From the IMG/VR virus record IMGVR_UViG_3300048672_001051, positions 1-64,000 of that record: DNA of 64,000 nt; one strand, written 5' to 3'. Positions 1 through 64,000 of the stretch are shown in pieces. The position numbers and the translations under genes are program-made. Under the pieces are notes generated by a model that was not told where the DNA came from, made no database searches, and saw only the letters and a list, made by a program, of their open reading frames with translations. Position 1 is the first letter of the stretch, and each line of letters begins with the position of its first letter.

Positions 1-2
1 CT

Positions 3-660
3 GCAATTGCATATGTTGCCACTGCGAGTTTGCCGCTGACTGTTATTGCCCCTGCCGGTGCTAATTTCGTTGCGTTTAATTTGGCAACAGATACAGCAAC
101 AAGTTGGTCAAATATCCAGTTTGAGTTAGGCGCGGTTGCCACGGCATATGTGCCGTTTGGTGCAAGCTACAAAATCGACGGCGGCGCGATACAAGATCTG
201 CCGCCGGAAACGATTGGCACAGTCGTAGGCTTGCAATCTGCGTTAGATGCAAAGCTAAACGCCGCCGATGTTTTAACAGCAAGTGCAAAGCCATATGACA
301 GGCTGACAGCATCTAAAAATATGTTTGCCGACTCAAATGTCGTGATGGGTAGCTATCTAAATAACGTCGGCGCTATCCGGTTACTAACAGGTTGGACGCG
401 GTCGGGGATCATCCCCGTTGTGGCAGGCCAAACTTACACTCTGTCGGGGAGCAGAAACCGTATAGGTCTGGCGTGGTTTGCCGCATCAACCGATCTGACA
501 GCAATCTCTTATGTCGCCACTGCGGGCTTACCACTCACTGTCACAGCACCGGCGGGGGCTAATTTTGTTGCGTTTAATTTGGCAACAGATACAGCAACGG
601 CGTGGTCAAATGTCCAGCTTGAGCTTGGGGCGGTTGCAACGGCGTATACGCCCTACGTTG
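3..660 (+). repeat. Intragenic tandem domain duplication, period 498 nt (166 aa)
   Basis: About 3-160 matches about 501-660; the 32-mer gttgcgtttaatttggcaacagatacagcaac is identical at 69-100 and 567-598. Confidence 0.9.
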
Positions 661-2141
661 CGCCAACATACCGCATTGACGGCAGCTACGTTGACAACAT
701 CCCATCGCCAACAGTATCGGCGTTGGGCACATTTACTGGCGGCGCAACTACTCAAACTATCAAAGGCGTGCAGGGTGCGGACACTATTGTGCATACAGTC
801 GTCATCAACAAAGCGCCTACACATGATGTGTCACGGGTTTTTAACTGGCTATCGACTGCATTAAATGGCCTGACACTACATTCGATGGGTGATGATGCTG
901 CGGCGTATCGTCTTAATGAGACGACCATTGGGGCAAATCACGGTTACAACCGCAGTTGCTTGACCGCAGCGGCACACGGTAAAACCTTTATTGATGTGGG
1001 CAGTGTGTGGGTCGATGGCGCAAGTAAGCAGTGGGTACTGGCAGTTATTGATAGCACCGGAGCACTGAGCTTTACCGCTCGCACCGACAACACTGGCATC
1101 GTTGCAACGTCGGGCACTTTGACGCATGTCAGCGGCGCGACAAATACGGCATCTGTGAGTTGGACGGCAGTGAGTCAGGAGCAGTGGTACCCAATGCTCA
1201 AAAACCATGTTGTCAACGTCACTGCTGATAGTCGTCCGATTGATCCAGCAAGTACAACACCGGTGCAATTTGAGCGCCTAACGATTGCGCAGTCATACGA
1301 GTTGATGACCAAAACATCTATCGTCGAGTGGCTAATCGCACGCACAAAAACCAATGTTGATTTGACTGAGTATGCGGCCGCACCAAACGTCAGTGTCAGT
1401 ATGACTCATGTGTTTGATAAATATGGCAACTGCACGATTGCAACTGACATTTTAGCACTTGATACCGTCCCATTAAGCGCATCCGCTGCCGCCATTTTAT
1501 TTAGCATGACGGCGCGGCTGACTCCAAACTTGGATGGCAATGTGTACTACTACATGCCAAATGCGCTATCACTAACTCACGAGTCTGTCGTGTACGACTT
1601 TGCAAACAAGGCTGATGTCAGCACGTTTGCGCCGTCAACTAGACTTGATATGACACCGGATCGGGTTGCATCGGGCAAAACCATCAATCGTGTTGTGCAA
1701 CTAACAAACAACTGGGGCTACGCATCTGGGTTTTTGCCGATCCTGTCCGCCAGTCCCGCGAATCGACCAACGCTTGCAGCGCGTAAGTCGCTACAGCTCA
1801 ACAACAGCGGGGCAAAGATTTATTTTAGTGCTGTTGATAGTGCGTCGATCACAACGATGGCAGCGGGTGACTACTACAGCGCCGTCTGCTACCGCAACTA
1901 CTTCCGGCGGCCAGCCGCTCGCACTGACAGTTACGCTGTTTGCAGTCGCCAAGGTGATTTCCACTTTATGGATTGGCACATCGCAACAACTGACCGTGTA
2001 CCGCTGCCGCCGGAGCTACAGGGACGGGCTTTTACAGTGTTTGACAAGTCGGACTCTGTGACTGTGTTGAGTCAGATTGCTACATCTTCGGTTGCATGCA
2101 AGATAGCCGACGCAGTTTATACAATTCTAAAATTTATATAA
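3..2141 (+). CDS. Fibre/receptor-binding protein with tandem beta-rich (carbohydrate-binding-like) repeats, 5'-truncated
   Basis: Frame is open from the window edge (AIAYVATASLPLTV...), so the TTG at 30 is not the real start. Duplicated unit TAPAGANFVAFNL...QLELGAVATAY is typical of phage fibre proteins. GC is visibly higher than in the rest of the window. Confidence 0.65.
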   Translation, partial: AIAYVATASLPLTVIAPAGANFVAFNLATDTATSWSNIQFELGAVATAYVPFGASYKIDGGAIQDLPPETIGTVVGLQSALDAKLNAADVLTASAKPYDRLTASKNMFADSNVVMGSYLNNVGAIRLLTGWTRSGIIPVVAGQTYTLSGSRNRIGLAWFAASTDLTAISYVATAGLPLTVTAPAGANFVAFNLATDTATAWSNVQLELGAVATAYTPYVAPTYRIDGSYVDNIPSPTVSALGTFTGGATTQTIKGVQGADTIVHTVVINKAPTHDVSRVFNWLSTALNGLTLHSMGDDAAAYRLNETTIGANHGYNRSCLTAAAHGKTFIDVGSVWVDGASKQWVLAVIDSTGALSFTARTDNTGIVATSGTLTHVSGATNTASVSWTAVSQEQWYPMLKNHVVNVTADSRPIDPASTTPVQFERLTIAQSYELMTKTSIVEWLIARTKTNVDLTEYAAAPNVSVSMTHVFDKYGNCTIATDILALDTVPLSASAAAILFSMTARLTPNLDGNVYYYMPNALSLTHESVVYDFANKADVSTFAPSTRLDMTPDRVASGKTINRVVQLTNNWGYASGFLPILSASPANRPTLAARKSLQLNNSGAKIYFSAVDSASITTMAAGDYYSAVCYRNYFRRPAARTDSYAVCSRQGDFHFMDWHIATTDRVPLPPELQGRAFTVFDKSDSVTVLSQIATSSVACKIADAVYTILKFI

Positions 2142-2158
2142 TATGTTATGGACTTACT

Positions 2159-4000
2159 ATGCAAATAACAATGACAGCGGCTGATGATAAATTTATATTC
2201 TTATCAAATGATATAAAATTAGCGCCAGCCGATATATTAACAATAGATGCTGATGAGATATCATTAGGCGTCTTAGCAACAATAAGAGACAACTACTTAC
2301 TAAAAAATCTAACTTTAAGTTTGGACGACTACAGTATAGTGTTGACAAGAATCATAGAAGAATCTTCAGGTGTTAATGGGTACTTCGATAAACCTAATGG
2401 AGTTCCGCAACTAGATAACACTAAACTTATAAGATCACAATACCTACCTAGCTATATTGACGATATTATCGAATTTGACAGTATTCTAGATTTTCCGATC
2501 AGTGGTGACTTAGATAAAATATATGTTGATTCTAACAGCCAATTAGCTTATAGGTATCAAGGTACTACATATTATCCGCTAGGGAAAGGTGGAAGTAGTG
2601 ATGATCTAGTAGAAGGTGCAACCAATTTATTCTACACTCAAGCCAGAAAAAATGACTTAGTACACAGTGTTAATGGCTCAAAAGGCAATGTTAATACTGC
2701 AACAGTCGCACAAGGTGCTAAAGCAGACACCGCAGTTCAACCAAATCAGCTAGCTACAATTGCAACAACAGGGAGTTACAGTAATCTTAATAATGTACCT
2801 GGCTATGTAAATCAACTAGGCCTACTTAGTATGGCGCCTAATAAGGTTCTAGAGACTAATAGTAGTAATAATTTAGTACTTACAGATAAGATTGCGCATT
2901 ATGTAACACAAAGTTATACTACTGCTAGTCCTTATACAAACGGACTTGTAGCTATCTCTCCCGATAATACAACACTTGCAAACAGTAGCTTGTTATTCAC
3001 ACTGAATGGCACTGGAGGTTTTGGAATAGCTTTAAACAGCCTTGTAGGCAACCAGAGAGGCTATAATGCTATAGATCTTCAACTCGGGAGGCTTGACGCC
3101 ACTCAAGTTGCTTCTGGCTCGTACAGCATAGCTATAGGCGCTACCAATAAAGCTTCTGCTGGGTATGCAACAGCAATAGGTTACGGCAACACTGTTACTG
3201 TTACTGAAGGTTACGCATTCGGCTATCAGAATATTGTTAGTGGAACCCAAGCTATTGCTGTTGGACGCTCTTCAACAGCATCCGGCTCCGGTAGCGCAGC
3301 ATTTGGCAACGGCGCTAGAGCAACAGGCGTAAATTCAGTAGCAGTAGGTGGCTCCACATCTTCGGGCACAAGTAGTGTAAGCCTCGGGGGCGGGACAGCT
3401 TCTGGCCAAGGGGCGCTAGTTTGCGGTAATGTTTCAACAACTGCCAGCGGAATCTATGCTATAGGCCTCGGATTTCAAGCTATTGCTAGCGGCAAATATA
3501 GCTTTGCAGTAGGCTACAATTGTAGGGCTACTGGCGACTATTCAGTAGCCTTAGGCTACGCAGCAGACGCAAGAAATATTCGCAATTATGTAGTATTTGG
3601 AAGCGGAACAAGTTGGAACCAACGGGGCAACGTAAGTTTGTCTGTATTTATACCTGCAGGCACAGCCGGAAGATCCATCACAATGTTGACAACTGGCGTA
3701 AATAACGGCTCAGCTGGTGATGAATTAACTGTCTCCAGTGTACTGGCAGCTACAGGTACAGCAATTATGACTGACGATGTAGATGTAAAATGGTGGACAT
3801 TCAAATTTTGTGCTAAGCCTAGTTCATTTATAACAACACCGAGCATAATTGCCGAAGGTTCAACAAACAACACAAACACTTCGAGCTGGGGTTTAGACAT
3901 CTCAATTGCAGGATCAACTTTGAGATTTAGCGCAATAACTGGAACAACCCAGGCGCGAATTACAGCAAATTTAAACATAACAGACATGATAGCACTTTAA
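2159..4000 (+). CDS. Fibre protein with YadA-head (Hep/Hag)-like repeats
   Basis: Start moved to ATG 2159 (ggact upstream). Fibre motifs NGVPQLD..QYLPSYIDD and DDLVEGATNLFYTQAR, then many A-S-G-x-x-[SA]-x-A-[IVL]-G repeats (aa about 320-475). Confidence 0.75.
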   Translation: MQITMTAADDKFIFLSNDIKLAPADILTIDADEISLGVLATIRDNYLLKNLTLSLDDYSIVLTRIIEESSGVNGYFDKPNGVPQLDNTKLIRSQYLPSYIDDIIEFDSILDFPISGDLDKIYVDSNSQLAYRYQGTTYYPLGKGGSSDDLVEGATNLFYTQARKNDLVHSVNGSKGNVNTATVAQGAKADTAVQPNQLATIATTGSYSNLNNVPGYVNQLGLLSMAPNKVLETNSSNNLVLTDKIAHYVTQSYTTASPYTNGLVAISPDNTTLANSSLLFTLNGTGGFGIALNSLVGNQRGYNAIDLQLGRLDATQVASGSYSIAIGATNKASAGYATAIGYGNTVTVTEGYAFGYQNIVSGTQAIAVGRSSTASGSGSAAFGNGARATGVNSVAVGGSTSSGTSSVSLGGGTASGQGALVCGNVSTTASGIYAIGLGFQAIASGKYSFAVGYNCRATGDYSVALGYAADARNIRNYVVFGSGTSWNQRGNVSLSVFIPAGTAGRSITMLTTGVNNGSAGDELTVSSVLAATGTAIMTDDVDVKWWTFKFCAKPSSFITTPSIIAEGSTNNTNTSSWGLDISIAGSTLRFSAITGTTQARITANLNITDMIAL

Positions 4001-4002
4001 AA

Positions 4003-4479
4003 ATGAGTAAATACAATCTAGGTAACACTTCAAAATCAAGACTAACTGGCGTTCATCCCGACATTGCAAAAGTCGTTAACCGCGCTATACAGATAACAAC
4101 ACAAGACTTTATGGTTCTAGAAGGAGTCCGTAGTAAAGAGCAGTGCTACATTAATTGGGGCAAAGGACGTTCAGCTGCAACTTTAATCGAAGCTGGAGTG
4201 CCACATAAATATGCACAACCAAATATGTCTAAAGTGACTTGGTTGAGAAATCCGCTAAGCTCTAAGCATTGTCTACAGAAAGATGGCTACGGTCATGCTG
4301 TGGACTTAGTACCATATCCAGTAGACTGGAATACTCTTTCAAAGTTTGACGCGATAGGTAAAGCTATGATGACTGCAGCGAAAGAATTAAATGTCAGCAT
4401 TCGTTGGGGTGCTGATTGGGATAGAGACGGTAAATTAAGAGAACGTGGTGAGTCAGACAGCCCACACTTCGAAATATAA
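4003..4479 (+). CDS. Endolysin, M15 family Zn peptidase (L-Ala-D-Glu peptidase-like)
   Basis: S..RLTGVHPD, EGVRSKEQ, SKH...GHAVD (H-x-D Zn ligands), IRWGADW, DSPHFE. Confidence 0.9.
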   Translation: MSKYNLGNTSKSRLTGVHPDIAKVVNRAIQITTQDFMVLEGVRSKEQCYINWGKGRSAATLIEAGVPHKYAQPNMSKVTWLRNPLSSKHCLQKDGYGHAVDLVPYPVDWNTLSKFDAIGKAMMTAAKELNVSIRWGADWDRDGKLRERGESDSPHFEI

Positions 4480-4492
4480 GCATATCACTGAT

Positions 4493-4966
4493 ATGGTTTC
4501 TAGTTATATACTAGAAACCTATCCGTTTCATAAAGAACCGCATACATACTCTAATGGCTTGATTGTCTTAGGGTATGGCCACAGAATGTCCAAAGAAGAG
4601 CCTTATAAGCGTTTAACTAAAAATAAAGCTAAGGAGTTGTTTTATAAAGATAAAATTAAAATCGAGACTTATTTAAATAAGCGAAAACTATATACCTTAA
4701 CCCAAGAAGAATTTGACGTATTGTTCCATTTTATATATGATCACGGTGTGAACGTTACAAACTCATCTCGATTTGCACACTTCCTTTTAACTAAAAACAC
4801 GGAAGAGGCTTGTAAAGAAATTTTACGGTGGAAATCATATAGAGGCTTATATGATAAAAATCTAGCAGATAGAAGAGATTATGATTACAATATATTAAAA
4901 TTTAAACAATACGAAATAGGTATAACAAATGAATCCAAAAGTAGAAGAATTACTTTTAATGGCTAA
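4493..4966 (+). CDS. GH24 (phage lysozyme)-like protein, catalytic residues apparently lost
   Basis: LGYGH, LTQEEFDVLFHFIYDHG, ACKEILRW and LADRR match the GH24 scaffold, but the E/D/T triad positions read Y/Y/V. Start moved to ATG 4493. Confidence 0.7.
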   Translation: MVSSYILETYPFHKEPHTYSNGLIVLGYGHRMSKEEPYKRLTKNKAKELFYKDKIKIETYLNKRKLYTLTQEEFDVLFHFIYDHGVNVTNSSRFAHFLLTKNTEEACKEILRWKSYRGLYDKNLADRRDYDYNILKFKQYEIGITNESKSRRITFNG

Positions 4967-7052
4967 AAATCTTGGCCTTCAAAAAACAACAGAAGATGAG
5001 TCTAAAACTATCGCTGTAGTTACCGAACAACTTCCATCTGTCTACGAGACACCCACTTTAGGTTTAAACCTAAACACAACTTTCACTACAGATCATATAT
5101 TAACTTCTGTGAAAGTCCCCGCATATAAAAATTTAAATCTTACGGCCGATCAAACAGCCACTACACGAGCTCGTGTAGGTAGACTGACCACAGGTGCCAG
5201 CGCTGCAGTTCCGCTGGCTTGTAGGGGCAGTACATGCCCATTTAAAGCTACTTGCCTAGATGGTGACACTCTAGTTATGACTCCAGGCAAAAATGAATTT
5301 GTAAAAATAAAAAATCTAAAGAAAAACTCTCAAGTGTATTCATACAACGCTGAGACAGGTACGCTAGAGAAAGATAGGGTAGTTGCTATTTTAAGCCAAG
5401 GCATTAAAGAAGTATTTAAAATAACAACAGAGACAGGTAAAATATTAATTTGTACTGAAGACCATCCAATCTTGACAACAAATATAAATAATCAACCAAT
5501 TTTTCTTAAGTTGTGTACAGGCCTAACTGTAGGCTCAGCTATTTACGTCACAGACTATGATACAGATTTAATTGAGTTGAACGACTTTGGAGATCTTTTT
5601 GAAGATAAAATTAAAAGCATTTCATATGAAGGTTTAAAAGATGTTTATGATATTAGTGTTAATATAAATAATACATTTATTGCCAACGGCATAGCCGTCC
5701 ATAATTGCCAACCGACAGATGAGCAAGTACTTGTTGCAGATAAAGGTTATAAGAATATCCAAGACTTAGATCCTACAACAGATAAAGTTGTGACGATGAC
5801 TGAAAAGACTGGTGTTATAAATTATACAGGTAAGGAATTCACACTTCACCAGAGAAGTTACTCAGACACAATTTACACAATTAGTAATGGTATTAATTCT
5901 TACAAGTGTACTAAAGATCATATCTGCTATGCGACATTTAACAAAACTTCTATTAAAAAGCACTTAGTATATTTAATGAGAGTTGGCGACAAGTTTAGAG
6001 TTGGTGTCACAACATTAATGCAAGAGATGCCTAAGAATGGGCGTAGAGTAGGCCCTAGATACGCATTCGGATTGAGAGTTCGTGTAAACATGGAGAAAGC
6101 TGATTGTGCATGGATACTAGGTATTTATGACACAAGAGTTGAAGCTTTGTTAGACGAGGAATACTATTCAATTAAACTTAAAGCACCTAAGTCTTTATTT
6201 ATTGCTGATGATGCTGCGAGACATACCTCGTGGAACGGTAAAAGTAAGCGGGTAACTCAACAACAACTTGACGCCCAATTTAATAAGCTGAACGGTTCAG
6301 TTGAATTTTATGCTAACTTTTTAAAATCTAAAAACTTAGACATAGACTACCCATTCGTAACTCGAAATGGTGGTGCAGTAATACAGATAGGCCTGCCTAT
6401 GCACGTCCGCGCATGCAATTTGATTGACGGCTACATGGACATTGTTAGCGTAGATAGTGGTGTGCAAAGTACACAAAAATTACCATTAAAAGTAACTAGC
6501 AAAGATTTTTATCACGGTTCTGTATACTCTCTAGACGTAGCTGAAGACCATAATTATTTCACTACTGGCGGAATCTTAACTAAGAATTGCCCTTACTATG
6601 AAATTAATGCGCATCAAATAGGCGAAGACTGTTTAGTTGAAGCACAATTAATAGAATTTTATACTGCTAAATTTATAGAAGAATTTGCCATAGATCCAAA
6701 CTCAATAACTGAAGTACATCTAATATCTAGATTAGTAGAAATAACTATATACGAAATTAGAATGACTCAGTACTTAAAACTTAACGACCAAGATTTGATG
6801 GCTGATTTTGTCACAGGTACAGACCTTAACGGTGGCGCTATAACAAACAAAGGGGCGTCCATCGCGTTAGATGTCCAGGAAAAACTTTCTCGTCAGAAAA
6901 TGAAAATACTAGAGTCTTTGAATGGTACTAGAGAACGCAAGACTAAAATATTACTAGAAACTAAATCAACAGAGCGTGATAGTAGCTTGTCAGACTTAAG
7001 AAATAAACTAGACAGATTAGCGCAAGAAATTAATGCAAAGGTAGTTAACTAA
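4929..7052 (+). CDS. Cys-cluster protein (about 262 aa after splicing) interrupted by two tandem inteins; possibly packaging-related
   Basis: Exteins ...ACRGSTCPFKAT and CPYYEINAHQIGEDC... flank two complete HINT domains. C-terminal extein looks helical/coiled-coil. Confidence 0.8.
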   Translation: MNPKVEELLLMAKNLGLQKTTEDESKTIAVVTEQLPSVYETPTLGLNLNTTFTTDHILTSVKVPAYKNLNLTADQTATTRARVGRLTTGASAAVPLACRGSTCPFKATCLDGDTLVMTPGKNEFVKIKNLKKNSQVYSYNAETGTLEKDRVVAILSQGIKEVFKITTETGKILICTEDHPILTTNINNQPIFLKLCTGLTVGSAIYVTDYDTDLIELNDFGDLFEDKIKSISYEGLKDVYDISVNINNTFIANGIAVHNCQPTDEQVLVADKGYKNIQDLDPTTDKVVTMTEKTGVINYTGKEFTLHQRSYSDTIYTISNGINSYKCTKDHICYATFNKTSIKKHLVYLMRVGDKFRVGVTTLMQEMPKNGRRVGPRYAFGLRVRVNMEKADCAWILGIYDTRVEALLDEEYYSIKLKAPKSLFIADDAARHTSWNGKSKRVTQQQLDAQFNKLNGSVEFYANFLKSKNLDIDYPFVTRNGGAVIQIGLPMHVRACNLIDGYMDIVSVDSGVQSTQKLPLKVTSKDFYHGSVYSLDVAEDHNYFTTGGILTKNCPYYEINAHQIGEDCLVEAQLIEFYTAKFIEEFAIDPNSITEVHLISRLVEITIYEIRMTQYLKLNDQDLMADFVTGTDLNGGAITNKGASIALDVQEKLSRQKMKILESLNGTRERKTKILLETKSTERDSSLSDLRNKLDRLAQEINAKVVN
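5253..5705 (+). mobile_element. Mini-intein 1 (151 aa)
   Basis: Block A CLDGDTLV, block B CTEDHPIL, block F VYDISV, block G FIANGIAVHN followed by Cys; no endonuclease domain. Confidence 0.93.
5706..6587 (+). mobile_element. Intein 2 (294 aa) with a central GIY-YIG-like domain
   Basis: CQPTDEQVLV...KNIQDL, block B CTKDH, block F VYSLDV, end HNYFTTGGILTKN followed by Cys. Insert VYLMRVGDKFRVGVT...R...EALLDE. Confidence 0.88.
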
Positions 7053-7054
7053 TT

Positions 7055-7609
7055 ATGTTTATGAACCCAGTTGTGAGCCAAGAAGACCGCAAACTAATAG
7101 GGCACTTAGTTAAGAAGAAAAAACAGAGTGGTAAATACACACACGTTTACTACAATAAAAAAGATTCTAATAACAACTTAAAATATGTAACTGGTGAATT
7201 CTACTCTGCTAAGAATAAAGCACATATGACATATAGGTCATCTTACGAACTGAAGTTCTTACAAACATTAGAAAGTAATGATGACGTTGAAAGATATGCG
7301 TCTGAGTGCTTTACACTACCATATATAAATATTAGTGGTGTAAGAAAAACATATATACCAGACCTGTTAGTTGTATATAAGTCGGGTAAAATTGATATTT
7401 GTGAAATTAAGCCTAAGGCTATGCTAGTTAACGGTGACGTTCAAAGAAAAGCTGCAGCCTGTAGGCAGTTTATAATCTCTAATTTTAAAGGTATTGACTG
7501 CCAGTATAAATTTGTCACAGAAGATGACTTATTTATAAACAGTACGGATTATTCAAAGTTTTTAAAAAGTATAAAAGTAGGTAAAGAATACCATGGCAAC
7601 CAATCGTGA
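7055..7609 (+). CDS. TnsA-like PD-(D/E)xK endonuclease / head-completion nuclease (T4 gp4-like)
   Basis: YRSSYE, YASE.FTLPY, TYIPDLLV, EIKP motifs. Confidence 0.8.
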   Translation: MFMNPVVSQEDRKLIGHLVKKKKQSGKYTHVYYNKKDSNNNLKYVTGEFYSAKNKAHMTYRSSYELKFLQTLESNDDVERYASECFTLPYINISGVRKTYIPDLLVVYKSGKIDICEIKPKAMLVNGDVQRKAAACRQFIISNFKGIDCQYKFVTEDDLFINSTDYSKFLKSIKVGKEYHGNQS

Positions 7610-8984
7610 TCGAATAATATCTTTAGATATCGAGACGACTGGACTACAACCAACAGACCATATATGGTCTGTTGGTATTGCTACTCAAGCGACTCGTAAG
7701 AAAGATAGAGAGATATTTTTAAGTGGTATAACACAATCTAAGAGTAAATCAAAAGCTATAGATGACCTGTTTAACTTACACTCAAACTCTTTTGGACTAT
7801 CTCAACTTGAAAGCGGAGCTTTTGAAGCTTTTGGTAAAGCTGCTGAATCATCAAAGACAGCTAGTTTTAACAGTGCTATTAAAGACTTAAGCGACATGGC
7901 TGCACAAGCAGATGTAATGCTAATCCAAAACGTTAATTTTGAAGATAGGTTTTTAAGTAGCCAAATAACTCCAAAAGCTAAACAAATGCTTACAGATAAA
8001 CTTTATTTTGATACACCAAGTAGCCGTCGGAGATTATTCCAAGAGAGTGCTAGTGTTGAAAATGCTAGAGCTTTGACTATGGCTTCAGGGGAGACTCTTC
8101 GTCAAAGTTTAAAAGATGGCTCCGATGTAGACTCTTACATAGTTAAGCATTCACAGGCTAGCCAAGAACTAATGAGCACTATTAGCCAAACAATTACTGA
8201 CGCTAAGTCCGCTGGAAAAATTGCGGTAGTAGATTTGCTAGATATTACTAGAAGTACTTACGCCGTAGCTGCAGAGAAGGGTTTGGTAAATCCTCAGCAT
8301 ATTGGCATGCTTTCCAATATGGATTTTATAACTAGAGGTTTATTAGGCAGGCCTGAGACGCACAGAGCACTAATGGATGGTCAAGATCAGATACATGCTT
8401 ATAACATATTTAAGGATGGCTATGACGAGCTACTTAAAACTGGTAAATTTACACCAGAACTTCAAAAATTAGCTGATAGTGTAGACTCCGGTTTTCATGA
8501 AATAAACTATAACTTTTTAAAGAGTGTTCGAAGCCACATTGAAGATATTGGCGCTAAGGATAAGCCGACAAATGTTAAAGACGCTGTAACTAAAGTGCTT
8601 GGGCGTACAGATCAAATAGACGAAGGCCTAAATGGTTTTGGTCGTGAATCATACGCTACTAGTCTGTTTGGCAAAGATAAGCCCGAGGCTTTAGCACAAG
8701 TTAACGCTGATTTAAAGTTAATCCAAAATGGCGAACATCAAGCTGTAATTGACCAGCACGCTTATGCTGCAGCGGCGGCTAAAAAAGAAAGTAAACTTAC
8801 AACAAAAGGTAAGATAGGCTTAGGAGTAGCCGCTGTTGTTGGGTTAGGAATTGTTTCCACGCTAGGCGATACGAGTAGAAGAGAGCAAAAACATAATACT
8901 TATAATGAGTTATATGATGAACAATATGTCGGTACAGCTTTAGCAGACTGGCAGGATAGAAATAAAAGTCACAGGATGTCTTAA
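7593..8984 (+). CDS. DEDDh (DnaQ-like) 3'-5' exonuclease-domain protein with a C-terminal hydrophobic helix
   Basis: ExoI LDIETTGL, ExoII-like QNVNFE, ExoIII HRALMD; C-terminal IGLGVAAVVGLGIVSTLG. Confidence 0.75.
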   Translation: MATNRDRIISLDIETTGLQPTDHIWSVGIATQATRKKDREIFLSGITQSKSKSKAIDDLFNLHSNSFGLSQLESGAFEAFGKAAESSKTASFNSAIKDLSDMAAQADVMLIQNVNFEDRFLSSQITPKAKQMLTDKLYFDTPSSRRRLFQESASVENARALTMASGETLRQSLKDGSDVDSYIVKHSQASQELMSTISQTITDAKSAGKIAVVDLLDITRSTYAVAAEKGLVNPQHIGMLSNMDFITRGLLGRPETHRALMDGQDQIHAYNIFKDGYDELLKTGKFTPELQKLADSVDSGFHEINYNFLKSVRSHIEDIGAKDKPTNVKDAVTKVLGRTDQIDEGLNGFGRESYATSLFGKDKPEALAQVNADLKLIQNGEHQAVIDQHAYAAAAAKKESKLTTKGKIGLGVAAVVGLGIVSTLGDTSRREQKHNTYNELYDEQYVGTALADWQDRNKSHRMS

Positions 8985-9746
8985 ATGAGTAACAGAGCTA
9001 AATTAGACGAATTACTTACGCTTAACCCAGATCTTAAATTTGACTCTAAACGTTTTGATACTTTAAAAGATAAAGATCAGAAAAAATTATTAAAAATGTT
9101 ATCCAGCGATGCCTCTAAAGGTAATGGTACTTATAAATTTACCGCAGGTGTTAATACAAACTTTGATTCAAAAGGTACAGCTGGCGTTTTAAACAAAGCA
9201 AAAGCTATGGTTAACCACACTATAGGGCCAAGTGCCGTAGAGGCCTACGCAAACTCTTTTGGATTTATGACCTCAGGTCAGCGTGCAATGAGTGCAAACT
9301 CATCAATGCTTGGTAAATTGTCCTACAAAGCAATACCTGCCTTTGGTGCATTTACAGCGCTATCTGGCGCTGTAGACGGTGAAGATCCGTTCGAGTATGT
9401 GGGTGAACAGATGGCCTTTGGTGGTGCTACGCAGGGTTATAGACTCGGCAGCACACTTGGAACTAGTACGATGGGTCGATTCGGTGCAGGCTTAGTTGGA
9501 GGAGCATTTATAGGCGCTGCTGTTTACGGAGGTTTTGCTGCGGCAAAAGACTTATCAAGTAACACTTCAAGTATAGCTAAAGCTGCCAAAAAAATGTACA
9601 CAAAAGAATTAAGTGTCGCATCATTTGACAATGATAAAACCTTAACAATGAGGCAAGCCGCATTAAGTAAGTTGAGTAATAGCGCGATAAACGACAGAGG
9701 ACTACTTTTAGGTAACGAAGCAATGATACTGCGAGGTTCATTATAA
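8985..9746 (+). CDS. Gly/Ala-rich hydrophobic protein, putative virion/ejected protein
   Basis: Glycine-zipper-like segments FGAGLVGGAFIGAAVYGGFAAA and AIPAFGAFTALSGAV; coupled to terL by TAATG. Confidence 0.5.
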   Translation: MSNRAKLDELLTLNPDLKFDSKRFDTLKDKDQKKLLKMLSSDASKGNGTYKFTAGVNTNFDSKGTAGVLNKAKAMVNHTIGPSAVEAYANSFGFMTSGQRAMSANSSMLGKLSYKAIPAFGAFTALSGAVDGEDPFEYVGEQMAFGGATQGYRLGSTLGTSTMGRFGAGLVGGAFIGAAVYGGFAAAKDLSSNTSSIAKAAKKMYTKELSVASFDNDKTLTMRQAALSKLSNSAINDRGLLLGNEAMILRGSL

Positions 9747-11941
9747 TGGCAGCAATTGATCTATTTGAGATGAGTTGGAAAGACTATTTAGAAATTAAAG
9801 GTTTTAATAAACAAAAAGAAGAAACGATGGCAGAGACGTGTAGGAAATGCCGAGAAGATCAACTTAAAAAACATAAAAAAATTACTATAAAATGTACTGG
9901 CGAGCGTACGATAGAGCATGAATTTACTCAGAAGTATGGTGAAAAAACAGCGAAGGCTGTATTAGCTCATTTGCAAGACGACCCGACAGAGATGCTGCAA
10001 GCGTCGTCTGCATACAATCCTTACGATTTTATGCGCGCAAATATTACAGACCCTAAATTGTTTAACCCACGCTGGTACCAAGAGAAAGCTGTACTTTGCT
10101 CTGCGACTAAAAAAGTTTTACGGATGGGTCGTCGCTGTATAGCAAAAGATGAACTTGTACTGATGGCCGATTACAGTTATAAAAAAATTCAAGATATAGA
10201 GCCTGGCGATTATGTAATAAGTAATAAGTATGACAAAGCTACTACACAAATAGTTACACATAAATACAATAACGGTGTTCAGCCGGTGTATGAAGTGCTC
10301 ACAGAGAAAAATCATAAAGTAAGATTAACCGAAGACCATGAAATTTTAACTAAACGAGGCTGGGTGACAATAGCTCAAGGCTTATCTAATGTTGACTATA
10401 TAAGTACTCTAGCCTCAAAAGAGTCTACAGATTATGAGTATTTACGAGTAAAGAGTATAACTCCGATAGGTCTTCAAGAAGTCTACGATATTACAGTTCC
10501 AGGTACTAATAACTTCACTGTAGAAGGACTGACGGTACACAATTGCGGTAAGACATACTCTATGGTTGTTGGTATGTTGCACAACTTACTAACAAAGCCT
10601 GGGTACACAGTACTAATAGCTGCACCGCAAATAACTATGATTGACGAGATAGTTAGCGCTTGCGAAGAAATCTGTAGGCAGCTTAAGACAGAGTATCCTA
10701 TAGTTAGAAATTCTTCTAGCCCTATTATAGAAATTGAGTTTAATAATGGCTCTATAATAAAAGGTGTTACAACAGCCAACGACGCAAAATCTGCTCGTGG
10801 TAAAAGCGCCGATTTGATTTGGCTAGAAGAAGCTGACTTTATTGAAAAGAAGGCCTTAAACTCTATTCTAGGGGTTTTGGCAGATAGGTCAGACATCGAA
10901 CTTTGGGTCTCTTCAACACCAATTGGTGAAAGAAATCTTTACAGTCTAGCTCAAAGACCAGATATAAGAGAATTTCACTATCCAACTTTTGTTGTTCCCC
11001 ACTACGAGTCTGAAAACTTAGACGAGTTTTTCCGTGGAGCAATGACACAGTCTGGTTATGTACAAGAAGTGATGGCTGAGTATGGTGTAGACGTTGATAG
11101 TGTTTTCCAGATCATGTTTATTGAGGAGAGTACTGAACTAGAGCGAGATCCTTACTATTCAGTAGAGAGTGTGTTAGCTAACAGACAGGATTTTATAGTC
11201 TTTATAGGTGTAGATTGGAACCATGATAAAGTTGGTACAAGAATTGTTGTAACAGCTTACTCACGTTCAAGAAATATTTTATTTATTGTTAAGAAAGAGA
11301 AAGTGTCATCAGTTGGTTGGACACAAGCATTAGCTGTGGAGTCTATAGTTAATTTAAACAGATTGTTTGCAGCTGATCATATATATGTAGATGAAGGTTT
11401 TGGTATAGGCCAAGTTACAGAGCTTAGAAAAAAAGGTGTAGAAGCCTATGGTAAAGTTGCAAACGATCATCCAGATTTAAAATTAGAGCAGACTGTATCA
11501 GTGCAATTTGGATCTAGTATAAAAATACATGATCCTATAACTGGTGAAGTTTACAGCAAGCGTGTTAAACAATACATGGTTGAGAATTTATCAAACACGC
11601 TAGAGAAGAAATCTTTATACTTCTCAAGTGTTGAAGATAATGATATAATCATGCAAATGAAGAACTATCTTATAAAAAATGTTTCTGTTAACGGAGCCAA
11701 GTCTTATAGTTTTAGAGATAAGCAAATAGCTGATCACGACTTAGATGCATTTATGTTGACTATCTACGCGTTTAATGTAGAATACGGGGATTATATAAGA
11801 CCACAAAGTCTAGAGTATGCGGCAGGATTTGGCAAAGAATTGCTAGAGCCTGCGCTGAAAATGGATAGTCTTTACGACGCAATTGGTGTATATGTCTCCC
11901 GTACATCAAAATCAAAATTTAAACCAAAACGTAAATGGTAG
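9746..11941 (+). CDS. terL: Terminase large subunit, intein-containing
   Basis: PRWYQ adenine-binding motif, Walker A RMGRR/CGKT split by an intein, Walker B LIWLEEAD, motif III SSTP, nuclease FIGVDWN / YVDEG / DHDLDA. Confidence 0.93.
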   Translation: MAAIDLFEMSWKDYLEIKGFNKQKEETMAETCRKCREDQLKKHKKITIKCTGERTIEHEFTQKYGEKTAKAVLAHLQDDPTEMLQASSAYNPYDFMRANITDPKLFNPRWYQEKAVLCSATKKVLRMGRRCIAKDELVLMADYSYKKIQDIEPGDYVISNKYDKATTQIVTHKYNNGVQPVYEVLTEKNHKVRLTEDHEILTKRGWVTIAQGLSNVDYISTLASKESTDYEYLRVKSITPIGLQEVYDITVPGTNNFTVEGLTVHNCGKTYSMVVGMLHNLLTKPGYTVLIAAPQITMIDEIVSACEEICRQLKTEYPIVRNSSSPIIEIEFNNGSIIKGVTTANDAKSARGKSADLIWLEEADFIEKKALNSILGVLADRSDIELWVSSTPIGERNLYSLAQRPDIREFHYPTFVVPHYESENLDEFFRGAMTQSGYVQEVMAEYGVDVDSVFQIMFIEESTELERDPYYSVESVLANRQDFIVFIGVDWNHDKVGTRIVVTAYSRSRNILFIVKKEKVSSVGWTQALAVESIVNLNRLFAADHIYVDEGFGIGQVTELRKKGVEAYGKVANDHPDLKLEQTVSVQFGSSIKIHDPITGEVYSKRVKQYMVENLSNTLEKKSLYFSSVEDNDIIMQMKNYLIKNVSVNGAKSYSFRDKQIADHDLDAFMLTIYAFNVEYGDYIRPQSLEYAAGFGKELLEPALKMDSLYDAIGVYVSRTSKSKFKPKRKW
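10136..10543 (+). mobile_element. Mini-intein (136 aa) in the TerL Walker A motif
   Basis: CIAKDELV...LTEDHEIL...VYDITV...FTVEGLTVHN followed by CGKT. Confidence 0.93.
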
Positions 11942-11948
11942 CATTAAA

Positions 11949-12383
11949 ATGCCTATAAATGTAATTGATAACATAGATGCAACACATAAAACGTACACAA
12001 ATAATGGTGTTGGTTTATGTTACTTTGATCCACACTCTGAGTCACTACGAGAGTTGTCAGACAATAGCTTAAATATAGCACCTTTTGAAGAGAATGTTAG
12101 ACGTTATTATCTAACAGTAGATACTGATGGCGCTATACCAAGCACTGCAACCCTACACTTCTCTAGTGATGTATACTCACTGGTTGTTAAACACAAAGTG
12201 AAAACATTGAGCGATAGTTTGAGCACAACTTCCGAGTTTACCTCAATACTAGATTCTAACTACACCACAGTATTCTTTGGACAGCACACTACTGACATAA
12301 TTCCAATAGATGTCTATATACAGTCAACTGTGAATGTTAAGTACGGTGGTTCACTATATATTAATATTGATGTGGAGTTTTAA
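11949..12383 (+). CDS. Hypothetical protein (beta-rich, probably structural)
   Basis: ATG 11949 follows the terL stop, avoiding the overlap of the 11883 start. Confidence 0.55.
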   Translation: MPINVIDNIDATHKTYTNNGVGLCYFDPHSESLRELSDNSLNIAPFEENVRRYYLTVDTDGAIPSTATLHFSSDVYSLVVKHKVKTLSDSLSTTSEFTSILDSNYTTVFFGQHTTDIIPIDVYIQSTVNVKYGGSLYINIDVEF

Positions 12384-12385
12384 TA

Positions 12386-12652
12386 TTGACAAACACTATT
12401 ACAGATGAGTCTTTACAGTTATTGTTAATAGACTCTAAGAATGCATCAGAAGCTCTCAAAGCTAAGTTAGCTACTGTTGTAGTGCCTGTTAGTTCAAAGA
12501 CTTTGCCAGACGTTATAAAAGCCATCTCCGAACTCTTCGGAGATGGCTTTATTGACAACCAAGGAAATTCTCAAATTTCCTATGATATGTATTTAGCCTG
12601 CGTAAAATATTTAAGAACAATAGGCGCCCTAAAAGGTGAGGAGTATGTATGA
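12386..12652 (+). CDS. Hypothetical protein
   Basis: TTG start with ggag upstream; ATGA overlap with the next gene. Confidence 0.55.
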   Translation: MTNTITDESLQLLLIDSKNASEALKAKLATVVVPVSSKTLPDVIKAISELFGDGFIDNQGNSQISYDMYLACVKYLRTIGALKGEEYV

Positions 12653-13209
12653 CTAACACATCAGCAGCGATGTTTACAGATCAAGCTGAAGTTATAAGAA
12701 TGCAAAAACAACGTGCAGAGCTGTACACTAGAATATACCAGTATGCTGCTGAGGATTTTACAAGTATAGCTGATTTTCAACAATTTTATAGTTTATCGGC
12801 TGTGTGGATGCAATCTCTTGAAACTCAATTGCAAACACTTATGCAAATAATCTCTGTACACGTTCACGATGTCCCGCCGCACTCACACCCGATTGAACCA
12901 CATACACATATTAGCTCAGCGCCAGGTTCGCCCACTAGTCCAAATATTGGTGGTGTAATCACGATGCCTACTGGTTTAGTTACTAACTTAAGTACAAACA
13001 CGTCTCAGATAGTCTGGCGGCCATTAGCTAAACCTACATTTATTAATACAACTTTAGCTATACCAAATATCGAAGGTAATAAGATAGTAGTAGGTGTTGG
13101 TGCTGAGGGTGATGTATTTCCAGAGCAGCGTAGGCTACGTGTAGCTCCAATATTACTTAAACCTACATTGCCGCCAATAATTAGCAGCGCTTTAAAAGGA
13201 TCTTTATGA
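12649..13209 (+). CDS. Hypothetical virion protein with a triple HxH motif
   Basis: Strong SD (aggtgaggag); helical N-terminus, then HVH..HSH..HTHISSAPGSPTSP. Confidence 0.55.
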   Translation: MTNTSAAMFTDQAEVIRMQKQRAELYTRIYQYAAEDFTSIADFQQFYSLSAVWMQSLETQLQTLMQIISVHVHDVPPHSHPIEPHTHISSAPGSPTSPNIGGVITMPTGLVTNLSTNTSQIVWRPLAKPTFINTTLAIPNIEGNKIVVGVGAEGDVFPEQRRLRVAPILLKPTLPPIISSALKGSL

Positions 13210-15080
13210 TTATAATCGAACCAATTGTAGAAAATACGTCGTCTGGTGAGGCGTTGCAACAACTACAACTTATAGTTAATACATTTACTGACGCCATAGA
13301 AAAAAATAATTGCAACTTAAAATTAGTTATAGGTTTTCACCAACAACTAGATGATGCCATACGAGATGTTGAAGATTTAAATGTAGCTTTGCAACCTGAT
13401 ATTAAAGGTACACTAAAAGCTACGCCGACCTACACTTACTACACGGTAGACCCTAGCAGGTTTATTGATGATGTCATAACAATAAACGACTCTTCTAAGT
13501 ATTTAAAGCAAAAGTGCATTGATTGTAAATTAAGGTTCCCTACTGTGAAATTTGACAACAGACTTAAATTTTCATTTGATAAACTTTTTGAAATAAACAT
13601 AGCCTACTCTAAAATTTTTACAGATTTCCAAAAGCCTAATATCTGTCACTTAGCTTATGCTATGGAGTCTAGTTGCATACCAGATTTAATAAAATTAATA
13701 GCACTACTTTTAAATGCATATATAGCAATACTAGCTTTTAAAAAGCTATCAGGTTTTACTTTAACTGCTTTCATAAAAGGACTTATACTTAGCCTTCTAG
13801 GTAAAATAATTGGAAGCATATCTGTCTCAGTAAACTTTTCAAATACAGGCTTACCTTGCGTGCTTGCTGCTATTGAGAATATTGCGTCAGCTATTCCAAG
13901 CCCTGATAATTTAAGATCACAGATTAGTGCAAACATAAGAGATGAAACTGGATTTTATGCAGACAAGCAAATTGGCAATAATACAGAACTTTTAAGACAA
14001 CTAAATAGTGGTGAAATAGCTCAAGAAGAGTATGATAAAATTATAACTGACTACCAACAGTCGGAAGTTATTGAGAAAAATTACTACAGTAATTTGCAAG
14101 AGTCTGTAGGCACTGGATTAAATAAATCTACTAGTTTTTTAAAAAGCATTGAAGGTAGCGTAAGTGATGTTGAAAATGGTATCTCAGATATATTTAAGTT
14201 TGCAAACGATGTTGTTACAGAAGCTCAAGCAGAATTAAATTCTTTTATTGAATCTATATTTGGAATAATAACTTATTTTGAATGTGAAATCAGCCGAACT
14301 ACTGCAGACTTTACAGTTATTTTAGAACTTGCAACAAAAATAACTAATTTAATAAATGCAATAAGTGCAATAGTTGTTGTTCTAGCTAAAAAACAACTAG
14401 GTGGTAAGCTGTGTAAAGAGACTAGCCTAAATTCTAAATATTCAAATGACACAACAGTTAATTTTACAGCAGAAGATATTAAAGATATTGTACAAGAGTA
14501 TACAGGTGTTATAAGTAAGTTAGAAGATGCAGACGGTATTAGTGTACTAATATACGAGCAGCCAATTAGGCAAATTCTTCCAAAGTTAGATTTATTTAGT
14601 TGTAATTTAGAGGAGTTTACTAAAGGCCATGAGTTAGATAATATTGTAGATGCAGTTGTTAAAGATCTAATTGAATCTGGAGGTAACTCTTCACTTAATC
14701 TTGATAATAATGTTGACGGAGACACCTACACACAGCCAGATAAGCAGTACATACGTAAATTCGACATACCAGGATATACTCCAAGTACTACAGACAGTGA
14801 AGAAGATTATGCAGATGCTGTTAAACAGCAAGCAGAAGAAACCTACTCAAATTATATAACAGAGGTTCGCGAGCTACTTGACTTTATTTACAATAACCCA
14901 TTAAACTCTGTCCAAGACGACTACACAGATAAAGAAGAAGTTACGGCCGAGTCTGATGACATAGTTAATATGTTTAATAACTTGAAAAGTAATAAAGTGA
15001 CTGAGAACTTATCTAATCAACAAAAAGAGTGCCGGGACATTGATGATGTTCTAGCCATGCTTAAAAATTTTACATTCTAA
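13206..15080 (+). CDS. Hypothetical protein with hydrophobic helices and an acidic C-terminus
   Basis: 624-aa ORF coupled by ATGA; LIKLIALLLNAYIAILAF and FIKGLILSLLGKIIG segments; scattered Cys. Confidence 0.6.
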   Translation: MIIIEPIVENTSSGEALQQLQLIVNTFTDAIEKNNCNLKLVIGFHQQLDDAIRDVEDLNVALQPDIKGTLKATPTYTYYTVDPSRFIDDVITINDSSKYLKQKCIDCKLRFPTVKFDNRLKFSFDKLFEINIAYSKIFTDFQKPNICHLAYAMESSCIPDLIKLIALLLNAYIAILAFKKLSGFTLTAFIKGLILSLLGKIIGSISVSVNFSNTGLPCVLAAIENIASAIPSPDNLRSQISANIRDETGFYADKQIGNNTELLRQLNSGEIAQEEYDKIITDYQQSEVIEKNYYSNLQESVGTGLNKSTSFLKSIEGSVSDVENGISDIFKFANDVVTEAQAELNSFIESIFGIITYFECEISRTTADFTVILELATKITNLINAISAIVVVLAKKQLGGKLCKETSLNSKYSNDTTVNFTAEDIKDIVQEYTGVISKLEDADGISVLIYEQPIRQILPKLDLFSCNLEEFTKGHELDNIVDAVVKDLIESGGNSSLNLDNNVDGDTYTQPDKQYIRKFDIPGYTPSTTDSEEDYADAVKQQAEETYSNYITEVRELLDFIYNNPLNSVQDDYTDKEEVTAESDDIVNMFNNLKSNKVTENLSNQQKECRDIDDVLAMLKNFTF

Positions 15081-15093
15081 GGTCTGCTCTTTA

Positions 15094-16713
15094 ATGATTT
15101 TAACAACGAACATAAATAAAACTAATAAAATACAGGATGCCGAAGGTCGGCTATTTAAACTCAAGAGTGGTGAAACACCGATACTGAGTAAACAAGCAAG
15201 AGCAGCCTACAATCAAGAACTATATGGCTACCAACGCTATTTCGAATACGACTTAGCGGAATCCTATAAAATAATGGACACTGAGTCTTTAGTGGCATCC
15301 GCTTTTAAGAAAAAAATAACCCTCATATTAAAAGAGGGTTTTACTTTTAAAAGTAAGATACCTGCAAATGTTACCTATATTAATAAGCGATTATCAGAGA
15401 TTGAATATGTTACCGGTAAAAAGTTTTCAGATATACTATATGATATTGTGCAAGATATGGTTGTTAATCATAATTGTTTTCTACTACAACACCGTTCAAT
15501 AAATTCTTCTACCGGATTGACTAGAGACGCTAGGCAACCACTGGCAGCATTGTATAGACTGATACTTACACAGGTAAGCCCTGTTCGTAACAAGTATAAA
15601 GAAACAATTGCATATAAATACAACATAAGTGATGTCGACTACTACGACGTAGCAGCTAAAGATATGTACCATATTCACTTGTGTAAAAAACCTGGGCTGA
15701 GTATCGGAACGCCGCCACTTGAAGCTGTTCGTGATGATATCTTATCTTTGCGCCAAATTGAAGAGTCGTTAGAGCGTCTCATATATAAGATGGCATCCCC
15801 AATAATACATTGTAAAGTTGGTAGTGACACCAAGCCTGCTGGTAGAATGGCAGACAACACTCCAGAGATAGATTATTATAATCGCCTATTATCTAATATG
15901 GATGAGAACGGTGGTATAACTACTTCCAACCGTGTAGAACTTAAGCTGATAGGTGCTGAGTCACAAGCTCTTAGAATGAGCGAGTATTTAACACACTATA
16001 AAAACAGAGTTTTAAGTGGCCTAAATATATCAGAAGTAGACTTAGGTGTTGGCAGCTCTACTACCGGAGGCGCTGCAGATTTAATCTCTCAAGCTTTAAA
16101 AGAAGATGTAGAGATGTATCAGAAAACTATTGCCAACTTTTTTACAGAGAAATTCTTTAACGATCTTTTATTGGAGTCAAGACGTTATTCTGGACAGACA
16201 ATAATACCTGACGATGAATATGTTAATTTCATGTTCAACACACCAAGTACTGATGTTCGCATCCGAGAAGAATCTCATCTGGCAAATATGGTTAGAAATA
16301 ACTTATTAACTGTAGAGAAGTTTGAGGAGGTTACTGGATATGACGCGCCAGACTATGCGCAAGAGCTATTGAAATTGCCACTACTTAAACTAAGTGAACC
16401 ATCGACTACAAATCAGTCTTTATCAAATACAGCGGAGCCTCAGAATCAGCATACTGCGCCTGAGACAAAAACTATTAAAGATAGTATTAACACATTATTA
16501 GACTCACCTAAAAATTCTGTGACCTTAAGTGATTTTTATTATCTAATTCAAGACGAGTTGACAGGTGTATTAGAAAAAGATACTATACATGAAATTGTAA
16601 CTGAAGCTTACGCTTATTTTAATAAATTTTCGACAAGTGATATTTCAAAAAACACTTTAGCTGAGAATATTACAAAACATATACTAGACCTAGTATTTAA
16701 CAGTATAAAATAG
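15094..16713 (+). CDS. Portal protein
   Basis: Size and position between terL and protease; GTPPLEAVRDDILSLRQIEE, PIIHCKVG, RVLSGL portal-like core. Confidence 0.8.
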   Translation: MILTTNINKTNKIQDAEGRLFKLKSGETPILSKQARAAYNQELYGYQRYFEYDLAESYKIMDTESLVASAFKKKITLILKEGFTFKSKIPANVTYINKRLSEIEYVTGKKFSDILYDIVQDMVVNHNCFLLQHRSINSSTGLTRDARQPLAALYRLILTQVSPVRNKYKETIAYKYNISDVDYYDVAAKDMYHIHLCKKPGLSIGTPPLEAVRDDILSLRQIEESLERLIYKMASPIIHCKVGSDTKPAGRMADNTPEIDYYNRLLSNMDENGGITTSNRVELKLIGAESQALRMSEYLTHYKNRVLSGLNISEVDLGVGSSTTGGAADLISQALKEDVEMYQKTIANFFTEKFFNDLLLESRRYSGQTIIPDDEYVNFMFNTPSTDVRIREESHLANMVRNNLLTVEKFEEVTGYDAPDYAQELLKLPLLKLSEPSTTNQSLSNTAEPQNQHTAPETKTIKDSINTLLDSPKNSVTLSDFYYLIQDELTGVLEKDTIHEIVTEAYAYFNKFSTSDISKNTLAENITKHILDLVFNSIK

Positions 16714-16722
16714 GACTTATAA

Positions 16723-18501
16723 ATGTATATTAATTCTAGAATTCAACTTAACGCTAGAATTCGAACCGACCCCTCCGTTACCTATGTCCCAATAGAAGAT
16801 TCTTCTCAGATTAGTGCAGTGCGCTTAGAAATAAAAGCGACACATGCTGGAAAAGTTAACGGTAATTATATTTTTTACACACCACGATCTATGCAGGTCG
16901 GTGTAAAAACTCTTGTCAACCCTTTTAGAAAACATTTGCAAAAGCTTCACAACGGTGAAGCTATAGGTGTCGTTACTGGCGCAAATTATGAAGAGTACAA
17001 AGATTTACCAGACGATTTTAAATTAATTGTCAATAAACTTAATCAAGCTTCTACTAAAGAAGAACTGTTAACGTCTGTTAAGGAGTTAACAAAGCATCCA
17101 ACTTTTAAATCGAAAGATTATAAAGGTGTAGGCTATCTTAAAGTAGAAGCGGAATTGTACGACAGTAAGACTATAAGTAATCTTAGAAAAGGTGATAAAG
17201 GTACTGTATCTATTGGCGGTAAGTCTAGCAGTGCATACTGTTCGGTTTGCGGAACAAGTGAGCGGCCTTGTGATTCACACACACCAGGTGAGACTTACAG
17301 AGACGAATTATGTTTTCACATATATGACAATATGTTGTTAGACCATATAGGGTTTGTTCCGAATCCTGCTGACAATGACACATACAGCGCTATCATTGAA
17401 GATAGTTTTAACGATAATGATATTCTGATAAAAGAATATATAATAAAAGATTCACAAGGTATACCTATGAATAAACTAACACTAGATATGTTAAAAGAAA
17501 AAGCTGCGGATATTCCAAGTTTAATTTCAACGTATTTTACAGATCCAGCGCAGCAAGAGATTGCTCAGCAAATTTACGACAGTTCTCTTAAAAATTCTCG
17601 AGCTTCGTCTTACGTCTTTGGCGCTGAAAAAATTCTAAATACTAAAAGTATTGTAGGCGCTTATTTAGCAAGTAAACTTGCAGAAGAATTGGAAGATGAC
17701 ACTGACAAACAAGTTATTGCAAGTCAAGTTAAAACTACACTAGACAAACTGTTAACAGAGGGTGAAACTTTAGATGATTGCCTAACTAGATTGCTAGTAC
17801 TACCTACCGAAGAACCAGCTGTAGTTGAGCCTGAAACGATTGATGCACCTATCGAGCCAGAAGTTGTGGTAGCCCCTGAAGTTGTAGCAACAGTCGAACA
17901 AGAAGCTGCGCCAATTCAAGATGATTCTAGTAAGATAACAATTGATGCTTGGGAGTTGATTAGTGCTAAAATTACTGATACTATAGTCTCACGTATTGAA
18001 GACTTGCTTAATGTTAAAAATGAAGTTAAGATAGAAGACCAAAAAGGTTTACTATTCCAACAACTTGATAACTTACGTAGTGAAGTTCAAAGTTCTGACG
18101 AACTAGTTCGTCAGTTGACAAGTGATTATGCTTCATCTATAATCCAGCAAATTCTTATTTTAAAGAATAAGCTAAATGACACTGAGTACAAAAACCGCTT
18201 ATCAAAAAGAGCTATAGATGTGCTTAAAGCAAATTTAGAAGACGCTTTAGAAGAAACTAATATTGAACCAAGTCAGTCTACGACTGGACAACAAACATTA
18301 ATAACAGCTACAATTGAAGATTCTTTAAACAATCAAGCATCTCCTCAAACTGTAGAACCTCCGGCTTCAATTACAAATACTTTTGATATTAAAGACGAAT
18401 TGCAAGTACGTGACTGGTTTACTGCCAAGACCAAAGAAAAAGGTTTAAGCGCTGCAGTGGCTGAATTCAACAAATTAAAAAACACTAAAACTAAAGGATA
18501 A
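16723..18501 (+). CDS. Prohead protease fused to a scaffold domain
   Basis: ATHAG, VSIGG..CSVCG..C.H, IGFVPNPAD (HK97/herpes-type maturation protease pattern); acidic, coiled-coil C-terminal half. Confidence 0.8.
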   Translation: MYINSRIQLNARIRTDPSVTYVPIEDSSQISAVRLEIKATHAGKVNGNYIFYTPRSMQVGVKTLVNPFRKHLQKLHNGEAIGVVTGANYEEYKDLPDDFKLIVNKLNQASTKEELLTSVKELTKHPTFKSKDYKGVGYLKVEAELYDSKTISNLRKGDKGTVSIGGKSSSAYCSVCGTSERPCDSHTPGETYRDELCFHIYDNMLLDHIGFVPNPADNDTYSAIIEDSFNDNDILIKEYIIKDSQGIPMNKLTLDMLKEKAADIPSLISTYFTDPAQQEIAQQIYDSSLKNSRASSYVFGAEKILNTKSIVGAYLASKLAEELEDDTDKQVIASQVKTTLDKLLTEGETLDDCLTRLLVLPTEEPAVVEPETIDAPIEPEVVVAPEVVATVEQEAAPIQDDSSKITIDAWELISAKITDTIVSRIEDLLNVKNEVKIEDQKGLLFQQLDNLRSEVQSSDELVRQLTSDYASSIIQQILILKNKLNDTEYKNRLSKRAIDVLKANLEDALEETNIEPSQSTTGQQTLITATIEDSLNNQASPQTVEPPASITNTFDIKDELQVRDWFTAKTKEKGLSAAVAEFNKLKNTKTKG

Positions 18502-18506
18502 TATAT

Positions 18507-19433
18507 ATGATACCATATAACCTAGCTCATAACCCAGGTATGCGCGAGAACTTTTACATCACCCCTGACAATAAGCTTGGAAAAGGTGATGACAGCCTAG
18601 GCCGGTTTCTAGTAGCATCATACTTGCCACTACAACGTTTCGATGATACTAAATCAGAATATGTTGTTATTTCATCTAACAAACCTGTAGCTTTTGCTAA
18701 CGGAGTTCTTGTACCAGCTGGTTACCGTCTAGAAGCTGCTGCTTATGCAAACGCCCTAGTAACTTCAGTTGCTGCTGCTGATGCTCAAGCAACTATCCGT
18801 TACACCGCTCTTGATGTTCAAGCCGGTATTCTAAACGCTAAAGGTGTTGCTGTTACTGCAAATGAACCAGTTGTTAAATCATTCTTCACTGGCACAACCC
18901 AAGATATTTTTGTATCGTACTTTGTCGGTATCATCAACTATAACGGCTTCCGTCGTGCTGGTGGTGATGGCACTAACCCTGCTCACTACCGCCAATATAA
19001 CTTCAGCGCCCAAGGCAGTGTCTCTTACAGTATGGACTATCACTACGAGTTCCCGTTGGTAAAAGATGATGCTACTCATGCAACTGCACCGTTAGTTGGC
19101 GTAGCTGCATTTATTGGTACTAACGTTAAAGCAGGTATGTTTGTAACTTATGACAAGCACTCAAACTTTATTGTTACCGATGTTGACTATAGTTATGGCA
19201 CTGTTGCTAAAGAGGCTGTTGTTGGCCAAATTAGTAAAGTATTTGTAGTTAAAGATATTAATACTGGTTCTGTAACTGCACCAATCAACCAACTTGACCG
19301 TGTAATAACTCCTGCTAACTTGTCTGGTAAAGTTCTTGACGAACTGCCTGGCGCTGGCAATGACGGCATCACACAAAAAGTTAGCTATGCAAACGCGTAC
19401 GGCTTGGTTCAGTTCGGAAACCAGACTCGCTAA
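18507..19433 (+). CDS. Head structural / decoration protein
   Basis: Between protease and capsid genes; codon usage like the capsid gene (gct/ggt/cgt/aac rich), suggesting high expression. Confidence 0.6.
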   Translation: MIPYNLAHNPGMRENFYITPDNKLGKGDDSLGRFLVASYLPLQRFDDTKSEYVVISSNKPVAFANGVLVPAGYRLEAAAYANALVTSVAAADAQATIRYTALDVQAGILNAKGVAVTANEPVVKSFFTGTTQDIFVSYFVGIINYNGFRRAGGDGTNPAHYRQYNFSAQGSVSYSMDYHYEFPLVKDDATHATAPLVGVAAFIGTNVKAGMFVTYDKHSNFIVTDVDYSYGTVAKEAVVGQISKVFVVKDINTGSVTAPINQLDRVITPANLSGKVLDELPGAGNDGITQKVSYANAYGLVQFGNQTR

Positions 19434-19440
19434 TTTACAG

Positions 19441-19469
19441 AGAGAGTCTATTTAAACAATAGACTTTCT
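19441..19469 (+). promoter_or_regulatory. Intergenic stem-loop upstream of the major capsid RBS
   Basis: agagagtctatt-taaac-aatagactttct: 12-bp stem with one G-U pair, no U-tract. Confidence 0.55.
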
Positions 19470-19494
19470 ACTATACTCTAAGGACTATTTAAAT

Positions 19495-20727
19495 ATGTTT
19501 AAACACAAAAATCTTACCGAAACAGAAAAAGAACTGTTGCCGCAAATTAAAAATATTACGCATGCTATGCGAAACGCTGGATATGACTCAGAAGGTAATT
19601 ATATTACCATTTCTGACGCTTTGAACGTACCTAATGCTGGTACTATTTTTAAGCGTGCTGTAACTGAAGTTATTCAAACAAGCATTCAGCCTAAACTAAT
19701 TGGGACTTCATTGCTGCGAGTTATCCGTAACTACACTAATGACAGCCAAATTATCATCCGTACTCTTGGTTCTATCGGTTCGATGGATTTTGAGATTCCA
19801 GAGGAAGGTGAATACCCAGAAGTTACTGCTGGCCGTGGACAACACTCAACAATTCGTTCTGACTTCCGTAAATACGGTGTCAAAATTAAAGTTAGTGAAG
19901 AAAGCATTAAGCAGTCTCAGTGGGACATCGTACAGATGTATATCATGGAAGCAATGAATGCGCTAGCACGTCATAAAGATAAGTTGATCTTCAACTTGAT
20001 CGAAGCTCAAGGTAAAGTTATTTTTGATAACTTGAATCCTGCTAGTGCTGAAATTGGCCGTACAGGCGGTCGCAACATCACTGGTGCTGGCAACGGCTCT
20101 ATGACTTTTGAAGATTTGATCGACATGTATTCATACATGGTTCTTCGCGGTTACCGTCCAAATGTGCTTTTAGTACACCCAATGCATTGGGCAATGTTTG
20201 CTAAAGATCCAATCATACGTGAATCTGGTGTAATGCAAGCTGATGTAAGTCAGTGGTTGAATAGCCAAGTTAACCCGTACAATGCATATGATCGTATCTC
20301 TGCTTGGAATGATGTGCAAACAGCGGCTGACGGCTCTCGTCGTGAACTAACCGCTGAAGAGCAGAATCTGTTGACTACTAGTCGAGGACCTGATCTATCT
20401 GGCGCTCGTGGTACACCTCTAGCTGGCTTGACTATCATGACCAGTGAAAACGTACCTTACGACTCAGTTACCAAAACTGCATCTGTATTGATGTTGGACA
20501 CTGAAAATACTGGCGTACTTGCTGTAGCTGAAGACCTAATGATTGACGAGTGGGATGAAAAAACCAACGATATCAAAGTTATCAAACTACGTGAAAAATA
20601 CGCACTTGCAACACTAGCTGGTGGTGAAGCCATCGCTATCGCTCGTAACGTATCTCTGGAACCTAACGAAATGTTCGTTAACCCACAAGTACATGTTGAC
20701 AACGTTCAACCTATTGTTCGTAAGTAA
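19495..20727 (+). CDS. Major capsid protein (HK97 fold)
   Basis: EIPEEGEYPE, KYGVKIKVSEESIKQSQWD, ALARHKD, PNVLLVHPMHW, KLREKYA; strongly biased codons; followed by a terminator. Confidence 0.9.
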   Translation: MFKHKNLTETEKELLPQIKNITHAMRNAGYDSEGNYITISDALNVPNAGTIFKRAVTEVIQTSIQPKLIGTSLLRVIRNYTNDSQIIIRTLGSIGSMDFEIPEEGEYPEVTAGRGQHSTIRSDFRKYGVKIKVSEESIKQSQWDIVQMYIMEAMNALARHKDKLIFNLIEAQGKVIFDNLNPASAEIGRTGGRNITGAGNGSMTFEDLIDMYSYMVLRGYRPNVLLVHPMHWAMFAKDPIIRESGVMQADVSQWLNSQVNPYNAYDRISAWNDVQTAADGSRRELTAEEQNLLTTSRGPDLSGARGTPLAGLTIMTSENVPYDSVTKTASVLMLDTENTGVLAVAEDLMIDEWDEKTNDIKVIKLREKYALATLAGGEAIAIARNVSLEPNEMFVNPQVHVDNVQPIVRK

Positions 20728-20734
20728 CAGCTTT

Positions 20735-20764
20735 GGAGGGTAGCGGAAGCTACCCTCCTTTTTT
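20735..20764 (+). terminator. Rho-independent terminator
   Basis: ggagggtagc-ggaa-gctaccctcc followed by tttttt. Confidence 0.92.
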
Positions 20765-20788
20765 ATTTATAAAAAGGAAATATAATAT

Positions 20789-21157
20789 ATGAAAACTACA
20801 CTAACATTACAATCAGGCTCATTCTATTTCACAGGTTACGTATCATTGGTACGTGGTCGTGCAGTAACTGTAGACCTAGGTGATTTACCTATCGCAGAGT
20901 TGCAAGCCCTTAAGCGTAGTATTAAGTCTGGAGTTATAAAGAGTTCAGAAGATATTGGTGACTACTCTAAAGTAGAAGCCACAGTAGCTGAAGAAACTTT
21001 AGAAGTTTCAGAACCAGAACCAGTTATTGCTGTAGAGCCTGTAGTAGTTGAAGCAACTACTCCAGAGCCAGTAGATGACACTCCAAAGCGTAAAACAACT
21101 CGCAAACCAATAGCCAGCAAGTCTGACTCCGCCGATCCAGAAACTTCTGACGAATAA
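20789..21157 (+). CDS. Small head-associated protein with a Glu/Pro-rich tail
   Basis: SD aagga; compact about 55-aa N-domain, then a low-complexity EPV-rich tail and basic KRKTTRKP. Confidence 0.65.
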   Translation: MKTTLTLQSGSFYFTGYVSLVRGRAVTVDLGDLPIAELQALKRSIKSGVIKSSEDIGDYSKVEATVAEETLEVSEPEPVIAVEPVVVEATTPEPVDDTPKRKTTRKPIASKSDSADPETSDE

Positions 21158-21161
21158 CGCT

Positions 21162-21195
21162 AAAGGCAGAGAATAATTCTCTGCCTTTTATTTTT
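21162..21195 (+). terminator. Rho-independent terminator
   Basis: aaaggcagagaa-taa-ttctctgccttt followed by tattttt. Confidence 0.8.
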
Positions 21196-21205
21196 GGAGT
21201 AACAG

Positions 21206-21370
21206 ATGCAACCTAAATTAATAACTGACATACCGTTAACAGAAGAAGACTTACTAGTAAACGCAGCAGTAAATATGTGTATTAATGTCGGAGGTATGCT
21301 ACTGCAGGTATACACAGCAACCGACAGGCCAATAGTCGATGAGTTAATACCTATAAACTTACCAGAATAA
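21206..21370 (+). CDS. Small hypothetical protein (54 aa), absent from the ORF track
   Basis: ggag SD then ATG; MQPKLITDIPLTEEDLLVNAAVNMCINVGGMLLQVYTATDRPIVDELIPINLPE; fills the gap before 21386. Confidence 0.6.
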   Translation: MQPKLITDIPLTEEDLLVNAAVNMCINVGGMLLQVYTATDRPIVDELIPINLPE

Positions 21371-21385
21371 AAAGAGATTAAAAAT

Positions 21386-22405
21386 ATGATTTTAAATATT
21401 GTAAACACGCAAGCCGAATTAGACGCTTTTCCTGTAACACAAGAGTTAGTGTTGAAGTCTGATCTTAAACCAGAAGATGCATTTTTAAAAAAATGTATTG
21501 TGCTGTATAGAGATAATAAAGAATTTGGATTATTCAATTTAGGTACAAAATATAATAATTCAATTGGGTACATTAAAGAAAATTTCTCGACAGTAGATTT
21601 AAATTTCAACTTAACGCAAGAGCTAGATGGCTCTTGGACTATCCATTGTAAACCAAGCGAGCCGCTACATCCGTCAAGTTATTATACACTATATATTTCA
21701 AAAAATTTATCTACAGAATTTATTGTTTTAGAAAAGACAGTTAGTAAAGGTCCGTCTAAACTTGATTTAACTTTAAATAAATACTCAAATACTTACGACA
21801 CTACTTATACTGTAAAAGTATTAACAACTCCGTTAATAAAAGATGGTAAAGCTATTGTAAAATTTGGACTTTATGACGTTGATTTAAATCTAATTAAAAC
21901 ATTTATTATAGACACAAAAAGTTCTATAAATACGTTTGAGTATGACGGACTTACATTTGAGACTTCAGAAATACCTTACGCGAAAGATGAGGAATTTACT
22001 CTGGTAACAGAGACTCAGAATAGATTAGCTGATAATTTAAAAGTGTCTATAAGAACTAATTTATATGATACAATCACAACTACTGAAAGCTCTAACCCAT
22101 CAACTAAAATAACCAATCAAGATATACTAGACTATTACAGTAGTGTACAAAATGTACCTAACACTGTTAGTAGCGTAGAACCTTTTTCCTACACATTACA
22201 ATATGTAGATTTTGATAAATTTGTAGTAACTTTTAATAATTTAGATGTCAGCACATTAGACTTATCCGACATAACATTCACTGTAGGTCCAGCGTTTAAT
22301 AATTATTTGTTAAAAACATACGACCTGTATGACGATACGCTAAATTATAACATAATTGCTGAAGTTGTTGATGACGATAAACTATTGATTACGGTGACAT
22401 TATGA
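21386..22405 (+). CDS. Virion structural protein with an Ig-like N-terminal domain
   Basis: FPVTQELVLKS...IHCKPSEPLHPSSYYTLYISKNL resembles a Big_5-type Ig-like pattern. Confidence 0.55.
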   Translation: MILNIVNTQAELDAFPVTQELVLKSDLKPEDAFLKKCIVLYRDNKEFGLFNLGTKYNNSIGYIKENFSTVDLNFNLTQELDGSWTIHCKPSEPLHPSSYYTLYISKNLSTEFIVLEKTVSKGPSKLDLTLNKYSNTYDTTYTVKVLTTPLIKDGKAIVKFGLYDVDLNLIKTFIIDTKSSINTFEYDGLTFETSEIPYAKDEEFTLVTETQNRLADNLKVSIRTNLYDTITTTESSNPSTKITNQDILDYYSSVQNVPNTVSSVEPFSYTLQYVDFDKFVVTFNNLDVSTLDLSDITFTVGPAFNNYLLKTYDLYDDTLNYNIIAEVVDDDKLLITVTL

Positions 22406-23505
22406 GTTTAAATTATGCAGGCTACTGGACAATTAATAATACTTCAACAGTAAAATCTGTAGATTATCTAACGTATGGTTATACAGACATAAGGTTTGGT
22501 AACGGCACTTTTTATATAGATAACTTAGAAATAACTGATAATATTGCCTACGTAACAAAACCATACGTCGACCCCACTCACAACTATGAGTCATTTGTAA
22601 ATATCTACTACGGATTAGACTTTGCGTTAGTATCCGCGGCAGATCTTGGCGCAGGGCCTGCGCCAATTCCAGGTGGAGACATACCACCACCAATTCCGGG
22701 AGAACCTACTAACTATTCGACATTGACTGAATACGCTGTTTTTGCAAACTCTACATATTTCGACTACTTTGGAACTGGTTATCCATTAACCACGCCAGAC
22801 CCTATAAATTTTATTGACAAATATATAGGCATAATGCATTACAATAGAGTTTCAAAGTATGTTAACACCGACTTGACAGCAAATGTTCTAGTATCTAGAG
22901 AACTTCCAGATTTGCCTGAAGACTGTTTTGAATGGCATCAACTTCAATCAAATTATACTGTACCGTTTAGTTTAAACTCTAAAGGCCCTTATGTTATCGC
23001 ATACAAATACGTAATAAACTACGCGCTATTGGTCGCTTGGTTTCAATCGAATGTAGTACCTGTAGCTGGGCTATTTGAAGACCTGTCTACAGCACCAGAT
23101 ACTTTGAGGGTAATCTATCACCTTCCATATATCTATAAGTTAAACACCAGAAAACAATTAACTATATTATATCCTAGCACCACAACAAACTTAAAAGTAT
23201 TGGATAAAGTAATATTTGATACTGGAATTAACTTTACAAAAACAATAAAAAAATATACCATAGAGTTTATTGAACTTCAGACTGACAACTTGTTATTAAC
23301 ATATAATACAATAGATGATTATAAGTTATTCGGACTGCCTTATTTACCTGAAGTTGAATATCTGACTGAACAATACAGCGGCCAATATGATAGTCTGAGC
23401 AGTAAAAAACTTATACGACTAGATATACCGCCCGCTGACCAAGGAGTCCTATTTAACAATAGGAACTACTACATATTAATAAAAGCTACAGATCTAATAG
23501 GCTAA
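22402..23505 (+). CDS. Hypothetical structural protein
   Basis: 367-aa ORF with ATGA overlap; Pro/Gly linker GAGPAPIPGGDIPPPIPG. Confidence 0.55.
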   Translation: MSLNYAGYWTINNTSTVKSVDYLTYGYTDIRFGNGTFYIDNLEITDNIAYVTKPYVDPTHNYESFVNIYYGLDFALVSAADLGAGPAPIPGGDIPPPIPGEPTNYSTLTEYAVFANSTYFDYFGTGYPLTTPDPINFIDKYIGIMHYNRVSKYVNTDLTANVLVSRELPDLPEDCFEWHQLQSNYTVPFSLNSKGPYVIAYKYVINYALLVAWFQSNVVPVAGLFEDLSTAPDTLRVIYHLPYIYKLNTRKQLTILYPSTTTNLKVLDKVIFDTGINFTKTIKKYTIEFIELQTDNLLLTYNTIDDYKLFGLPYLPEVEYLTEQYSGQYDSLSSKKLIRLDIPPADQGVLFNNRNYYILIKATDLIG

Positions 23506-23508
23506 AAA

Positions 23509-24012
23509 ATGATAAACTTACGGCTATCCAGCAACACTGTCAACGATGTTAAATACATCGGAGGACCTTTTATAACAACAGCCTCTGGCATTCTAGACCA
23601 AACTCAAGTTACAACTAATTACGTATTCGATCAGATTTTAAAATCTGAAAATCTAGCAGAGGCTGTAGATTACCGGTGCGTATATCTGGTTAACGACTAC
23701 GTAGCAAACAAGACAATATATAATCCTAAGATAAAAATAATTTCACAAGCTGCTGTGGCAGACTTCAGTATCGGCGTACTTACAAAAAATACGACTGCAG
23801 AAGCACTTACGGATGAAAATACCTTGCCAGCCTCAGTAACCTTTTACACTAAGGCTCAGATTGACAACGACTTTGAAGGTTATTTACCACTAGCAGATAC
23901 GCTGCTAGCTACTGAATATGTTGGTATATGGTTCCAACGGGCTGCAGTTAATGTTGGCGGGTCTGGTACAGTTATAGGTGATATTGTTTTTGAAATTAGC
24001 TACGACGCTTAA
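23509..24012 (+). CDS. Hypothetical virion protein
   Basis: DYRCVYLVN and GIWFQR motifs; in operon. Confidence 0.55.
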   Translation: MINLRLSSNTVNDVKYIGGPFITTASGILDQTQVTTNYVFDQILKSENLAEAVDYRCVYLVNDYVANKTIYNPKIKIISQAAVADFSIGVLTKNTTAEALTDENTLPASVTFYTKAQIDNDFEGYLPLADTLLATEYVGIWFQRAAVNVGGSGTVIGDIVFEISYDA

Positions 24013-24026
24013 ACGGAGCATGTTAT

Positions 24027-25214
24027 ATGGCTTTAGAATTTTATGTACCGTATGGATATGAATCTGAAATTGAAACTTTTAAAGCCAATGCTCAAAATTA
24101 CAGCATCGACTTTAAAATAAAAACTGCGCCAACTACAGCTGTCCTAGCACAAAATAGTTCTTACATTTTGTGGGACGTCCCGTTAGCTGCACTAGAATCA
24201 TCAGATAACTCAAGTATTGTAGTTGGCGGTCAATCTGTCTTTAGAAAACAGATACCGTTTATCAATAGCACAACACCCGCTACGCATGTCGGAAGAAACT
24301 CCAGTTATTATCAAAGACTATTTTCCGACTTAGTTTTGAGGACTACTACAGCTTCGACTTATCAAATTGCATGGAGATCTGGAATATACTTTAACGTATC
24401 ATTCGAGTCCTGTAATGTTGACAGTGGTGGTATTGCGACAATAACGTTTACTATAAACAGTTATTCCGATTTACTTAAAGCTCAAGTTAGTCAGTGGATA
24501 TCTGATAACACTACTACACCAACCTTAGATGACTTTTATAATTCACCTTGCTTATTTCTCTTCCCTGAGACAGTGAGCAGCAGCGCTACTAACGGTCTGT
24601 TAAATAATGGAAGCGCGACTTTAAATAAAACAAGGCCATATAATAATAGCTACACTACAACTTATGTTAAATTTGACGGTGCATACATACCAGTTACAGC
24701 GGTTGGTTATACTTCAACAGAGTTAACATTTATATTTGATACAGGCAATCCAAGTTTGAGTGGTAACCAGGATATTAAACTAGACGAGGCTATAAGGACT
24801 ATTACAGCGCTGACTCCAAAACCAACTGCGAGTGGACTTATAGGTTATGATTTAAATATGCTAACCTACTACGGTAAAGGTGCGATAGACATACAAAACA
24901 ATATTATACAAACTCTGTATAATATTCCTAAGTTAGTAAAGAAATCAGATACAACTTTTAATCCTTATACAACAAATATAAAGAATCTTGATAACTATAC
25001 GAATACAACAGCTTACGCGTTAACAGATTGCACTATGTACAATTACATAGAAGCTACTTTGGCAGTTGATGATTTCATGATATTTAATATAAGTATCGGC
25101 CGGCCGAAAACATTTTCAGGCAGCTCACAAGTTTTTTATAGTACACAACTATTATCTAACCCTGGCGCTGTTATCCAAGAGTCGGGCGTAGAACTTCGAT
25201 GGGCGGAGATTTAA
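24027..25214 (+). CDS. Hypothetical structural protein
   Basis: SD ggag; Thr/Ser/Asn-rich beta protein. Confidence 0.55.
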   Translation: MALEFYVPYGYESEIETFKANAQNYSIDFKIKTAPTTAVLAQNSSYILWDVPLAALESSDNSSIVVGGQSVFRKQIPFINSTTPATHVGRNSSYYQRLFSDLVLRTTTASTYQIAWRSGIYFNVSFESCNVDSGGIATITFTINSYSDLLKAQVSQWISDNTTTPTLDDFYNSPCLFLFPETVSSSATNGLLNNGSATLNKTRPYNNSYTTTYVKFDGAYIPVTAVGYTSTELTFIFDTGNPSLSGNQDIKLDEAIRTITALTPKPTASGLIGYDLNMLTYYGKGAIDIQNNIIQTLYNIPKLVKKSDTTFNPYTTNIKNLDNYTNTTAYALTDCTMYNYIEATLAVDDFMIFNISIGRPKTFSGSSQVFYSTQLLSNPGAVIQESGVELRWAEI

Positions 25215-25217
25215 TAG

Positions 25218-26213
25218 ATGACAGTAACTACAATTGTAGCAGCACAAAACAACTGGCTGACAGCCTATCCTAACGCTATAATTAGCGTAGGTGTGGGGAA
25301 AGAATCTTACCTTAGTAGTACAGTCCGCTATAGCTACAAATATGATAGCTATGAAACTGGTACTAATAAATTAAAGTATAAATTTAAGTATAATTCGCAG
25401 TACAGTCCAAACACTATTGTCTACAAATACAGATACTTAGCAAACATAGTCCCTGTTAATACAAAGCTAACTTACAGGTTTAACTATCGTAGTGATAGAT
25501 TAGTACCAGTTAAGTCTGAATACTTATTAACTTATGATGTAAATTTACCAGAAGAGTCAACTCATAAATTATTTTATAAGTGCAATTTTAAGACAGAAGG
25601 TACTAGTAAATTTAAAGTATCTACTAAATTTAAATATTTAGTAGAACCTGTATCGAAGAATACTCTAAGTTATAAATTTGCCTATAGTACTAATAAACCG
25701 TTTAATGCTAGGATTCTTCCATTTATAACAACTGACGATAACGGCCTTACTTATAATCTTAATTTAGAGATATATTCTACGAATAGTGTAGATTGGCGTC
25801 TGTATGTAACAAATCCTACGCGCTACACGCTTGTCGACACAGACTCAGATAACATACCTAACTATGTAGGAACTATTAACAGAGAAGTTGAGCAAATGTA
25901 TAATACTTATAGTGTACCTGAAGGTCTTAACTATCAAGCAACTAGAGAACTTTCAAATATAGCGTTAGACCAACCTATAGGTATTACTTTGATAGTTGAC
26001 GGTGACATAGCTCAGTACATGACATTTAATGTTGGAAGTATTAGTCATTTAAGTGGAGATGTTGTTGTGAACGATGGCGTAGTAATTTACTCATTGCAGG
26101 CGTTAGAGCGGACCGTTTATGAGAGTATTACAAGGCTAGATCTGCAATTTATTAATGACAATCAATGTTGCTTCAGCACAAAATATATAGGAGTGGTGTG
26201 TTCACCTTACTAA
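25218..26213 (+). CDS. Hypothetical protein with N-terminal Tyr/Lys repeats
   Basis: Repeated L-x-Y-K-F-x-Y-like units; C-terminal Cys cluster. Confidence 0.55.
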   Translation: MTVTTIVAAQNNWLTAYPNAIISVGVGKESYLSSTVRYSYKYDSYETGTNKLKYKFKYNSQYSPNTIVYKYRYLANIVPVNTKLTYRFNYRSDRLVPVKSEYLLTYDVNLPEESTHKLFYKCNFKTEGTSKFKVSTKFKYLVEPVSKNTLSYKFAYSTNKPFNARILPFITTDDNGLTYNLNLEIYSTNSVDWRLYVTNPTRYTLVDTDSDNIPNYVGTINREVEQMYNTYSVPEGLNYQATRELSNIALDQPIGITLIVDGDIAQYMTFNVGSISHLSGDVVVNDGVVIYSLQALERTVYESITRLDLQFINDNQCCFSTKYIGVVCSPY

Positions 26214-26864
26214 ATGAACAATAAATTAACAATAACGCTTAAAAGCTTGAGCAATTCTGAAACATATAAAATTGTGGCTAACACCATGTTGTCACCATAT
26301 TACATAACAGAGTACGACATATTACCAATCTTTTTAGAGGAAGACTCTTATAATAAATATTTAGAAGTTTTAAGAGATTTTATATTTAAAGCCTCAATAA
26401 AAACTGATGAAATTTTCTATAATAAATTAACGTATATTGATCCTAAAGAGTTGCTTTACTTAAAAAAACATTATACAGAATGTTTAGTTATAAACTCTTT
26501 TGCTAAGAAATTCGCAAAAGATGTTACGGCTGCAAGTAGTCGTAGTAAATCTTTCGGAGACTTTATGGTGTCTACTAGTGTTAAGAGCGATCCAACATTC
26601 TTAACAAGTTTGATAACAGATAGCCAATCGTGCATAGATGATGCTAAAAATATTATAAGTGCGACAGACGAGATGAGTTTAAATTCTGGATTAAGCCATG
26701 TTAAAGCTTCTGCAAGTCCTTTCAGAACAGATGCTTCAAGATTATGGGCACATAATGAATTACCATTTACGTCTAGACTAAACTACGCAAACGGGAAAGT
26801 TGTTTTTAATAACAAAATATATAAAGCAGGTTTAGAGGGTAGATTCTATGTACCAAACACCTGA
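26214..26864 (+). CDS. Putative neck / head-tail adaptor protein
   Basis: Position before the tail module; SRSKSFGDFMVS beta-hairpin typical of adaptors. Confidence 0.5.
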   Translation: MNNKLTITLKSLSNSETYKIVANTMLSPYYITEYDILPIFLEEDSYNKYLEVLRDFIFKASIKTDEIFYNKLTYIDPKELLYLKKHYTECLVINSFAKKFAKDVTAASSRSKSFGDFMVSTSVKSDPTFLTSLITDSQSCIDDAKNIISATDEMSLNSGLSHVKASASPFRTDASRLWAHNELPFTSRLNYANGKVVFNNKIYKAGLEGRFYVPNT

Positions 26865-27357
26865 GTTAATTATTGCAGATGAGATCTACGACTTAATATT
26901 CACAGATAAAGACTGTACACCACTCTTCATCCCATTTATTCACAGAAAAATGCGCAGGAACTACGATGGTGAGAAGGTGCTGTGTAAGTCTTGTAATACG
27001 TCTGTTAGTGGTGTAAAAGAAGGTAAGCTAGATTGTCCTTATTGTTTGGGCGTAGGGTACTTGTGGGACGAATCAATTCAGAAAGGATTTTTCTATAACC
27101 AAACTTTCTTGAAAGGTAAAAGAAACACTGGATCCCCATCACCTGTCGGTAAATCAGAGGTTTCTCTAGGCGCACTAGTTACAAGTAGAGATTTATTCGT
27201 AGACATCGAGGACTCTGTATACAGTTTACTGCTTGACAGGAATAAATATATAAAAGTACCATTACGCCGATTATATAAGTATAACGTATACTTTTCTAAT
27301 AGGTTAGCTAGTAATCAAACAGACTCAGAATTTAACGTAGCAGGGCTATCACAATAA
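26848..27357 (+). CDS. Putative head-closure / neck protein with a Zn-ribbon
   Basis: CKSC...CPYCLGVGYLW motif; position in the neck module. Confidence 0.5.
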   Translation: MYQTPELIIADEIYDLIFTDKDCTPLFIPFIHRKMRRNYDGEKVLCKSCNTSVSGVKEGKLDCPYCLGVGYLWDESIQKGFFYNQTFLKGKRNTGSPSPVGKSEVSLGALVTSRDLFVDIEDSVYSLLLDRNKYIKVPLRRLYKYNVYFSNRLASNQTDSEFNVAGLSQ

Positions 27358-27971
27358 TGCGAAGCGTATTTGCACCAAAAGAACAAGAAACTCAGGTATA
27401 CTCAAAATATGTTGACATTTACAAGTTTTTTGATATATTATACGAGCTACTTTCTAACATGGGAATATTAAAGACTAGTGTAGATCAAGACGGTACTCAC
27501 ATAACATTTATTAATGCATACCCTGACGATACGTATGAAAATCAGGACTACATTATTTACGAGATAGCTAACAGAAAAAAATTTGTACACAACACATCTA
27601 TGAACAATGGTAGTGTTACTCAGGTTAGGCCTGTTAAACTGGAAGAGCGTTATGATATAGAATCAGGTCAAGTCTTAACTGACTACGCGTACTGGTTTGA
27701 CAACATTATAAAGATTAGTGTTTGGTCAACTTCGTCGACAAAAACTCACAATTTAATTCAACTGTTAGAAGCAATTATTCTAAAGAGTACAGCACATCTA
27801 CGACAATATGTTGTAAGTATTGTTTATCAAGAACAAACCCCAACTGTTTTCATTGAAAACTATTTTAAGAAACGACTTTTTACAAAGAGTATACTTTTAA
27901 ATGTTTCTACAAAAGAGGTATTTACAATGACATCAGAAGAACTTCAGGCAATAACTCCTGAAAAATATTAA
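27357..27971 (+). CDS. Putative tail terminator / completion protein
   Basis: Immediately upstream of sheath; FDNIIKISVWS pattern. Confidence 0.5.
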   Translation: MRSVFAPKEQETQVYSKYVDIYKFFDILYELLSNMGILKTSVDQDGTHITFINAYPDDTYENQDYIIYEIANRKKFVHNTSMNNGSVTQVRPVKLEERYDIESGQVLTDYAYWFDNIIKISVWSTSSTKTHNLIQLLEAIILKSTAHLRQYVVSIVYQEQTPTVFIENYFKKRLFTKSILLNVSTKEVFTMTSEELQAITPEKY

Positions 27972-27991
27972 ATAAAGGAATAAAAATTTAT

Positions 27992-30010
27992 ATGGCAACT
28001 TATCCAGGTAATAAGATTGAAATCCTAGACGGGCAACTTCAACCAATCGCTACAATTCCTGAGGACACTGTACTAGTCATTGATCGAGCACTGTCAGGAC
28101 CAACTAACATTGTCTACTATGTAAGTGACTTAAAACAAGCCTCAATCATGTACGGTGCAGAATCACCTTTAATTCGTAAAGCTTCTCAAGCTTTTAATGC
28201 TGGTGCACGGAACGTGGCACTGTATCGCTATGGCGGTCAAGCTGCGCAAATTCTAAATCTGTTCGGTCAAGATACTAGCATCGAGACTACTGCGCAATCA
28301 GTTGTAGCTTCAGATAATCTTTATGTGTATATTGGCCCTGAGCCTAATAGCCCATCTGTAGATTGTATATTAGTTACTCGTGGTTCGAAACTGATCTACT
28401 CTGATACAGTATCAACACCCCTAACTTCTTCAGTTGTGACAGTGCAAGGTTTCTCTAAAACTGATAATAGCGTATATGTAGGTAGCTACTACACGCCAGT
28501 ACCTTTTAGTGAAGTTGCTGCAGAGGCTGGAACACTAACCAGTTTCACTGGAGTTATCGCCAGTAATACAGTAGCTCTTGGTGTCGGCTACGATGACACT
28601 AAAGTTTCTAGTTACAGTAAATTAGTTAAACTTAATGATGTACGTTTAGAGCCTACTGAGTACAGTATCGCTGGAACTACACTAACAGTGCCTAACGCAG
28701 TAGATGGTGATACTATAACATATAGCTATGTTACAAAGTACACATTTGCCGAAATTCTAGCTAAAGGTATCGAATACAGCGCCGGAACAGACTCGCTAGA
28801 TGCAGGATATCGTGAACAATACGAATTGCTAGATACCGCATTGCGTGACCTAGACTTAGTTTCTGCTAAAGCAATACTTGTAGGTGATCTTCATGGTGTT
28901 GCCAACGTCTTCACTGGGTTTGTAGTGCCACAAGTTGGCGGTGTCTACGCCGACCCAGACACTTATAACGCTTTGACATATTTGTCAATTTTAGAAGATG
29001 ACGACGGCGAGCTAGTCTATAAGTGGTCACCTGTTAAAAAAATCTATCGCGATGCTGTAGATCCTCAAGCAACCACTACTAACAGTAATGCCGCCGCTAT
29101 AAATGCTAATGGTGAGCCTATCGTTGTAGAGTCATATTCAGCTGTGGATTTCGTTCACCGCTTAGGCATGTGGGCTTACGAGCGAGCTGTAGACGGGTTG
29201 TTTCCAAATGTTATTGTAGGTGCTAAGGGTCCTGCTAACTTAAGTAAAGCTGCACTAAATACTTGGGTTGGTAAAGCGCCAGTTAAAGATCTTCAAGGTA
29301 ACATTATTGAGAATGGTACTGGTCTACTTGGCCACACCTTGGCAGTTGGTACTACACTATATGCTGGCGGTTATTACGCCACAGCTAATGGTTTTGTAGA
29401 TGGTGATGTCTTAGTAGACAGCGGCCAGTTCCCCGTAGACCTTGGTAAATACTTAAGTGTAGTACCATCACAAGTTACTTTGCTAACTACAGGTGTTCCA
29501 GTAATATCTGGTGCTGCGGCGTATGCTGGCTTGGTATCTACAGTAGCCCCAGGCGACTCTACAACTAACAAAGTACTGTCTAGTATTTACCTAGCTACAC
29601 CACTACGTAAGTCACAGCTAATGGCATTGCAAGATGCAGGTTATGTAGTATTTGAAGATAAACCTTTTAAAGGCGTTACAGTTGTTTCTGGCGAGTTAAT
29701 GACTCGTGAAAATTCTGACTACGACTATATCAGTACTTCAATAGCTATCGCTGAGACTGTTCGTGAATTGACAATTGTCACAGACCCGTTCATTGGCCGA
29801 GGTATTGACGATGTCTCTATGAGCGCGCTACATACAGCAGTGACATCAAAAATGTTGTTCTTGCAAAAACTTGGATATTTCCAAAGCTCGCAGATTCGTC
29901 TAGTGCAAACTGGACCGAACAATGTGACATTGTATTTCAAAATACGTGCTAAAGACGAGCTACGTGAAGTTCTATCACAGATTAAACTTACCCGCGATAA
30001 CTTAGCGTAA
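27992..30010 (+). CDS. Tail sheath protein
   Basis: N-terminal YPGNKIEILDG; C-terminal sheath domain (LQDAGYVVF, PFIGRG, ELREV); size and position. Confidence 0.88.
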   Translation: MATYPGNKIEILDGQLQPIATIPEDTVLVIDRALSGPTNIVYYVSDLKQASIMYGAESPLIRKASQAFNAGARNVALYRYGGQAAQILNLFGQDTSIETTAQSVVASDNLYVYIGPEPNSPSVDCILVTRGSKLIYSDTVSTPLTSSVVTVQGFSKTDNSVYVGSYYTPVPFSEVAAEAGTLTSFTGVIASNTVALGVGYDDTKVSSYSKLVKLNDVRLEPTEYSIAGTTLTVPNAVDGDTITYSYVTKYTFAEILAKGIEYSAGTDSLDAGYREQYELLDTALRDLDLVSAKAILVGDLHGVANVFTGFVVPQVGGVYADPDTYNALTYLSILEDDDGELVYKWSPVKKIYRDAVDPQATTTNSNAAAINANGEPIVVESYSAVDFVHRLGMWAYERAVDGLFPNVIVGAKGPANLSKAALNTWVGKAPVKDLQGNIIENGTGLLGHTLAVGTTLYAGGYYATANGFVDGDVLVDSGQFPVDLGKYLSVVPSQVTLLTTGVPVISGAAAYAGLVSTVAPGDSTTNKVLSSIYLATPLRKSQLMALQDAGYVVFEDKPFKGVTVVSGELMTRENSDYDYISTSIAIAETVRELTIVTDPFIGRGIDDVSMSALHTAVTSKMLFLQKLGYFQSSQIRLVQTGPNNVTLYFKIRAKDELREVLSQIKLTRDNLA

Positions 30011-30020
30011 GTTTAGACAC

Positions 30021-30046
30021 TGTCGGTGCCTACACAGGCACCGACA
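30021..30046 (+). promoter_or_regulatory. GC-rich intergenic hairpin between sheath and tube genes
   Basis: tgtcggtgcct-acac-aggcaccgaca: perfect 11-bp stem, no adjacent U-tract. Confidence 0.7.
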
Positions 30047-30070
30047 ATAATATTTAAAAAGGAAAATAAC

Positions 30071-30754
30071 ATGGCTTTACAACAATTCTCATCACTAGCT
30101 GGTGCTGATATCAAAGCTGTCTTTGGTAACTATGAGTTTGCAAACCTGCACATGATTAAGTACGGCATTAGCCGTGAAAAAGCTAAAATCTACACACTAG
30201 GTTCACCATCACCGCGCGCTACTGCTCGTGGCAAGCGAACTGTTGGTGGTGCGTTAGTATTCTCGCATTTGGACACTGACGGTCTAGTACGGTCTATGAC
30301 TAAACAAGGTTCTGACGCTAACTCAAATGTGTTTTTATCGAATAGTGAGCTAATTAATTCTGGCTACGGCACTGTTGACGGCAAGAGCAAAACGACCGAC
30401 GAAGCTCGCTCTAAAGCTTTACGCCAAGGTGGTACAATCGTGAGTAATGGACTTCTTGGTACTGCGACTGCTTTTGATCCATTTGCTGCAGACACAAAAA
30501 GTGTATTTAACGCAAATAACTTTGGACAGACTATTGCACCATACCTGGCTGACCAGTTACTACCATTTGACATAACCATTGTCGGTACGTCTGAATACAG
30601 CTCAGATTTATCACAGCGTTTAATTATTAAGAACGTTGAGATCACTAGTGAAGCTTCTGGCACATCAATTGACGACTTGGCGATTGAAAAACAAATGGCA
30701 TTTATAGCAGACACTGTTATAGATTGGAAACGTCTGTCAGAACTTCAAGCTTAA
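30071..30754 (+). CDS. Tail tube protein
   Basis: ATG 30071 with SD aagga; AGADIKAVF, ISREKAKIYTLG, RGKRTVGGALVF, LLPFDITI, GTSIDD; follows sheath. Confidence 0.78.
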   Translation: MALQQFSSLAGADIKAVFGNYEFANLHMIKYGISREKAKIYTLGSPSPRATARGKRTVGGALVFSHLDTDGLVRSMTKQGSDANSNVFLSNSELINSGYGTVDGKSKTTDEARSKALRQGGTIVSNGLLGTATAFDPFAADTKSVFNANNFGQTIAPYLADQLLPFDITIVGTSEYSSDLSQRLIIKNVEITSEASGTSIDDLAIEKQMAFIADTVIDWKRLSELQA

Positions 30755-30775
30755 ATAGTGAGTTAGGAGTTTACT

Positions 30776-31426
30776 GTGAGTAATACAAACACAACTCCGT
30801 CAATTTTTAAGAGCTTCTCTGGTACAGAAACTCGAGTAGTATTCGAGTTTCCTGCCAACTCTACTTCACAGAGTGTGTATATTGACATGCAAAGCATGAT
30901 AACAATTACACACTCTGTTAATAGAGCTAAAATTCCAGTGATACCTTTAGGTGAAACCACAATAACAGGTTTTGCATTAGGTACTAAAACTGTTGCAGGC
31001 ACTGGAGTTAGAGTAGTCTTAACTGACGACGAGCTATACAGGCATATGAATGTTTTTATAGCAGAAAAAGCAACAGCGGTAGAAAATGCTGTCAAAAATT
31101 TTGATCTTGGTCTCCGAGGAGTCCAGTCAATACCTTATAAAAATTATAATGATTTCATGCAAGACGACTTGTCTGAATTCAACATCCACCTAATAACCCT
31201 CCCCGAGCACGACGTAGCTCAAATCAGAATTCAGTCGATCCTCGGCGCAACTATAATAAATACTGGTAAGATTTTTTCAATTGACAATCTCATAACGGAA
31301 GAGACATTTTCGTATATGGCTAGAACTGTTAAAACTGAAGGAAATTTAGACGTACCTTCAAGAACAATAATAAGTTCAAATACAAACCTAACTGGTACTA
31401 ACTTACTAAACAAGTATAAAAGGTAA
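30776..31426 (+). CDS. Tail tube paralogue 2 (possible tube initiator)
   Basis: GTG with aggag; SFSGTE..SVNRAKIPVIPLG..GTKTVAG..FSIDN aligns with tube 1. Confidence 0.65.
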   Translation: MSNTNTTPSIFKSFSGTETRVVFEFPANSTSQSVYIDMQSMITITHSVNRAKIPVIPLGETTITGFALGTKTVAGTGVRVVLTDDELYRHMNVFIAEKATAVENAVKNFDLGLRGVQSIPYKNYNDFMQDDLSEFNIHLITLPEHDVAQIRIQSILGATIINTGKIFSIDNLITEETFSYMARTVKTEGNLDVPSRTIISSNTNLTGTNLLNKYKR

Positions 31427-31433
31427 ATATTAA

Positions 31434-32027
31434 ATGTATGAATACTACTACTCTTCATCGGATGTACAGGTTTACTTTTTTAGTAAAGACGGTACGCGAT
31501 TTATAAAGTATGATAAAGCTATAAGTATTGGTTATAACATAATGCAAACCTCTACACCTATATATGGACTACAGTCTAGTAAGGCGGCATACTTTAGTCG
31601 TGGCAACACGATATGCCAAGGTATGTTACTTAGCTCATTTGTAGACGAAGAATATCTAAAGATAATACTTAAATATATATTTAAAGAAGAGGCCGATCTT
31701 GCACCTAAGAAAGATGCTGTAAAAGAACAATTAACAGCTAATTTAAAAAAACTAGATAACAACACTTTTACATTGTTAGCAGAAGAATCTAAAACATGGA
31801 CTAATGAGGAAGACGGTGATAGAATTATCTCAATTGGGAATATATACGAAGAATTCGATATTAAATTATTCCTTAACAATGAGTCTGTCTACCGAACTTC
31901 AAGTACTAAAATAATAACTTTAGATAGTGTTAAAATAGTTTCAGATAGTTTAGATATAAGTTCTGGGTCAGACTCCCACCTTGCTCAAGGGCATAAATTT
32001 ATTTTTAAAGATGTAAAAAGAGGTTAA
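31434..32027 (+). CDS. Tail tube paralogue 3
   Basis: YYSSSDVQVYF..IGYNIMQTSTPIYG..RGNTICQG aligns with tube 1. Confidence 0.62.
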   Translation: MYEYYYSSSDVQVYFFSKDGTRFIKYDKAISIGYNIMQTSTPIYGLQSSKAAYFSRGNTICQGMLLSSFVDEEYLKIILKYIFKEEADLAPKKDAVKEQLTANLKKLDNNTFTLLAEESKTWTNEEDGDRIISIGNIYEEFDIKLFLNNESVYRTSSTKIITLDSVKIVSDSLDISSGSDSHLAQGHKFIFKDVKRG

Positions 32028-32029
32028 TT

Positions 32030-32518
32030 TTGACTGAACAAATTAGACGCAAACAGCCACCAGCTGCAGCAAAACCTGTACAAGAGCCTGAAGCACTTCC
32101 AGAACATATTCAACAACTGTTAGATGAAGAAAATTCTAAAGACGCTGAACTCCAAGATCTTGTAGACAAATTAAAAAGTTTTGATAAAGAGTCTCCTGAC
32201 CTTACTACACTCAAACACTGGGAGAGTAAATATGGTAAAGTGTATTTATCAAAAATACATGAAGATGAGCCTAAATTCTTCCTCTGGCGCTGCCTATTAA
32301 GACTTGAGTGGAAAGAACTTTTAGGTTTAAATGTTAATGATGATTACTTACGCCAAGAGTCTATTATTAAAAAATGCTTACTATATCCAAATCCATCGCA
32401 CGACTTTATTTACACAACAGGCGCAGGTACACTACCAACTCTTGAAAAACAGATCATGTATAAATCTGGATTTGTAAGTACTGATGAAGCTTTATCTCGT
32501 ATAAGTGTGATTGTCTAG
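32030..32518 (+). CDS. Putative tail assembly chaperone
   Basis: TTG with gagg; WESKYGKVY, FLWRCLLRLEW, CLLYP, AGTLPTL..QIM..SGF; follows the tube genes. Confidence 0.55.
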   Translation: MTEQIRRKQPPAAAKPVQEPEALPEHIQQLLDEENSKDAELQDLVDKLKSFDKESPDLTTLKHWESKYGKVYLSKIHEDEPKFFLWRCLLRLEWKELLGLNVNDDYLRQESIIKKCLLYPNPSHDFIYTTGAGTLPTLEKQIMYKSGFVSTDEALSRISVIV

Positions 32519-32519
32519 T

Positions 32520-33041
32520 ATGTTTAATAAATCCGAAAGTGTATTATTTGGTATCAACAGAGCAGTAATAGACTTAAATGGATTTTATGTAGTCTCAACT
32601 AATTGTGAAATATTTGAAAATCCTCGGTTAGTTGTAGACCTTTTAAGCCCACAAGAACTTAAACGCTACGTAAATCTATCTGAGTATTCTGTCACGGCGG
32701 AGTATGAGACTCAACAGACAATTGTGCAGGATAAACTTGTAAAAATATTCGAACACGATGGTAGTAAGTTAGACTTAAACTTAACTCCAGCCGGTGTTGT
32801 CGAATTAATAGCTGAAAGTATTGCAAATAAGTCTTGCGACTATTTAAGGCATGCCCAACGAAACTACGATTTAATTGCAGAAGAAACTTTCTTTGTAGAC
32901 CAAATGTGTGCCATAGTTTCGTACTACATGAATACAAGTTACGACATTGTAAAAACGTTACCTATTAATGAGATATTTACACGCTACGCTGTCTGCCAGA
33001 AAGCATTTCCTAACCAAGTACAACCTATAACAGAAGATTAA
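32520..33041 (+). CDS. Putative second tail assembly chaperone
   Basis: ATG right after the previous stop; PAGVVELIAESI resembles the AGTLPTL segment of the previous gene. Confidence 0.45.
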   Translation: MFNKSESVLFGINRAVIDLNGFYVVSTNCEIFENPRLVVDLLSPQELKRYVNLSEYSVTAEYETQQTIVQDKLVKIFEHDGSKLDLNLTPAGVVELIAESIANKSCDYLRHAQRNYDLIAEETFFVDQMCAIVSYYMNTSYDIVKTLPINEIFTRYAVCQKAFPNQVQPITED

Positions 33042-33043
33042 TA

Positions 33044-36000
33044 ATGGTTAATAAATACGATGGTAGTCAAATTGACTACGAAGCCTATATGGATTACAAA
33101 GGGCGTCAAAAAGACCCTGATCCATATTCAGTAACTTCTAGCGATATTTATCTTAAAAAGAAAAATGAACAAGAATCAGAGATAATGTCATCTCTGATTA
33201 TGGGTGCAGGTTATGCAGCCTCTGCGGCTGCAGCAGCCCACTATGTTAATAATAATCAAACAGCTCTGGAGTTACTAAATAAACTCCCAGGCAATGATAA
33301 CTTGGACAAAAGACTAAGGTTTAACAGAGCTGCTAATAACACTTTTGAAGGCATCGAACCAAATTTTAATGGTTCACTACGCCCTGTATCTAATATACTA
33401 CAGTCAACTCTTCTTAATCTAGAAGAGTTATCCCCCCTCCATATTTTAAAAACACTCCAACTCTCAAGCGCTGCAAGCTTATTTACAGCTAATGTTAATT
33501 TAGCCGAAGACGTACATATCAGTGGTGATGTAGTAAATAACTACAACGACTACGTACAAAAATTGCTAAAAGCACAAGGTAACCGTGAGCTGACCAGTAA
33601 TGACGCTAGGAATGGTTTTATTTTAAGAGACGGTAAGTTGTATGGAGTTACATCTAATGGTTTAATAGACTTGAACGATATTGCTTTAAATAAAGCTAGA
33701 ATAGTTCATACAACATTAGATATAGGTGGCAACAGATCTCCAAACAGGATATTTGAGAAGTACTCAAATATTTACGGAGCAGCGTTCGATAGAGAAGCTG
33801 CAGACAAAGCTAACCTAATGTTTGTTGGCGCTAGAGACACTGCAAGTTTACTTACAGATTGGACTAGAGCTTACGGTAGGTATGCTATGGAGATTGGCTA
33901 TAAAACTTTAGATAACCCTGTAGCCGGATTTGAAGAAATATTAAATATGACAGGCTTGGGTGATAGTAAATTTGTTAATAATAAATACTACCAAGCAATT
34001 AAGAATAAATTAAATATTAGTTTAGGTACTGGCGGCGCTTACGATTTAAGTACAAGAGAGTCTCTTAAAATAACTGCTAAGAACATAGCAGTAAAATCTG
34101 CAGCTTTGTATGTTGGTTATAATATTTTGAATAGCGGTCTGAGTGCCATTACTGGCGAGGAGAATCCATATCATCAAGGATTAATTTCTGGTCTTGCGGC
34201 ATCTTACGCTAATATGAGTGTTGGTTTTGCTAAGCTATGGTCCGACAACTTTCAAGATTATAAAAATTCTCAAGAAGCTGCGGCAGAAGGTTCTACTTCG
34301 CTACTAGCACTTGCAGGACTGCCACTTGCTGGCGCTATGCTAGGTGCTAACACGGCGTTTGCTCAACGTATGTACCATACTAAGAAACATGGCATGCTGA
34401 GCGCTGCGACGCATTTTGGAACTGAGCGTACATTTAAAAGTGATAAAATTTTTAGCATGCTAGGGCTAGCTAAAGAAGAAAAGATCCTTAATAGGTATGC
34501 TAAGATAGGCGCACTAGCTGGCGGGCTGTTAGCCTTACCATTCTTACCTGGAGCTTTGGTTGGTAAGTCATCAGATGAGCTTAAAGCTGAGTACAGTGGT
34601 GAGAAAGAAGTAGCTGTAAAAGCTAATAGATATTGGCTAGCTGGCGGTACTGCGTATGAAGGTGAGAATGTTAAATACTTTAAAAAACATATTATCGCTG
34701 AAACTATAGCTAATGCTAGAAATAAAACATATTACGAGTCAATGTCTCAGAAAAGAGCTATGGACCCAATTTTTAGTCCACTAGCTTATTTAAAAAATCC
34801 TTATGCGCGTGAAGAGGCTACAAAAGAATCTATGCCGTATCCTGTATGGGGTATGAACGTTACTTATGGGTCTTTCTTTGGCGAAGCTTTTCAAGGGACT
34901 TTAGGTCAAATAATAAAGCCAACTGTAATTAATCCAGAATTTTTAAAAAATTATGTGATTAGTAAAAAAGATATATTTAGCCTTGAAAATAGTTTAATTA
35001 AAAAAACTTTAAGTACTTCAGAGTCTGATAATGATAACCAAGTTTCCGATGGGTCGATAGCTAATGCGGCAGCTGAACAAGATAAGTTGAAACGAGGCGC
35101 TCGTAGCATATTTTCAAAGTTAGATGAAGATTATGTAACACAAACCTCCGAAAAATCTCCGGATAAGTCTATGATAAAGACTGGTGATATGCTGCGAAAA
35201 GAATCTGCAGAGATAGACCAAACTAAAATAGCTTCATCTGCTGCTTATGTAGCCGCAGCTGACTTTACAGGTCTCAAAGGTTTTACAAGCTCTATGATTC
35301 TTGGAAGTGCGGGTATAGATCCAACTGACTATAAAAAACAATTAGCAATGTCCGGCGATGCTAATAGCGCACAAAGCCAAATACAAGATTTAAATCTTGG
35401 AGATATGGCAGGGCTTGGTGAATTCCAAAGACGTATCGTTCCAACTTCTGCGGCATCGAAGAAAGAATATATCAACCCAATGAAAAATAATATGCCGTCT
35501 TGGCTGCCAAGCGATGAGTCTAAGTACTATTTAGACTTTAGTATAGGTAACCCTTACGACAAAATAGAAAATGGCGCAGTAAGGCTGCCTGGGCGTGGGT
35601 TTGCAGCCCTAAACCCTACTGTTAAAAACTTAGATCCTGAAAAATATCCACTAGTTTATCAATATAAAATACTAGCAGATGTCGCAGCAGGCAGTCCAGA
35701 ACAGATTGCAATGCGGAATTACTTATTATCTAATAAAGACCAACTATCTGAAACAGAGCAAAAGATATTTTTTACAAGTCTTGAGCAAACTGAAGCTCGT
35801 AAAGAGAAACGTAAATTTCATGAATATACTTCAAAATTTGAAAGAGCAAATTTTAGCGCTTTTCAAGATGTTCAGAGTAGTCTTTGGAATACTATTACGC
35901 ATAATTCTGAAAGTGTATTAGAGCCTTTAACACCTTTTAGACCAGCCGCTAAGTTCCTACATAAAAGAACGGCTATTGAGGACTATGTAAAGACTCAATT

Positions 36001-36979
36001 GCAAGGATCAGACGTGGGTATATGGACCAACCCGTATAGCCACTTTATAGAGCCTGCTATAAACAGGACTTATGGGTTATTACCTGGAGTACAAAAGCCG
36101 GCAGAAGCTTCTGAAAAAGAAGCTGTAGACGAATATTTTGATAAATTATCTTTACTTAGAGCTATAAAAATAGGTAACATTAATAGTGCTAAAAAAACTG
36201 TAATAGCATCTAACTACGCAGGTATTAGAGATAAAGAGTCTATGGATAAGCTGAGAGCAGCTTTACCAGAAAATCAAAGACTTTACTTAGAATCTTTTGC
36301 TAAAGAAAAAGATGTAGATAAAAGAAAACAAATAATAGCTATGCTGCCAACAGATATACGGCAGGCTTATGCGTCTATTTGGGCCAATATAGATATTGCA
36401 GACGCAGCTAAAGCAGCTGGCAGAGATCCTTTAAAAGCTATAGAAGATAACTATTATAAAGATACAGAAACTCTTAAAAAAACTCTAGGCATAACTTTAG
36501 ACAAAAACACTAAAGATAGAATTAAAAAATCTACCGAAACAATTACCGACCGTGGTGAAAAAGCGTCAGCTGTTAAGGAAAAAGAAGCTGAGGCAATACG
36601 TCTAGAGGCAGCGAGGCGTGAAGCACAGGCTTATGTAGACAAACAGACAGGCACTCCAAGTCAAAATTGGAAGGGCTGGGATCCACGCTTAACAACAGCC
36701 GATATAAAATTAAGAACACTAAGTATTGGCCGAGAAGACATTCACAAGTACGGTTACTGGAAATCTGATCTAGAGCGTAATGAGCGGTTAGTAGGTTTAG
36801 ACTCAGAGAGAGAAGTTATTAGAGACTTTGATAGAATAAAACAAGAGTTAAAATCGCAACAACAGCGTAAAGCTAGAATAACAACCGAATTGAATAAAAA
36901 CGGCTTCAATACATCTAAAATAGATATAGTGCCAGCGGCACAAAATACAGTCAGAATACAGGACAGAAGAACTAACTAA
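33044..36979 (+). CDS. Large virion protein with several hydrophobic segments (tape-measure-like or ejected protein)
   Basis: 1311 aa, follows the chaperones; Ala/Gly hydrophobic helices (LLALAGLPLAGAMLGA, IGALAGGLLALPFLPGALVG); charged helical C-terminus. Confidence 0.55.
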   Translation: MVNKYDGSQIDYEAYMDYKGRQKDPDPYSVTSSDIYLKKKNEQESEIMSSLIMGAGYAASAAAAAHYVNNNQTALELLNKLPGNDNLDKRLRFNRAANNTFEGIEPNFNGSLRPVSNILQSTLLNLEELSPLHILKTLQLSSAASLFTANVNLAEDVHISGDVVNNYNDYVQKLLKAQGNRELTSNDARNGFILRDGKLYGVTSNGLIDLNDIALNKARIVHTTLDIGGNRSPNRIFEKYSNIYGAAFDREAADKANLMFVGARDTASLLTDWTRAYGRYAMEIGYKTLDNPVAGFEEILNMTGLGDSKFVNNKYYQAIKNKLNISLGTGGAYDLSTRESLKITAKNIAVKSAALYVGYNILNSGLSAITGEENPYHQGLISGLAASYANMSVGFAKLWSDNFQDYKNSQEAAAEGSTSLLALAGLPLAGAMLGANTAFAQRMYHTKKHGMLSAATHFGTERTFKSDKIFSMLGLAKEEKILNRYAKIGALAGGLLALPFLPGALVGKSSDELKAEYSGEKEVAVKANRYWLAGGTAYEGENVKYFKKHIIAETIANARNKTYYESMSQKRAMDPIFSPLAYLKNPYAREEATKESMPYPVWGMNVTYGSFFGEAFQGTLGQIIKPTVINPEFLKNYVISKKDIFSLENSLIKKTLSTSESDNDNQVSDGSIANAAAEQDKLKRGARSIFSKLDEDYVTQTSEKSPDKSMIKTGDMLRKESAEIDQTKIASSAAYVAAADFTGLKGFTSSMILGSAGIDPTDYKKQLAMSGDANSAQSQIQDLNLGDMAGLGEFQRRIVPTSAASKKEYINPMKNNMPSWLPSDESKYYLDFSIGNPYDKIENGAVRLPGRGFAALNPTVKNLDPEKYPLVYQYKILADVAAGSPEQIAMRNYLLSNKDQLSETEQKIFFTSLEQTEARKEKRKFHEYTSKFERANFSAFQDVQSSLWNTITHNSESVLEPLTPFRPAAKFLHKRTAIEDYVKTQLQGSDVGIWTNPYSHFIEPAINRTYGLLPGVQKPAEASEKEAVDEYFDKLSLLRAIKIGNINSAKKTVIASNYAGIRDKESMDKLRAALPENQRLYLESFAKEKDVDKRKQIIAMLPTDIRQAYASIWANIDIADAAKAAGRDPLKAIEDNYYKDTETLKKTLGITLDKNTKDRIKKSTETITDRGEKASAVKEKEAEAIRLEAARREAQAYVDKQTGTPSQNWKGWDPRLTTADIKLRTLSIGREDIHKYGYWKSDLERNERLVGLDSEREVIRDFDRIKQELKSQQQRKARITTELNKNGFNTSKIDIVPAAQNTVRIQDRRTN

Positions 36980-36981
36980 AT

Positions 36982-39900
36982 ATGAAACTAGACAGAGAAT
37001 TATTACTTACAGCTATTGGTGGCTTAACAGGCGCAGCAGCTGTAGACAGCGAAGGTGACTTCTTTGCAGCCCCTGTAGGGGCTGCAATAGGAGCTACAGC
37101 TGCAAATTATCTTGACATCAAGACGATTGACCCTGGTCGCTTAATACAAAATAATCGCACATTGCAGTTAAGCCAAGATAAGCGACTAACCAGAGCTGAG
37201 CAGTTAAGAGAGTCTTTGACTGAATTGTATGGTGCTGGCGGAAATACTCCAGTGCATCAGTATGCTAGTCAAGTTTTAAGTAATTCTTCTGCAACTGAGT
37301 ATGACTTATCAGTAGCACTGACTCAGTTAAAGTCTACAGGCGAGTTAAGCATGCTAACAAATCCGCAAGTTAAAAGTGAGCGCCTAAGTGTTACAAAAGT
37401 TGCGCCAAATGCTAGTGATTCTGTTAAATTAGCCGCATTTGAAAACAAACTGAAAAGCCTTGGGTACACTGGAAAAAATTTAACAGATAAGCTTGCTTTA
37501 TTTGAACCGTTAATTTCAAATTCTAAAGGTTTAATTATAAACGGAGACTCTATAACTCTAGGCGAGCAAGGCACTATACGACTTACTGACAGTTTAGGCG
37601 GGAATATAACCAACGGTTCTTATTACGCCACACAAAGACTTAATCCTTTTGCTAAAGCTGCCGCAGACGGAATGAATGTTAAAAGTATGGCGGAAGCTGT
37701 AGGTATAAATTTAATTGATGCTGCTAATTCTGATGTTTTAAGAGAGACGCTTGAGAGAGGTTTTAAACAAGGTTTAAGGCCGGATGACATGCAAGCTATG
37801 CTAGCACAGAGTGACTTAGGCTTAAGTTCTAAAGTACAAAACTTTGCAGAAACTGCTTACCAATATAGTGAAGATGGTACTAGCGCCCTAGTTAAAAATA
37901 GTGCTACAGCAAGATCAGAATTGTCTGAAATAGGTATAAATAAAAGAATTTTAAACGAGAGTGATTATGGCGTAGCTTTAAACATAGATACACGTACCAA
38001 TGGCCTAAACACTAAAAATCCTTTTAAGAGACTAAACACTAACTCTCCAGATGGTGTTAGGATATCTGACTACCTGAAGACAAGAAACTATTTAACTGCG
38101 CAGAATGGTGGCTTTATACAAGAGGGTGTTAAGACTGATAAGTACACTGTAATGTCAACAGCAAAGCCTAAGCCTCTGGCTAACGCTATGGGTATGATTG
38201 AGCGTAATGCGTACACCACGGGGACTAGAGGCGATCTGCCGGGTATAAATAAAGCAAGCTTGCCTGCCGGTGTTAATGCAACAGCTGACAGTGAAGTTTT
38301 GACTGCTATGTCAAAACTTGGACTGATGCCTGAGGAGTTTAGAGGTTCAGTCCCACTTAAACGTATTACCGTCGATGCTGAGCAATTTAATGCAGTAGCA
38401 GACCGTTTAGGACTACCTGCAGATGTTAGGCTAGGAGATGGCTCTGCATTGGGCAGTAGAACGCTATTAAATCAGTTTGAACATAAAGAAACTCAGCGTT
38501 TTATCATACCTAAAAATTCAAAAGGTGAGTACGCAGTAAGCTCTGCTGTTCAGACGTTCATTGACAGCAAACTGTCAGAGGGTGTAGGTTTTACAGGTTT
38601 AATGACCATACCTAACTTAGATGAAAGATCTAAAGATTTAGAAAGAATTAAGAAACTGGAGGTTGGTTATACTCCAGAAGATATTGCTGTCTTAAAAACA
38701 AATGTTGAGAATTCTCAACAAGCTCGTAAAAAAGTTAAAGATTTATTTGTAAACGGCTTACCAAAAACAATTAGCGCAGAAGAATCTGAGTTTATAAAAA
38801 ATGCGCCAATAGCTATAGCTTTTGACCAAGAAAAATTTAACGCTACAGTTAGAAGCAGATTTAGTGGCCAAGGGACGATCACTCCAGATATACTGGACAC
38901 CTTAGAGCAACACTTACGAAAAGGTGTTGCTCTGCCAGACTTAGGACTGCAAGGAAAGGGTGCTAGAAAATTAAGACAAGCTATTGCAGAATATAAACAA
39001 GACTCCGATTTAACAAATTTAAAAAATTATCATAAATCGAAGATAATGTCTAATGTGGATTATAATGATGCTTCTGCAGTTTTAAAAGGAGCTGAGAATG
39101 GAACTCTGCCGCAAGTTACAACTGAACAGTTAGCGAAAGCTAAGCAGCAGGTGCAAAACTATTATGCTAGAATGCTTCAACTTACATCGCGTAAATCTGA
39201 TGTGCAGCATAAAGAATATTCAACTGGCATGTATAACAAACTCACAGCTATTATGGGTGAAGATGTTGTCGACACATCTAAGGTTATGGAATTATTCCAA
39301 GAGCATAACAGAGTTGCTGCGGTTCAGCCACTAGCTAATCACGAGGTTTTAGGTTTAGACGCTAAAGGCTCGCCTATAAAAGTATCGACTGAGTTTAATA
39401 AATGGAGATTCACTGGAGCTAGAGAAGTAACTGACGACTTCGGAGTTACAAGCCTAGAACTTAACTTAGAAGGCTATAGCCGAGTAGGGTCCCAAGCTAG
39501 GGTAAAATCTTTTGGGGTTAGTTCTAAACAAGCCGTAGGCATGCTCAACCAAGATATGTTTGACGTAGCTTATGCAGTGGCTGATCAATTAGAGCGTGGT
39601 CTAATTCCAGCAGAGGGCACGCTAGTTGATCCGCAAGCTTTGACTACTGATGAGAAATTAATACGTCTACTTAGCGGATTCCCCGTACCTCCTGACAAGA
39701 CAGATGGAGAGTTGTTAGGCGAGTCAATTTTAGACAGGACAACAAAGTACAATCTGATGGTCGGTAAAAATACAAGTATTATTGTAGATGCTAGTGATAC
39801 TCAAGCTTCACTTGTTAAGACACTACAAAATGATTTGAAAGCTGGTACCCTGACAACTGGCATAAACAAAGGTTTAAATGAAGCTGCTATTAGTAGTGTT

Positions 39901-42474
39901 GCTAGCCAGACATTTGATAGTAGTTCAGCTGCCAGATTAGTCTCAGCACTATCTCAAAATAAAGATGGGGCTGGCGTACTGCACTCTGCCTATTACGATG
40001 CAGCAAGAGTCGCTTATAATAGTGGTAAGTACAATACAACTGCCGGAGCTTCTTCAAGAATGTTAGACTTTTATACAAACATTGGATTTAGTCCGGTTGG
40101 TCATGCGAACGGTGAAGCTAGCTTAGCAGCATTTGGTCAAGCATATCATGAACATGTGGGTAAATATTTTAACGGGTCTGCTGGATTTAACTCAGTTGAT
40201 ATGTTTAATAACCCTGCGATACAGTCTTTTTTTAATGCAACTAATGAAACTTACCATTGGAGTAGTCTTGACAGTCGAGCTACCTACACATACGGTGCAA
40301 GATCAGGCGATAGAGGTATGTCTTGGAATGCTCAGAAAAATTTAATAAACTCTGGCTATGCACCAGAGGTGTTAGACTTATTTGGCACGCATGACGCAAA
40401 TGCTGTCTACGATTTAAAAGCTTTTAGCAACACTATGAAAAAATCTGACTCAACTATAAATAGTTTTATTGCAGATTTACCTCAAGGTAAATTTACAGAG
40501 CTAATGCAAGACTTACGCGCAGCTAAACATGAAGACTATGCAGATATTTTTACTAAACATGGCGCAAACCGCGAGCTTGTGCAAGGAGACTTTATAAGTT
40601 ACGCGCTACCCGCAAACGAGTTTGGAATTGAAACTTTACCACTTTATAAGCAGTCTACTTATCGAGTTGGAACGTATGTAACTCCAGAAGGTCAAGAGAT
40701 GCGTAAAAACTTATCTACGTTACCTTTACAAATAATTCGCGCTAGTGAAGCAGCAGCTAGAGACCCTAGCGAGCTTATGCGTGAGAGACATCTTAAAGTT
40801 TATCAAGACTTGCTGACAGAGTATACTTCGGAAATATCGAACACTATTCAAAATTCTAGCGGCAATATTCTTAAAGAGTCTACTAAACGTTATGTTGAAA
40901 ATTCTTCATACTCTATTGTTGCGCCAGCAGAAGGTCATATAAAAGACCTTGCAATTGAATATAACTTAACTGGCAAAGGTCTGCCAACAGTAGGTGTAAG
41001 TGAGGAAGGTGCTGTAGAGCGTTTAAGACTTTTTGGAGTAGACACTGAGCACAAAGATTTTAACCTTGAAAATCATATGGACGCAGATGGCAGATTGTTG
41101 GACGCAGATGGTAACAAAGTGTTTTCGATACAATCTAGAGAACCAGCTTTCTCGACAAACTCTACAAGACTAGTAAATTACACTGTCATACCAGATGCAG
41201 AAACTGCAACTAAAAATACTGTATTCCACAGTGCAGCTGACACTCATTATTCTAAATTAATGTTTGGAGACTTTGACTTTGACCACGTATTTGAATATTT
41301 TCCAAAAAGAAACTTAAGTGCAGAAGAGTACGCTAACATATTAGCTATAGGTGAGAATCAAGCTAAACTTAGTAGAAGTTCAATCGAGTTGGCTCAACAC
41401 TTAGGTGTTAAAGGGTCAGCAAAAGATATGAAAAGCTTATCAGACTTTTTAGACGAAGCGTCTAAGTCAGGGGCCACTGGTACAGAACTAAATACTGTTG
41501 CAGCAGAATTGTATGCTCAGCACTTAGAGGGTTCTGCTGTGAAAGCTGGTCAACGTAAATCGTTGACACCAACTATAACAAATTTTGCAAACTCTATATT
41601 TAAGTCTGTTGAAAAAGCATCAAGTCCTGGCACTCAATTGTTTAACGACCAAGCCACTTTAATGCACTATTTAGTCGAAAATATGATTAAGTCGCAGCAC
41701 ACTAAAACTGGTGCCCAAAATAACTCTGTAAGTGAAGTGGAGAAATTAGTAAGTGCTCGTGAGAAGTTTTTAAAAAATCCTTCTGCGTATGGTGCGCAAT
41801 ATACAGATGCATTAGATCAGCTTTTACATTCTTTCAGTGGTGATATGAATGACAGTTTAAAAGCACGGGTGACTTCAGCAGTAGATGGCATTAAGCAAGC
41901 GGAGATGATACATGCACCGAGTTTAGCTGGCAGTGTGCAACTACCAACAGATTTTGGTAGAGCAGTTGCAGCAACTGCTGGAGAGTTTAGCGACATAGTT
42001 GAAAAACTAGATGATTTTGTACATCACGCTAAAATTTTACCAGTAGACGAAGGCGCTGTAAATATTGCTAGAACTGCCAGTTTCGGGTATGATGAGATCA
42101 TGTCGAACATTAAAACAAATGTTGCTAATAATAAAGTAGTCTTGGCGTTAGCTGCCGCTGGTCTTGTAGGTACAAGTATAATTACTCAAAAGTCACCAGA
42201 CTTTAAGACTAACACTAAAGCAACAGCTAACCCGTCTTCAATGATGATGGCACCTTCTAAACAAACATATAAAGATAGGAAGGAGCAAGACACATTAAAC
42301 GGTTTCAACTACCAAACACAATCTAACTACTTAACTAATAAAGACTTTGTAAAACAAGCTGTTTCTGTTCAAGGGCAGTACACTAAAGCAAAATCTGAAT
42401 TAGATAATTCAATTAAGAGAAGTGTATTTGGTAATAATATATCTAACGTAAGAATAGAAAGTTACTATGAGTGA
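36982..42474 (+). CDS. Putative single-chain two-barrel (DPBB) RNA polymerase, probably virion-associated
   Basis: SREP (R1386) and FGDFDFDH (D1430-D1434) resemble the beta-prime RxP...DxDxD active site; LGDGS (D486) and VKSFGVSSK (K842/K849) resemble beta motifs; hydrophobic N- and C-termini. Confidence 0.65.
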   Translation: MKLDRELLLTAIGGLTGAAAVDSEGDFFAAPVGAAIGATAANYLDIKTIDPGRLIQNNRTLQLSQDKRLTRAEQLRESLTELYGAGGNTPVHQYASQVLSNSSATEYDLSVALTQLKSTGELSMLTNPQVKSERLSVTKVAPNASDSVKLAAFENKLKSLGYTGKNLTDKLALFEPLISNSKGLIINGDSITLGEQGTIRLTDSLGGNITNGSYYATQRLNPFAKAAADGMNVKSMAEAVGINLIDAANSDVLRETLERGFKQGLRPDDMQAMLAQSDLGLSSKVQNFAETAYQYSEDGTSALVKNSATARSELSEIGINKRILNESDYGVALNIDTRTNGLNTKNPFKRLNTNSPDGVRISDYLKTRNYLTAQNGGFIQEGVKTDKYTVMSTAKPKPLANAMGMIERNAYTTGTRGDLPGINKASLPAGVNATADSEVLTAMSKLGLMPEEFRGSVPLKRITVDAEQFNAVADRLGLPADVRLGDGSALGSRTLLNQFEHKETQRFIIPKNSKGEYAVSSAVQTFIDSKLSEGVGFTGLMTIPNLDERSKDLERIKKLEVGYTPEDIAVLKTNVENSQQARKKVKDLFVNGLPKTISAEESEFIKNAPIAIAFDQEKFNATVRSRFSGQGTITPDILDTLEQHLRKGVALPDLGLQGKGARKLRQAIAEYKQDSDLTNLKNYHKSKIMSNVDYNDASAVLKGAENGTLPQVTTEQLAKAKQQVQNYYARMLQLTSRKSDVQHKEYSTGMYNKLTAIMGEDVVDTSKVMELFQEHNRVAAVQPLANHEVLGLDAKGSPIKVSTEFNKWRFTGAREVTDDFGVTSLELNLEGYSRVGSQARVKSFGVSSKQAVGMLNQDMFDVAYAVADQLERGLIPAEGTLVDPQALTTDEKLIRLLSGFPVPPDKTDGELLGESILDRTTKYNLMVGKNTSIIVDASDTQASLVKTLQNDLKAGTLTTGINKGLNEAAISSVASQTFDSSSAARLVSALSQNKDGAGVLHSAYYDAARVAYNSGKYNTTAGASSRMLDFYTNIGFSPVGHANGEASLAAFGQAYHEHVGKYFNGSAGFNSVDMFNNPAIQSFFNATNETYHWSSLDSRATYTYGARSGDRGMSWNAQKNLINSGYAPEVLDLFGTHDANAVYDLKAFSNTMKKSDSTINSFIADLPQGKFTELMQDLRAAKHEDYADIFTKHGANRELVQGDFISYALPANEFGIETLPLYKQSTYRVGTYVTPEGQEMRKNLSTLPLQIIRASEAAARDPSELMRERHLKVYQDLLTEYTSEISNTIQNSSGNILKESTKRYVENSSYSIVAPAEGHIKDLAIEYNLTGKGLPTVGVSEEGAVERLRLFGVDTEHKDFNLENHMDADGRLLDADGNKVFSIQSREPAFSTNSTRLVNYTVIPDAETATKNTVFHSAADTHYSKLMFGDFDFDHVFEYFPKRNLSAEEYANILAIGENQAKLSRSSIELAQHLGVKGSAKDMKSLSDFLDEASKSGATGTELNTVAAELYAQHLEGSAVKAGQRKSLTPTITNFANSIFKSVEKASSPGTQLFNDQATLMHYLVENMIKSQHTKTGAQNNSVSEVEKLVSAREKFLKNPSAYGAQYTDALDQLLHSFSGDMNDSLKARVTSAVDGIKQAEMIHAPSLAGSVQLPTDFGRAVAATAGEFSDIVEKLDDFVHHAKILPVDEGAVNIARTASFGYDEIMSNIKTNVANNKVVLALAAAGLVGTSIITQKSPDFKTNTKATANPSSMMMAPSKQTYKDRKEQDTLNGFNYQTQSNYLTNKDFVKQAVSVQGQYTKAKSELDNSIKRSVFGNNISNVRIESYYE

Positions 42475-45400
42475 TACAATAAATACATCATATAGCCAAG
42501 AACCTGGTGAAATTTTAGAAATAAATGATATAAATTTGGAGGTTCTTCCGAGTGATATCGCTATGTATGCTGATAACGCAATATATGAAGACGTATTTAT
42601 TCGTTCAAATGGTGCGTTTGCATTTAGGTCAAAACATTCACACTCTAAAATAATTTTAACTCTCCCGATCCCGCTTATTGCGGGTTCGGGCAAGTACAGT
42701 GCACTAGAAAAAAGTGCGCACGATAATGGCATCCGTTTAATAAATGAATTAAATAGCTACCCTTTTTGTTTTGTTAAATCATCACGTATTAGCTCGTACA
42801 TCGGTACATCAATTGCCAGCGAATATTTAGTATTTGGTGTGGATGAACTTCGATTAGTTATGGACTTAAATGTGCCTAATATCTTGTTTGCTGAAATAAC
42901 ATTACTCTATCATGATCATACAAATTATACTTCAAGTTTTTTATTCAGAGAAGATTTTGACACAGAGTCTGAGAGTGGCGCTGCAGTGTCTAGACCTGCA
43001 GATTCGAAACTATTTGTGCAGTACATGGACGCGCTACAAAACTCTAATAAAGCGTTTAATTACAATCAATTTATATCTGAAGTTAAAACAACTGTAAAAA
43101 ATTACGGTGAAGAGTCGACTTTAGGTCTTGTTAACCTGCTGACACCGTACTTTTTCGATAAAGACGATCCAAGTCTTAAACTAGGCGATGGTGAAGTTTA
43201 TGAAGAATTTAGCCTGTCTTCTGCAAACCTTGCAGAGCATGTCTTATCTACATCAATACTGCAAACTGCCAACGGAGATGATGAGTCGGCTACAATACGG
43301 CCATCGACTAAAAAAGAAAATGGTTCAAAAATAGTTGCTGCATATCGTGGCGACGTGCAGTTATTTAGTAATATTAACGTAGTAAATGCAGTAATATGTT
43401 CTCGTAAAAATTCATTTGCAAAGCAGTTTATTGGCAGTCACCAACACCCATGCTTACAGTATATCGGGAGATATCCTGCAAGAGTTGAGATTAAAACAAT
43501 GTTTAACTCTATGAACTCTTATAAGATGAATGTTGAGTCTGTTACGGCAATGTTTAAAACACTGTTAAACAAGATTGACAGTAATAACATGACGTTCCCA
43601 GAAGCTAACGCATACAATCACATGAAAGTACGATCGCTGCCTACAAGTTTGCTGCTAATTGAAAATATCATGCCAGATCAATGCACCATAAGCGCATCAT
43701 CAGATAACAAAGATATAGATGTTATAGATTGTACTTTTATAGAAAGTTCTTTAAAAGAATTTATAGATCCAAAAGAAGTTAGTGTAAAAGACTTAATAAA
43801 AGTTGCATCCGGTGCAGATACTTATAAAATAATTGCTGAGTACATAAAAGTCCTAGCTAACGCTAAAGATTTTAATACTGCAACCCACTCGACTTTGGTA
43901 AGATCTTTGTATGTAATTTACGACTACTTGCGAGAAGAAAACTCTGCATCACAATATAAAGTTCAGTATAGTAAAGATTTGGATAGCACTGCACTAAATA
44001 ACTATAAAATGAAGTCGGACAAAGAGGCTCGAGCGATAGCGACGGGTAGAGCCCAATTAAGTTTAGTTGCAGATATAAAAGATCCTATAGCATCAGCTAA
44101 TAATATTAAAAATAGTTTACAATCTTTAAGTATTTATCTGATTCCGAAGCTAAACAACCGCAAAGTTTTAGCGACTAATGAGGCAACAAACCTTATGAAA
44201 GTCTCTGACGATTTCATTGTCACTGACAAATCTGGAGCAAAAGTCGACGCATCTCTTCGTGATATATATAGCTTTAATGGAACTGCTGAATCAGCTTTAG
44301 ATAGTTTTGCTCTAGACCTAGGTGCATTATATAATGTTGGTGATAGTGTAGCTAAACAAATGACTACGCTAGGAACATCAGATACAGTAGCTAAAAATTT
44401 GAATGCACAGTTTATATCGTCATTCACAGGTGAAAACTACAAAGATTTGTCTTTAGATTTATTGTATAGCGATGTAGAGAACCGCCGTAAATTAACACCG
44501 TTTTTCTTCTTAGTGTGCAGACCACATTTTAGTAGAGAAGAGATGTATACAGCATTTAAACTTTTAGACAATGAAACTATAAATCAAATACAAGATAAGA
44601 TAAATTTACAAGTAACTCGAGAGTATGGATTAAGTGCCGCAACAGATTTAGGTACTAAATTTCTAAAAATGGGTGAGTATAGTTATAAGCCAGGGTCTGA
44701 GACTCAGTTGAACGGCTCTGGAACTACTAAGTATTTTGCTAGCGCAGAAACTAATGATAAGTACGATGCTTTAATTACAAAGTATGCAGACATGTATGGC
44801 TTAGAACCATCTCTTGTGAAAGCGGTAATTGAAACAGAGTCTCATTTTAATCCAAACATAGTTTCACCATCTAATGCAAAAGGCTTGATGCAACTTATTG
44901 ACACAACTTTTGCAGCTCAAAAAGTTGGTAGTAATCCTTTTGACCCTGAGCAGAACATTAATGCTGGCTGCAAGTATTTAAGTGAAGTAATTAAGAAAGC
45001 TAATGGCAATGTTAAAAATGGTTTAAGTTTTTATCACAGCGGACCTGCGGCGGATTTAAATAACTTAGGCCCTGCTGGAAGAGCTTACGCGCCAACTGTG
45101 TTTGAAAATCAAAAGAAATATTCAAAGTCACTGACAAATTCGACAACACCTAATAGACTTAAGCCGGATCAAAATGTAGCTAATCCGTTCCTAGGTACAT
45201 CTAATGGATTTACAAGCAATACGCAACCAATTATCAACGCGTCGGCATACAGAGATGCGTCAGAATTTAAAGTTGATAGTGTAGTTGACGGAGATACATT
45301 TGATGCTACAAGGCAACTTGACGGTAAAAGTCTAAGAGTTAGAATAAAACTTTTAGATACGCCTGAATCTGTAGGTATCTTTAACGGCACTTCTTTGCAA

Positions 45401-48400
45401 GCTCAGTGGTATGGCGCAGAAGCTAAACAAAAGCTCCGCAGTTTATTACCAGTTGGAAGTATAGTTAAGATAACTGGACTTGAAACAGACACAACATATA
45501 GCGAGAGAACTCTCGGCGTAGTAATTCGTGCTGATAAGTTAGATGTAGCTTTAGAGATGATTAAGACTGGTCATGGCTTAACTACGTCTGGTGTAAACAC
45601 AGCTTATACTCAAGCGCAAGCTAAGGCTAAAGCAGACCAAGTTGGGATGTGGGCAGAGCCTGCTAGAGTAATGCCTCCAGCTCAATTTAGAGCAGCACGT
45701 AAAAAAGCCGCAGAAGAGAGTGGCAAGAAGGAACCAGAACCGATTGTGCGCGGCTCAGAAGAAACTAAAAAAGATAACTCCAACTTAAAGAATACTTATG
45801 CACCTTTGAAAAAATCTTCACCTGTCACAAGTCCATATGGTTGGAGAACTATATTTGGAAAACAGCAATTCCATTACGGAGTAGACTTTGGCGTACCTAT
45901 AGGTACTCAAGTAGTTTCTGCTGCTTCTGGTACCGTGTCTAGAGTTTTTTCACAAGCTAGTGGTGGAGGTCTAATTGTAGAAGTTGCGCACGATGCTAGA
46001 GGATTTGTTACGCAGTATATGCATCTGAGCAAGGCTCTTGTATCAGCAGGCCAACGAGTAAAAGCTGATGAAGTAATTGCATTGTCTGGCAATAGTGGTG
46101 GACGAAGCACTGGGGCTCATTTACACTATGGTGTATCTTATAATAAAACGCGCATAAACCCATTTATGACCGTAACACTTTCAACGATACCTACAGACAC
46201 TCCACTAATAGCGGGAGATTACATCCACCCTGACGCCACTAAGAGTGCTGGACAGCGTGGCGGTGAGACTGATGGTGGTGCTGGCTTGAACTTGTACTTA
46301 GCAGGTGGCTCGAAAGAAGCTGATGTTAACGTGTTTTATGAGTTGCAAAAAAGTGAGTTTGGAGAATTGTACTCTGTATACAATGAAAAACTAATGCTTG
46401 AGAAACATTTAGAGCAGTTATTGTATAATTATAACTACACAATGGACACAGCATTTCCAGTAATAAAAGCTTATATAACTGTTGGTAATGAAAATGATGA
46501 GCTTATAGAAGGATCCACAATCCCAACTAGTCAGTATTTTGAAGTGAACGGACTTCAAAATTTTAAGATGCAATGTAACGACGATAACAACCCTGTTGAC
46601 GTTGCTATGTTTACATTAGCTAACCCATCTTTTTTACAAACAACAGGTGCAGTCGGTTTAACAAAGCAGTACGAAATTGACACAAGCCAACCGGGAACTG
46701 AGTATAATTTAAGCTTTATTGAAAATAAAATTAGATTACGGCCAGGCATGAAGTTTCACATAAGAGCTGGCTATGGTAATAACCCTAACAACTTAAAACC
46801 AATATTCAATGGAATGATTACAGATATTTCATCACCTATGAGTATGACTTTAAATATTGTCGCTGAAAGTTTTTCAAGAGAGTTGTTGTATACTGAAATG
46901 TCTTCTGATCAACCTAGAGACTTAACTGGAAACGATAACGGCTCAACCGGATATCTTTTAGGGCAGTCTATGTTGCAAGAAAGCATAACCCACTTTGGGA
47001 AGTCTTTTAGTGCACTTCGACGTATAACAAAAGTGTTAAACCCATTTAATGGAACGTCCACATATGACGGCGAAGTTCGAGATCCTGAAGCTAAAGCTAT
47101 GTTGGCGCCACTTAGCCCTACATCGTATATACCGCCAATGCTTACCATATTTAGTGGTTCTGGTTTTAGACAACGACGATTTACAAACTTGTACTCAGCT
47201 GACATAGAGAAAGTTCACGACGAGTTTGAAACTGGTATTATTAACAGCATCTCAAGGTCAATTGATTGGACTAGAAAAAGTAGTTATGGGTATTTTGTAT
47301 ATGGAACAACTCCGTGGCAAATTGTTAAGGAGATGGAACATAGACATCCAGGCACATTAGCCAAACCTCTATTGTATGAAGACCGGATGACAATGTTTTA
47401 CGGTACAAAAGAGCAATTATACGTGGCTAGAGATTTGAATCCTGCATATATGGCTCAGATTTCTTTAAAAACAACTTTACAAAAATTATCAGCATTAGCT
47501 CCAGAGGCGTCCGACGCTTTAGCGAAGAACATTGATTATGCGGAAGAACGTCCTAAGCGCTTAGAGCCAGCTACAGGCTTCCATATGCTCAGCACAAAGA
47601 CAAATATAATATCTAACGGTCTGGGTATATCTAATAAGTATAAAACGAGGATTAACAGTATATATAGCAAATCTGTCTCGGACTTTAAGAAAATTGATGG
47701 CGAGAATCCTGCAGAGGTAGTTCAAATAGATGACAACTTAAATCCTTGGGAAGTTCGTGATAAAACTATCGCTATGGGTGGTTGTAATAGCAGGTATATG
47801 GCTTGGCTGTATGGCACTCAAGAGTTAAAATCTGAGTGTGAAACAATGTATGGCGGTAAGATAGTACTAGTTGGCGACCCGACTATAAAAGCTGGCGACT
47901 ATGCTTTTATATACGATAACGACCGTAACATGGCAGGTATTATAAAAGTACGTGAATGCCAACACAATTTCAATATGGAGTCTGGGTTTACAACTGAGAT
48001 AGTTCCAGGACAGTATGTCGAGTGTGCAAATTTTGTTTGGTCTTTATTTTTCTTAAAGCTAGGCTTTATGTGTAAAATGACTTCAATTAAATTAGAGTTA
48101 TCTCAAGTAGATACTTTAACAACCGCGTCTATTGCACAAGAACTTGATTACTACTATAATTATATATACGAGAAAAATACGAGCATGTCTGATGCAGCTA
48201 TAGCTGCAATACCAGTAGCTGCCTACACAACATTAGGCACATTCTTAGCTTACTCCGCTATTTATACAAATGGTAAGAGCAACTTTGTAAAAGCTATGCT
48301 GATAAATGGTGCAGATTTAGCAACTAGCGTGGCTAAGAAAGGCTATGCAAAACTAGCCACTGTTCAGTTTAAAAACGGATTTTCACTTGGAAAATATTTA

Positions 48401-48931
48401 GCAGGTGGTTCTAGTACAGCTGTAAAGCAAACAAAGATACTTGCCCGCATGTACCAGCAAGTTAATGGTGTTGGTAAGATAACAAAAACAGCAATTAAAA
48501 TAGCTGGTTATAAGTTATATGTGCCATTTAAGATACTTACTAATCCAGCACTACTAAGAGTTAGCACACGGCTACTAGGCTTAGCTGCCACCGGCTTGCG
48601 TGGCTTATTAGTAGTTGCAGCGTCTAACCCGATAGGCGCACTGATAACAATTATAGGTGAATTCTTATTACAAATTGTAACATCAACGATAGAGAAAAAT
48701 ATGCTGACACGGCAACCACTAATCTTCTTCCCAATAAGTTGTATGGGTAAACCATACGTGGGCGGTATGACTGGCGTTGTAGACAATACATATTTTGAAG
48801 GCTTAATGCTCAATATCAAGAGAAACTTAGTGCCTATTGAGAAGATGTTACAAGATACTCAAATACGGACACAGGGTACGCTGGAAAGTGATATTGCTGG
48901 ATATTTTAGGGATTTTTTAAAAAGTGATTAA
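42467..48931 (+). CDS. Baseplate hub / tail-associated lysin with SLT transglycosylase, thermonuclease and M23 peptidase domains
   Basis: IETES..GLMQL (SLT, about 44760-45120); VVDGDT..RIKLLDTPE (SNase, about 45270-45690); HYGVD..HLH (M23, about 45820-46165); hub-like LRPGMKFHIRAGYG and GDPTIKAGD. Confidence 0.85.
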   Translation: MSDTINTSYSQEPGEILEINDINLEVLPSDIAMYADNAIYEDVFIRSNGAFAFRSKHSHSKIILTLPIPLIAGSGKYSALEKSAHDNGIRLINELNSYPFCFVKSSRISSYIGTSIASEYLVFGVDELRLVMDLNVPNILFAEITLLYHDHTNYTSSFLFREDFDTESESGAAVSRPADSKLFVQYMDALQNSNKAFNYNQFISEVKTTVKNYGEESTLGLVNLLTPYFFDKDDPSLKLGDGEVYEEFSLSSANLAEHVLSTSILQTANGDDESATIRPSTKKENGSKIVAAYRGDVQLFSNINVVNAVICSRKNSFAKQFIGSHQHPCLQYIGRYPARVEIKTMFNSMNSYKMNVESVTAMFKTLLNKIDSNNMTFPEANAYNHMKVRSLPTSLLLIENIMPDQCTISASSDNKDIDVIDCTFIESSLKEFIDPKEVSVKDLIKVASGADTYKIIAEYIKVLANAKDFNTATHSTLVRSLYVIYDYLREENSASQYKVQYSKDLDSTALNNYKMKSDKEARAIATGRAQLSLVADIKDPIASANNIKNSLQSLSIYLIPKLNNRKVLATNEATNLMKVSDDFIVTDKSGAKVDASLRDIYSFNGTAESALDSFALDLGALYNVGDSVAKQMTTLGTSDTVAKNLNAQFISSFTGENYKDLSLDLLYSDVENRRKLTPFFFLVCRPHFSREEMYTAFKLLDNETINQIQDKINLQVTREYGLSAATDLGTKFLKMGEYSYKPGSETQLNGSGTTKYFASAETNDKYDALITKYADMYGLEPSLVKAVIETESHFNPNIVSPSNAKGLMQLIDTTFAAQKVGSNPFDPEQNINAGCKYLSEVIKKANGNVKNGLSFYHSGPAADLNNLGPAGRAYAPTVFENQKKYSKSLTNSTTPNRLKPDQNVANPFLGTSNGFTSNTQPIINASAYRDASEFKVDSVVDGDTFDATRQLDGKSLRVRIKLLDTPESVGIFNGTSLQAQWYGAEAKQKLRSLLPVGSIVKITGLETDTTYSERTLGVVIRADKLDVALEMIKTGHGLTTSGVNTAYTQAQAKAKADQVGMWAEPARVMPPAQFRAARKKAAEESGKKEPEPIVRGSEETKKDNSNLKNTYAPLKKSSPVTSPYGWRTIFGKQQFHYGVDFGVPIGTQVVSAASGTVSRVFSQASGGGLIVEVAHDARGFVTQYMHLSKALVSAGQRVKADEVIALSGNSGGRSTGAHLHYGVSYNKTRINPFMTVTLSTIPTDTPLIAGDYIHPDATKSAGQRGGETDGGAGLNLYLAGGSKEADVNVFYELQKSEFGELYSVYNEKLMLEKHLEQLLYNYNYTMDTAFPVIKAYITVGNENDELIEGSTIPTSQYFEVNGLQNFKMQCNDDNNPVDVAMFTLANPSFLQTTGAVGLTKQYEIDTSQPGTEYNLSFIENKIRLRPGMKFHIRAGYGNNPNNLKPIFNGMITDISSPMSMTLNIVAESFSRELLYTEMSSDQPRDLTGNDNGSTGYLLGQSMLQESITHFGKSFSALRRITKVLNPFNGTSTYDGEVRDPEAKAMLAPLSPTSYIPPMLTIFSGSGFRQRRFTNLYSADIEKVHDEFETGIINSISRSIDWTRKSSYGYFVYGTTPWQIVKEMEHRHPGTLAKPLLYEDRMTMFYGTKEQLYVARDLNPAYMAQISLKTTLQKLSALAPEASDALAKNIDYAEERPKRLEPATGFHMLSTKTNIISNGLGISNKYKTRINSIYSKSVSDFKKIDGENPAEVVQIDDNLNPWEVRDKTIAMGGCNSRYMAWLYGTQELKSECETMYGGKIVLVGDPTIKAGDYAFIYDNDRNMAGIIKVRECQHNFNMESGFTTEIVPGQYVECANFVWSLFFLKLGFMCKMTSIKLELSQVDTLTTASIAQELDYYYNYIYEKNTSMSDAAIAAIPVAAYTTLGTFLAYSAIYTNGKSNFVKAMLINGADLATSVAKKGYAKLATVQFKNGFSLGKYLAGGSSTAVKQTKILARMYQQVNGVGKITKTAIKIAGYKLYVPFKILTNPALLRVSTRLLGLAATGLRGLLVVAASNPIGALITIIGEFLLQIVTSTIEKNMLTRQPLIFFPISCMGKPYVGGMTGVVDNTYFEGLMLNIKRNLVPIEKMLQDTQIRTQGTLESDIAGYFRDFLKSD

Positions 48932-49625
48932 GACATATAATACGTATATTCCAAAAAATAATACACCGTTAGATATACTGGCAAGAGACTTGCGTCGACA
49001 GCAGTTGTACAAAAGCATAGGTATTATTGAAACAGTAGCACCTATGGGTAACGTCGTATACGCCGTTATAAGGCGCGAATCTTTTAACTCAGAGCGAGGC
49101 GATGACGACTTGTCGCCGCCTCTGTACAATAACCCTATGAATCGTCCAGAAAATACGCTAAGCTTATTAGAGTTGCTACTACCAATTAAAAATATTGATT
49201 TGAGCATTTCTCAAATTAATCCAGATAATTTAATAGGTTATAAAGTTGAAGTAGTTGAAAATGAGTCAACTATTATTGAAGTTAACCTTATCCCTGTAAG
49301 TGTTAATTCTCCCGTTAAACTTGAGCTTACAATTCAAGATAGAATCAAAGCGTCTAACCTATATAAAGAAGACCCGTTGCGTCAATATTTTGGCAGGTTA
49401 GGTATGCAAGACTCTGAGATTGATGAGTATTTAAAAATTCCTTATAATGAGACAGCAGGTAAAGTTGTATTATTTGAAGGGGAGTCTTACTGGCATAAAG
49501 ATACTAGTAAGCTTAGAGACAGCGAAAAACAATATACGTTAGCTAGTATTTTAACAAACCTTAAAGGCCTTCCAATGAAGTCGAAAGATTGTCACAGGCC
49601 CGTAAGACTTTTTGGAGCATTATAA
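48924..49625 (+). CDS. Hypothetical baseplate-region protein
   Basis: GTG start overlapping the hub stop; in operon. Confidence 0.5.
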   Translation: MIKTYNTYIPKNNTPLDILARDLRRQQLYKSIGIIETVAPMGNVVYAVIRRESFNSERGDDDLSPPLYNNPMNRPENTLSLLELLLPIKNIDLSISQINPDNLIGYKVEVVENESTIIEVNLIPVSVNSPVKLELTIQDRIKASNLYKEDPLRQYFGRLGMQDSEIDEYLKIPYNETAGKVVLFEGESYWHKDTSKLRDSEKQYTLASILTNLKGLPMKSKDCHRPVRLFGAL

Positions 49626-49628
49626 CAA

Positions 49629-49940
49629 ATGAAAGTAATAAAAGAATCTGCGGATTCCTCAGCATTTTTAATGCTAGACGGTCCAGATGTAATAATGGCA
49701 TCTGGACCAAATTCAATCAGTGTGACTAGGGACGCTGGCAACTTTATAAACGGTCCATTGTCGATAGGTTCTGGGCTAGACTCAATTAAAATTGGAGGTA
49801 TATTTAGGCTAAATCCTCTTATGGCTACAGGCTTACCTTCAACAATGATAACACCAATACCAACATTAATAATTGATATACCATTAAAAGGCTTAGCATC
49901 GTTTAGCGCTGTAGCAGGCCTAGTGAGCAGCTTAATATGA
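49629..49940 (+). CDS. Small baseplate-region protein (possibly spike-related)
   Basis: Beta-strand-rich N-half, LPSTMITPIP; just upstream of the gp25-like gene. Confidence 0.45.
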   Translation: MKVIKESADSSAFLMLDGPDVIMASGPNSISVTRDAGNFINGPLSIGSGLDSIKIGGIFRLNPLMATGLPSTMITPIPTLIIDIPLKGLASFSAVAGLVSSLI

Positions 49941-50329
49941 ACTTATCTGAAATAGTTACAACTAGTATAAGCTTTGATTTAGACTGGACTTTTGATAACC
50001 AAGATATTCTGATCTTGACCGATCAGTCTGAAATTATAATTCAAGGTATAAAAGATAGGCTAAGTACTGACTATGGTGATTATGAATTAAATAGAAAGTA
50101 CGGGTTTAACAGTCAAGCTTATATTGGGAGACCGGTAGATGAACGCACTGCTGAAGATTTAGCTGCTGCTATGTCAAATGTACTGACATTTGACAAATTT
50201 TTATCAAAAACATCTTTTAGAATTTTATGGATTCTAGACAAACATTTAATAGTTTTTAGACTGATACTAACTGACGAATCAGCTATAACATTTACATATA
50301 ATTCCACCGAAGGTTTAACTTTTGAGTAA
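49937..50329 (+). CDS. Baseplate wedge / sheath initiator (gp25-like)
   Basis: IIQGIKDRLSTDYGDYELNRKYG...YIG pattern; 130 aa; precedes the J-like gene. Confidence 0.72.
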   Translation: MNLSEIVTTSISFDLDWTFDNQDILILTDQSEIIIQGIKDRLSTDYGDYELNRKYGFNSQAYIGRPVDERTAEDLAAAMSNVLTFDKFLSKTSFRILWILDKHLIVFRLILTDESAITFTYNSTEGLTFE

Positions 50330-51521
50330 TTTAACATTTCAAATATCAAAAAGTGAAATTCTTAGAAAAATTTCTAATAATTTAGGCGTAACTGATATAA
50401 CTAAATCGTCACAATTGTCTAACTTAGCCGATGGGTTATTAGATATAACACAAACAGCATTTGATCAGATTTCAGAAACGTTTCAAAATAATTTTATTGA
50501 AACTTGTGATGAACAAACACTGGACAAAATAGGATTAGAGGCAGGCCTTCCACGCTACATAAAGTCTAGACTACGCATATCACAATCTGACAGTGCTATA
50601 GAGCTGACTATAGACCCTGAAGATGTTCTCATAGAAGATAGCTTCACACTATTAAAGACAGGTGAATTGTTGACAGTTAATTCTAATGTAGTTATACGAA
50701 TAACATCTGACATAATAGTCACAACAGATAAGGTTGAAAAAACTAGAGTAATAATCGGTGGAATTATAAGTTCATATAATGAGTTGTCGCCAATTAGTTT
50801 GACTGCCGGTACTTCATTAAGCTTTACTCCAAATGTAACTATAAGACCTAACCTTGTAAAATATAATATAAATTTTTTAAAAAGTATTACAAGTACAGTT
50901 ATAGAAGAGTCCTACGAGGACTATAGAGCTAGGCTATTAGCATACTCGGCATCTCCAAAGTATGGTACAGAACTTGCAATAGATACATTAGTGGCTAATT
51001 ACCCATATGTTGATAGATATTACATAGACACATCTACATATCCAGTGAATATATATCTATTAAATCAGCAAATGTATTACACATCTAATAGCGATTACTT
51101 AATAAATAACTACGCAATAGCTGCGTTGTCTGACGAATTGAATATGATTGCAGCTCACAACAGTGTTTATAAAGTTTTAAAAGCTAAAAAAGTAAATCTT
51201 AAAATTATGATAGAGACGGAAGATATTAATCTTCAAGCTAAATTTATAGGCACGTCTTTTATAGACTTTTTATATCAATATAGAACTTTAGGGGAGACGT
51301 TATACATTGATGAGTTTTTAATAGAAGAGTATTTATCAAAGTACTACGATAGTAAACCGACATATAGTTTTCAAGTTTTTTACAGCTTTTCAGGCTTTTT
51401 AGTGACCACTGACGTAGCGGAAATTAGCCCAGAGTCTTACCCTTATATAGAAGAAGTCTATCATAGCAGTAACGAGATAGCTGGAATTATAGGCGATATA
51501 ACTACAAATGGAATTAACTAA
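50322..51521 (+). CDS. Baseplate J-like protein
   Basis: LDKIGLEAGLPR and EESYEDYRARL...GTELAI motifs. Confidence 0.78.
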   Translation: MSNLTFQISKSEILRKISNNLGVTDITKSSQLSNLADGLLDITQTAFDQISETFQNNFIETCDEQTLDKIGLEAGLPRYIKSRLRISQSDSAIELTIDPEDVLIEDSFTLLKTGELLTVNSNVVIRITSDIIVTTDKVEKTRVIIGGIISSYNELSPISLTAGTSLSFTPNVTIRPNLVKYNINFLKSITSTVIEESYEDYRARLLAYSASPKYGTELAIDTLVANYPYVDRYYIDTSTYPVNIYLLNQQMYYTSNSDYLINNYAIAALSDELNMIAAHNSVYKVLKAKKVNLKIMIETEDINLQAKFIGTSFIDFLYQYRTLGETLYIDEFLIEEYLSKYYDSKPTYSFQVFYSFSGFLVTTDVAEISPESYPYIEEVYHSSNEIAGIIGDITTNGIN

Positions 51522-53251
51522 TGACATTATTTAAAATTGATTATAATGAAACATTATCACAGTATTGGCTTTACTCAATCGTAGGCGGGTTTGAATCCGC
51601 CGTATTTAACTTCGGATCTTTCGATATCTCCCACGCAATTTTATATACAAGTTTGGGTGACAATACTGTTAATCTTCGATTTAATTCACTAAGTGATTTG
51701 ACATTAGCTATAAATAACATACCAGAAGCTTATAAGTTAGTTTTATTTTTTTATGGTGATGGGGAATCGACTGATGTAGACTTTAATATTAAGTCTACAA
51801 ATACGCTGACACAAACTGTTAGAAAATGGAGCATAGCTTACAATACAGAGTTAGCTGGACACTCGGAAGAGAATTTTGACATCAGCTATGCTAATTATTT
51901 TATGTCAAAGAAATCTGTAGCGTATAGGGAGTATTATTCAAATCATAATAAAATATTTGAACCTATTTTTAACTTACTTAAAGATAAGACTTCATTAGCT
52001 GACGATTTTCAAAAAGCTGCAACTATAGGTTTATACTACAGGCCAGACAACTTATTAGTAAATAATTTAACAAAGCAGCTACCAGTAAATTTTGAAGGGT
52101 TAACGTACACTGGGAATGTATCGTTTACAGAAGCTTCAATAGATTTAGACGACATAGACACAGATCCGTTGCTATACTATTCAAAATTAAAACTCTTGTA
52201 CATTATGCCAGAGTATAGTGGTGTAGACTATGTTTTAAGATTTAGTGTGGTCTACAAAAATAAGCCGAGTCAAATTGATGTGAAAGTTACTGATAGAAGC
52301 TTACTTAAATTGCCACATTTTATTGACAAACTTGTGCGTGTAGACTTATTATATGATCCTTTGAATACAATGCAAACTACCCCACAACTTCGAGTTGGGA
52401 ACCATGTATTCACAAGCTCTTTTTTAACAAACCCTCACCACGATAAATCTAAAAAAAATCTCTACACAATCTCTTACGAAAGCCCGTTTTTAAAAATACT
52501 GGATTACAATTATAGTCCGGTGAGTACATTTGAAGTTACTGGGTTGCCTACTACAAGTCTTGGACCAATACTTGGTGGTGGACTCGATGGCGAGGGCGCT
52601 ATAGTGCCAGGTCTTGGAGGTGCTAGTAATCAAATTATATTTTTTGTAGACGACAACTCAAATATATACGCTAGTGTAGCTAAGACATTGTATGCTACAA
52701 AACTGAATAAGCCTTTGTGTGACTATAAAAATACTTACACAACTGTGTCTGACGACATAATAGATATTGTCAACACAGAAGGAGCTGAGTATTTAGTTAG
52801 CATAGACTTACAGAAATACTCTTCAAACTATTCTGAGTCAGAATATATACTAAAGATTGGGTCCAACTACTACAACAGCGTAACCGATGAATTTCAAGAA
52901 ACTGTCGTTACAAATAAACTAGAGCCCTCTAGCCTTAGCAGGCTTGAGTTTGAAATAACAAGTACAAAAAATCCTACACAAATTATTTTAACAAATTCAG
53001 ACAAATCTGTAGTTAAAGAAGCTTATGTAGAGACTCCTGAGCTTGCATTCAGAGCTGTTGGCACGCTAAATAGGTACTATGGCTATGCTGAAGATAAATT
53101 TATATTCTCCGATAGTGATGGTGTAGCGCACACGTTAGGTGATCAGTCATATGGCACTAACAATATACTAATAAATAATGAACCTCGTAGTGTCGGTAAA
53201 TATAGCAATTTTGGCGGACCACAATACCTTACAAATCCAGGAAACTTTTAA
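51521..53251 (+). CDS. Hypothetical baseplate/tail protein
   Basis: 576 aa, TAATG coupling; no recognised motif. Confidence 0.55.
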   Translation: MTLFKIDYNETLSQYWLYSIVGGFESAVFNFGSFDISHAILYTSLGDNTVNLRFNSLSDLTLAINNIPEAYKLVLFFYGDGESTDVDFNIKSTNTLTQTVRKWSIAYNTELAGHSEENFDISYANYFMSKKSVAYREYYSNHNKIFEPIFNLLKDKTSLADDFQKAATIGLYYRPDNLLVNNLTKQLPVNFEGLTYTGNVSFTEASIDLDDIDTDPLLYYSKLKLLYIMPEYSGVDYVLRFSVVYKNKPSQIDVKVTDRSLLKLPHFIDKLVRVDLLYDPLNTMQTTPQLRVGNHVFTSSFLTNPHHDKSKKNLYTISYESPFLKILDYNYSPVSTFEVTGLPTTSLGPILGGGLDGEGAIVPGLGGASNQIIFFVDDNSNIYASVAKTLYATKLNKPLCDYKNTYTTVSDDIIDIVNTEGAEYLVSIDLQKYSSNYSESEYILKIGSNYYNSVTDEFQETVVTNKLEPSSLSRLEFEITSTKNPTQIILTNSDKSVVKEAYVETPELAFRAVGTLNRYYGYAEDKFIFSDSDGVAHTLGDQSYGTNNILINNEPRSVGKYSNFGGPQYLTNPGNF

Positions 53252-53859
53252 TGCACTTAACTAATGTAAAATTAAAAGAGAAAATTTTTAATAAACAAAA
53301 TTATATAACATACATAGGCGTGCCAATATTCAATGTGAATGACCCTGAAGTGTACCTTTCAAAAACAGATAATATCTTAATGATTGGTGAGGAGTCTATA
53401 GACATAGACTCCAAAAGTGTTTTAGACGTTATAAATATTTTAAGCGATACGTTTGATATACAACTACAAGATACTTCGGACAGCATAGAATATTACTACC
53501 AAAATGTACCTGCACGTTGTATGTGCGATTTCCAAAGTAAATTAACTATAAAATATAAGCCTACAGAATCTGTATTACGGTATAACACTATTGAGGAGTA
53601 TACAACCGATTATGGCAGTCAATATAGCCTCACAGAGTTAGTGCATGTTGTTAATGGGTTGCCTATGAATATAGAAATAACTCCAAATATGTATTTAGAG
53701 AACTTGACAACATCTTCAAATGTGTTTGCAGTATATACTGCAAACACATTAAGTATAGGTTTAGTTGCCGACTATATTGCAAACACACCGAACCAATTAT
53801 TTTTACCATTCTACAATTTAAGTAGGTTTGGCCCAGGGCCTGGGCCAATATTCGAGTGA
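53251..53859 (+). CDS. Hypothetical protein
   Basis: TAATG coupling; in operon. Confidence 0.55.
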   Translation: MHLTNVKLKEKIFNKQNYITYIGVPIFNVNDPEVYLSKTDNILMIGEESIDIDSKSVLDVINILSDTFDIQLQDTSDSIEYYYQNVPARCMCDFQSKLTIKYKPTESVLRYNTIEEYTTDYGSQYSLTELVHVVNGLPMNIEITPNMYLENLTTSSNVFAVYTANTLSIGLVADYIANTPNQLFLPFYNLSRFGPGPGPIFE

Positions 53860-53868
53860 TTATATAAT

Positions 53869-54903
53869 ATGCATTTAACTTACAAATTAAGCGTAACCGC
53901 TAACGTAAACATGGACTATGATTTAGACATACCCTACACAGACACTAACGATTTAAATGTCTTGAAAACTCCGCAAGGATTCTATATAACAACTGGCAAC
54001 AAGTTAAACTATAATATAGCTGATGAGGTTAATATTGTAGAGAGGCCTAATAGTGTACTAGTAGAGCGTGAAGGTTCTTACACAACATCAAAAGCTAATC
54101 TAGTGCCGAGTATAGCAACAGTCTCTGAGAATATTTTAGGATATTCTCAGAGTTTAATAAAGTTACCAAAATTGCAAGAAAATATTTTTCAGAATATTTA
54201 CCCAAATCGTAAGTTTATACTATATGACAGCTCTTTAAACGAAATTACTGGAAATCTAGATACTAACTATAGTACAATATCTGCTAATGTTCAAAATGTG
54301 TACGCATACTACGAGACACTAACAGGCACTATAGTGCCAGCAAATAACTATAAGTCTATTTCAGCGGACGATATAAAAGCTGCTGTTAATGGGTTTAATA
54401 ACATATCTGTTGTCAGCCCATCGAGATCTTTGAGAAAACTTAACGATTACTCTGTACGTATTATCAACTCTCCAAGACCTGTCAATGTACAGTCTAACTA
54501 TAATTTTATTGTAAATAATTATCTTACAAATAAATTTACAGTTACACCTAACAGAGAATTTCAATTTATGCTAACAATTGATGCTCTGTCAAATCTAAAT
54601 TCTTTTCAGCATGATGAAAATCAAGAGTATATTGTGTACTCTATCGACGATACTTCAACTCCACTATATTATGTTGTATACGACAGTAATCTAGATTTGG
54701 GTGAGTTTGATACACTTTTGAAGTCTGCGCCTGAATACAAAGAAGCTTACGCAATTCTTCCAAAATACCTAACATTAACTTTGACAAATTCTTATGGTGA
54801 GTATACAAATCTCTTGTTGCTAAACGAAGACTTTACAACTTATTTAAAAGGTGATGACACTTTTTACAACTCAATTAAAACAACCTACGAAATACCAATA
54901 TGA
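53869..54903 (+). CDS. Hypothetical protein
   Basis: 344-aa Asn/Tyr-rich ORF; ATGA overlap with the next gene. Confidence 0.55.
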   Translation: MHLTYKLSVTANVNMDYDLDIPYTDTNDLNVLKTPQGFYITTGNKLNYNIADEVNIVERPNSVLVEREGSYTTSKANLVPSIATVSENILGYSQSLIKLPKLQENIFQNIYPNRKFILYDSSLNEITGNLDTNYSTISANVQNVYAYYETLTGTIVPANNYKSISADDIKAAVNGFNNISVVSPSRSLRKLNDYSVRIINSPRPVNVQSNYNFIVNNYLTNKFTVTPNREFQFMLTIDALSNLNSFQHDENQEYIVYSIDDTSTPLYYVVYDSNLDLGEFDTLLKSAPEYKEAYAILPKYLTLTLTNSYGEYTNLLLLNEDFTTYLKGDDTFYNSIKTTYEIPI

Positions 54904-57900
54904 GTAATATTTTTAACCACACAGCGCAACCAATAAATTCTACAACGTCGCCAACAGAGGCGTTGGCGTTAGAGGTGTCAGAAGCTTTTGATAGTGTATC
55001 AACTATAATTAGTAAAGAAGGTTCAGTAATTACAGATTATAAAGATATTATTGGCAATATCTTTTTAGACCAACTACAAAAACATGGCGCTTATAGCACA
55101 ACAACTCAAAATTTTCCAGTAATTGCTAACTCTAAAGACTTTGAACTGAACGCTGTACCGGATGGTGTTGTGCTTACAGTAACATATACAGAGTCTGGTA
55201 ATGATACTGTCTTGACAAGGATTAATGCTAGCGCAGACTTTAGTGATACAATGCAGTATAAACTGTACGGTAAAGTGATAAGCACAAATCTATCTGAGCA
55301 GACAGGTGTAATAACCATAGACTACTCAGGGTATGCTTTCAATTTAAACGGTGTCAAAGTTTTAAGCAATTGCCTTAAAAATACCGATAACTCATTCCAC
55401 AGAAGTCCAGAAGAGACTGGGACCGGAACTTATAGAGTTATTTTTGACACAGATATTGAAAACAATTTAGGCGACCATTTAGTAAATACAAACAATCCTT
55501 TATTTTTCTTCACAACTGAAAACTATACTTACTACAACATTATACCGGTAACTAACTTTACAATTGACGGTGCAACAGTAAACTTCACAAGTGCTGATTA
55601 CAGTCCAACTATTAATTCAAAAGTTGTAGTTGTCGTAAACAATACAACTATTTTTGAATTAGTTAATCACTTGTATGCAGAGTTTGTTAATCACGATCAT
55701 AGTAATGACAAGTTAAGTAAAGGGCTTACAACAACAGACCTTTTAGATAGGCATAAAGATACCGCAGTTATTGGGTATGGTGATGGGTTAGTACCAAACT
55801 ACCAGTTCCCGCAATACCTTAACAGAGAAGGTTATAATTCTGATTTAGACAGTGTTTATGAAAATGCTTTCCTAGGCACTTTGTTTCTCGGCAGCATCAT
55901 CAGCGAGACAGACCAACTATATAAGAGCCTAGGTAAAAATTCTTATGAATTAGTATTTGGAGACCCAGACATTGGGCCTAAGATTTTTTATAATTATTTA
56001 AATAACGGTCTAACTATAGAAGCTACTGCAGGCTACAACGGTCTGACAATAGAAACTGATGAGCTAAATCCACAATTAAAATTAAACTCTAGTGAGTTCA
56101 CATCTAAGAGTGGTGAGAGTCTGAGTGTAAAACCGGCTGCGGGCTTATTTAAGATCGAAGATGTAGACGTGAGCACAAAGTCTAAACTTGCAGTATCATT
56201 GATTGACGTGTTAGAGGCTATCCAAATAAACTCTGGAGTGGTTGAAGACCGACTAGACTTTGGTAATATTCGCCTAGAAGTCTTGAACGGAAATTTAACT
56301 ATAGGTTTAATAGACAATTTAATTGATAGTGTACTTACACTTGCAAATAAAACTCACATAGTATCCGGAACTTTTGATAATCTGAAATTTACCGATAATA
56401 GTGAGTTGGGGCTAGATTCTGAAAATTATTTAGGAATTGTTGATGATAGACTTGCAATTGTAAATAATCGTGCAGTTCTATTTGTAGGAAGCTCAGGAGA
56501 TTCTGGCTATGAGTTAAGAAAAAGCTCTACAGCTATGCCTAGCTTTAAATTATACAACTCATCAAAAGTCAAAGAGGCGTCGACACTTGCAGATGAAAAT
56601 ACGTATATTGAAATACCTAAAGACCAGAAATTATATCTAATAGCTAATACAACAGAATCTCATACTGTTGGTGGGGTAACTTACGAGTTTAATAATGATG
56701 CTGCTAGCAACAATGTAAATGATTTGCAAGACTGGTTTAAAGCTTCTGTAGTTTTAGGTGATTTAGAACTAGACGCTAGCACTGAAGATTCTAAGAAAGG
56801 TTTAAAGATTGGCTCTACAACTATTAGCGTTATAGGTGATAATTTAGATTGCCCTGCAGGTTTAACATTAATAGAGTCTGATTCTGCTGTTAATATTGTC
56901 CAACCTATGTCTGGACCATCTTGTACTAATTTAAAGTACCAAGACTTAGCTACAGGCTCATTAACTGTTAACGGCTTACTACTAGCGCAAGAGTCGCTGC
57001 ACGTAGCTTCTGACTTAACAGTTGGCGGCAGCGTAAGTTTAGTTGATGTTGAAGTTGCAGATACTCTAAAAACTGCTAGCCTTGTTGTTGAAGGTGGTGC
57101 AGAAATCCTTACGAGTTTAGTAGTCAACGGTACTGTAAATATTAAAAATAAAGCTTTATTTGAAAATGATTTGACAGTTAACGCTAACCTGAAAGCAAGT
57201 GCAATAGAGACAACTGGCAGTGTCAGCATAGGCGCTAAATTATTCGTAGAGGACGCTTTATACATTAGAGGTGACTCTATAATAGACGGCACTCTGCAGA
57301 TAAATGCTGGTATAACGACTGCTGGTGAGCTTCGAGGCGCTTCTATAGTTTCTGACACTTTAGATGTGCAAACCGGACGTGTTAGTCGAACACTTGAGGT
57401 TTTAGGTGGCGCGACAATTGGAGGTGCTCTTACTGCTAAGTCCAATGCAGTTGTTGGTGGTAGCTTAACCGTAGCTGGAGATATTGCAACAACAAAAGAT
57501 CTTACATGTGAAGACTTGTTTACTATCGGCTCAATAAGTGCAAGAGGCGGTTTAAGTGTTAATGGCATTGCGTCTCTGGTAGGTAACAATATAACAATAG
57601 GTACTGATACGAGCTACACCACACTTAGCGGTAAAGTTCAATTTAACACAGCAAACTTGTCGTTCAACGGCGAAACAAAATTTTTAAACACTGTTAATAT
57701 ACTTGGAGATACTAAGACTTTAGGATTGTTTGAAAACTCTGGTGGTATAGTTACGCAATCTTCGATAACAGCGACAGGTAACATATCAACAGAAGGTTCG
57801 CTATATGTCAACACTGGAGTGACAACAACTACAGCTACGATCAACGACAGCTTAGTTGTAAACGGCAACACTACTATGCAAGCTATGACATTACAAACGG

Positions 57901-58439
57901 GTACGGTTGAGACTTTAGTCGCCACTAACTTGAAAGTATTTAATAGCTTAGCTATGGATCAAGGGACGACACTAACAGCTGGAGATTTTAGATGTTTATC
58001 TGTAAACCAACAAGATCAAACTCAAGTATCTTATTTTGCTGGTAATCTCGACTTAGCTAAAAACTTAGGAGTGGCTCAAAAAGTAGTTGTAGGTGTTAGT
58101 GTAGATATAGGCGACGGTTTAAGTTTAAAAGCTGGTTCTATAACTGGCGACAGCCTGGCAATAACCGCAGAAACAATGACAGTTGACAATATAACTGGCA
58201 GTAAGAATATTAACACACCAAGCTCACTGTTTGTGTCAGGTATTAACTCAGCTATTAACTTGGGGTCTCAGATTTCAAATAAAAAGTTCACTGAATTTGA
58301 TAATACAGTTACAAACGGCGTAGCAATTTTTAACGAACCTGTTATTGTCGACGAGCTTTTGTTCTCAAAACTAACTTACATAGGCGCGTTAAGTGACGGG
58401 TCTTTAGACATCGTGGCAAAAAGAGCTAGATACGCATAA
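54900..58439 (+). CDS. Long tail-fibre/spike-like protein with beta-helix-type repeats
   Basis: Many 6-residue L-x-V-x-G-x repeats in the C-terminal 500 aa; HDHS and FPQYLNREG motifs. Confidence 0.6.
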   Translation: MSNIFNHTAQPINSTTSPTEALALEVSEAFDSVSTIISKEGSVITDYKDIIGNIFLDQLQKHGAYSTTTQNFPVIANSKDFELNAVPDGVVLTVTYTESGNDTVLTRINASADFSDTMQYKLYGKVISTNLSEQTGVITIDYSGYAFNLNGVKVLSNCLKNTDNSFHRSPEETGTGTYRVIFDTDIENNLGDHLVNTNNPLFFFTTENYTYYNIIPVTNFTIDGATVNFTSADYSPTINSKVVVVVNNTTIFELVNHLYAEFVNHDHSNDKLSKGLTTTDLLDRHKDTAVIGYGDGLVPNYQFPQYLNREGYNSDLDSVYENAFLGTLFLGSIISETDQLYKSLGKNSYELVFGDPDIGPKIFYNYLNNGLTIEATAGYNGLTIETDELNPQLKLNSSEFTSKSGESLSVKPAAGLFKIEDVDVSTKSKLAVSLIDVLEAIQINSGVVEDRLDFGNIRLEVLNGNLTIGLIDNLIDSVLTLANKTHIVSGTFDNLKFTDNSELGLDSENYLGIVDDRLAIVNNRAVLFVGSSGDSGYELRKSSTAMPSFKLYNSSKVKEASTLADENTYIEIPKDQKLYLIANTTESHTVGGVTYEFNNDAASNNVNDLQDWFKASVVLGDLELDASTEDSKKGLKIGSTTISVIGDNLDCPAGLTLIESDSAVNIVQPMSGPSCTNLKYQDLATGSLTVNGLLLAQESLHVASDLTVGGSVSLVDVEVADTLKTASLVVEGGAEILTSLVVNGTVNIKNKALFENDLTVNANLKASAIETTGSVSIGAKLFVEDALYIRGDSIIDGTLQINAGITTAGELRGASIVSDTLDVQTGRVSRTLEVLGGATIGGALTAKSNAVVGGSLTVAGDIATTKDLTCEDLFTIGSISARGGLSVNGIASLVGNNITIGTDTSYTTLSGKVQFNTANLSFNGETKFLNTVNILGDTKTLGLFENSGGIVTQSSITATGNISTEGSLYVNTGVTTTTATINDSLVVNGNTTMQAMTLQTGTVETLVATNLKVFNSLAMDQGTTLTAGDFRCLSVNQQDQTQVSYFAGNLDLAKNLGVAQKVVVGVSVDIGDGLSLKAGSITGDSLAITAETMTVDNITGSKNINTPSSLFVSGINSAINLGSQISNKKFTEFDNTVTNGVAIFNEPVIVDELLFSKLTYIGALSDGSLDIVAKRARYA

Positions 58440-59728
58440 TGATAATCCAATATAACCTTCCAATTAAAAATACAGTTATCACTACTAAGGTGCGGCCAGC
58501 AATGGCCCGCGCCGAAGCGGATTTTTACTTAAATAAGAATTCAGAATGGCTTCTAGCAGACTGTGAACTTGTATCAAATAACTTAAATGCAACGCCATAT
58601 ATTTTCAGTAAAAAAACTTTTAAAAATAAAACTGTTGTGCAAACAAATACAACAGCACTACTACTAAGTAACATAGTTATCGAAGGTATACCATACTACT
58701 ATAAACTAGTTGCCACTGGAAATTACGACTTAAACTTTGTAAAAAGTGCTACAAACTGCTATGATATAGTTGAATTTGAAGGACAGTTTTATAGTAATTC
58801 CAAAATATTTTATAGATTCTCAAGTGACTCAGTCGTATATACTGACTATGTAATAAATCCGCAGGAGTGTAGTATAACTTATACTGCAAAATTTATAACA
58901 ATAGAAGCCCCTTATACAAATTGTAATGTAAAATTACCTGAAACTATTTTCGAACCTTTGGTAATTAGCGAATACTGCGTATCTTTACCGAACTTCTACC
59001 TTACTGACACAACAACTAATAAATTGCTAAGATTTATAAGAGAGGAATCAATTCACGATTTTTACGAAGTAGTGGGTAACTCAGGTATGGACTATCAAGC
59101 GTGTAAAAAAATATTTCAGTCAGGCTTCTATAAATACAGTGCCTGCCTAAACAGACTTATTAACGAAGGTGGTGGTACTATATATAGCTCTGGTGTAGAC
59201 CAATATATATACTATACAGCACTAACTACAAGTCATGATTACATATTTGATGATGAACTGTTAATAAAATTTACACCAACTGGACTTGAAGTTAACCCGA
59301 ATAATTTTGATTTAAAAATACGACTAAAAGTAGATATAAATAAAGTAGACATCACAATAAACAATCACAAGCCTTTAAATAGAGTCTATAATTACAAGTC
59401 AAGTAACATAGTAAACAGATTGGTAAATACTGGTGTTGGAGTCAATACAGGCTTAAAAACAGTACGTGACTTAAATCTTGAGCGACATCCAAATAGATAT
59501 AATTATATCGACAATCTGTATATAACTACAAACGACGTAGTGTTAAATGAAAGTCTTAGATATAAGTACGCAACCTATAAACAACAAGTATCACACCACG
59601 TTATAGACGATATAGGTAAAGACTCTGCAGACGGTCCTCCAGTTTATCCGAGCAACAATGGATACACTAGAATAGCCTCAGAGCGATATAATGTATACAG
59701 AGAGATAAACTACAATGGGCAGTACTAA
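58439..59728 (+). CDS. Hypothetical protein
   Basis: TAATG coupling; 429 aa. Confidence 0.55.
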   Translation: MIIQYNLPIKNTVITTKVRPAMARAEADFYLNKNSEWLLADCELVSNNLNATPYIFSKKTFKNKTVVQTNTTALLLSNIVIEGIPYYYKLVATGNYDLNFVKSATNCYDIVEFEGQFYSNSKIFYRFSSDSVVYTDYVINPQECSITYTAKFITIEAPYTNCNVKLPETIFEPLVISEYCVSLPNFYLTDTTTNKLLRFIREESIHDFYEVVGNSGMDYQACKKIFQSGFYKYSACLNRLINEGGGTIYSSGVDQYIYYTALTTSHDYIFDDELLIKFTPTGLEVNPNNFDLKIRLKVDINKVDITINNHKPLNRVYNYKSSNIVNRLVNTGVGVNTGLKTVRDLNLERHPNRYNYIDNLYITTNDVVLNESLRYKYATYKQQVSHHVIDDIGKDSADGPPVYPSNNGYTRIASERYNVYREINYNGQY

Positions 59729-60857
59729 AATTGCAGAGTACTTAGAAAACTACAGAGACTATATAATTGCAAAGACAACTCTACTAGAGTATATAGATGA
59801 GTCTAGTTCAGCGGGCGATCTTGCCGTGATATATAAGCACGCAGATAATTTGTTAGAAGAGTTGTTGGCTAGTTCAAATTATGTTACGGAGTTTACTTAC
59901 CAATCGCTTTTAGGTCTCAAAGAGATTTATGAGAATTTGGAATCTAAGATAAGTTATATAGAAAACAGCTTAAGTAATTTCTTAAATATAAACACTAGTG
60001 AATATTCTTTAAACCGTATAAATGGATTTAAAAATTTATTAGGTAGTGGTATAAAATATTATAATAAATTATTTAAAGGTTACTCGCTACAGCAAGGTAG
60101 CTCAAACTATAAGATAAATCCAGTGACAGTTAAGAGTAGCGGAAACATACGCATAGAAACATACATACTTCCAAAATCTACAGTAGCCGTAGGCTATGAT
60201 CTAACAACAAATCACACATCAACTTCATTCCAAGAAATATCTTTTGTAAACAAACGTAATGAAGTTTTAAGTAAAAGTGAACTTATGTCAGACGTAATTC
60301 CAGCTAACACTGATAAGATAGTAGTGTTGTCAGTTGATCATAACGATTTTGTTAATTTTACAAAATTAACTATCCTCGAGAACAACTACAGTCGTGATGC
60401 AATTATTGTCCAGCCTGCTGTAACATTGCCAGTTGGTAATTTATTACGGTTACACGTCGAAGGATCGACACCAATAGGTTGCTATGCTACGGCTATACTA
60501 GATATTCAACTTGTAGGCGATGACGGCGTAGTGCTAGCTGCAGGCTCAGCAAACATAGGGTTACTTGGCGATGGGTTAACATTAATCTCAGGGCTTGAGT
60601 CTAGAGACACAAAACATGGTGTTATTAGGAATTTAAATAAAGATAGCATCACAAAATTAGACACAGCTGATAACAAGTATTGTTTGACACAAAGTTATGC
60701 TGAAGGTGCTCTAAAGTACCTTGGAAATAATTGTATAGAGCTTCCTAAAATAAAAGCAAAGTATGTTAAAGTCACTACAACATTGATACTTAATAGTTTA
60801 AGTGCAAATAAAACACCGGTAATAAAAAGTTTAATAGGTTACATAACTGATGAATAA
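59715..60857 (+). CDS. Hypothetical structural protein
   Basis: Helical N-terminus, beta-rich C-terminus ending TPVIKSL. Confidence 0.55.
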   Translation: MGSTKIAEYLENYRDYIIAKTTLLEYIDESSSAGDLAVIYKHADNLLEELLASSNYVTEFTYQSLLGLKEIYENLESKISYIENSLSNFLNINTSEYSLNRINGFKNLLGSGIKYYNKLFKGYSLQQGSSNYKINPVTVKSSGNIRIETYILPKSTVAVGYDLTTNHTSTSFQEISFVNKRNEVLSKSELMSDVIPANTDKIVVLSVDHNDFVNFTKLTILENNYSRDAIIVQPAVTLPVGNLLRLHVEGSTPIGCYATAILDIQLVGDDGVVLAAGSANIGLLGDGLTLISGLESRDTKHGVIRNLNKDSITKLDTADNKYCLTQSYAEGALKYLGNNCIELPKIKAKYVKVTTTLILNSLSANKTPVIKSLIGYITDE

Positions 60858-62787
60858 AAAAATAACTAACGCAGCCGTTGAAAATCTGACTAAAAAAATA
60901 AATCTATCTTTGGAAGATCTGGCTAAAACTAATATTGACTTTATAAAAAGTCTACCAGTAGAACTAAATAAACTGGCTATCATAACAGATAAGCTTGCAA
61001 ATATGACTTTAATAGGTGGGCAGTGTTACTACAACTACAGCCTAGACAAGAGCTCGACAATTAGCAGCTACAACATAGACTATAGAAATAATTTAACTTT
61101 AAGCTTACAACCAACTAATGAAAAAAGGATAACACTTAAAGAAAATATTAGTAGAGTCTTGTCCACAAAAAGATATATACTAACAGACTCTGATGAAGAA
61201 TTAAGATCATTTAATGATTTAGTAGTTAGAGATATCCCAGTAATTTTTAAAACTACAGAAAATACTTATAAGTATATATTTGAACTTAAAAATGACTCGC
61301 GTAACGAGTTTAATAAAATTTCGGTAAAGCTTTCTAAAGACACAGAGTCTTATCCAACAATTTCAGAAATATACTATATAAACGAAAATAAAGATAAGAT
61401 ACAGGTGAAGATGATAAACTATGGAGCTTTTATAGTAGATTTAGACACGGTTAGGGAGAAAGACAATACCTATAATTTGGTATTAGAGGACATAACTTCA
61501 GATAATATTTATATAGTGTTAGAGGACAATAAGAAAAACTTAGGCCTGGACAGTATAAAAATATATCACACGAAGTATGATAGTGTTGGAGGTTTTGTTT
61601 GTAAATTTCCTTCGCAAACAAAACCTATATTGAAAGTTGGTTTAGATTATAGCGGAGCATTAGAGGGTGTTAAAACTTACGTATCAAATGATAACAAAAA
61701 TTGGTATCCAATACTTGTGAGTAACAGCTACTCAATTAGCACTATTCCAAAAGTTGTAAGTTTTAATACAATAGAAGTTTCAAGTATTACGACAAATACA
61801 GACGTAAAAGATTTATACTTGAAAGTGGAGTTGAGTCCAGTAGAGATTCCTAGCACAAAAGCTAAAACTTTAAATAAGGGTACTTACAATACAGGTAACT
61901 TTGCTGTGCAAGTCACAGACTACTCAAGCTACTCTGTATACAGTACAGTTGACAGTTATTATTATGGCCGATTAAGTGAAACCACAACAAATAATTTAAC
62001 ATGGTTTTTTGATGCAGGCGTTAACTACGTAAAAATAGATAATATTTATTACGTAAAAGGATTTGAAGACAGTGTTTATAGTAAAACCCTAAAATCACAA
62101 ATTGATCAGAAAAGAGTTATCAGTAGTTGCCAACCTAAAAGAGTAACATCTAAAGTAGTTGATGTTGACACTATAGACATAACTACCGCAGATTTATATG
62201 GATTCTCTATAGTATCAGTCGAAGAGACACCTATACAGCAAAATTCAAATATAGTTATACCTCTAAAGGAAGAAATTCCTAAAGGTAAGTATTACATAGT
62301 TCAGGGTACTACTAAAATAGAGTGTGACCTGAGACTCGGATATATAACTAGTGCTATAGCCGTACTATTTAAAGTATCTGATAATAAAAAAGTTTGGCTA
62401 GAAGACAGCTTAAGTAATGTAGTAAAAGTTTTGACACCAGATGAATTCGGTTTTGTTAGCCTTTTAACTGAAGATATGTTTGTATTAAGTTACGATGTAG
62501 ATAAGTACTGGCCAGCGCTAGAGCAAACTAAACCTTACACCCTGTTAGATAGTAATTTAAAAACTAACTCACAAAATAAAGTTTTGCAATATAAAGTAAT
62601 TAAAACTTCCATATACAATGAAAAACATATTAGCAACTTAAATAAAAATTATTTAAGTATTAAATATTTAAAAAATTGGAAAGAAACTTTTAAAGTTGTT
62701 GATGAAACCCTACCTGTAGGTATTAAACAATTTAAATTAAAAGATTGTGGAGTAATAAAAGGAAGTTTGGAGATAATAAATGATTGA
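60850..62787 (+). CDS. Hypothetical structural protein
   Basis: 645 aa; YVSNDNKNWY beta-sandwich-type motif. Confidence 0.55.
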   Translation: MNKKITNAAVENLTKKINLSLEDLAKTNIDFIKSLPVELNKLAIITDKLANMTLIGGQCYYNYSLDKSSTISSYNIDYRNNLTLSLQPTNEKRITLKENISRVLSTKRYILTDSDEELRSFNDLVVRDIPVIFKTTENTYKYIFELKNDSRNEFNKISVKLSKDTESYPTISEIYYINENKDKIQVKMINYGAFIVDLDTVREKDNTYNLVLEDITSDNIYIVLEDNKKNLGLDSIKIYHTKYDSVGGFVCKFPSQTKPILKVGLDYSGALEGVKTYVSNDNKNWYPILVSNSYSISTIPKVVSFNTIEVSSITTNTDVKDLYLKVELSPVEIPSTKAKTLNKGTYNTGNFAVQVTDYSSYSVYSTVDSYYYGRLSETTTNNLTWFFDAGVNYVKIDNIYYVKGFEDSVYSKTLKSQIDQKRVISSCQPKRVTSKVVDVDTIDITTADLYGFSIVSVEETPIQQNSNIVIPLKEEIPKGKYYIVQGTTKIECDLRLGYITSAIAVLFKVSDNKKVWLEDSLSNVVKVLTPDEFGFVSLLTEDMFVLSYDVDKYWPALEQTKPYTLLDSNLKTNSQNKVLQYKVIKTSIYNEKHISNLNKNYLSIKYLKNWKETFKVVDETLPVGIKQFKLKDCGVIKGSLEIIND

Positions 62788-63358
62788 AGTTCAATTTGTA
62801 GATGGATTAACAGAGTTTTATAATTACGAAACTAAAACAATTCAAATAGAAATACCAGACACCTCTGAGGTTTATTTATTTGAAGTTAATTTAGATGAAT
62901 CAGAAATTGATCCAACAACATTAACATTTATAAACAACACAAACATAGATTTGAGCGAATTGACATTAAGTTTAAATAATAAAAAGTTAGTGTTACAGTC
63001 TTCGACAAGTATAGCTGGTGTTAAGTTATTGATAAGTTATACTTATCTTAATCGAACACCAGATTTTCTATACAGTGTAGACTACATAGAGGGTATTTTA
63101 TATTTTTCAAAAGAACAGACAAAAAGTATAGATATAAAATACACAACTGACCAATTATTACTTGAAGGCAAGTCTGCAGAGCAATTGAAAGAAGGTTCTG
63201 ATTACAACTTTGTTAATAACATAGTAGATATAAAAAACTATGATAATTCAAATATTAGTTTTGTATATGATAACAAACTAAATATATCTAAAAAAATTAG
63301 TCCAATTCTTTCAGATGTAAAATTAAATATAATACTAAAGGATGACTTAAGCCTATGA
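62780..63358 (+). CDS. Hypothetical structural protein
   Basis: YSVDYIEGILYF motif; overlapping start/stop. Confidence 0.55.
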   Translation: MIEVQFVDGLTEFYNYETKTIQIEIPDTSEVYLFEVNLDESEIDPTTLTFINNTNIDLSELTLSLNNKKLVLQSSTSIAGVKLLISYTYLNRTPDFLYSVDYIEGILYFSKEQTKSIDIKYTTDQLLLEGKSAEQLKEGSDYNFVNNIVDIKNYDNSNISFVYDNKLNISKKISPILSDVKLNIILKDDLSL

Positions 63359-64000
63359 GTAATTTACATGCCGAAACACTTTTTAAAAAAATAGTGTTAG
63401 ATGAAGATTTAAGTAGCACTGAATCGCTTTACATCAAAGCGATTCAGGCTTCACAAAATCACACAACAAGCATAACTGAACTTAAAAAATTTCTTTCACA
63501 AAAGCAGACAGATTTAAAAAATAAGATTAACAAACTTGACATAAATTTAAGAGCTAGTTTGTTAAGTAGTAAAAAATTCATTAATGAAGCATACGCATTA
63601 AATTTGCCATTAACTTCAAATTTATTTATAAATGAAGTTGTGGTTTTAAATGGAGTTCTAACTCCAAGCTTAGAGTTAAGCACTACAGAAAAAATTGATA
63701 TGGATTTTAAAAACTTCAATAGTGAATATGGTACTAAGTTTAAAATATCAAACAATAATATAGTTATTTCTAAGAATCAATCTGAACAATTTCAACAACT
63801 AAGTATTAATATCCCAAAAGATATTTATAGTGGATTTTTTTGTATCAAGTTTGAAACAGATCAATTACTAAGTATTCTTGATAAAAATAATGCTGAAATA
63901 GTTTCTAAAACATTTACGAATATTCTTAAAATACCGTTTGATAAAGATACTATTAAACTAAAATTAAGATTTTTTGATAACAATCAAAGAGTAATTAAAA
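63355..64000 (+). CDS. Hypothetical protein, 3'-truncated, absent from the ORF track
   Basis: ATGA overlap; frame MSNLHAETLFKKIVLDED... stays open to the window end. Confidence 0.7.
   Translation, partial: MSNLHAETLFKKIVLDEDLSSTESLYIKAIQASQNHTTSITELKKFLSQKQTDLKNKINKLDINLRASLLSSKKFINEAYALNLPLTSNLFINEVVVLNGVLTPSLELSTTEKIDMDFKNFNSEYGTKFKISNNNIVISKNQSEQFQQLSINIPKDIYSGFFCIKFETDQLLSILDKNNAEIVSKTFTNILKIPFDKDTIKLKLRFFDNNQRVIK

Follow-up and report, generated by a model that had tools for sequence, protein, structure and literature searches.

A candidate two-barrel RNA polymerase with a predicted polymerase fold, encoded in the tail operon of a giant contractile-tailed phage

Introduction

The tail-assembly genes of a giant contractile-tailed phage include one for an 1830-residue protein with the apparent active-site motifs of a cell-type (two-barrel) RNA polymerase, which raises the question of whether a polymerase is encoded where a tail tape measure might be expected. 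The gene lies in the window analyzed here, the 64,000-nucleotide stretch at positions 1 to 64,000 of IMG/VR virus record IMGVR_UViG_3300048672_001051. An initial annotation, made from the sequence alone, proposed a very divergent fused beta/beta-prime polymerase that is packaged, injected for early transcription and possibly tethered to the membrane. The reading frame is intact, and each motif was found at the residue given in that annotation. The conservation of those residues and the predicted fold support the proposal, and the protein is probably an enzyme delivered with the DNA to start transcription, although its presence in the virion, its injection and its membrane tethering are inferred rather than shown. 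Features of the gene and its neighbors are collected in Table 1.

Table 1. Features of the candidate polymerase gene and of neighboring tail genes in the window.
Feature	Coordinates (nt)	Strand	Residues (aa)	Supporting observations
Tail sheath and two tube paralogues	27992..31426	+		Sheath at 27992-30010
Two-gene tail chaperone pair	32030..33041	+		Homologous to ME3_33/34 and 0305phi8-36 gp143/144 (PMC2147016)
Upstream protein, candidate true ruler	33044..36979	+	1311 aa	Homologue of ME3_35 (E 9e-273) and of the 0305phi8-36 virion protein gp145 (E 3e-29)
Whole gene, candidate single-chain two-barrel RNA polymerase	36982..42474	+	1830 aa	Met1 conserved in 47/47; stop overlaps the hub gene start by 8 nt
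N-terminal pair of short Gly/Ala-rich hydrophobic helices, glycine-zipper-like	36994..37107	+	5-42	Hydrophobic stretch aa 7-21; helices 5-21 and 29-42 in the model; G13, G17 and G37 in 42-44 of 47; weak Gly-zipper Pfam hit in one homologue (P0042) and weak match to a Gly-rich OmpA-family segment
N-terminal globular alpha/beta domain	37189..38181	+	70-400	pLDDT about 85-97
First half of the beta-like barrel (DPBB-B), with D486-G487	38350..38541	+	457-520	D486/G487 in 46/47 in one alignment and invariant in two others; strands 457-464, 488-492, 499-511
LGDGS	D486 codon at 38437		484-488	
Lineage-specific, low-confidence helical insertion inside the beta-like barrel	38599..39336	+	540-785	pLDDT 33-56; occupied in only 30-40% of homologues; D486-K842 distance 105 to 478 aa across the family
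Second half of the beta-like barrel, with K842 and K849	39346..39546	+	789-855	K842 and K849 in 47/47 each; strands 789-855
VKSFGVSSK	K842 at 39505		841-849	
Beta-prime-like barrel (DPBB-A), with R1386-E-P1388 and the D1430/D1432/D1434 triad	40903..41298	+	1308-1439	pLDDT above 90 over nearly all of it
SREP	R1386 at 41137		1385-1388	
FGDFDFDH	three Asp at 41269-41283		1428-1435	
Long helix, bridge-helix candidate (inferred)	41479..41619	+	1500-1546	Near-invariant R1525/K1526; pLDDT about 90
Helix with HxLVENLIKSxH, trigger-loop-base candidate (inferred)	41635..41700	+	1552-1573	Conserved E1566, N1567, K1570, H1573
C-terminal hydrophobic helix	42136..42192	+	1719-1737	Hydrophobic stretch aa 1719-1734; highest hydropathy window in the protein (1.57); preceded by invariant N1717; conserved NK..L..G.AAL.G.ALLTQ..P.F
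Conserved C-terminal tail, possible docking module	42193..42471	+	about 90 aa	115 +/- 8 aa from N1717 to the end across the family; conserved F1816/G1817
Baseplate hub with SLT, SNase and M23 domains	42467..48931	+	2154 aa	

Conservation of the active-site residues

A DxDxD motif is not by itself evidence of a polymerase. With 6% Asp, about 0.4 such motifs are expected in a protein of this size, which has only one, and five other reading frames of at least 100 codons in the window carry a similar motif. The conservation of the motif, however, is beyond chance. An exhaustive search of 1.84 billion representatives with aa 1101-1830 returned 51 hits besides the query itself, and 46-47 full-length homologues, with 16-43% identity, were aligned. 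K842, K849, R1386, P1388, D1430, D1432 and D1434 are invariant, and D486 is conserved in 46/47 in one alignment and invariant in the others. Of 1200 aligned positions in aa 401-1600, only 16 are invariant in 46 sequences, and these include all seven residues named in the initial annotation, for which the probability is roughly (16/1200)^7, or about 1e-13, had the residues been picked at random. The beta-side residues, which the initial annotation considered weaker than the DFDFD/RxP pair, are as conserved as those of the beta-prime side.

The residues between the three Asp vary freely, such that the motif ranges over DFDFD, DYDLD, DMDQD, DHDQD and the canonical DYDGD and DFDGD, within the consensus REPAxGPxS...FGDxDxD. 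The spacing from the Arg to the first Asp is 44 aa, as compared to 35 aa in E. coli beta-prime. The lengths of the core segments are nearly constant across the family, with length variation confined to three insertion points.

Despite this conservation, no sequence method links the family to any polymerase. Searches of Pfam, PHROGs and NCBIfam with the protein and with six family members gave no polymerase or tape-measure family, with weak FDF and wHTH hits falling below cut-off. Searches of the PDB by phmmer and by family profile gave nothing above noise, and hhalign of the family profile against E. coli beta-prime and beta, as single-sequence templates, gave probabilities of 1% or less.

Predicted fold

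A template-free AlphaFold2 model of aa 401-1600 (pLDDT 77.7, pTM 0.74, with 457 residues at pLDDT 90 or above) is a mixed alpha/beta globule with strand-rich barrels around both motif sets. When the model was compared to the PDB with Foldseek, all 50 listed hits were entries containing RNA polymerases. By chain, 49 are largest subunits (bacterial, archaeal, plastid, Pol I/II/III) or QDE-1, and the fiftieth is chain A of an influenza polymerase cap-snatching complex. The best E-value is 2e-4, with probability 1.0, and QDE-1 aligns over 520-590 columns, although the scores are modest, with TM of 0.1-0.25 and high rmsd. Against viral models, the hits after ME3_36, the family member from Acinetobacter phage ME3, are two unannotated or "minor tail" phage proteins, followed by giant-virus RNA polymerase large subunits.

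Structural support for the beta-like half is weak. Foldseek with aa 1-900 gave second-largest polymerase subunits in 46 of the 50 best rows, but the best E-value is 0.44, and given that the PDB holds many copies of Pol II, these rows count as about one weak hit. The listed alignments (76-160 columns) are too short to cover the N-terminal alpha/beta domain, for which no relative was recognized, although the residues that they do cover were not reported.

It is very unlikely that the DxDxD site belongs to a different metal-dependent enzyme, such as a nuclease, glycosidase or nucleotidyltransferase, and that the polymerase-like fold is an artefact of modelling or searching. The commonness of DxDxD, the absence of sequence homology to polymerases and Foldseek E-values of only about 1e-4 would allow for it. 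However, none of the 50 listed hits comes from another enzyme class, a second and independent set of motif residues (D486, K842 and K849) lies in the order and arrangement expected for the partner barrel, and the R-x-P...DxDxD spacing matches beta-prime.

Gene order and a possible role as tape measure

The gene lies in a conserved block consisting of the sheath, the tubes, the chaperones, the 1311-aa gp145-like protein, the candidate polymerase and the hub. The initial annotation placed the gene between the tail chaperones and the hub. The hub does follow directly, but the 1311-aa gene separates the candidate polymerase from the chaperone pair. The gene order is conserved in ME3 and four metagenomic contigs. 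The only deposited phage with a member is ME3, in which the protein, ME3_36, is annotated as "hypothetical protein". A tblastn search of 50,697 phage records with three divergent members found only ME3. Single-protein scans of genome contigs and of viral contigs found no further loci, and another search returned only the window's own contig.

The gene occupies the slot of gp146, the putative tape measure of Bacillus phage 0305phi8-36. The protein might therefore be mainly the tape measure or tail-lumen scaffold of this lineage, with the polymerase-like core a structural relic, or a DNA-gripping module that helps to pull or guide the genome into the cell without making functional transcripts. 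Its hydrophobic ends and its rapid divergence are in keeping with this, as it scores 91 bits to ME3_36, compared to 899 and 703 bits for the flanking genes, and tape measures also diverge quickly. This alternative is nonetheless unlikely. The models of aa 1-1600 show globular alpha/beta domains, with 457 and 324 residues at pLDDT 90 or above, rather than a long helical ruler, and the only extended helical part is a dispensable insertion absent from many members. A relic would not keep every catalytic residue invariant at about 20% identity. The 1311-aa protein, which directly follows the chaperones, is a better candidate for the ruler, and its homologue gp145 was found in virions by mass spectrometry, according to the GenBank note.

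No relationship to gp146 could be detected by sequence. A profile of the family C-terminus scored 4.6 bits against the C-terminus of gp146, within the range of 500 shuffles, such that an eye-catching collinear resemblance is not supported. The full family profile gave no hit to 0305phi8-36 gp145, gp146 or gp147, nor to the giant tail proteins of Moorella phage MTATph1. Detection of gp146 by mass spectrometry thus does not transfer to this family, given that gp146 is not detectably homologous and has no DxDxD.

Proposed function

The best explanation, to which a probability of about 0.65 is assigned, is that the gene encodes a single-polypeptide RNA polymerase of the two-barrel (double-psi beta-barrel) superfamily, very far diverged from all described families. 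In this proposal, a beta-like barrel split by a variable helical insertion supplies D486 and the lysine pair, and about 450 residues later a beta-prime-like barrel supplies R1386-x-P1388 and the Mg-binding triad, although the two motif sets have not been shown to face each other. A long helix, inferred to be bridge-like, and a conserved His-containing helix follow. The catalytic core, about aa 400-1600, is flanked by the confident N-terminal domain of unknown fold and, at both extreme ends, by conserved short hydrophobic helices.

Given that the gene always sits between the gp145-like tail protein and the hub, the protein is most likely built into the tail interior during assembly. It would be expelled ahead of or with the DNA when the sheath contracts, may be held at the inner membrane by its terminal helices, and would transcribe the first genes to enter, independently of the host polymerase. 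Later genes would be read by the host enzyme, because neither a second family member nor another large DxDxD protein was found in nt 20,860-234,900 of ME3. RNA synthesis itself is inferred, as are virion location, ejection, membrane anchoring and timing, and there is no proteomic evidence for any family member. A folded core of about 130 kDa would probably not fit the lumen of a tail tube, so storage would need an unfolded or extended state.

Alternatively, the protein could be an active two-barrel polymerase that is not part of the virion, made late together with the tail genes and acting inside the cell, for example on late genes or as a primer-making or RNA-templated enzyme like QDE-1. The location of the gene in a late structural operon, the size of the folded core and the presence of QDE-1 among the best structural matches are consistent with this view. 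It is considered unlikely, however, as the position between two tail-interior or hub proteins is strictly conserved in five independent genomes, and the terminal hydrophobic helices and constant-length C-terminal tail are conserved, as in tape-measure and ejection proteins. In addition, a polymerase made only late cannot start infection, and ME3 has its own DNA primase/helicase.

A more far-reaching version of the proposal remains tentative. In the ME3-like lineage of jumbo contractile-tailed phages, an ancestral tail-lumen protein in the gp146 slot may have been replaced by a free-standing RNA polymerase that travels down the tail tube unfolded, refolds at the inner membrane anchored by its two hydrophobic ends, and both starts transcription and helps to draw the 230-kb genome into the cell. 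It would then be the founding member of a previously unrecognized branch of the superfamily and the first tail-delivered polymerase in a myovirus.

Two-barrel RNA polymerases are the universal transcription enzymes of cells, and each very divergent viral branch informs how the minimal enzyme works and evolved. This family is absent from a dedicated survey of jumbo phages, which lists such enzymes for group 1 and for two group 3 phages but not for the group of ME3 (PMC7824862), and from the viral polymerase table of the 2024 study of Thermus phage P23-45, which has no Acinetobacter or ME3 rows (PMC10770324). If active, the protein would show that delivery of a polymerase through the tail is not a peculiarity of one Thermus siphovirus but also occurs in contractile-tailed jumbo phages, and would explain how these phages could start infection without the host enzyme. 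It would also provide a compact polymerase, with a smallest member of 1463 aa, in a culturable system (ME3 is a phage of Acinetobacter baumannii).

Comparison with known systems

The gp146 protein of 0305phi8-36 (2537 aa) holds the identical gene slot, between the gp145 and gp147 homologues, and likewise ends in a hydrophobic helix followed by a short tail. It was assigned as a tape measure from tail length only, and it too does not directly follow the chaperone pair (PMC2147016).

Neurospora QDE-1 and the YonO-like polymerases carry both barrels in one chain, in the order beta-like then beta-prime-like, as the protein described here appears to do, but there is no sequence-level relationship. 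QDE-1 is a eukaryotic RNA-silencing enzyme, and the YonO-like enzymes are non-virion prophage or phage enzymes, one of which exists in 0305phi8-36 outside the tail module (ABS83659.1, PMC7824862).

[quoted passage not shown] Like the protein described here, for which presence in the virion is inferred, it is encoded among other giant virion proteins and evolves very fast. It belongs to a podovirus-like phage, no sequence similarity to it was detected, and it was not among the 50 listed Foldseek rows, which did include QDE-1 and the cellular largest subunits.

The initial annotation regarded the place of the gene as unexpected, but a virion RNA polymerase linked to a tape measure already has a precedent in gp96 of P23-45 (PMC10770324). 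The protein described here is probably, like gp96, a single-chain two-barrel polymerase, and both proteins have a DxDxD triad, are encoded in the tail module at or next to the tape-measure position, and have membrane-type hydrophobic segments and no sequence similarity to known polymerases outside the motif. No PDB chain was matched by sequence to the present family, although gp96 may not have been among the chains searched. P23-45 also has a paralogous non-virion polymerase, and none was found in the scanned part of ME3. The gp96 protein has 5002 aa and comes from a non-contractile siphovirus, and its polymerase is the N-terminal fifth of a true ruler that also carries a metallopeptidase. Here the phage has a contractile tail, the M23 peptidase is in the hub gene, a separate 1311-aa protein follows the chaperones, and the 1830-aa protein appears to be essentially polymerase plus end modules, with no long ruler in the models of aa 1-1600. 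The gp96 protein nevertheless provides the proposed model for the protein described here, that of injection through the tail and transcription of the first genes to enter.

Motifs in the predicted protein

The intact ORF on which this analysis centers encodes 1830 aa and lies on the IMG/VR contig IMGVR_UViG_3300048672_001051, which at 229,656 bp is the size of a jumbo phage. Each motif and hydrophobic stretch was found exactly where the initial annotation had placed it, as listed in the table. A single DxDxD is not unusual, given that about 0.4 are expected in a protein of this length and Asp content and that five other reading frames of the window carry a comparable motif. Therefore, the bare motif carries little weight, and the weight comes from the evidence that follows.

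Features of the candidate polymerase and of other genes and regions described in the text; residues are those of the protein named in the row
Feature	Sequence	Nucleotides	Residues
Candidate polymerase ORF	window	36982-42474 (+)	1830 aa
LGDGS	candidate polymerase		484-488
VKSFGVSSK	candidate polymerase		841-849
SREP	candidate polymerase		1385-1388
FGDFDFDH	candidate polymerase		1428-1435
Hydrophobic stretches	candidate polymerase		7-21 and 1719-1734
Predicted globular N-terminal domain	candidate polymerase		70-400
Predicted helical insertion, low confidence	candidate polymerase		~540-785
Predicted strand-rich module	candidate polymerase		1308-1439
Baseplate hub	window	42467-48931	2154 aa
Lytic transglycosylase (SLT)	baseplate hub		769-867
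Staphylococcal-nuclease-like domain (SNase)	baseplate hub		957-1063
M23 peptidase	baseplate hub		1134-1232
Second chaperone-like protein	window	32511-33041
Two genes with inteins	window	4929-7052 and 9746-11941
Intein of the terminase large subunit	terminase large subunit (731 aa)		147-266
Region of higher GC content	window	1-2000
ORF with YadA-head repeats	window	2096-4000
ME3_104, single 16,260-nt ORF	ME3	104783-121042 (2784-19043 of locus L010)	about 5,400 aa
Distant relative of the tail module	Moorella phage MTATph1 (locus L004)	12513-19869

Homologues and conservation

An exhaustive search of 1.84 billion representatives with aa 1101-1830 found 52 proteins, including the query itself. Of these, 47 had E of 1e-10 or better, and most were 1,460-2,440 aa long and aligned to the end of the query. 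In a full-length alignment of 47 sequences, with 16-43% identity to the query, very few positions are conserved, but these include exactly the residues predicted in the initial annotation. D486 is conserved in 46/47 sequences in one alignment and is invariant in two others, and is accompanied by the conserved G487, whereas K842, K849, R1386, P1388, D1430, D1432 and D1434 are each conserved in 47/47. Positions 2 and 4 of the DxDxD motif vary freely (F, Y, L, M, W, H, K and F, L, Y, G, N, Q, D, A, respectively), and the variants include the canonical DFDGD in homologue P0042 and DYDGD in homologue P0009.

The upstream consensus REPAxGPxS resembles the N-R-x-P-x-L-H...S element of beta-prime. In E. 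coli rpoC, R425 lies 35 residues before D460, and in this protein R1386 lies 44 residues before D1430. Further invariant or near-invariant residues include R408, R416, K994, S1114, G1125, K1298, K1477, R1525/K1526 and E1566/N1567/K1570/H1573. The core segments are of almost constant length across the family, such that, for example, 1114-1386 is 275 +/- 14 aa and 1386-1434 is 48 +/- 3 aa, and all length variation is confined to three insertion points.

Predicted fold

An AlphaFold2 model of aa 401-1600 was built with the 46-sequence alignment and without templates, and reached a mean pLDDT of 77.7 and pTM of 0.74, with 457 residues at pLDDT 90 or above. The model is a mixed alpha/beta structure, with strands around D486 and around K842/K849, and with a low-confidence helical insertion between those two regions. 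These are followed by a strand-rich module that carries the Asp triad in the loop before its last strand, and then by a 47-residue helix and a second conserved helix. Foldseek against the PDB listed 50 rows, all of them entries that contain RNA polymerases. By their chain letters, 49 are largest subunits (plastid, archaeal, bacterial, Pol I/II/III) or QDE-1, and the fiftieth is chain A of an influenza polymerase cap-snatching complex. The best E was 2e-4 with probability 1.0, and QDE-1 aligned over 520-590 columns.

When the model was compared to predicted viral structures, the hits were, in order, both halves of ME3_36 of Acinetobacter phage vB_AbaM_ME3, a "minor tail protein" of an uncultured siphovirus, an unnamed protein, and then giant-virus polymerase large subunits. 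The "minor tail protein" and the unnamed viral protein (BFVD entries A0A8S5SD80_1 and A0A7R7G2L5_2) match the model over 938 and 1083 columns, with E of 8e-9 and 4e-7. This is better than any annotated polymerase, suggesting that they may be further tail-associated polymerases.

A second model, of aa 1-900, reached pLDDT 75 and pTM 0.66, and shows two short N-terminal helices, a very confident globular domain and the same beta-like barrel. Although the PDB search with this model gave no significant hit (best E 0.44), 46 of the 50 best rows are second-largest polymerase subunits (Rpb2, Pol III/IV/V, vaccinia), aligned over 76-160 columns. Given that the PDB is crowded with Pol II entries, this counts as one weak but appropriate signal. 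None of the listed alignments is long enough to cover the N-terminal domain.

Sequence searches

Sequence methods say nothing about the family, which matters for its novelty. Searches of Pfam, PHROGs and NCBIfam, of the PDB by phmmer and by family profile, and hhalign comparisons to E. coli beta and beta-prime all failed to link the family to any polymerase or tape measure.

Genomic context

The neighborhood is a contractile-tail module that is collinear, gene for gene, with that of Acinetobacter phage vB_AbaM_ME3, and more distantly collinear with that of Bacillus phage 0305phi8-36. The order is sheath, two tube paralogues, a small protein, a two-gene chaperone pair, a large gp145-like protein (1311 aa here), the candidate polymerase gene and then the hub. 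The second chaperone-like protein gives a weak sigma-70 subfamily hit (E 0.022, 15 bits against a cut-off of 126), which is probably due to chance. The baseplate hub combines SLT, SNase and M23 domains, and a nuclease in a hub is unusual. The same three-gene block, of gp145-like protein, a member of this family and hub, recurs on four metagenomic contigs that carry divergent members. ME3_36, which is 1603 aa long, has the motif DHDQD and is annotated as hypothetical, is a full-length member at 1252 bits.

In 0305phi8-36 the slot holds gp146, a 2537-aa virion protein that was assigned as the tape measure on the basis of tail length (PMC2147016). This protein has no DxDxD and no detectable similarity to the family, not even at the C-terminus. 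In Moorella phage MTATph1, which carries a distant relative of the tail module, a transposase gene sits between the giant tail proteins and the hub-like "endolysin", and the giant proteins have no DxDxD. The candidate polymerase gene diverges far faster than its neighbors, as it scores 91 bits to its ME3 orthologue ME3_36, as compared to 899 and 703 bits for the flanking genes and 463 bits for the sheath.

Elsewhere in the window, two genes carry inteins (Intein_splicing plus Hint), one of which is the terminase large subunit, where the intein lies ahead of the Terminase_3/6N match. GC content is 0.51 in the first 2 kb, as compared to about 0.35 in most of the window, and a nearby ORF carries YadA-head repeats, as in a fibre or adhesin. 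In ME3, the very large ORF ME3_104 is annotated as hypothetical and lies next to tail-fibre genes.

Relation to tape measure proteins

The protein is probably not a tape measure in the classical sense. No long ruler helix is predicted in aa 1-1600, the only extended helical part is an insertion that many members lack, and the gene directly after the chaperones is that of the 1311-aa protein. The protein does share with tape measures and ejection proteins its slot, a conserved glycine-zipper-like N-terminus, a conserved C-terminal hydrophobic helix and a C-terminal tail of constant length.

Proposed function

The most likely reading is that of a tail-borne virion RNA polymerase, analogous to gp96 of phage P23-45. 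The gp96 study showed that a two-barrel polymerase fused to the tape measure transcribes pre-early genes, and proposed that it acts at the membrane while DNA enters (PMC10770324). For the protein described here, RNA synthesis, presence in the virion, ejection and membrane anchoring are all inferred, and a folded core would not fit a tube lumen, such that an unfolded or extended storage state would be required. No second family member, and no other large protein with a plausible triad, was found in ME3 nt 20,860-234,900, and later transcription would then depend on the host enzyme. The hypothesis of the initial annotation passed each of the refutation tests set for it. We put the probability of the polymerase identity at about 0.85, and that of the full reading, including delivery with the virion for early transcription, at about 0.65.

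Comparison with known phage polymerases

A description of this family was not found in a 2026 review of jumbo phages, in the ME3 genome announcement or by full-text searches, and among 50,697 deposited phage genomes only ME3 carries a member. A survey of jumbo phages lists two-barrel polymerases for group 1 phages and for two group 3 phages, one of which is 0305phi8-36, where the enzyme is a YonO-like gene elsewhere in the genome, but lists none for group 2.2, to which ME3 belongs (PMC7824862). The table of viral polymerases in the P23-45 paper has no Acinetobacter or ME3 rows. A virion-delivered, single-chain, two-barrel polymerase that is encoded in the tail module is already known. The candidate described here is architecturally distinct, with a contractile tail, a free-standing gene without a ruler, and its own N-terminal domain.

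What the first reader, a model, noticed from the sequence alone, without database searches (positions are those of the whole stretch)
42467..48931. Baseplate hub fusing lytic transglycosylase, thermonuclease and M23 peptidase
Seen: three adjacent enzyme domains with intact-looking catalytic residues: SLT (IETES, GLMQL), SNase (DGDT, R-x4-DTPE, YSER) and M23 (HYGVD, HLH), inside a 2154-aa hub-like protein. Known: SLT and M23 are common tail lysins; SNase is a Ca-dependent DNA/RNA nuclease. Inference: a nuclease at the tail tip is unusual and might digest biofilm eDNA or be delivered into the cell.
Basis: partly seen in the sequence, partly recalled or inferred. Interest (0 to 1): 0.62.

Follow-up and report, generated by a model that had tools for sequence, protein, structure and literature searches.

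The report
Phage tail hub carrying a nuclease
A giant freshwater phage's central tail-tip protein carries two cell-wall-cutting enzymes plus an intact staphylococcal-type nuclease, a combination that is common in its uncultured relatives but has apparently never been described or tested.

Summary
ORF 42467-48931 (+) encodes a 2154-aa protein with three enzyme domains. Pfam scores each above threshold, and a confident AlphaFold model matches solved structures of each.

- **SLT:** aa 756-891, catalytic E791.
- **SNase:** aa 935-1066, with D941, D943, R959, D964, T965, E967 and R1014 matching S. aureus nuclease D19, D21, R35, D40, T41, E43 and R87.
- **M23:** aa 1110-1238, with H1136, D1140, H1186, H1218 and H1220.

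Residues ~1300-1880 fold like Mu gp44, T4 gp27 and VgrG hubs. The gene sits between tape-measure-sized ORFs and baseplate wedge genes in a 229.7-kb freshwater jumbo myovirus.

The architecture is not unique. Acinetobacter phage ME3 gp37 has SNase+M23. Of 95 close metagenomic homologues, 83 keep an SNase-like domain in the same slot. The catalytic core is intact in 54, degenerate in 29 and absent in 12, with at least 9-10 independent losses. The glycosidase slot is swapped freely.

dN in the SNase domain equals that of the two lysins.

The domain is most likely an active, Ca-dependent, virion-borne nuclease working outside the cytoplasm. Its substrate is unknown. I found no literature describing it.

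The parts
42467..48931 (+). Complete hub gene, 2154 aa (P0001). Its start overlaps the upstream ORF by 8 nt, and its end overlaps the downstream ORF by 8 nt.
   Evidence: The same overlapping gene layout occurs in relatives L004 and L005. phrog_8809 matches at E 3.5e-217.
42467..44686 (+). N-terminal region, aa 1-740. It is family-specific and its fold is unassigned. Its position hints at a tube-initiator, Dit-like or Mu gp43-like adaptor.
   Evidence: It is conserved across homologues (alignment A4). There is no Pfam or PDB profile hit. The Atlas gives only weak leads below 0.9.
44732..45139 (+). Lytic transglycosylase (SLT/GH23) domain, aa 756-891, with the catalytic Glu-Ser pair E791-S792.
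   Evidence: Pfam PF01464 at E 5e-24. Structural match to MltF 5aa1 at Z 17.8, and to Slt70 and MltC. The ES motif is conserved in alignment A2.
45143..45250 (+). Disordered linker 1, aa 893-928.
   Evidence: pLDDT is below 50 in the model. dN is 0.40, against 0.16-0.18 in the flanking domains.
45269..45664 (+). Staphylococcal-nuclease (SNase) domain, aa 935-1066. It carries D941, D943, T944, R959, D964, T965, E967 and R1014, which correspond to SNase D19, D21, T22, R35, D40, T41, E43 and R87.
   Evidence: Pfam PF00565 at 37.7 bits, above the cut-off of 21. The family profile A1 matches S. aureus thermonuclease at E 4e-24 over residues 16-144 of 149. Structural match to 1sta at Z 15.9. Catalytic columns were scored. 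It is the only SNase match in the 229.7-kb genome.
45794..46180 (+). M23 (LytM-type) zinc endopeptidase domain, aa 1110-1238, with H1136, D1140, H1186, H1218 and H1220.
   Evidence: Pfam PF01551 at E 1e-24. These residues are invariant or near-invariant in alignment A2. Structural match to 2gu1 at Z 18.9, rmsd 1.8 A. Foldseek matches ShyA, LytM and lysostaphin.
46370..48100 (+). Central baseplate hub domain of the gp27 / Mu gp44 / VgrG-base type, aa ~1302-1878.
   Evidence: AlphaFold2 model with pTM 0.71. Foldseek matches include AlgoCIS 7aef_q at E 7e-14, Mu gp44 (1wru and 9ki1_G, TMt ~0.6), T4 gp27 1k28_D, VgrG, PVC, AFP, the pyocin R2 hub and the phi812 hub. It is the most conserved part of the gene, with dN 0.05.
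48164..48928 (+). C-terminal helical region, aa 1900-2154. It has hydrophobic segments at 1910-1928 and 2044-2076 and a conserved terminal motif (LTRQPL..FP....GKPYVGG). It may be a membrane-insertion or tube-plug element.
   Evidence: Hydropathy scan. Low-confidence helices are followed by a confident conserved C-terminus in the model. The motif is conserved in alignment A3.
36982..42474 (+). Upstream 1830-aa ORF with no family hit. It sits where the tape measure protein would be expected.
   Evidence: The layout is syntenic with ME3 gp36 and 0305phi8-36 gp146, the latter annotated 'hypothetical tape measure protein'.
49937..51521 (+). Downstream baseplate wedge genes: a gp25/W-like ORF of 130 aa and a gp6/J-like ORF of 399 aa.
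   Evidence: phrog_120 and phrog_43 for the first, phrog_6 for the second. A relative shows a weak Sheath_initiator Pfam hit.
27992..30010 (+). Tail sheath gene, which marks the contractile-tail module.
   Evidence: phrog_16991 at E 1e-64.

Best explanation
The gene encodes the central baseplate hub of a ~230-kb freshwater jumbo myovirus of the ME3 / 0305phi8-36 lineage.

**Shown**
- A gp27 / Mu gp44-type hub domain (aa ~1300-1880) is preceded by an enzyme cassette strung on flexible linkers: an SLT glycan-strand cutter, a staphylococcal-type nuclease and an M23 cross-link peptidase.
- All three domains have complete catalytic residue sets.
- The order [glycosidase]-[SNase]-[M23]-[hub] is ancestral to a large family of uncultured phage hubs.
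- The nuclease active site has been kept in about two thirds of these hubs over deep divergence.

**Inferred**
- On sheath contraction the hub is driven through the outer membrane.
- SLT and M23 together open the peptidoglycan locally.
- The SNase domain is a catalytically competent, Ca2+-dependent nuclease that travels on the virion and works outside the cytoplasm, where Ca2+ is available.
- Its most likely role is cutting DNA that obstructs the tail tip: matrix or cell-surface eDNA, or viscous DNA in lysates.
- Low cytoplasmic Ca2+ would keep it harmless during assembly.
- The fold also has a second role that does not need catalysis (structural or binding), because lineages that lost the catalytic residues still keep the domain.

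**My odds**
- Hub with three genuine enzyme folds: about 0.95.
- SNase domain enzymatically active in this phage: about 0.65.
- Extracytoplasmic DNA as the substrate: about 0.4.
For: **Domain identities**
- Pfam hits above gathering scores.
- The family profile matches S. aureus thermonuclease at E 4e-24 over the full fold.
- Structural Z-scores of 15.9-18.9 for each domain.

**Hub identity**
- Fold match to Mu gp44, gp27, VgrG and eCIS hubs.
- Synteny running sheath, tape-measure-sized ORFs, hub, wedge genes.

**Catalytic residues and selection**
- D21, R35, D40, T41, E43 and R87 equivalents are all present in P0001.
- These are the invariant or near-invariant columns of the domain.
- 54 of 95 close homologues keep the core, and the intact state is deep in all major clades.
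- dN is 0.164 in SNase, 0.181 in SLT and 0.164 in M23, against 0.40 in the linkers.

**Signs that nuclease function is selected for**
- ME3 gp37 keeps SNase+M23 at only ~31% overall identity.
- P0049 carries a second, intact SNase at its N-terminus while its central copy is degenerate.
- The hub domain is the only SNase in the genome.
Against: - No enzymatic or virion-proteomic data exist for this protein or for ME3 gp37.
- 29 of 95 homologues keep the domain with a destroyed active site, and 12 lack it. Degeneration or loss happened at least 9-10 times independently. Nuclease activity is therefore dispensable in many lineages, and the fold may be kept for another reason.
- P0001 and P0003 have a 1-2-residue insertion in the Y85-R87 loop (Y-S-E-R in place of Y-G-R).
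- dS is saturated, so the dN/dS ratios are only rough.
- It is unknown whether the cassette is exposed before contraction, and what DNA it would meet.
- The host is unknown, because the source is a freshwater metagenome.
Confidence: 0.5

Rival explanations
1. The SNase-like domain is mainly a structural or ligand-binding OB-fold spacer of the hub. It might position or regulate the adjacent M23 domain, or dock another baseplate part. Nuclease chemistry would then be irrelevant in this phage.
For: - 83 of 95 homologues keep the domain in the same slot, but 29 of them have lost the catalytic residues, for example 'CPYP' in place of 'DTPE' in P0035-P0041.
- The model matches Tudor-SN SN domains as well as it matches S. 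aureus nuclease (3bdl Z 16.6, 1sta Z 15.9). The SN fold therefore need not imply nuclease activity.
- The SNase-then-M23 order is fixed while the glycosidase slot is swapped.
Against: - P0001 has every catalytic and Ca-binding residue.
- Those columns are the most conserved of the domain across sequences only 25-40% identical.
- A purely structural OB fold would not be expected to keep D21, R35, E43 and R87.
- P0049 carries a fresh intact SNase where its central copy is degenerate.
Confidence: 0.2
2. The nuclease works in the periplasm after penetration. There it would destroy DNA that is not protected by the phage's own conduit, such as transforming DNA or mis-injected DNA of superinfecting phages. 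It would act as a local exclusion device.
For: - The domain is tethered between two enzymes that act in the periplasm.
- Hub proteins travel with the tube tip (fold homology to gp27, Mu gp44 and VgrG).
- From established knowledge of the SNase family, periplasmic Ca2+ levels would permit activity.
Against: - Only a few copies arrive per infection, and they stay confined to one site.
- Competitor phages also shield their DNA inside their own conduits.
- No data exist. The idea rests on inference alone.
Confidence: 0.12
3. The nuclease is an injected effector. It would reach the cytoplasm with the hub and tape-measure proteins and attack host DNA or RNA.
For: - The C-terminal region has hydrophobic helices that could insert into the inner membrane.
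- From my own knowledge, related contractile machines such as T6SS and eCIS deliver nuclease effectors. This was not tested here.
Against: - The domain is covalently embedded mid-chain in a 2154-aa structural protein.
- From established knowledge, SNase-family enzymes need far more Ca2+ than the cytoplasm provides.
- A non-specific nuclease would endanger the incoming phage genome.
- The neighbouring domains act on peptidoglycan, not in the cytoplasm.
Confidence: 0.08
4. The SNase fold has been repurposed to cut a phosphodiester-linked surface polymer that is not a nucleic acid, such as a teichoic-acid-like or phosphoglycan capsule.
For: - It sits in a cassette whose other members degrade envelope polymers.
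- The enterococcal tail-lysin survey reports tail lysins that target teichoic acids (PMC10194240, listed).
Against: - To my knowledge, no SNase-family member is known to act on substrates other than nucleic acids.
- The residue set matches the nucleic-acid enzyme exactly.
Confidence: 0.05

Closest known systems
Acinetobacter phage vB_AbaM_ME3 gp37, annotated 'baseplate hub protein' in GenBank and 'peptidase' in RefSeq; PHROG 8809
   Same: - Same family: phrog_8809 at E 3.5e-217 and 30.7% identity over 76% of the protein.
- Same gene neighbourhood.
- Same SNase-M23-hub order, with an intact SNase core.
   Different: - ME3 has no Pfam-recognisable SLT in the glycosidase slot.
- The proteins are only ~31% identical.
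- The ME3 genome paper does not mention a nuclease or a hub, so the feature is undescribed there too.
Bacillus phage 0305phi8-36 gp147 baseplate hub, annotated as containing peptidoglycan-degrading domains
   Same: - Distant homologue of the hub region.
- Same position after the tape measure protein and before the P2 gpV-like and gpJ-like genes.
- It also fuses lysins to a hub.
   Different: Its lysins are NlpC/P60 and M23, placed at the C-terminus, and it has no SNase.
T4 gp27-gp5 cell-puncturing device, and the Mu gp44 and P2 gpD hubs
   Same: - The hub domain has the same fold.
- From established knowledge, T4 gp5 likewise carries a peptidoglycan hydrolase (a lysozyme) at the tail tip.
   Different: - Here the enzymes are fused N-terminally to the hub itself.
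- There are three of them, one being a nuclease.
- No Pfam hub family (such as Phage_GPD) is detected at the sequence level.
phi29 gp13 and other tail-tip or tape-measure lysins with glycosidase plus M23 domains
   Same: A two-enzyme peptidoglycan attack, glycosidase plus LytM-type peptidase, at a tail tip. phi29 gp13 (3csq) aligns across both domains at Z 10.7. The M23 domain also resembles tape-measure M23 PHROGs.
   Different: Those proteins have no nuclease domain between the two lysins and no gp27-like hub domain in the same chain.
Staphylococcus aureus thermonuclease (Nuc, micrococcal nuclease)
   Same: Same fold and the complete catalytic and Ca-binding residue set.
   Different: - Sequence identity is only about 20%.
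- Here it is an internal domain of a virion protein rather than a secreted stand-alone enzyme.
- There is a small insertion in the Y85-R87 loop.
- Activity is untested.
Evolved VgrG spikes of type VI secretion systems, i.e. a hub fused to effector domains
   Same: - The hub fold is shared (VgrG1 and VgrG hits).
- Some family members carry the T6SS_VgrG3-like_C muramidase domain in the glycosidase slot.
- The logic is the same: enzymes ride on the puncturing device.
   Different: - From established knowledge, VgrG effector domains are C-terminal toxins aimed at rival cells.
- Here the enzymes are N-terminal to the hub and serve phage entry.
- This is a 'works like' comparison. The protein is not a member of that group.

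Membership tests
SNase / thermonuclease (Pfam PF00565) | Sequence match above the curated Pfam threshold | tested here: met
   37.7 bits against a cut-off of 21, E 3e-9, aa 957-1063. The genome search gives 41.5 bits. The family profile matches S. aureus nuclease at E 4e-24.
SNase / thermonuclease (Pfam PF00565) | SNase OB-fold three-dimensional structure | tested here: met
   The AlphaFold2 model (pLDDT mostly above 90 in the domain) matches 1sta at Z 15.9, rmsd 2.5 A over 128 of 137 residues, and Tudor-SN 3bdl at Z 16.6.
SNase / thermonuclease (Pfam PF00565) | Ca2+ ligands (D21, D40, T41) and catalytic residues (R35, E43, R87) | tested here: met
   The equivalents are D943, D964, T965, R959, E967 and R1014. 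These columns are invariant or near-invariant in the family alignments.
SNase / thermonuclease (Pfam PF00565) | Ca2+-dependent hydrolysis of DNA and RNA | not testable with these tools
   This needs a biochemical assay of the expressed domain or of virions.
SLT lytic transglycosylase (Pfam PF01464, GH23) | Pfam match, goose-lysozyme-like fold, and the catalytic Glu-Ser motif | tested here: met
   E 5e-24. E791-S792 lies in 'IETES', and the ES motif is conserved in alignment A2. Structural matches are MltF at Z 17.8, and Slt70 and MltC.
Peptidase M23 (Pfam PF01551, LytM type) | Pfam match, the HxxxD and HxH zinc/catalytic motifs, and the LytM fold | tested here: met
   E 1e-24. H1136, D1140, H1218 and H1220 are invariant and H1186 is near-invariant. 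Structural match to 2gu1 at Z 18.9, rmsd 1.8 A. Foldseek matches ShyA, LytM and lysostaphin.
Central baseplate hub (T4 gp27 / Mu gp44 / P2 gpD / VgrG base) | gp27-like multi-domain hub fold | tested here: met
   Foldseek E values run from 7e-14 to 1e-7 against hubs of AlgoCIS, PVC, AFP, diffocin, Mu (1wru, TMt 0.63), T4 gp27, VgrG, pyocin R2 and phi812.
Central baseplate hub (T4 gp27 / Mu gp44 / P2 gpD / VgrG base) | Sequence-level membership in a curated hub family such as Phage_GPD | tested here: not met
   No Pfam family other than SLT, SNase and M23 is found at E up to 0.1. Homology is visible only at the fold level and through phrog_8809.
Central baseplate hub (T4 gp27 / Mu gp44 / P2 gpD / VgrG base) | Gene position between the tape measure and the spike/wedge genes of a contractile-tail module | tested here: met
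   The sheath gene is at 27992-30010 and giant ORFs lie upstream. gp25/W-like and gp6/J-like genes lie downstream. The layout is syntenic with ME3 and 0305phi8-36.
Central baseplate hub (T4 gp27 / Mu gp44 / P2 gpD / VgrG base) | Presence in the virion as a trimer at the tube tip | not testable with these tools
   This needs virion proteomics or cryo-EM. No complex prediction was run.
ME3 gp37-like hub family (PHROG 8809) | Full-length profile match | tested here: met
   E 3.5e-217, 725 bits. 94 further metagenomic homologues match the hub region at E below 1e-50.

The most novel reading that the evidence does not exclude
Nucleic-acid hydrolysis would be a third, so far unrecognised class of virion-borne envelope-breaching activity, alongside polysaccharide depolymerases and peptidoglycan hydrolases. 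A large clade of uncultured jumbo myoviruses would carry an active Ca2+-dependent nuclease on the tail hub. It would cut through eDNA in matrices, on cell surfaces or in lysates, or destroy foreign DNA in the periplasm. Its repeated loss and re-acquisition would track host ecology.
Probability: 0.35. Interest if true: 0.7.

Novelty: new variant of a known kind. Interest (0 to 1): 0.5.

Why it matters
Tail-tip enzymes are understood as tools against polysaccharide and peptidoglycan barriers. A conserved, apparently active nuclease built into the puncturing device would add DNA to the list of barriers that phages cut.

This bears on three areas:
- how large phages move through eDNA-rich biofilms and lysates;
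- the design of antibiofilm phages or enzymes;
- how modular 'enzyme cassettes' evolve on contractile injection machines.

The family offers a natural experiment, because intact, degenerate and absent states occur repeatedly. It also offers a cultivable test case in Acinetobacter phage ME3. If the domain proves inactive or purely structural, the finding reduces to an annotation improvement for a family now labelled 'unknown function' or 'peptidase'.

Tried and rejected
- **Megablast of the gene against 50,697 phage records:** no match. I used protein searches instead.
- **Single-sequence phmmer of the SNase region against the PDB:** no hit. A 33-sequence family profile then gave E 4e-24.
- **Foldseek on the three-domain model:** it listed only M23 hits. 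The wide VIA search was needed to see the SLT and SNase matches.
- **N-terminal 740 aa:** unassigned. There is no Pfam hit and no PDB profile hit even at E up to 10, and the Atlas gives only sub-0.9 leads to Dit-like, tube-initiator and DNA_circ_N families.
- **SNase-like segments near the C-termini of giant distant hubs (P0100-P0107):** my own HMM flagged them but Pfam did not confirm them. I dropped them as evidence for independent recruitment.
- **dN/dS:** synonymous sites are saturated (dS about 1.8-2, or undefined), so I use only the dN comparison between domains.
- **Cluster look-up for host or taxonomy hints:** it gave only one Campylobacterota MAG label.
- **0305phi8-36 genome paper (PMC2171028):** not held in the library.


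Full report
**1. The observation**

The window is the first 64 kb of a 229,656-bp virus record that is about 98% complete and comes from a freshwater metagenome. ORF 42467-48931 (+) is one uninterrupted frame of 2154 aa. It overlaps both neighbouring ORFs by 8 nt, and two relatives share this layout.

Pfam recognises exactly three families, all above their curated thresholds:
- SLT, aa 769-867, E 5e-24.
- SNase, aa 957-1063, 37.7 bits against a cut-off of 21.
- Peptidase_M23, aa 1134-1232, E 1e-24.

**2. The three enzyme folds**

An AlphaFold2 model of aa 740-1262 was built on 38 family sequences. It has a mean pLDDT of 83.7 and shows three compact domains separated by disordered linkers at aa 893-928 and 1089-1099.

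Foldseek ranked only M23 matches such as ShyA, LytM and lysostaphin. The Foldseek-independent search recovered all three folds:
- M23 against 2gu1: Z 18.9, rmsd 1.8 A.
- SLT against MltF: Z 17.8.
- SNase against S. aureus nuclease 1sta: Z 15.9, rmsd 2.5 A over 128 of 137 residues.
- SNase against Tudor-SN: Z 16.6.

The SNase region alone finds nothing in the PDB by sequence. A profile of 33 hub SNase domains does match S. aureus thermonuclease, at E 4e-24 over residues 16-144 of 149. That alignment maps D941, D943, T944, R959, D964, T965, E967 and R1014 onto SNase D19, D21, T22, R35, D40, T41, E43 and R87. This is the complete Ca-binding and catalytic set. The only deviation is a one- to two-residue insertion before R1014.

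The SLT catalytic pair E791-S792 is present. So are the M23 residues H1136, D1140, H1186, H1218 and H1220.

**3. The protein is a hub**

A model of aa 1260-2154 (pTM 0.71) matches the central hub or spike-base proteins of contractile injection systems, with Foldseek E from 7e-14 downwards. The matches are AlgoCIS, Anabaena CIS, PVC, AFP, diffocin, phage phi812, Mu gp44 (TMt about 0.6), T4 gp27, T6SS VgrG and pyocin R2.

Gene context agrees:
- The tail sheath gene is at 27992-30010.
- Two giant unassigned ORFs of 1311 and 1830 aa lie upstream.
- gp25/W-like and gp6/J-like wedge genes lie downstream.
- The order is collinear with Acinetobacter jumbo phage ME3 and Bacillus phage 0305phi8-36, where the corresponding genes are annotated 'baseplate hub protein'.

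No curated hub Pfam family is detected, so hub membership rests on fold and synteny.

Two regions remain poorly defined. The last ~250 aa are helical, with hydrophobic segments at 1910-1928 and 2044-2076 and a conserved terminal motif. The first 740 aa are conserved in the family but could not be assigned.

**4. How routine the architecture is**

ME3 gp37 is 30.7% identical and belongs to phrog_8809, which matches P0001 at E 3.5e-217. It also has SNase followed by M23. The 0305phi8-36 hub instead has NlpC/P60 and M23 at its C-terminus and no SNase.

A word search with the hub region found 110 homologues, almost all from metagenomes. In the 95 close ones:
- Precomputed Pfam flags SNase in 56.
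- An iterated family HMM finds an SNase-like domain in the same slot in 83.
- The catalytic core (D21, R35, D/E/N40, E43, R87) is intact in 54 and degenerate in 29.
- The domain is absent in 12.

On a hub-domain tree the intact state is deep in all three large clades. The label changes at least 9-10 times. A basal clade of shorter hubs carrying only SLT lacks both SNase and M23.

The slot upstream of SNase is swapped among SLT, VgrG3-like_C, Phage_lysozyme2, glucosaminidase, CHAP and VanY, while the SNase-M23-hub order stays fixed. One protein, P0049, has a degenerate central copy and a second, intact SNase at its N-terminus.

**5. Constraint on the nuclease domain**

Against the closest relative (82% identical overall), the per-domain dN values are:
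- SNase 0.164
- SLT 0.181
- M23 0.164
- linkers 0.40
- hub 0.05

Synonymous sites are saturated, so only this comparison is used. The nuclease domain is as constrained as the two lysins. The most conserved columns of the domain are the catalytic ones plus a few core residues.

**6. How unusual it is outside the family**

- Only ME3 among 50,697 deposited phage records matches the domain by tblastn.
- Other PHROGs with this fold (phrog_452, phrog_20876) are small stand-alone endonucleases in the DNA-metabolism category.
- The hub copy is the only SNase in this genome.
- Full-text searches found no paper describing an SNase or thermonuclease in a phage tail, hub or tape measure.
- The single paper holding both 'thermonuclease' and 'baseplate' concerns a stand-alone prophage gene.
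- The ME3 genome announcement mentions neither a nuclease nor the hub.

**7. Mechanism**

Shown:
- A hub protein carries three enzyme folds with intact active sites on flexible tethers.
- The nuclease module is ancestral, widely retained and under purifying selection.
- It is repeatedly inactivated while the fold is kept.

Inferred, by analogy with T4 gp5 and other tail-tip lysins:
- Contraction drives the hub through the outer membrane.
- SLT cuts the glycan strands and M23 cuts the peptide cross-links.

For the nuclease, the family's known Ca2+ requirement argues for action outside the cytoplasm. It also offers a simple reason why the enzyme would be harmless during assembly.

I consider cutting obstructing DNA around the tail tip the most likely role. 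That DNA could be matrix or cell-surface eDNA, or DNA in lysates. The rivals are a periplasmic role against foreign DNA, a purely structural or regulatory OB fold, a cytoplasmic effector, and a phosphodiesterase acting on a polymer that is not a nucleic acid. The retained but inactivated copies show that the fold also has a role that does not need catalysis.

**8. Verdict**

The fusion is not a singular event. The nuclease-on-a-hub feature nevertheless appears undescribed and is directly testable in ME3. I rate it a new variant of a known kind (tail hubs with fused lysins), of moderate interest.

Noticed in passing
window 1-2141 (ORF 3-2141, open at the 5' end): This stretch has 51% GC against about 36% for the rest of the window. 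It encodes an Ala/Thr-rich 712-aa protein with an internal ~50-aa repeat (AI(A/S)YVATA..LPLTV..APAGANFVAFNLATDTAT..) and has no Pfam or PHROG hit. It may be a horizontally acquired fibre or receptor-binding protein.
   Followed up: partly
window 2096-4000: This 634-aa ORF carries YadA_head adhesin repeats (Pfam E 2e-20) and matches a PHROG labelled 'peptidase'. It looks like an adhesin-type tail fibre, and it lies upstream of the terminase, away from the baseplate genes.
   Followed up: no
window 48164-48928 (hub aa 1900-2154): The hub ends in a helical region with hydrophobic segments (aa 1910-1928 and 2044-2076) and a strongly conserved terminal motif (LTRQPL..FP....GKPYVGG). This is tape-measure-like and may be a membrane-insertion or tube-plug element fused to a hub.
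   Followed up: partly
window 33044-42474: Two consecutive giant ORFs of 1311 and 1830 aa lie directly upstream of the hub. Neither has a Pfam or PHROG hit. By position one of them should be the tape measure protein.
   Followed up: partly
window 30026-30754: The ORF immediately after the sheath gene matches phrog_9206, labelled 'major head protein' (E 1e-37). In ME3 the corresponding gene is a 'major structural protein' homologous to 0305phi8-36 tail-region genes. By position it is probably the tail tube, so the PHROG label looks misleading.
   Followed up: no
homologue P0049 (2961 aa, metagenomic): This hub homologue has two SNase domains. An intact one lies at the N-terminus (aa 72-163, Pfam E 4e-14). 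The central-slot copy has lost its catalytic residues. This suggests replacement rather than simple loss.
   Followed up: partly
hub homologues P0005, P0006, P0007, P0012 and others: Several phage hubs carry the T6SS_VgrG3-like_C muramidase domain (PF21277) in the glycosidase slot. This is a direct module link between phage hubs and evolved T6SS VgrG spikes.
   Followed up: no
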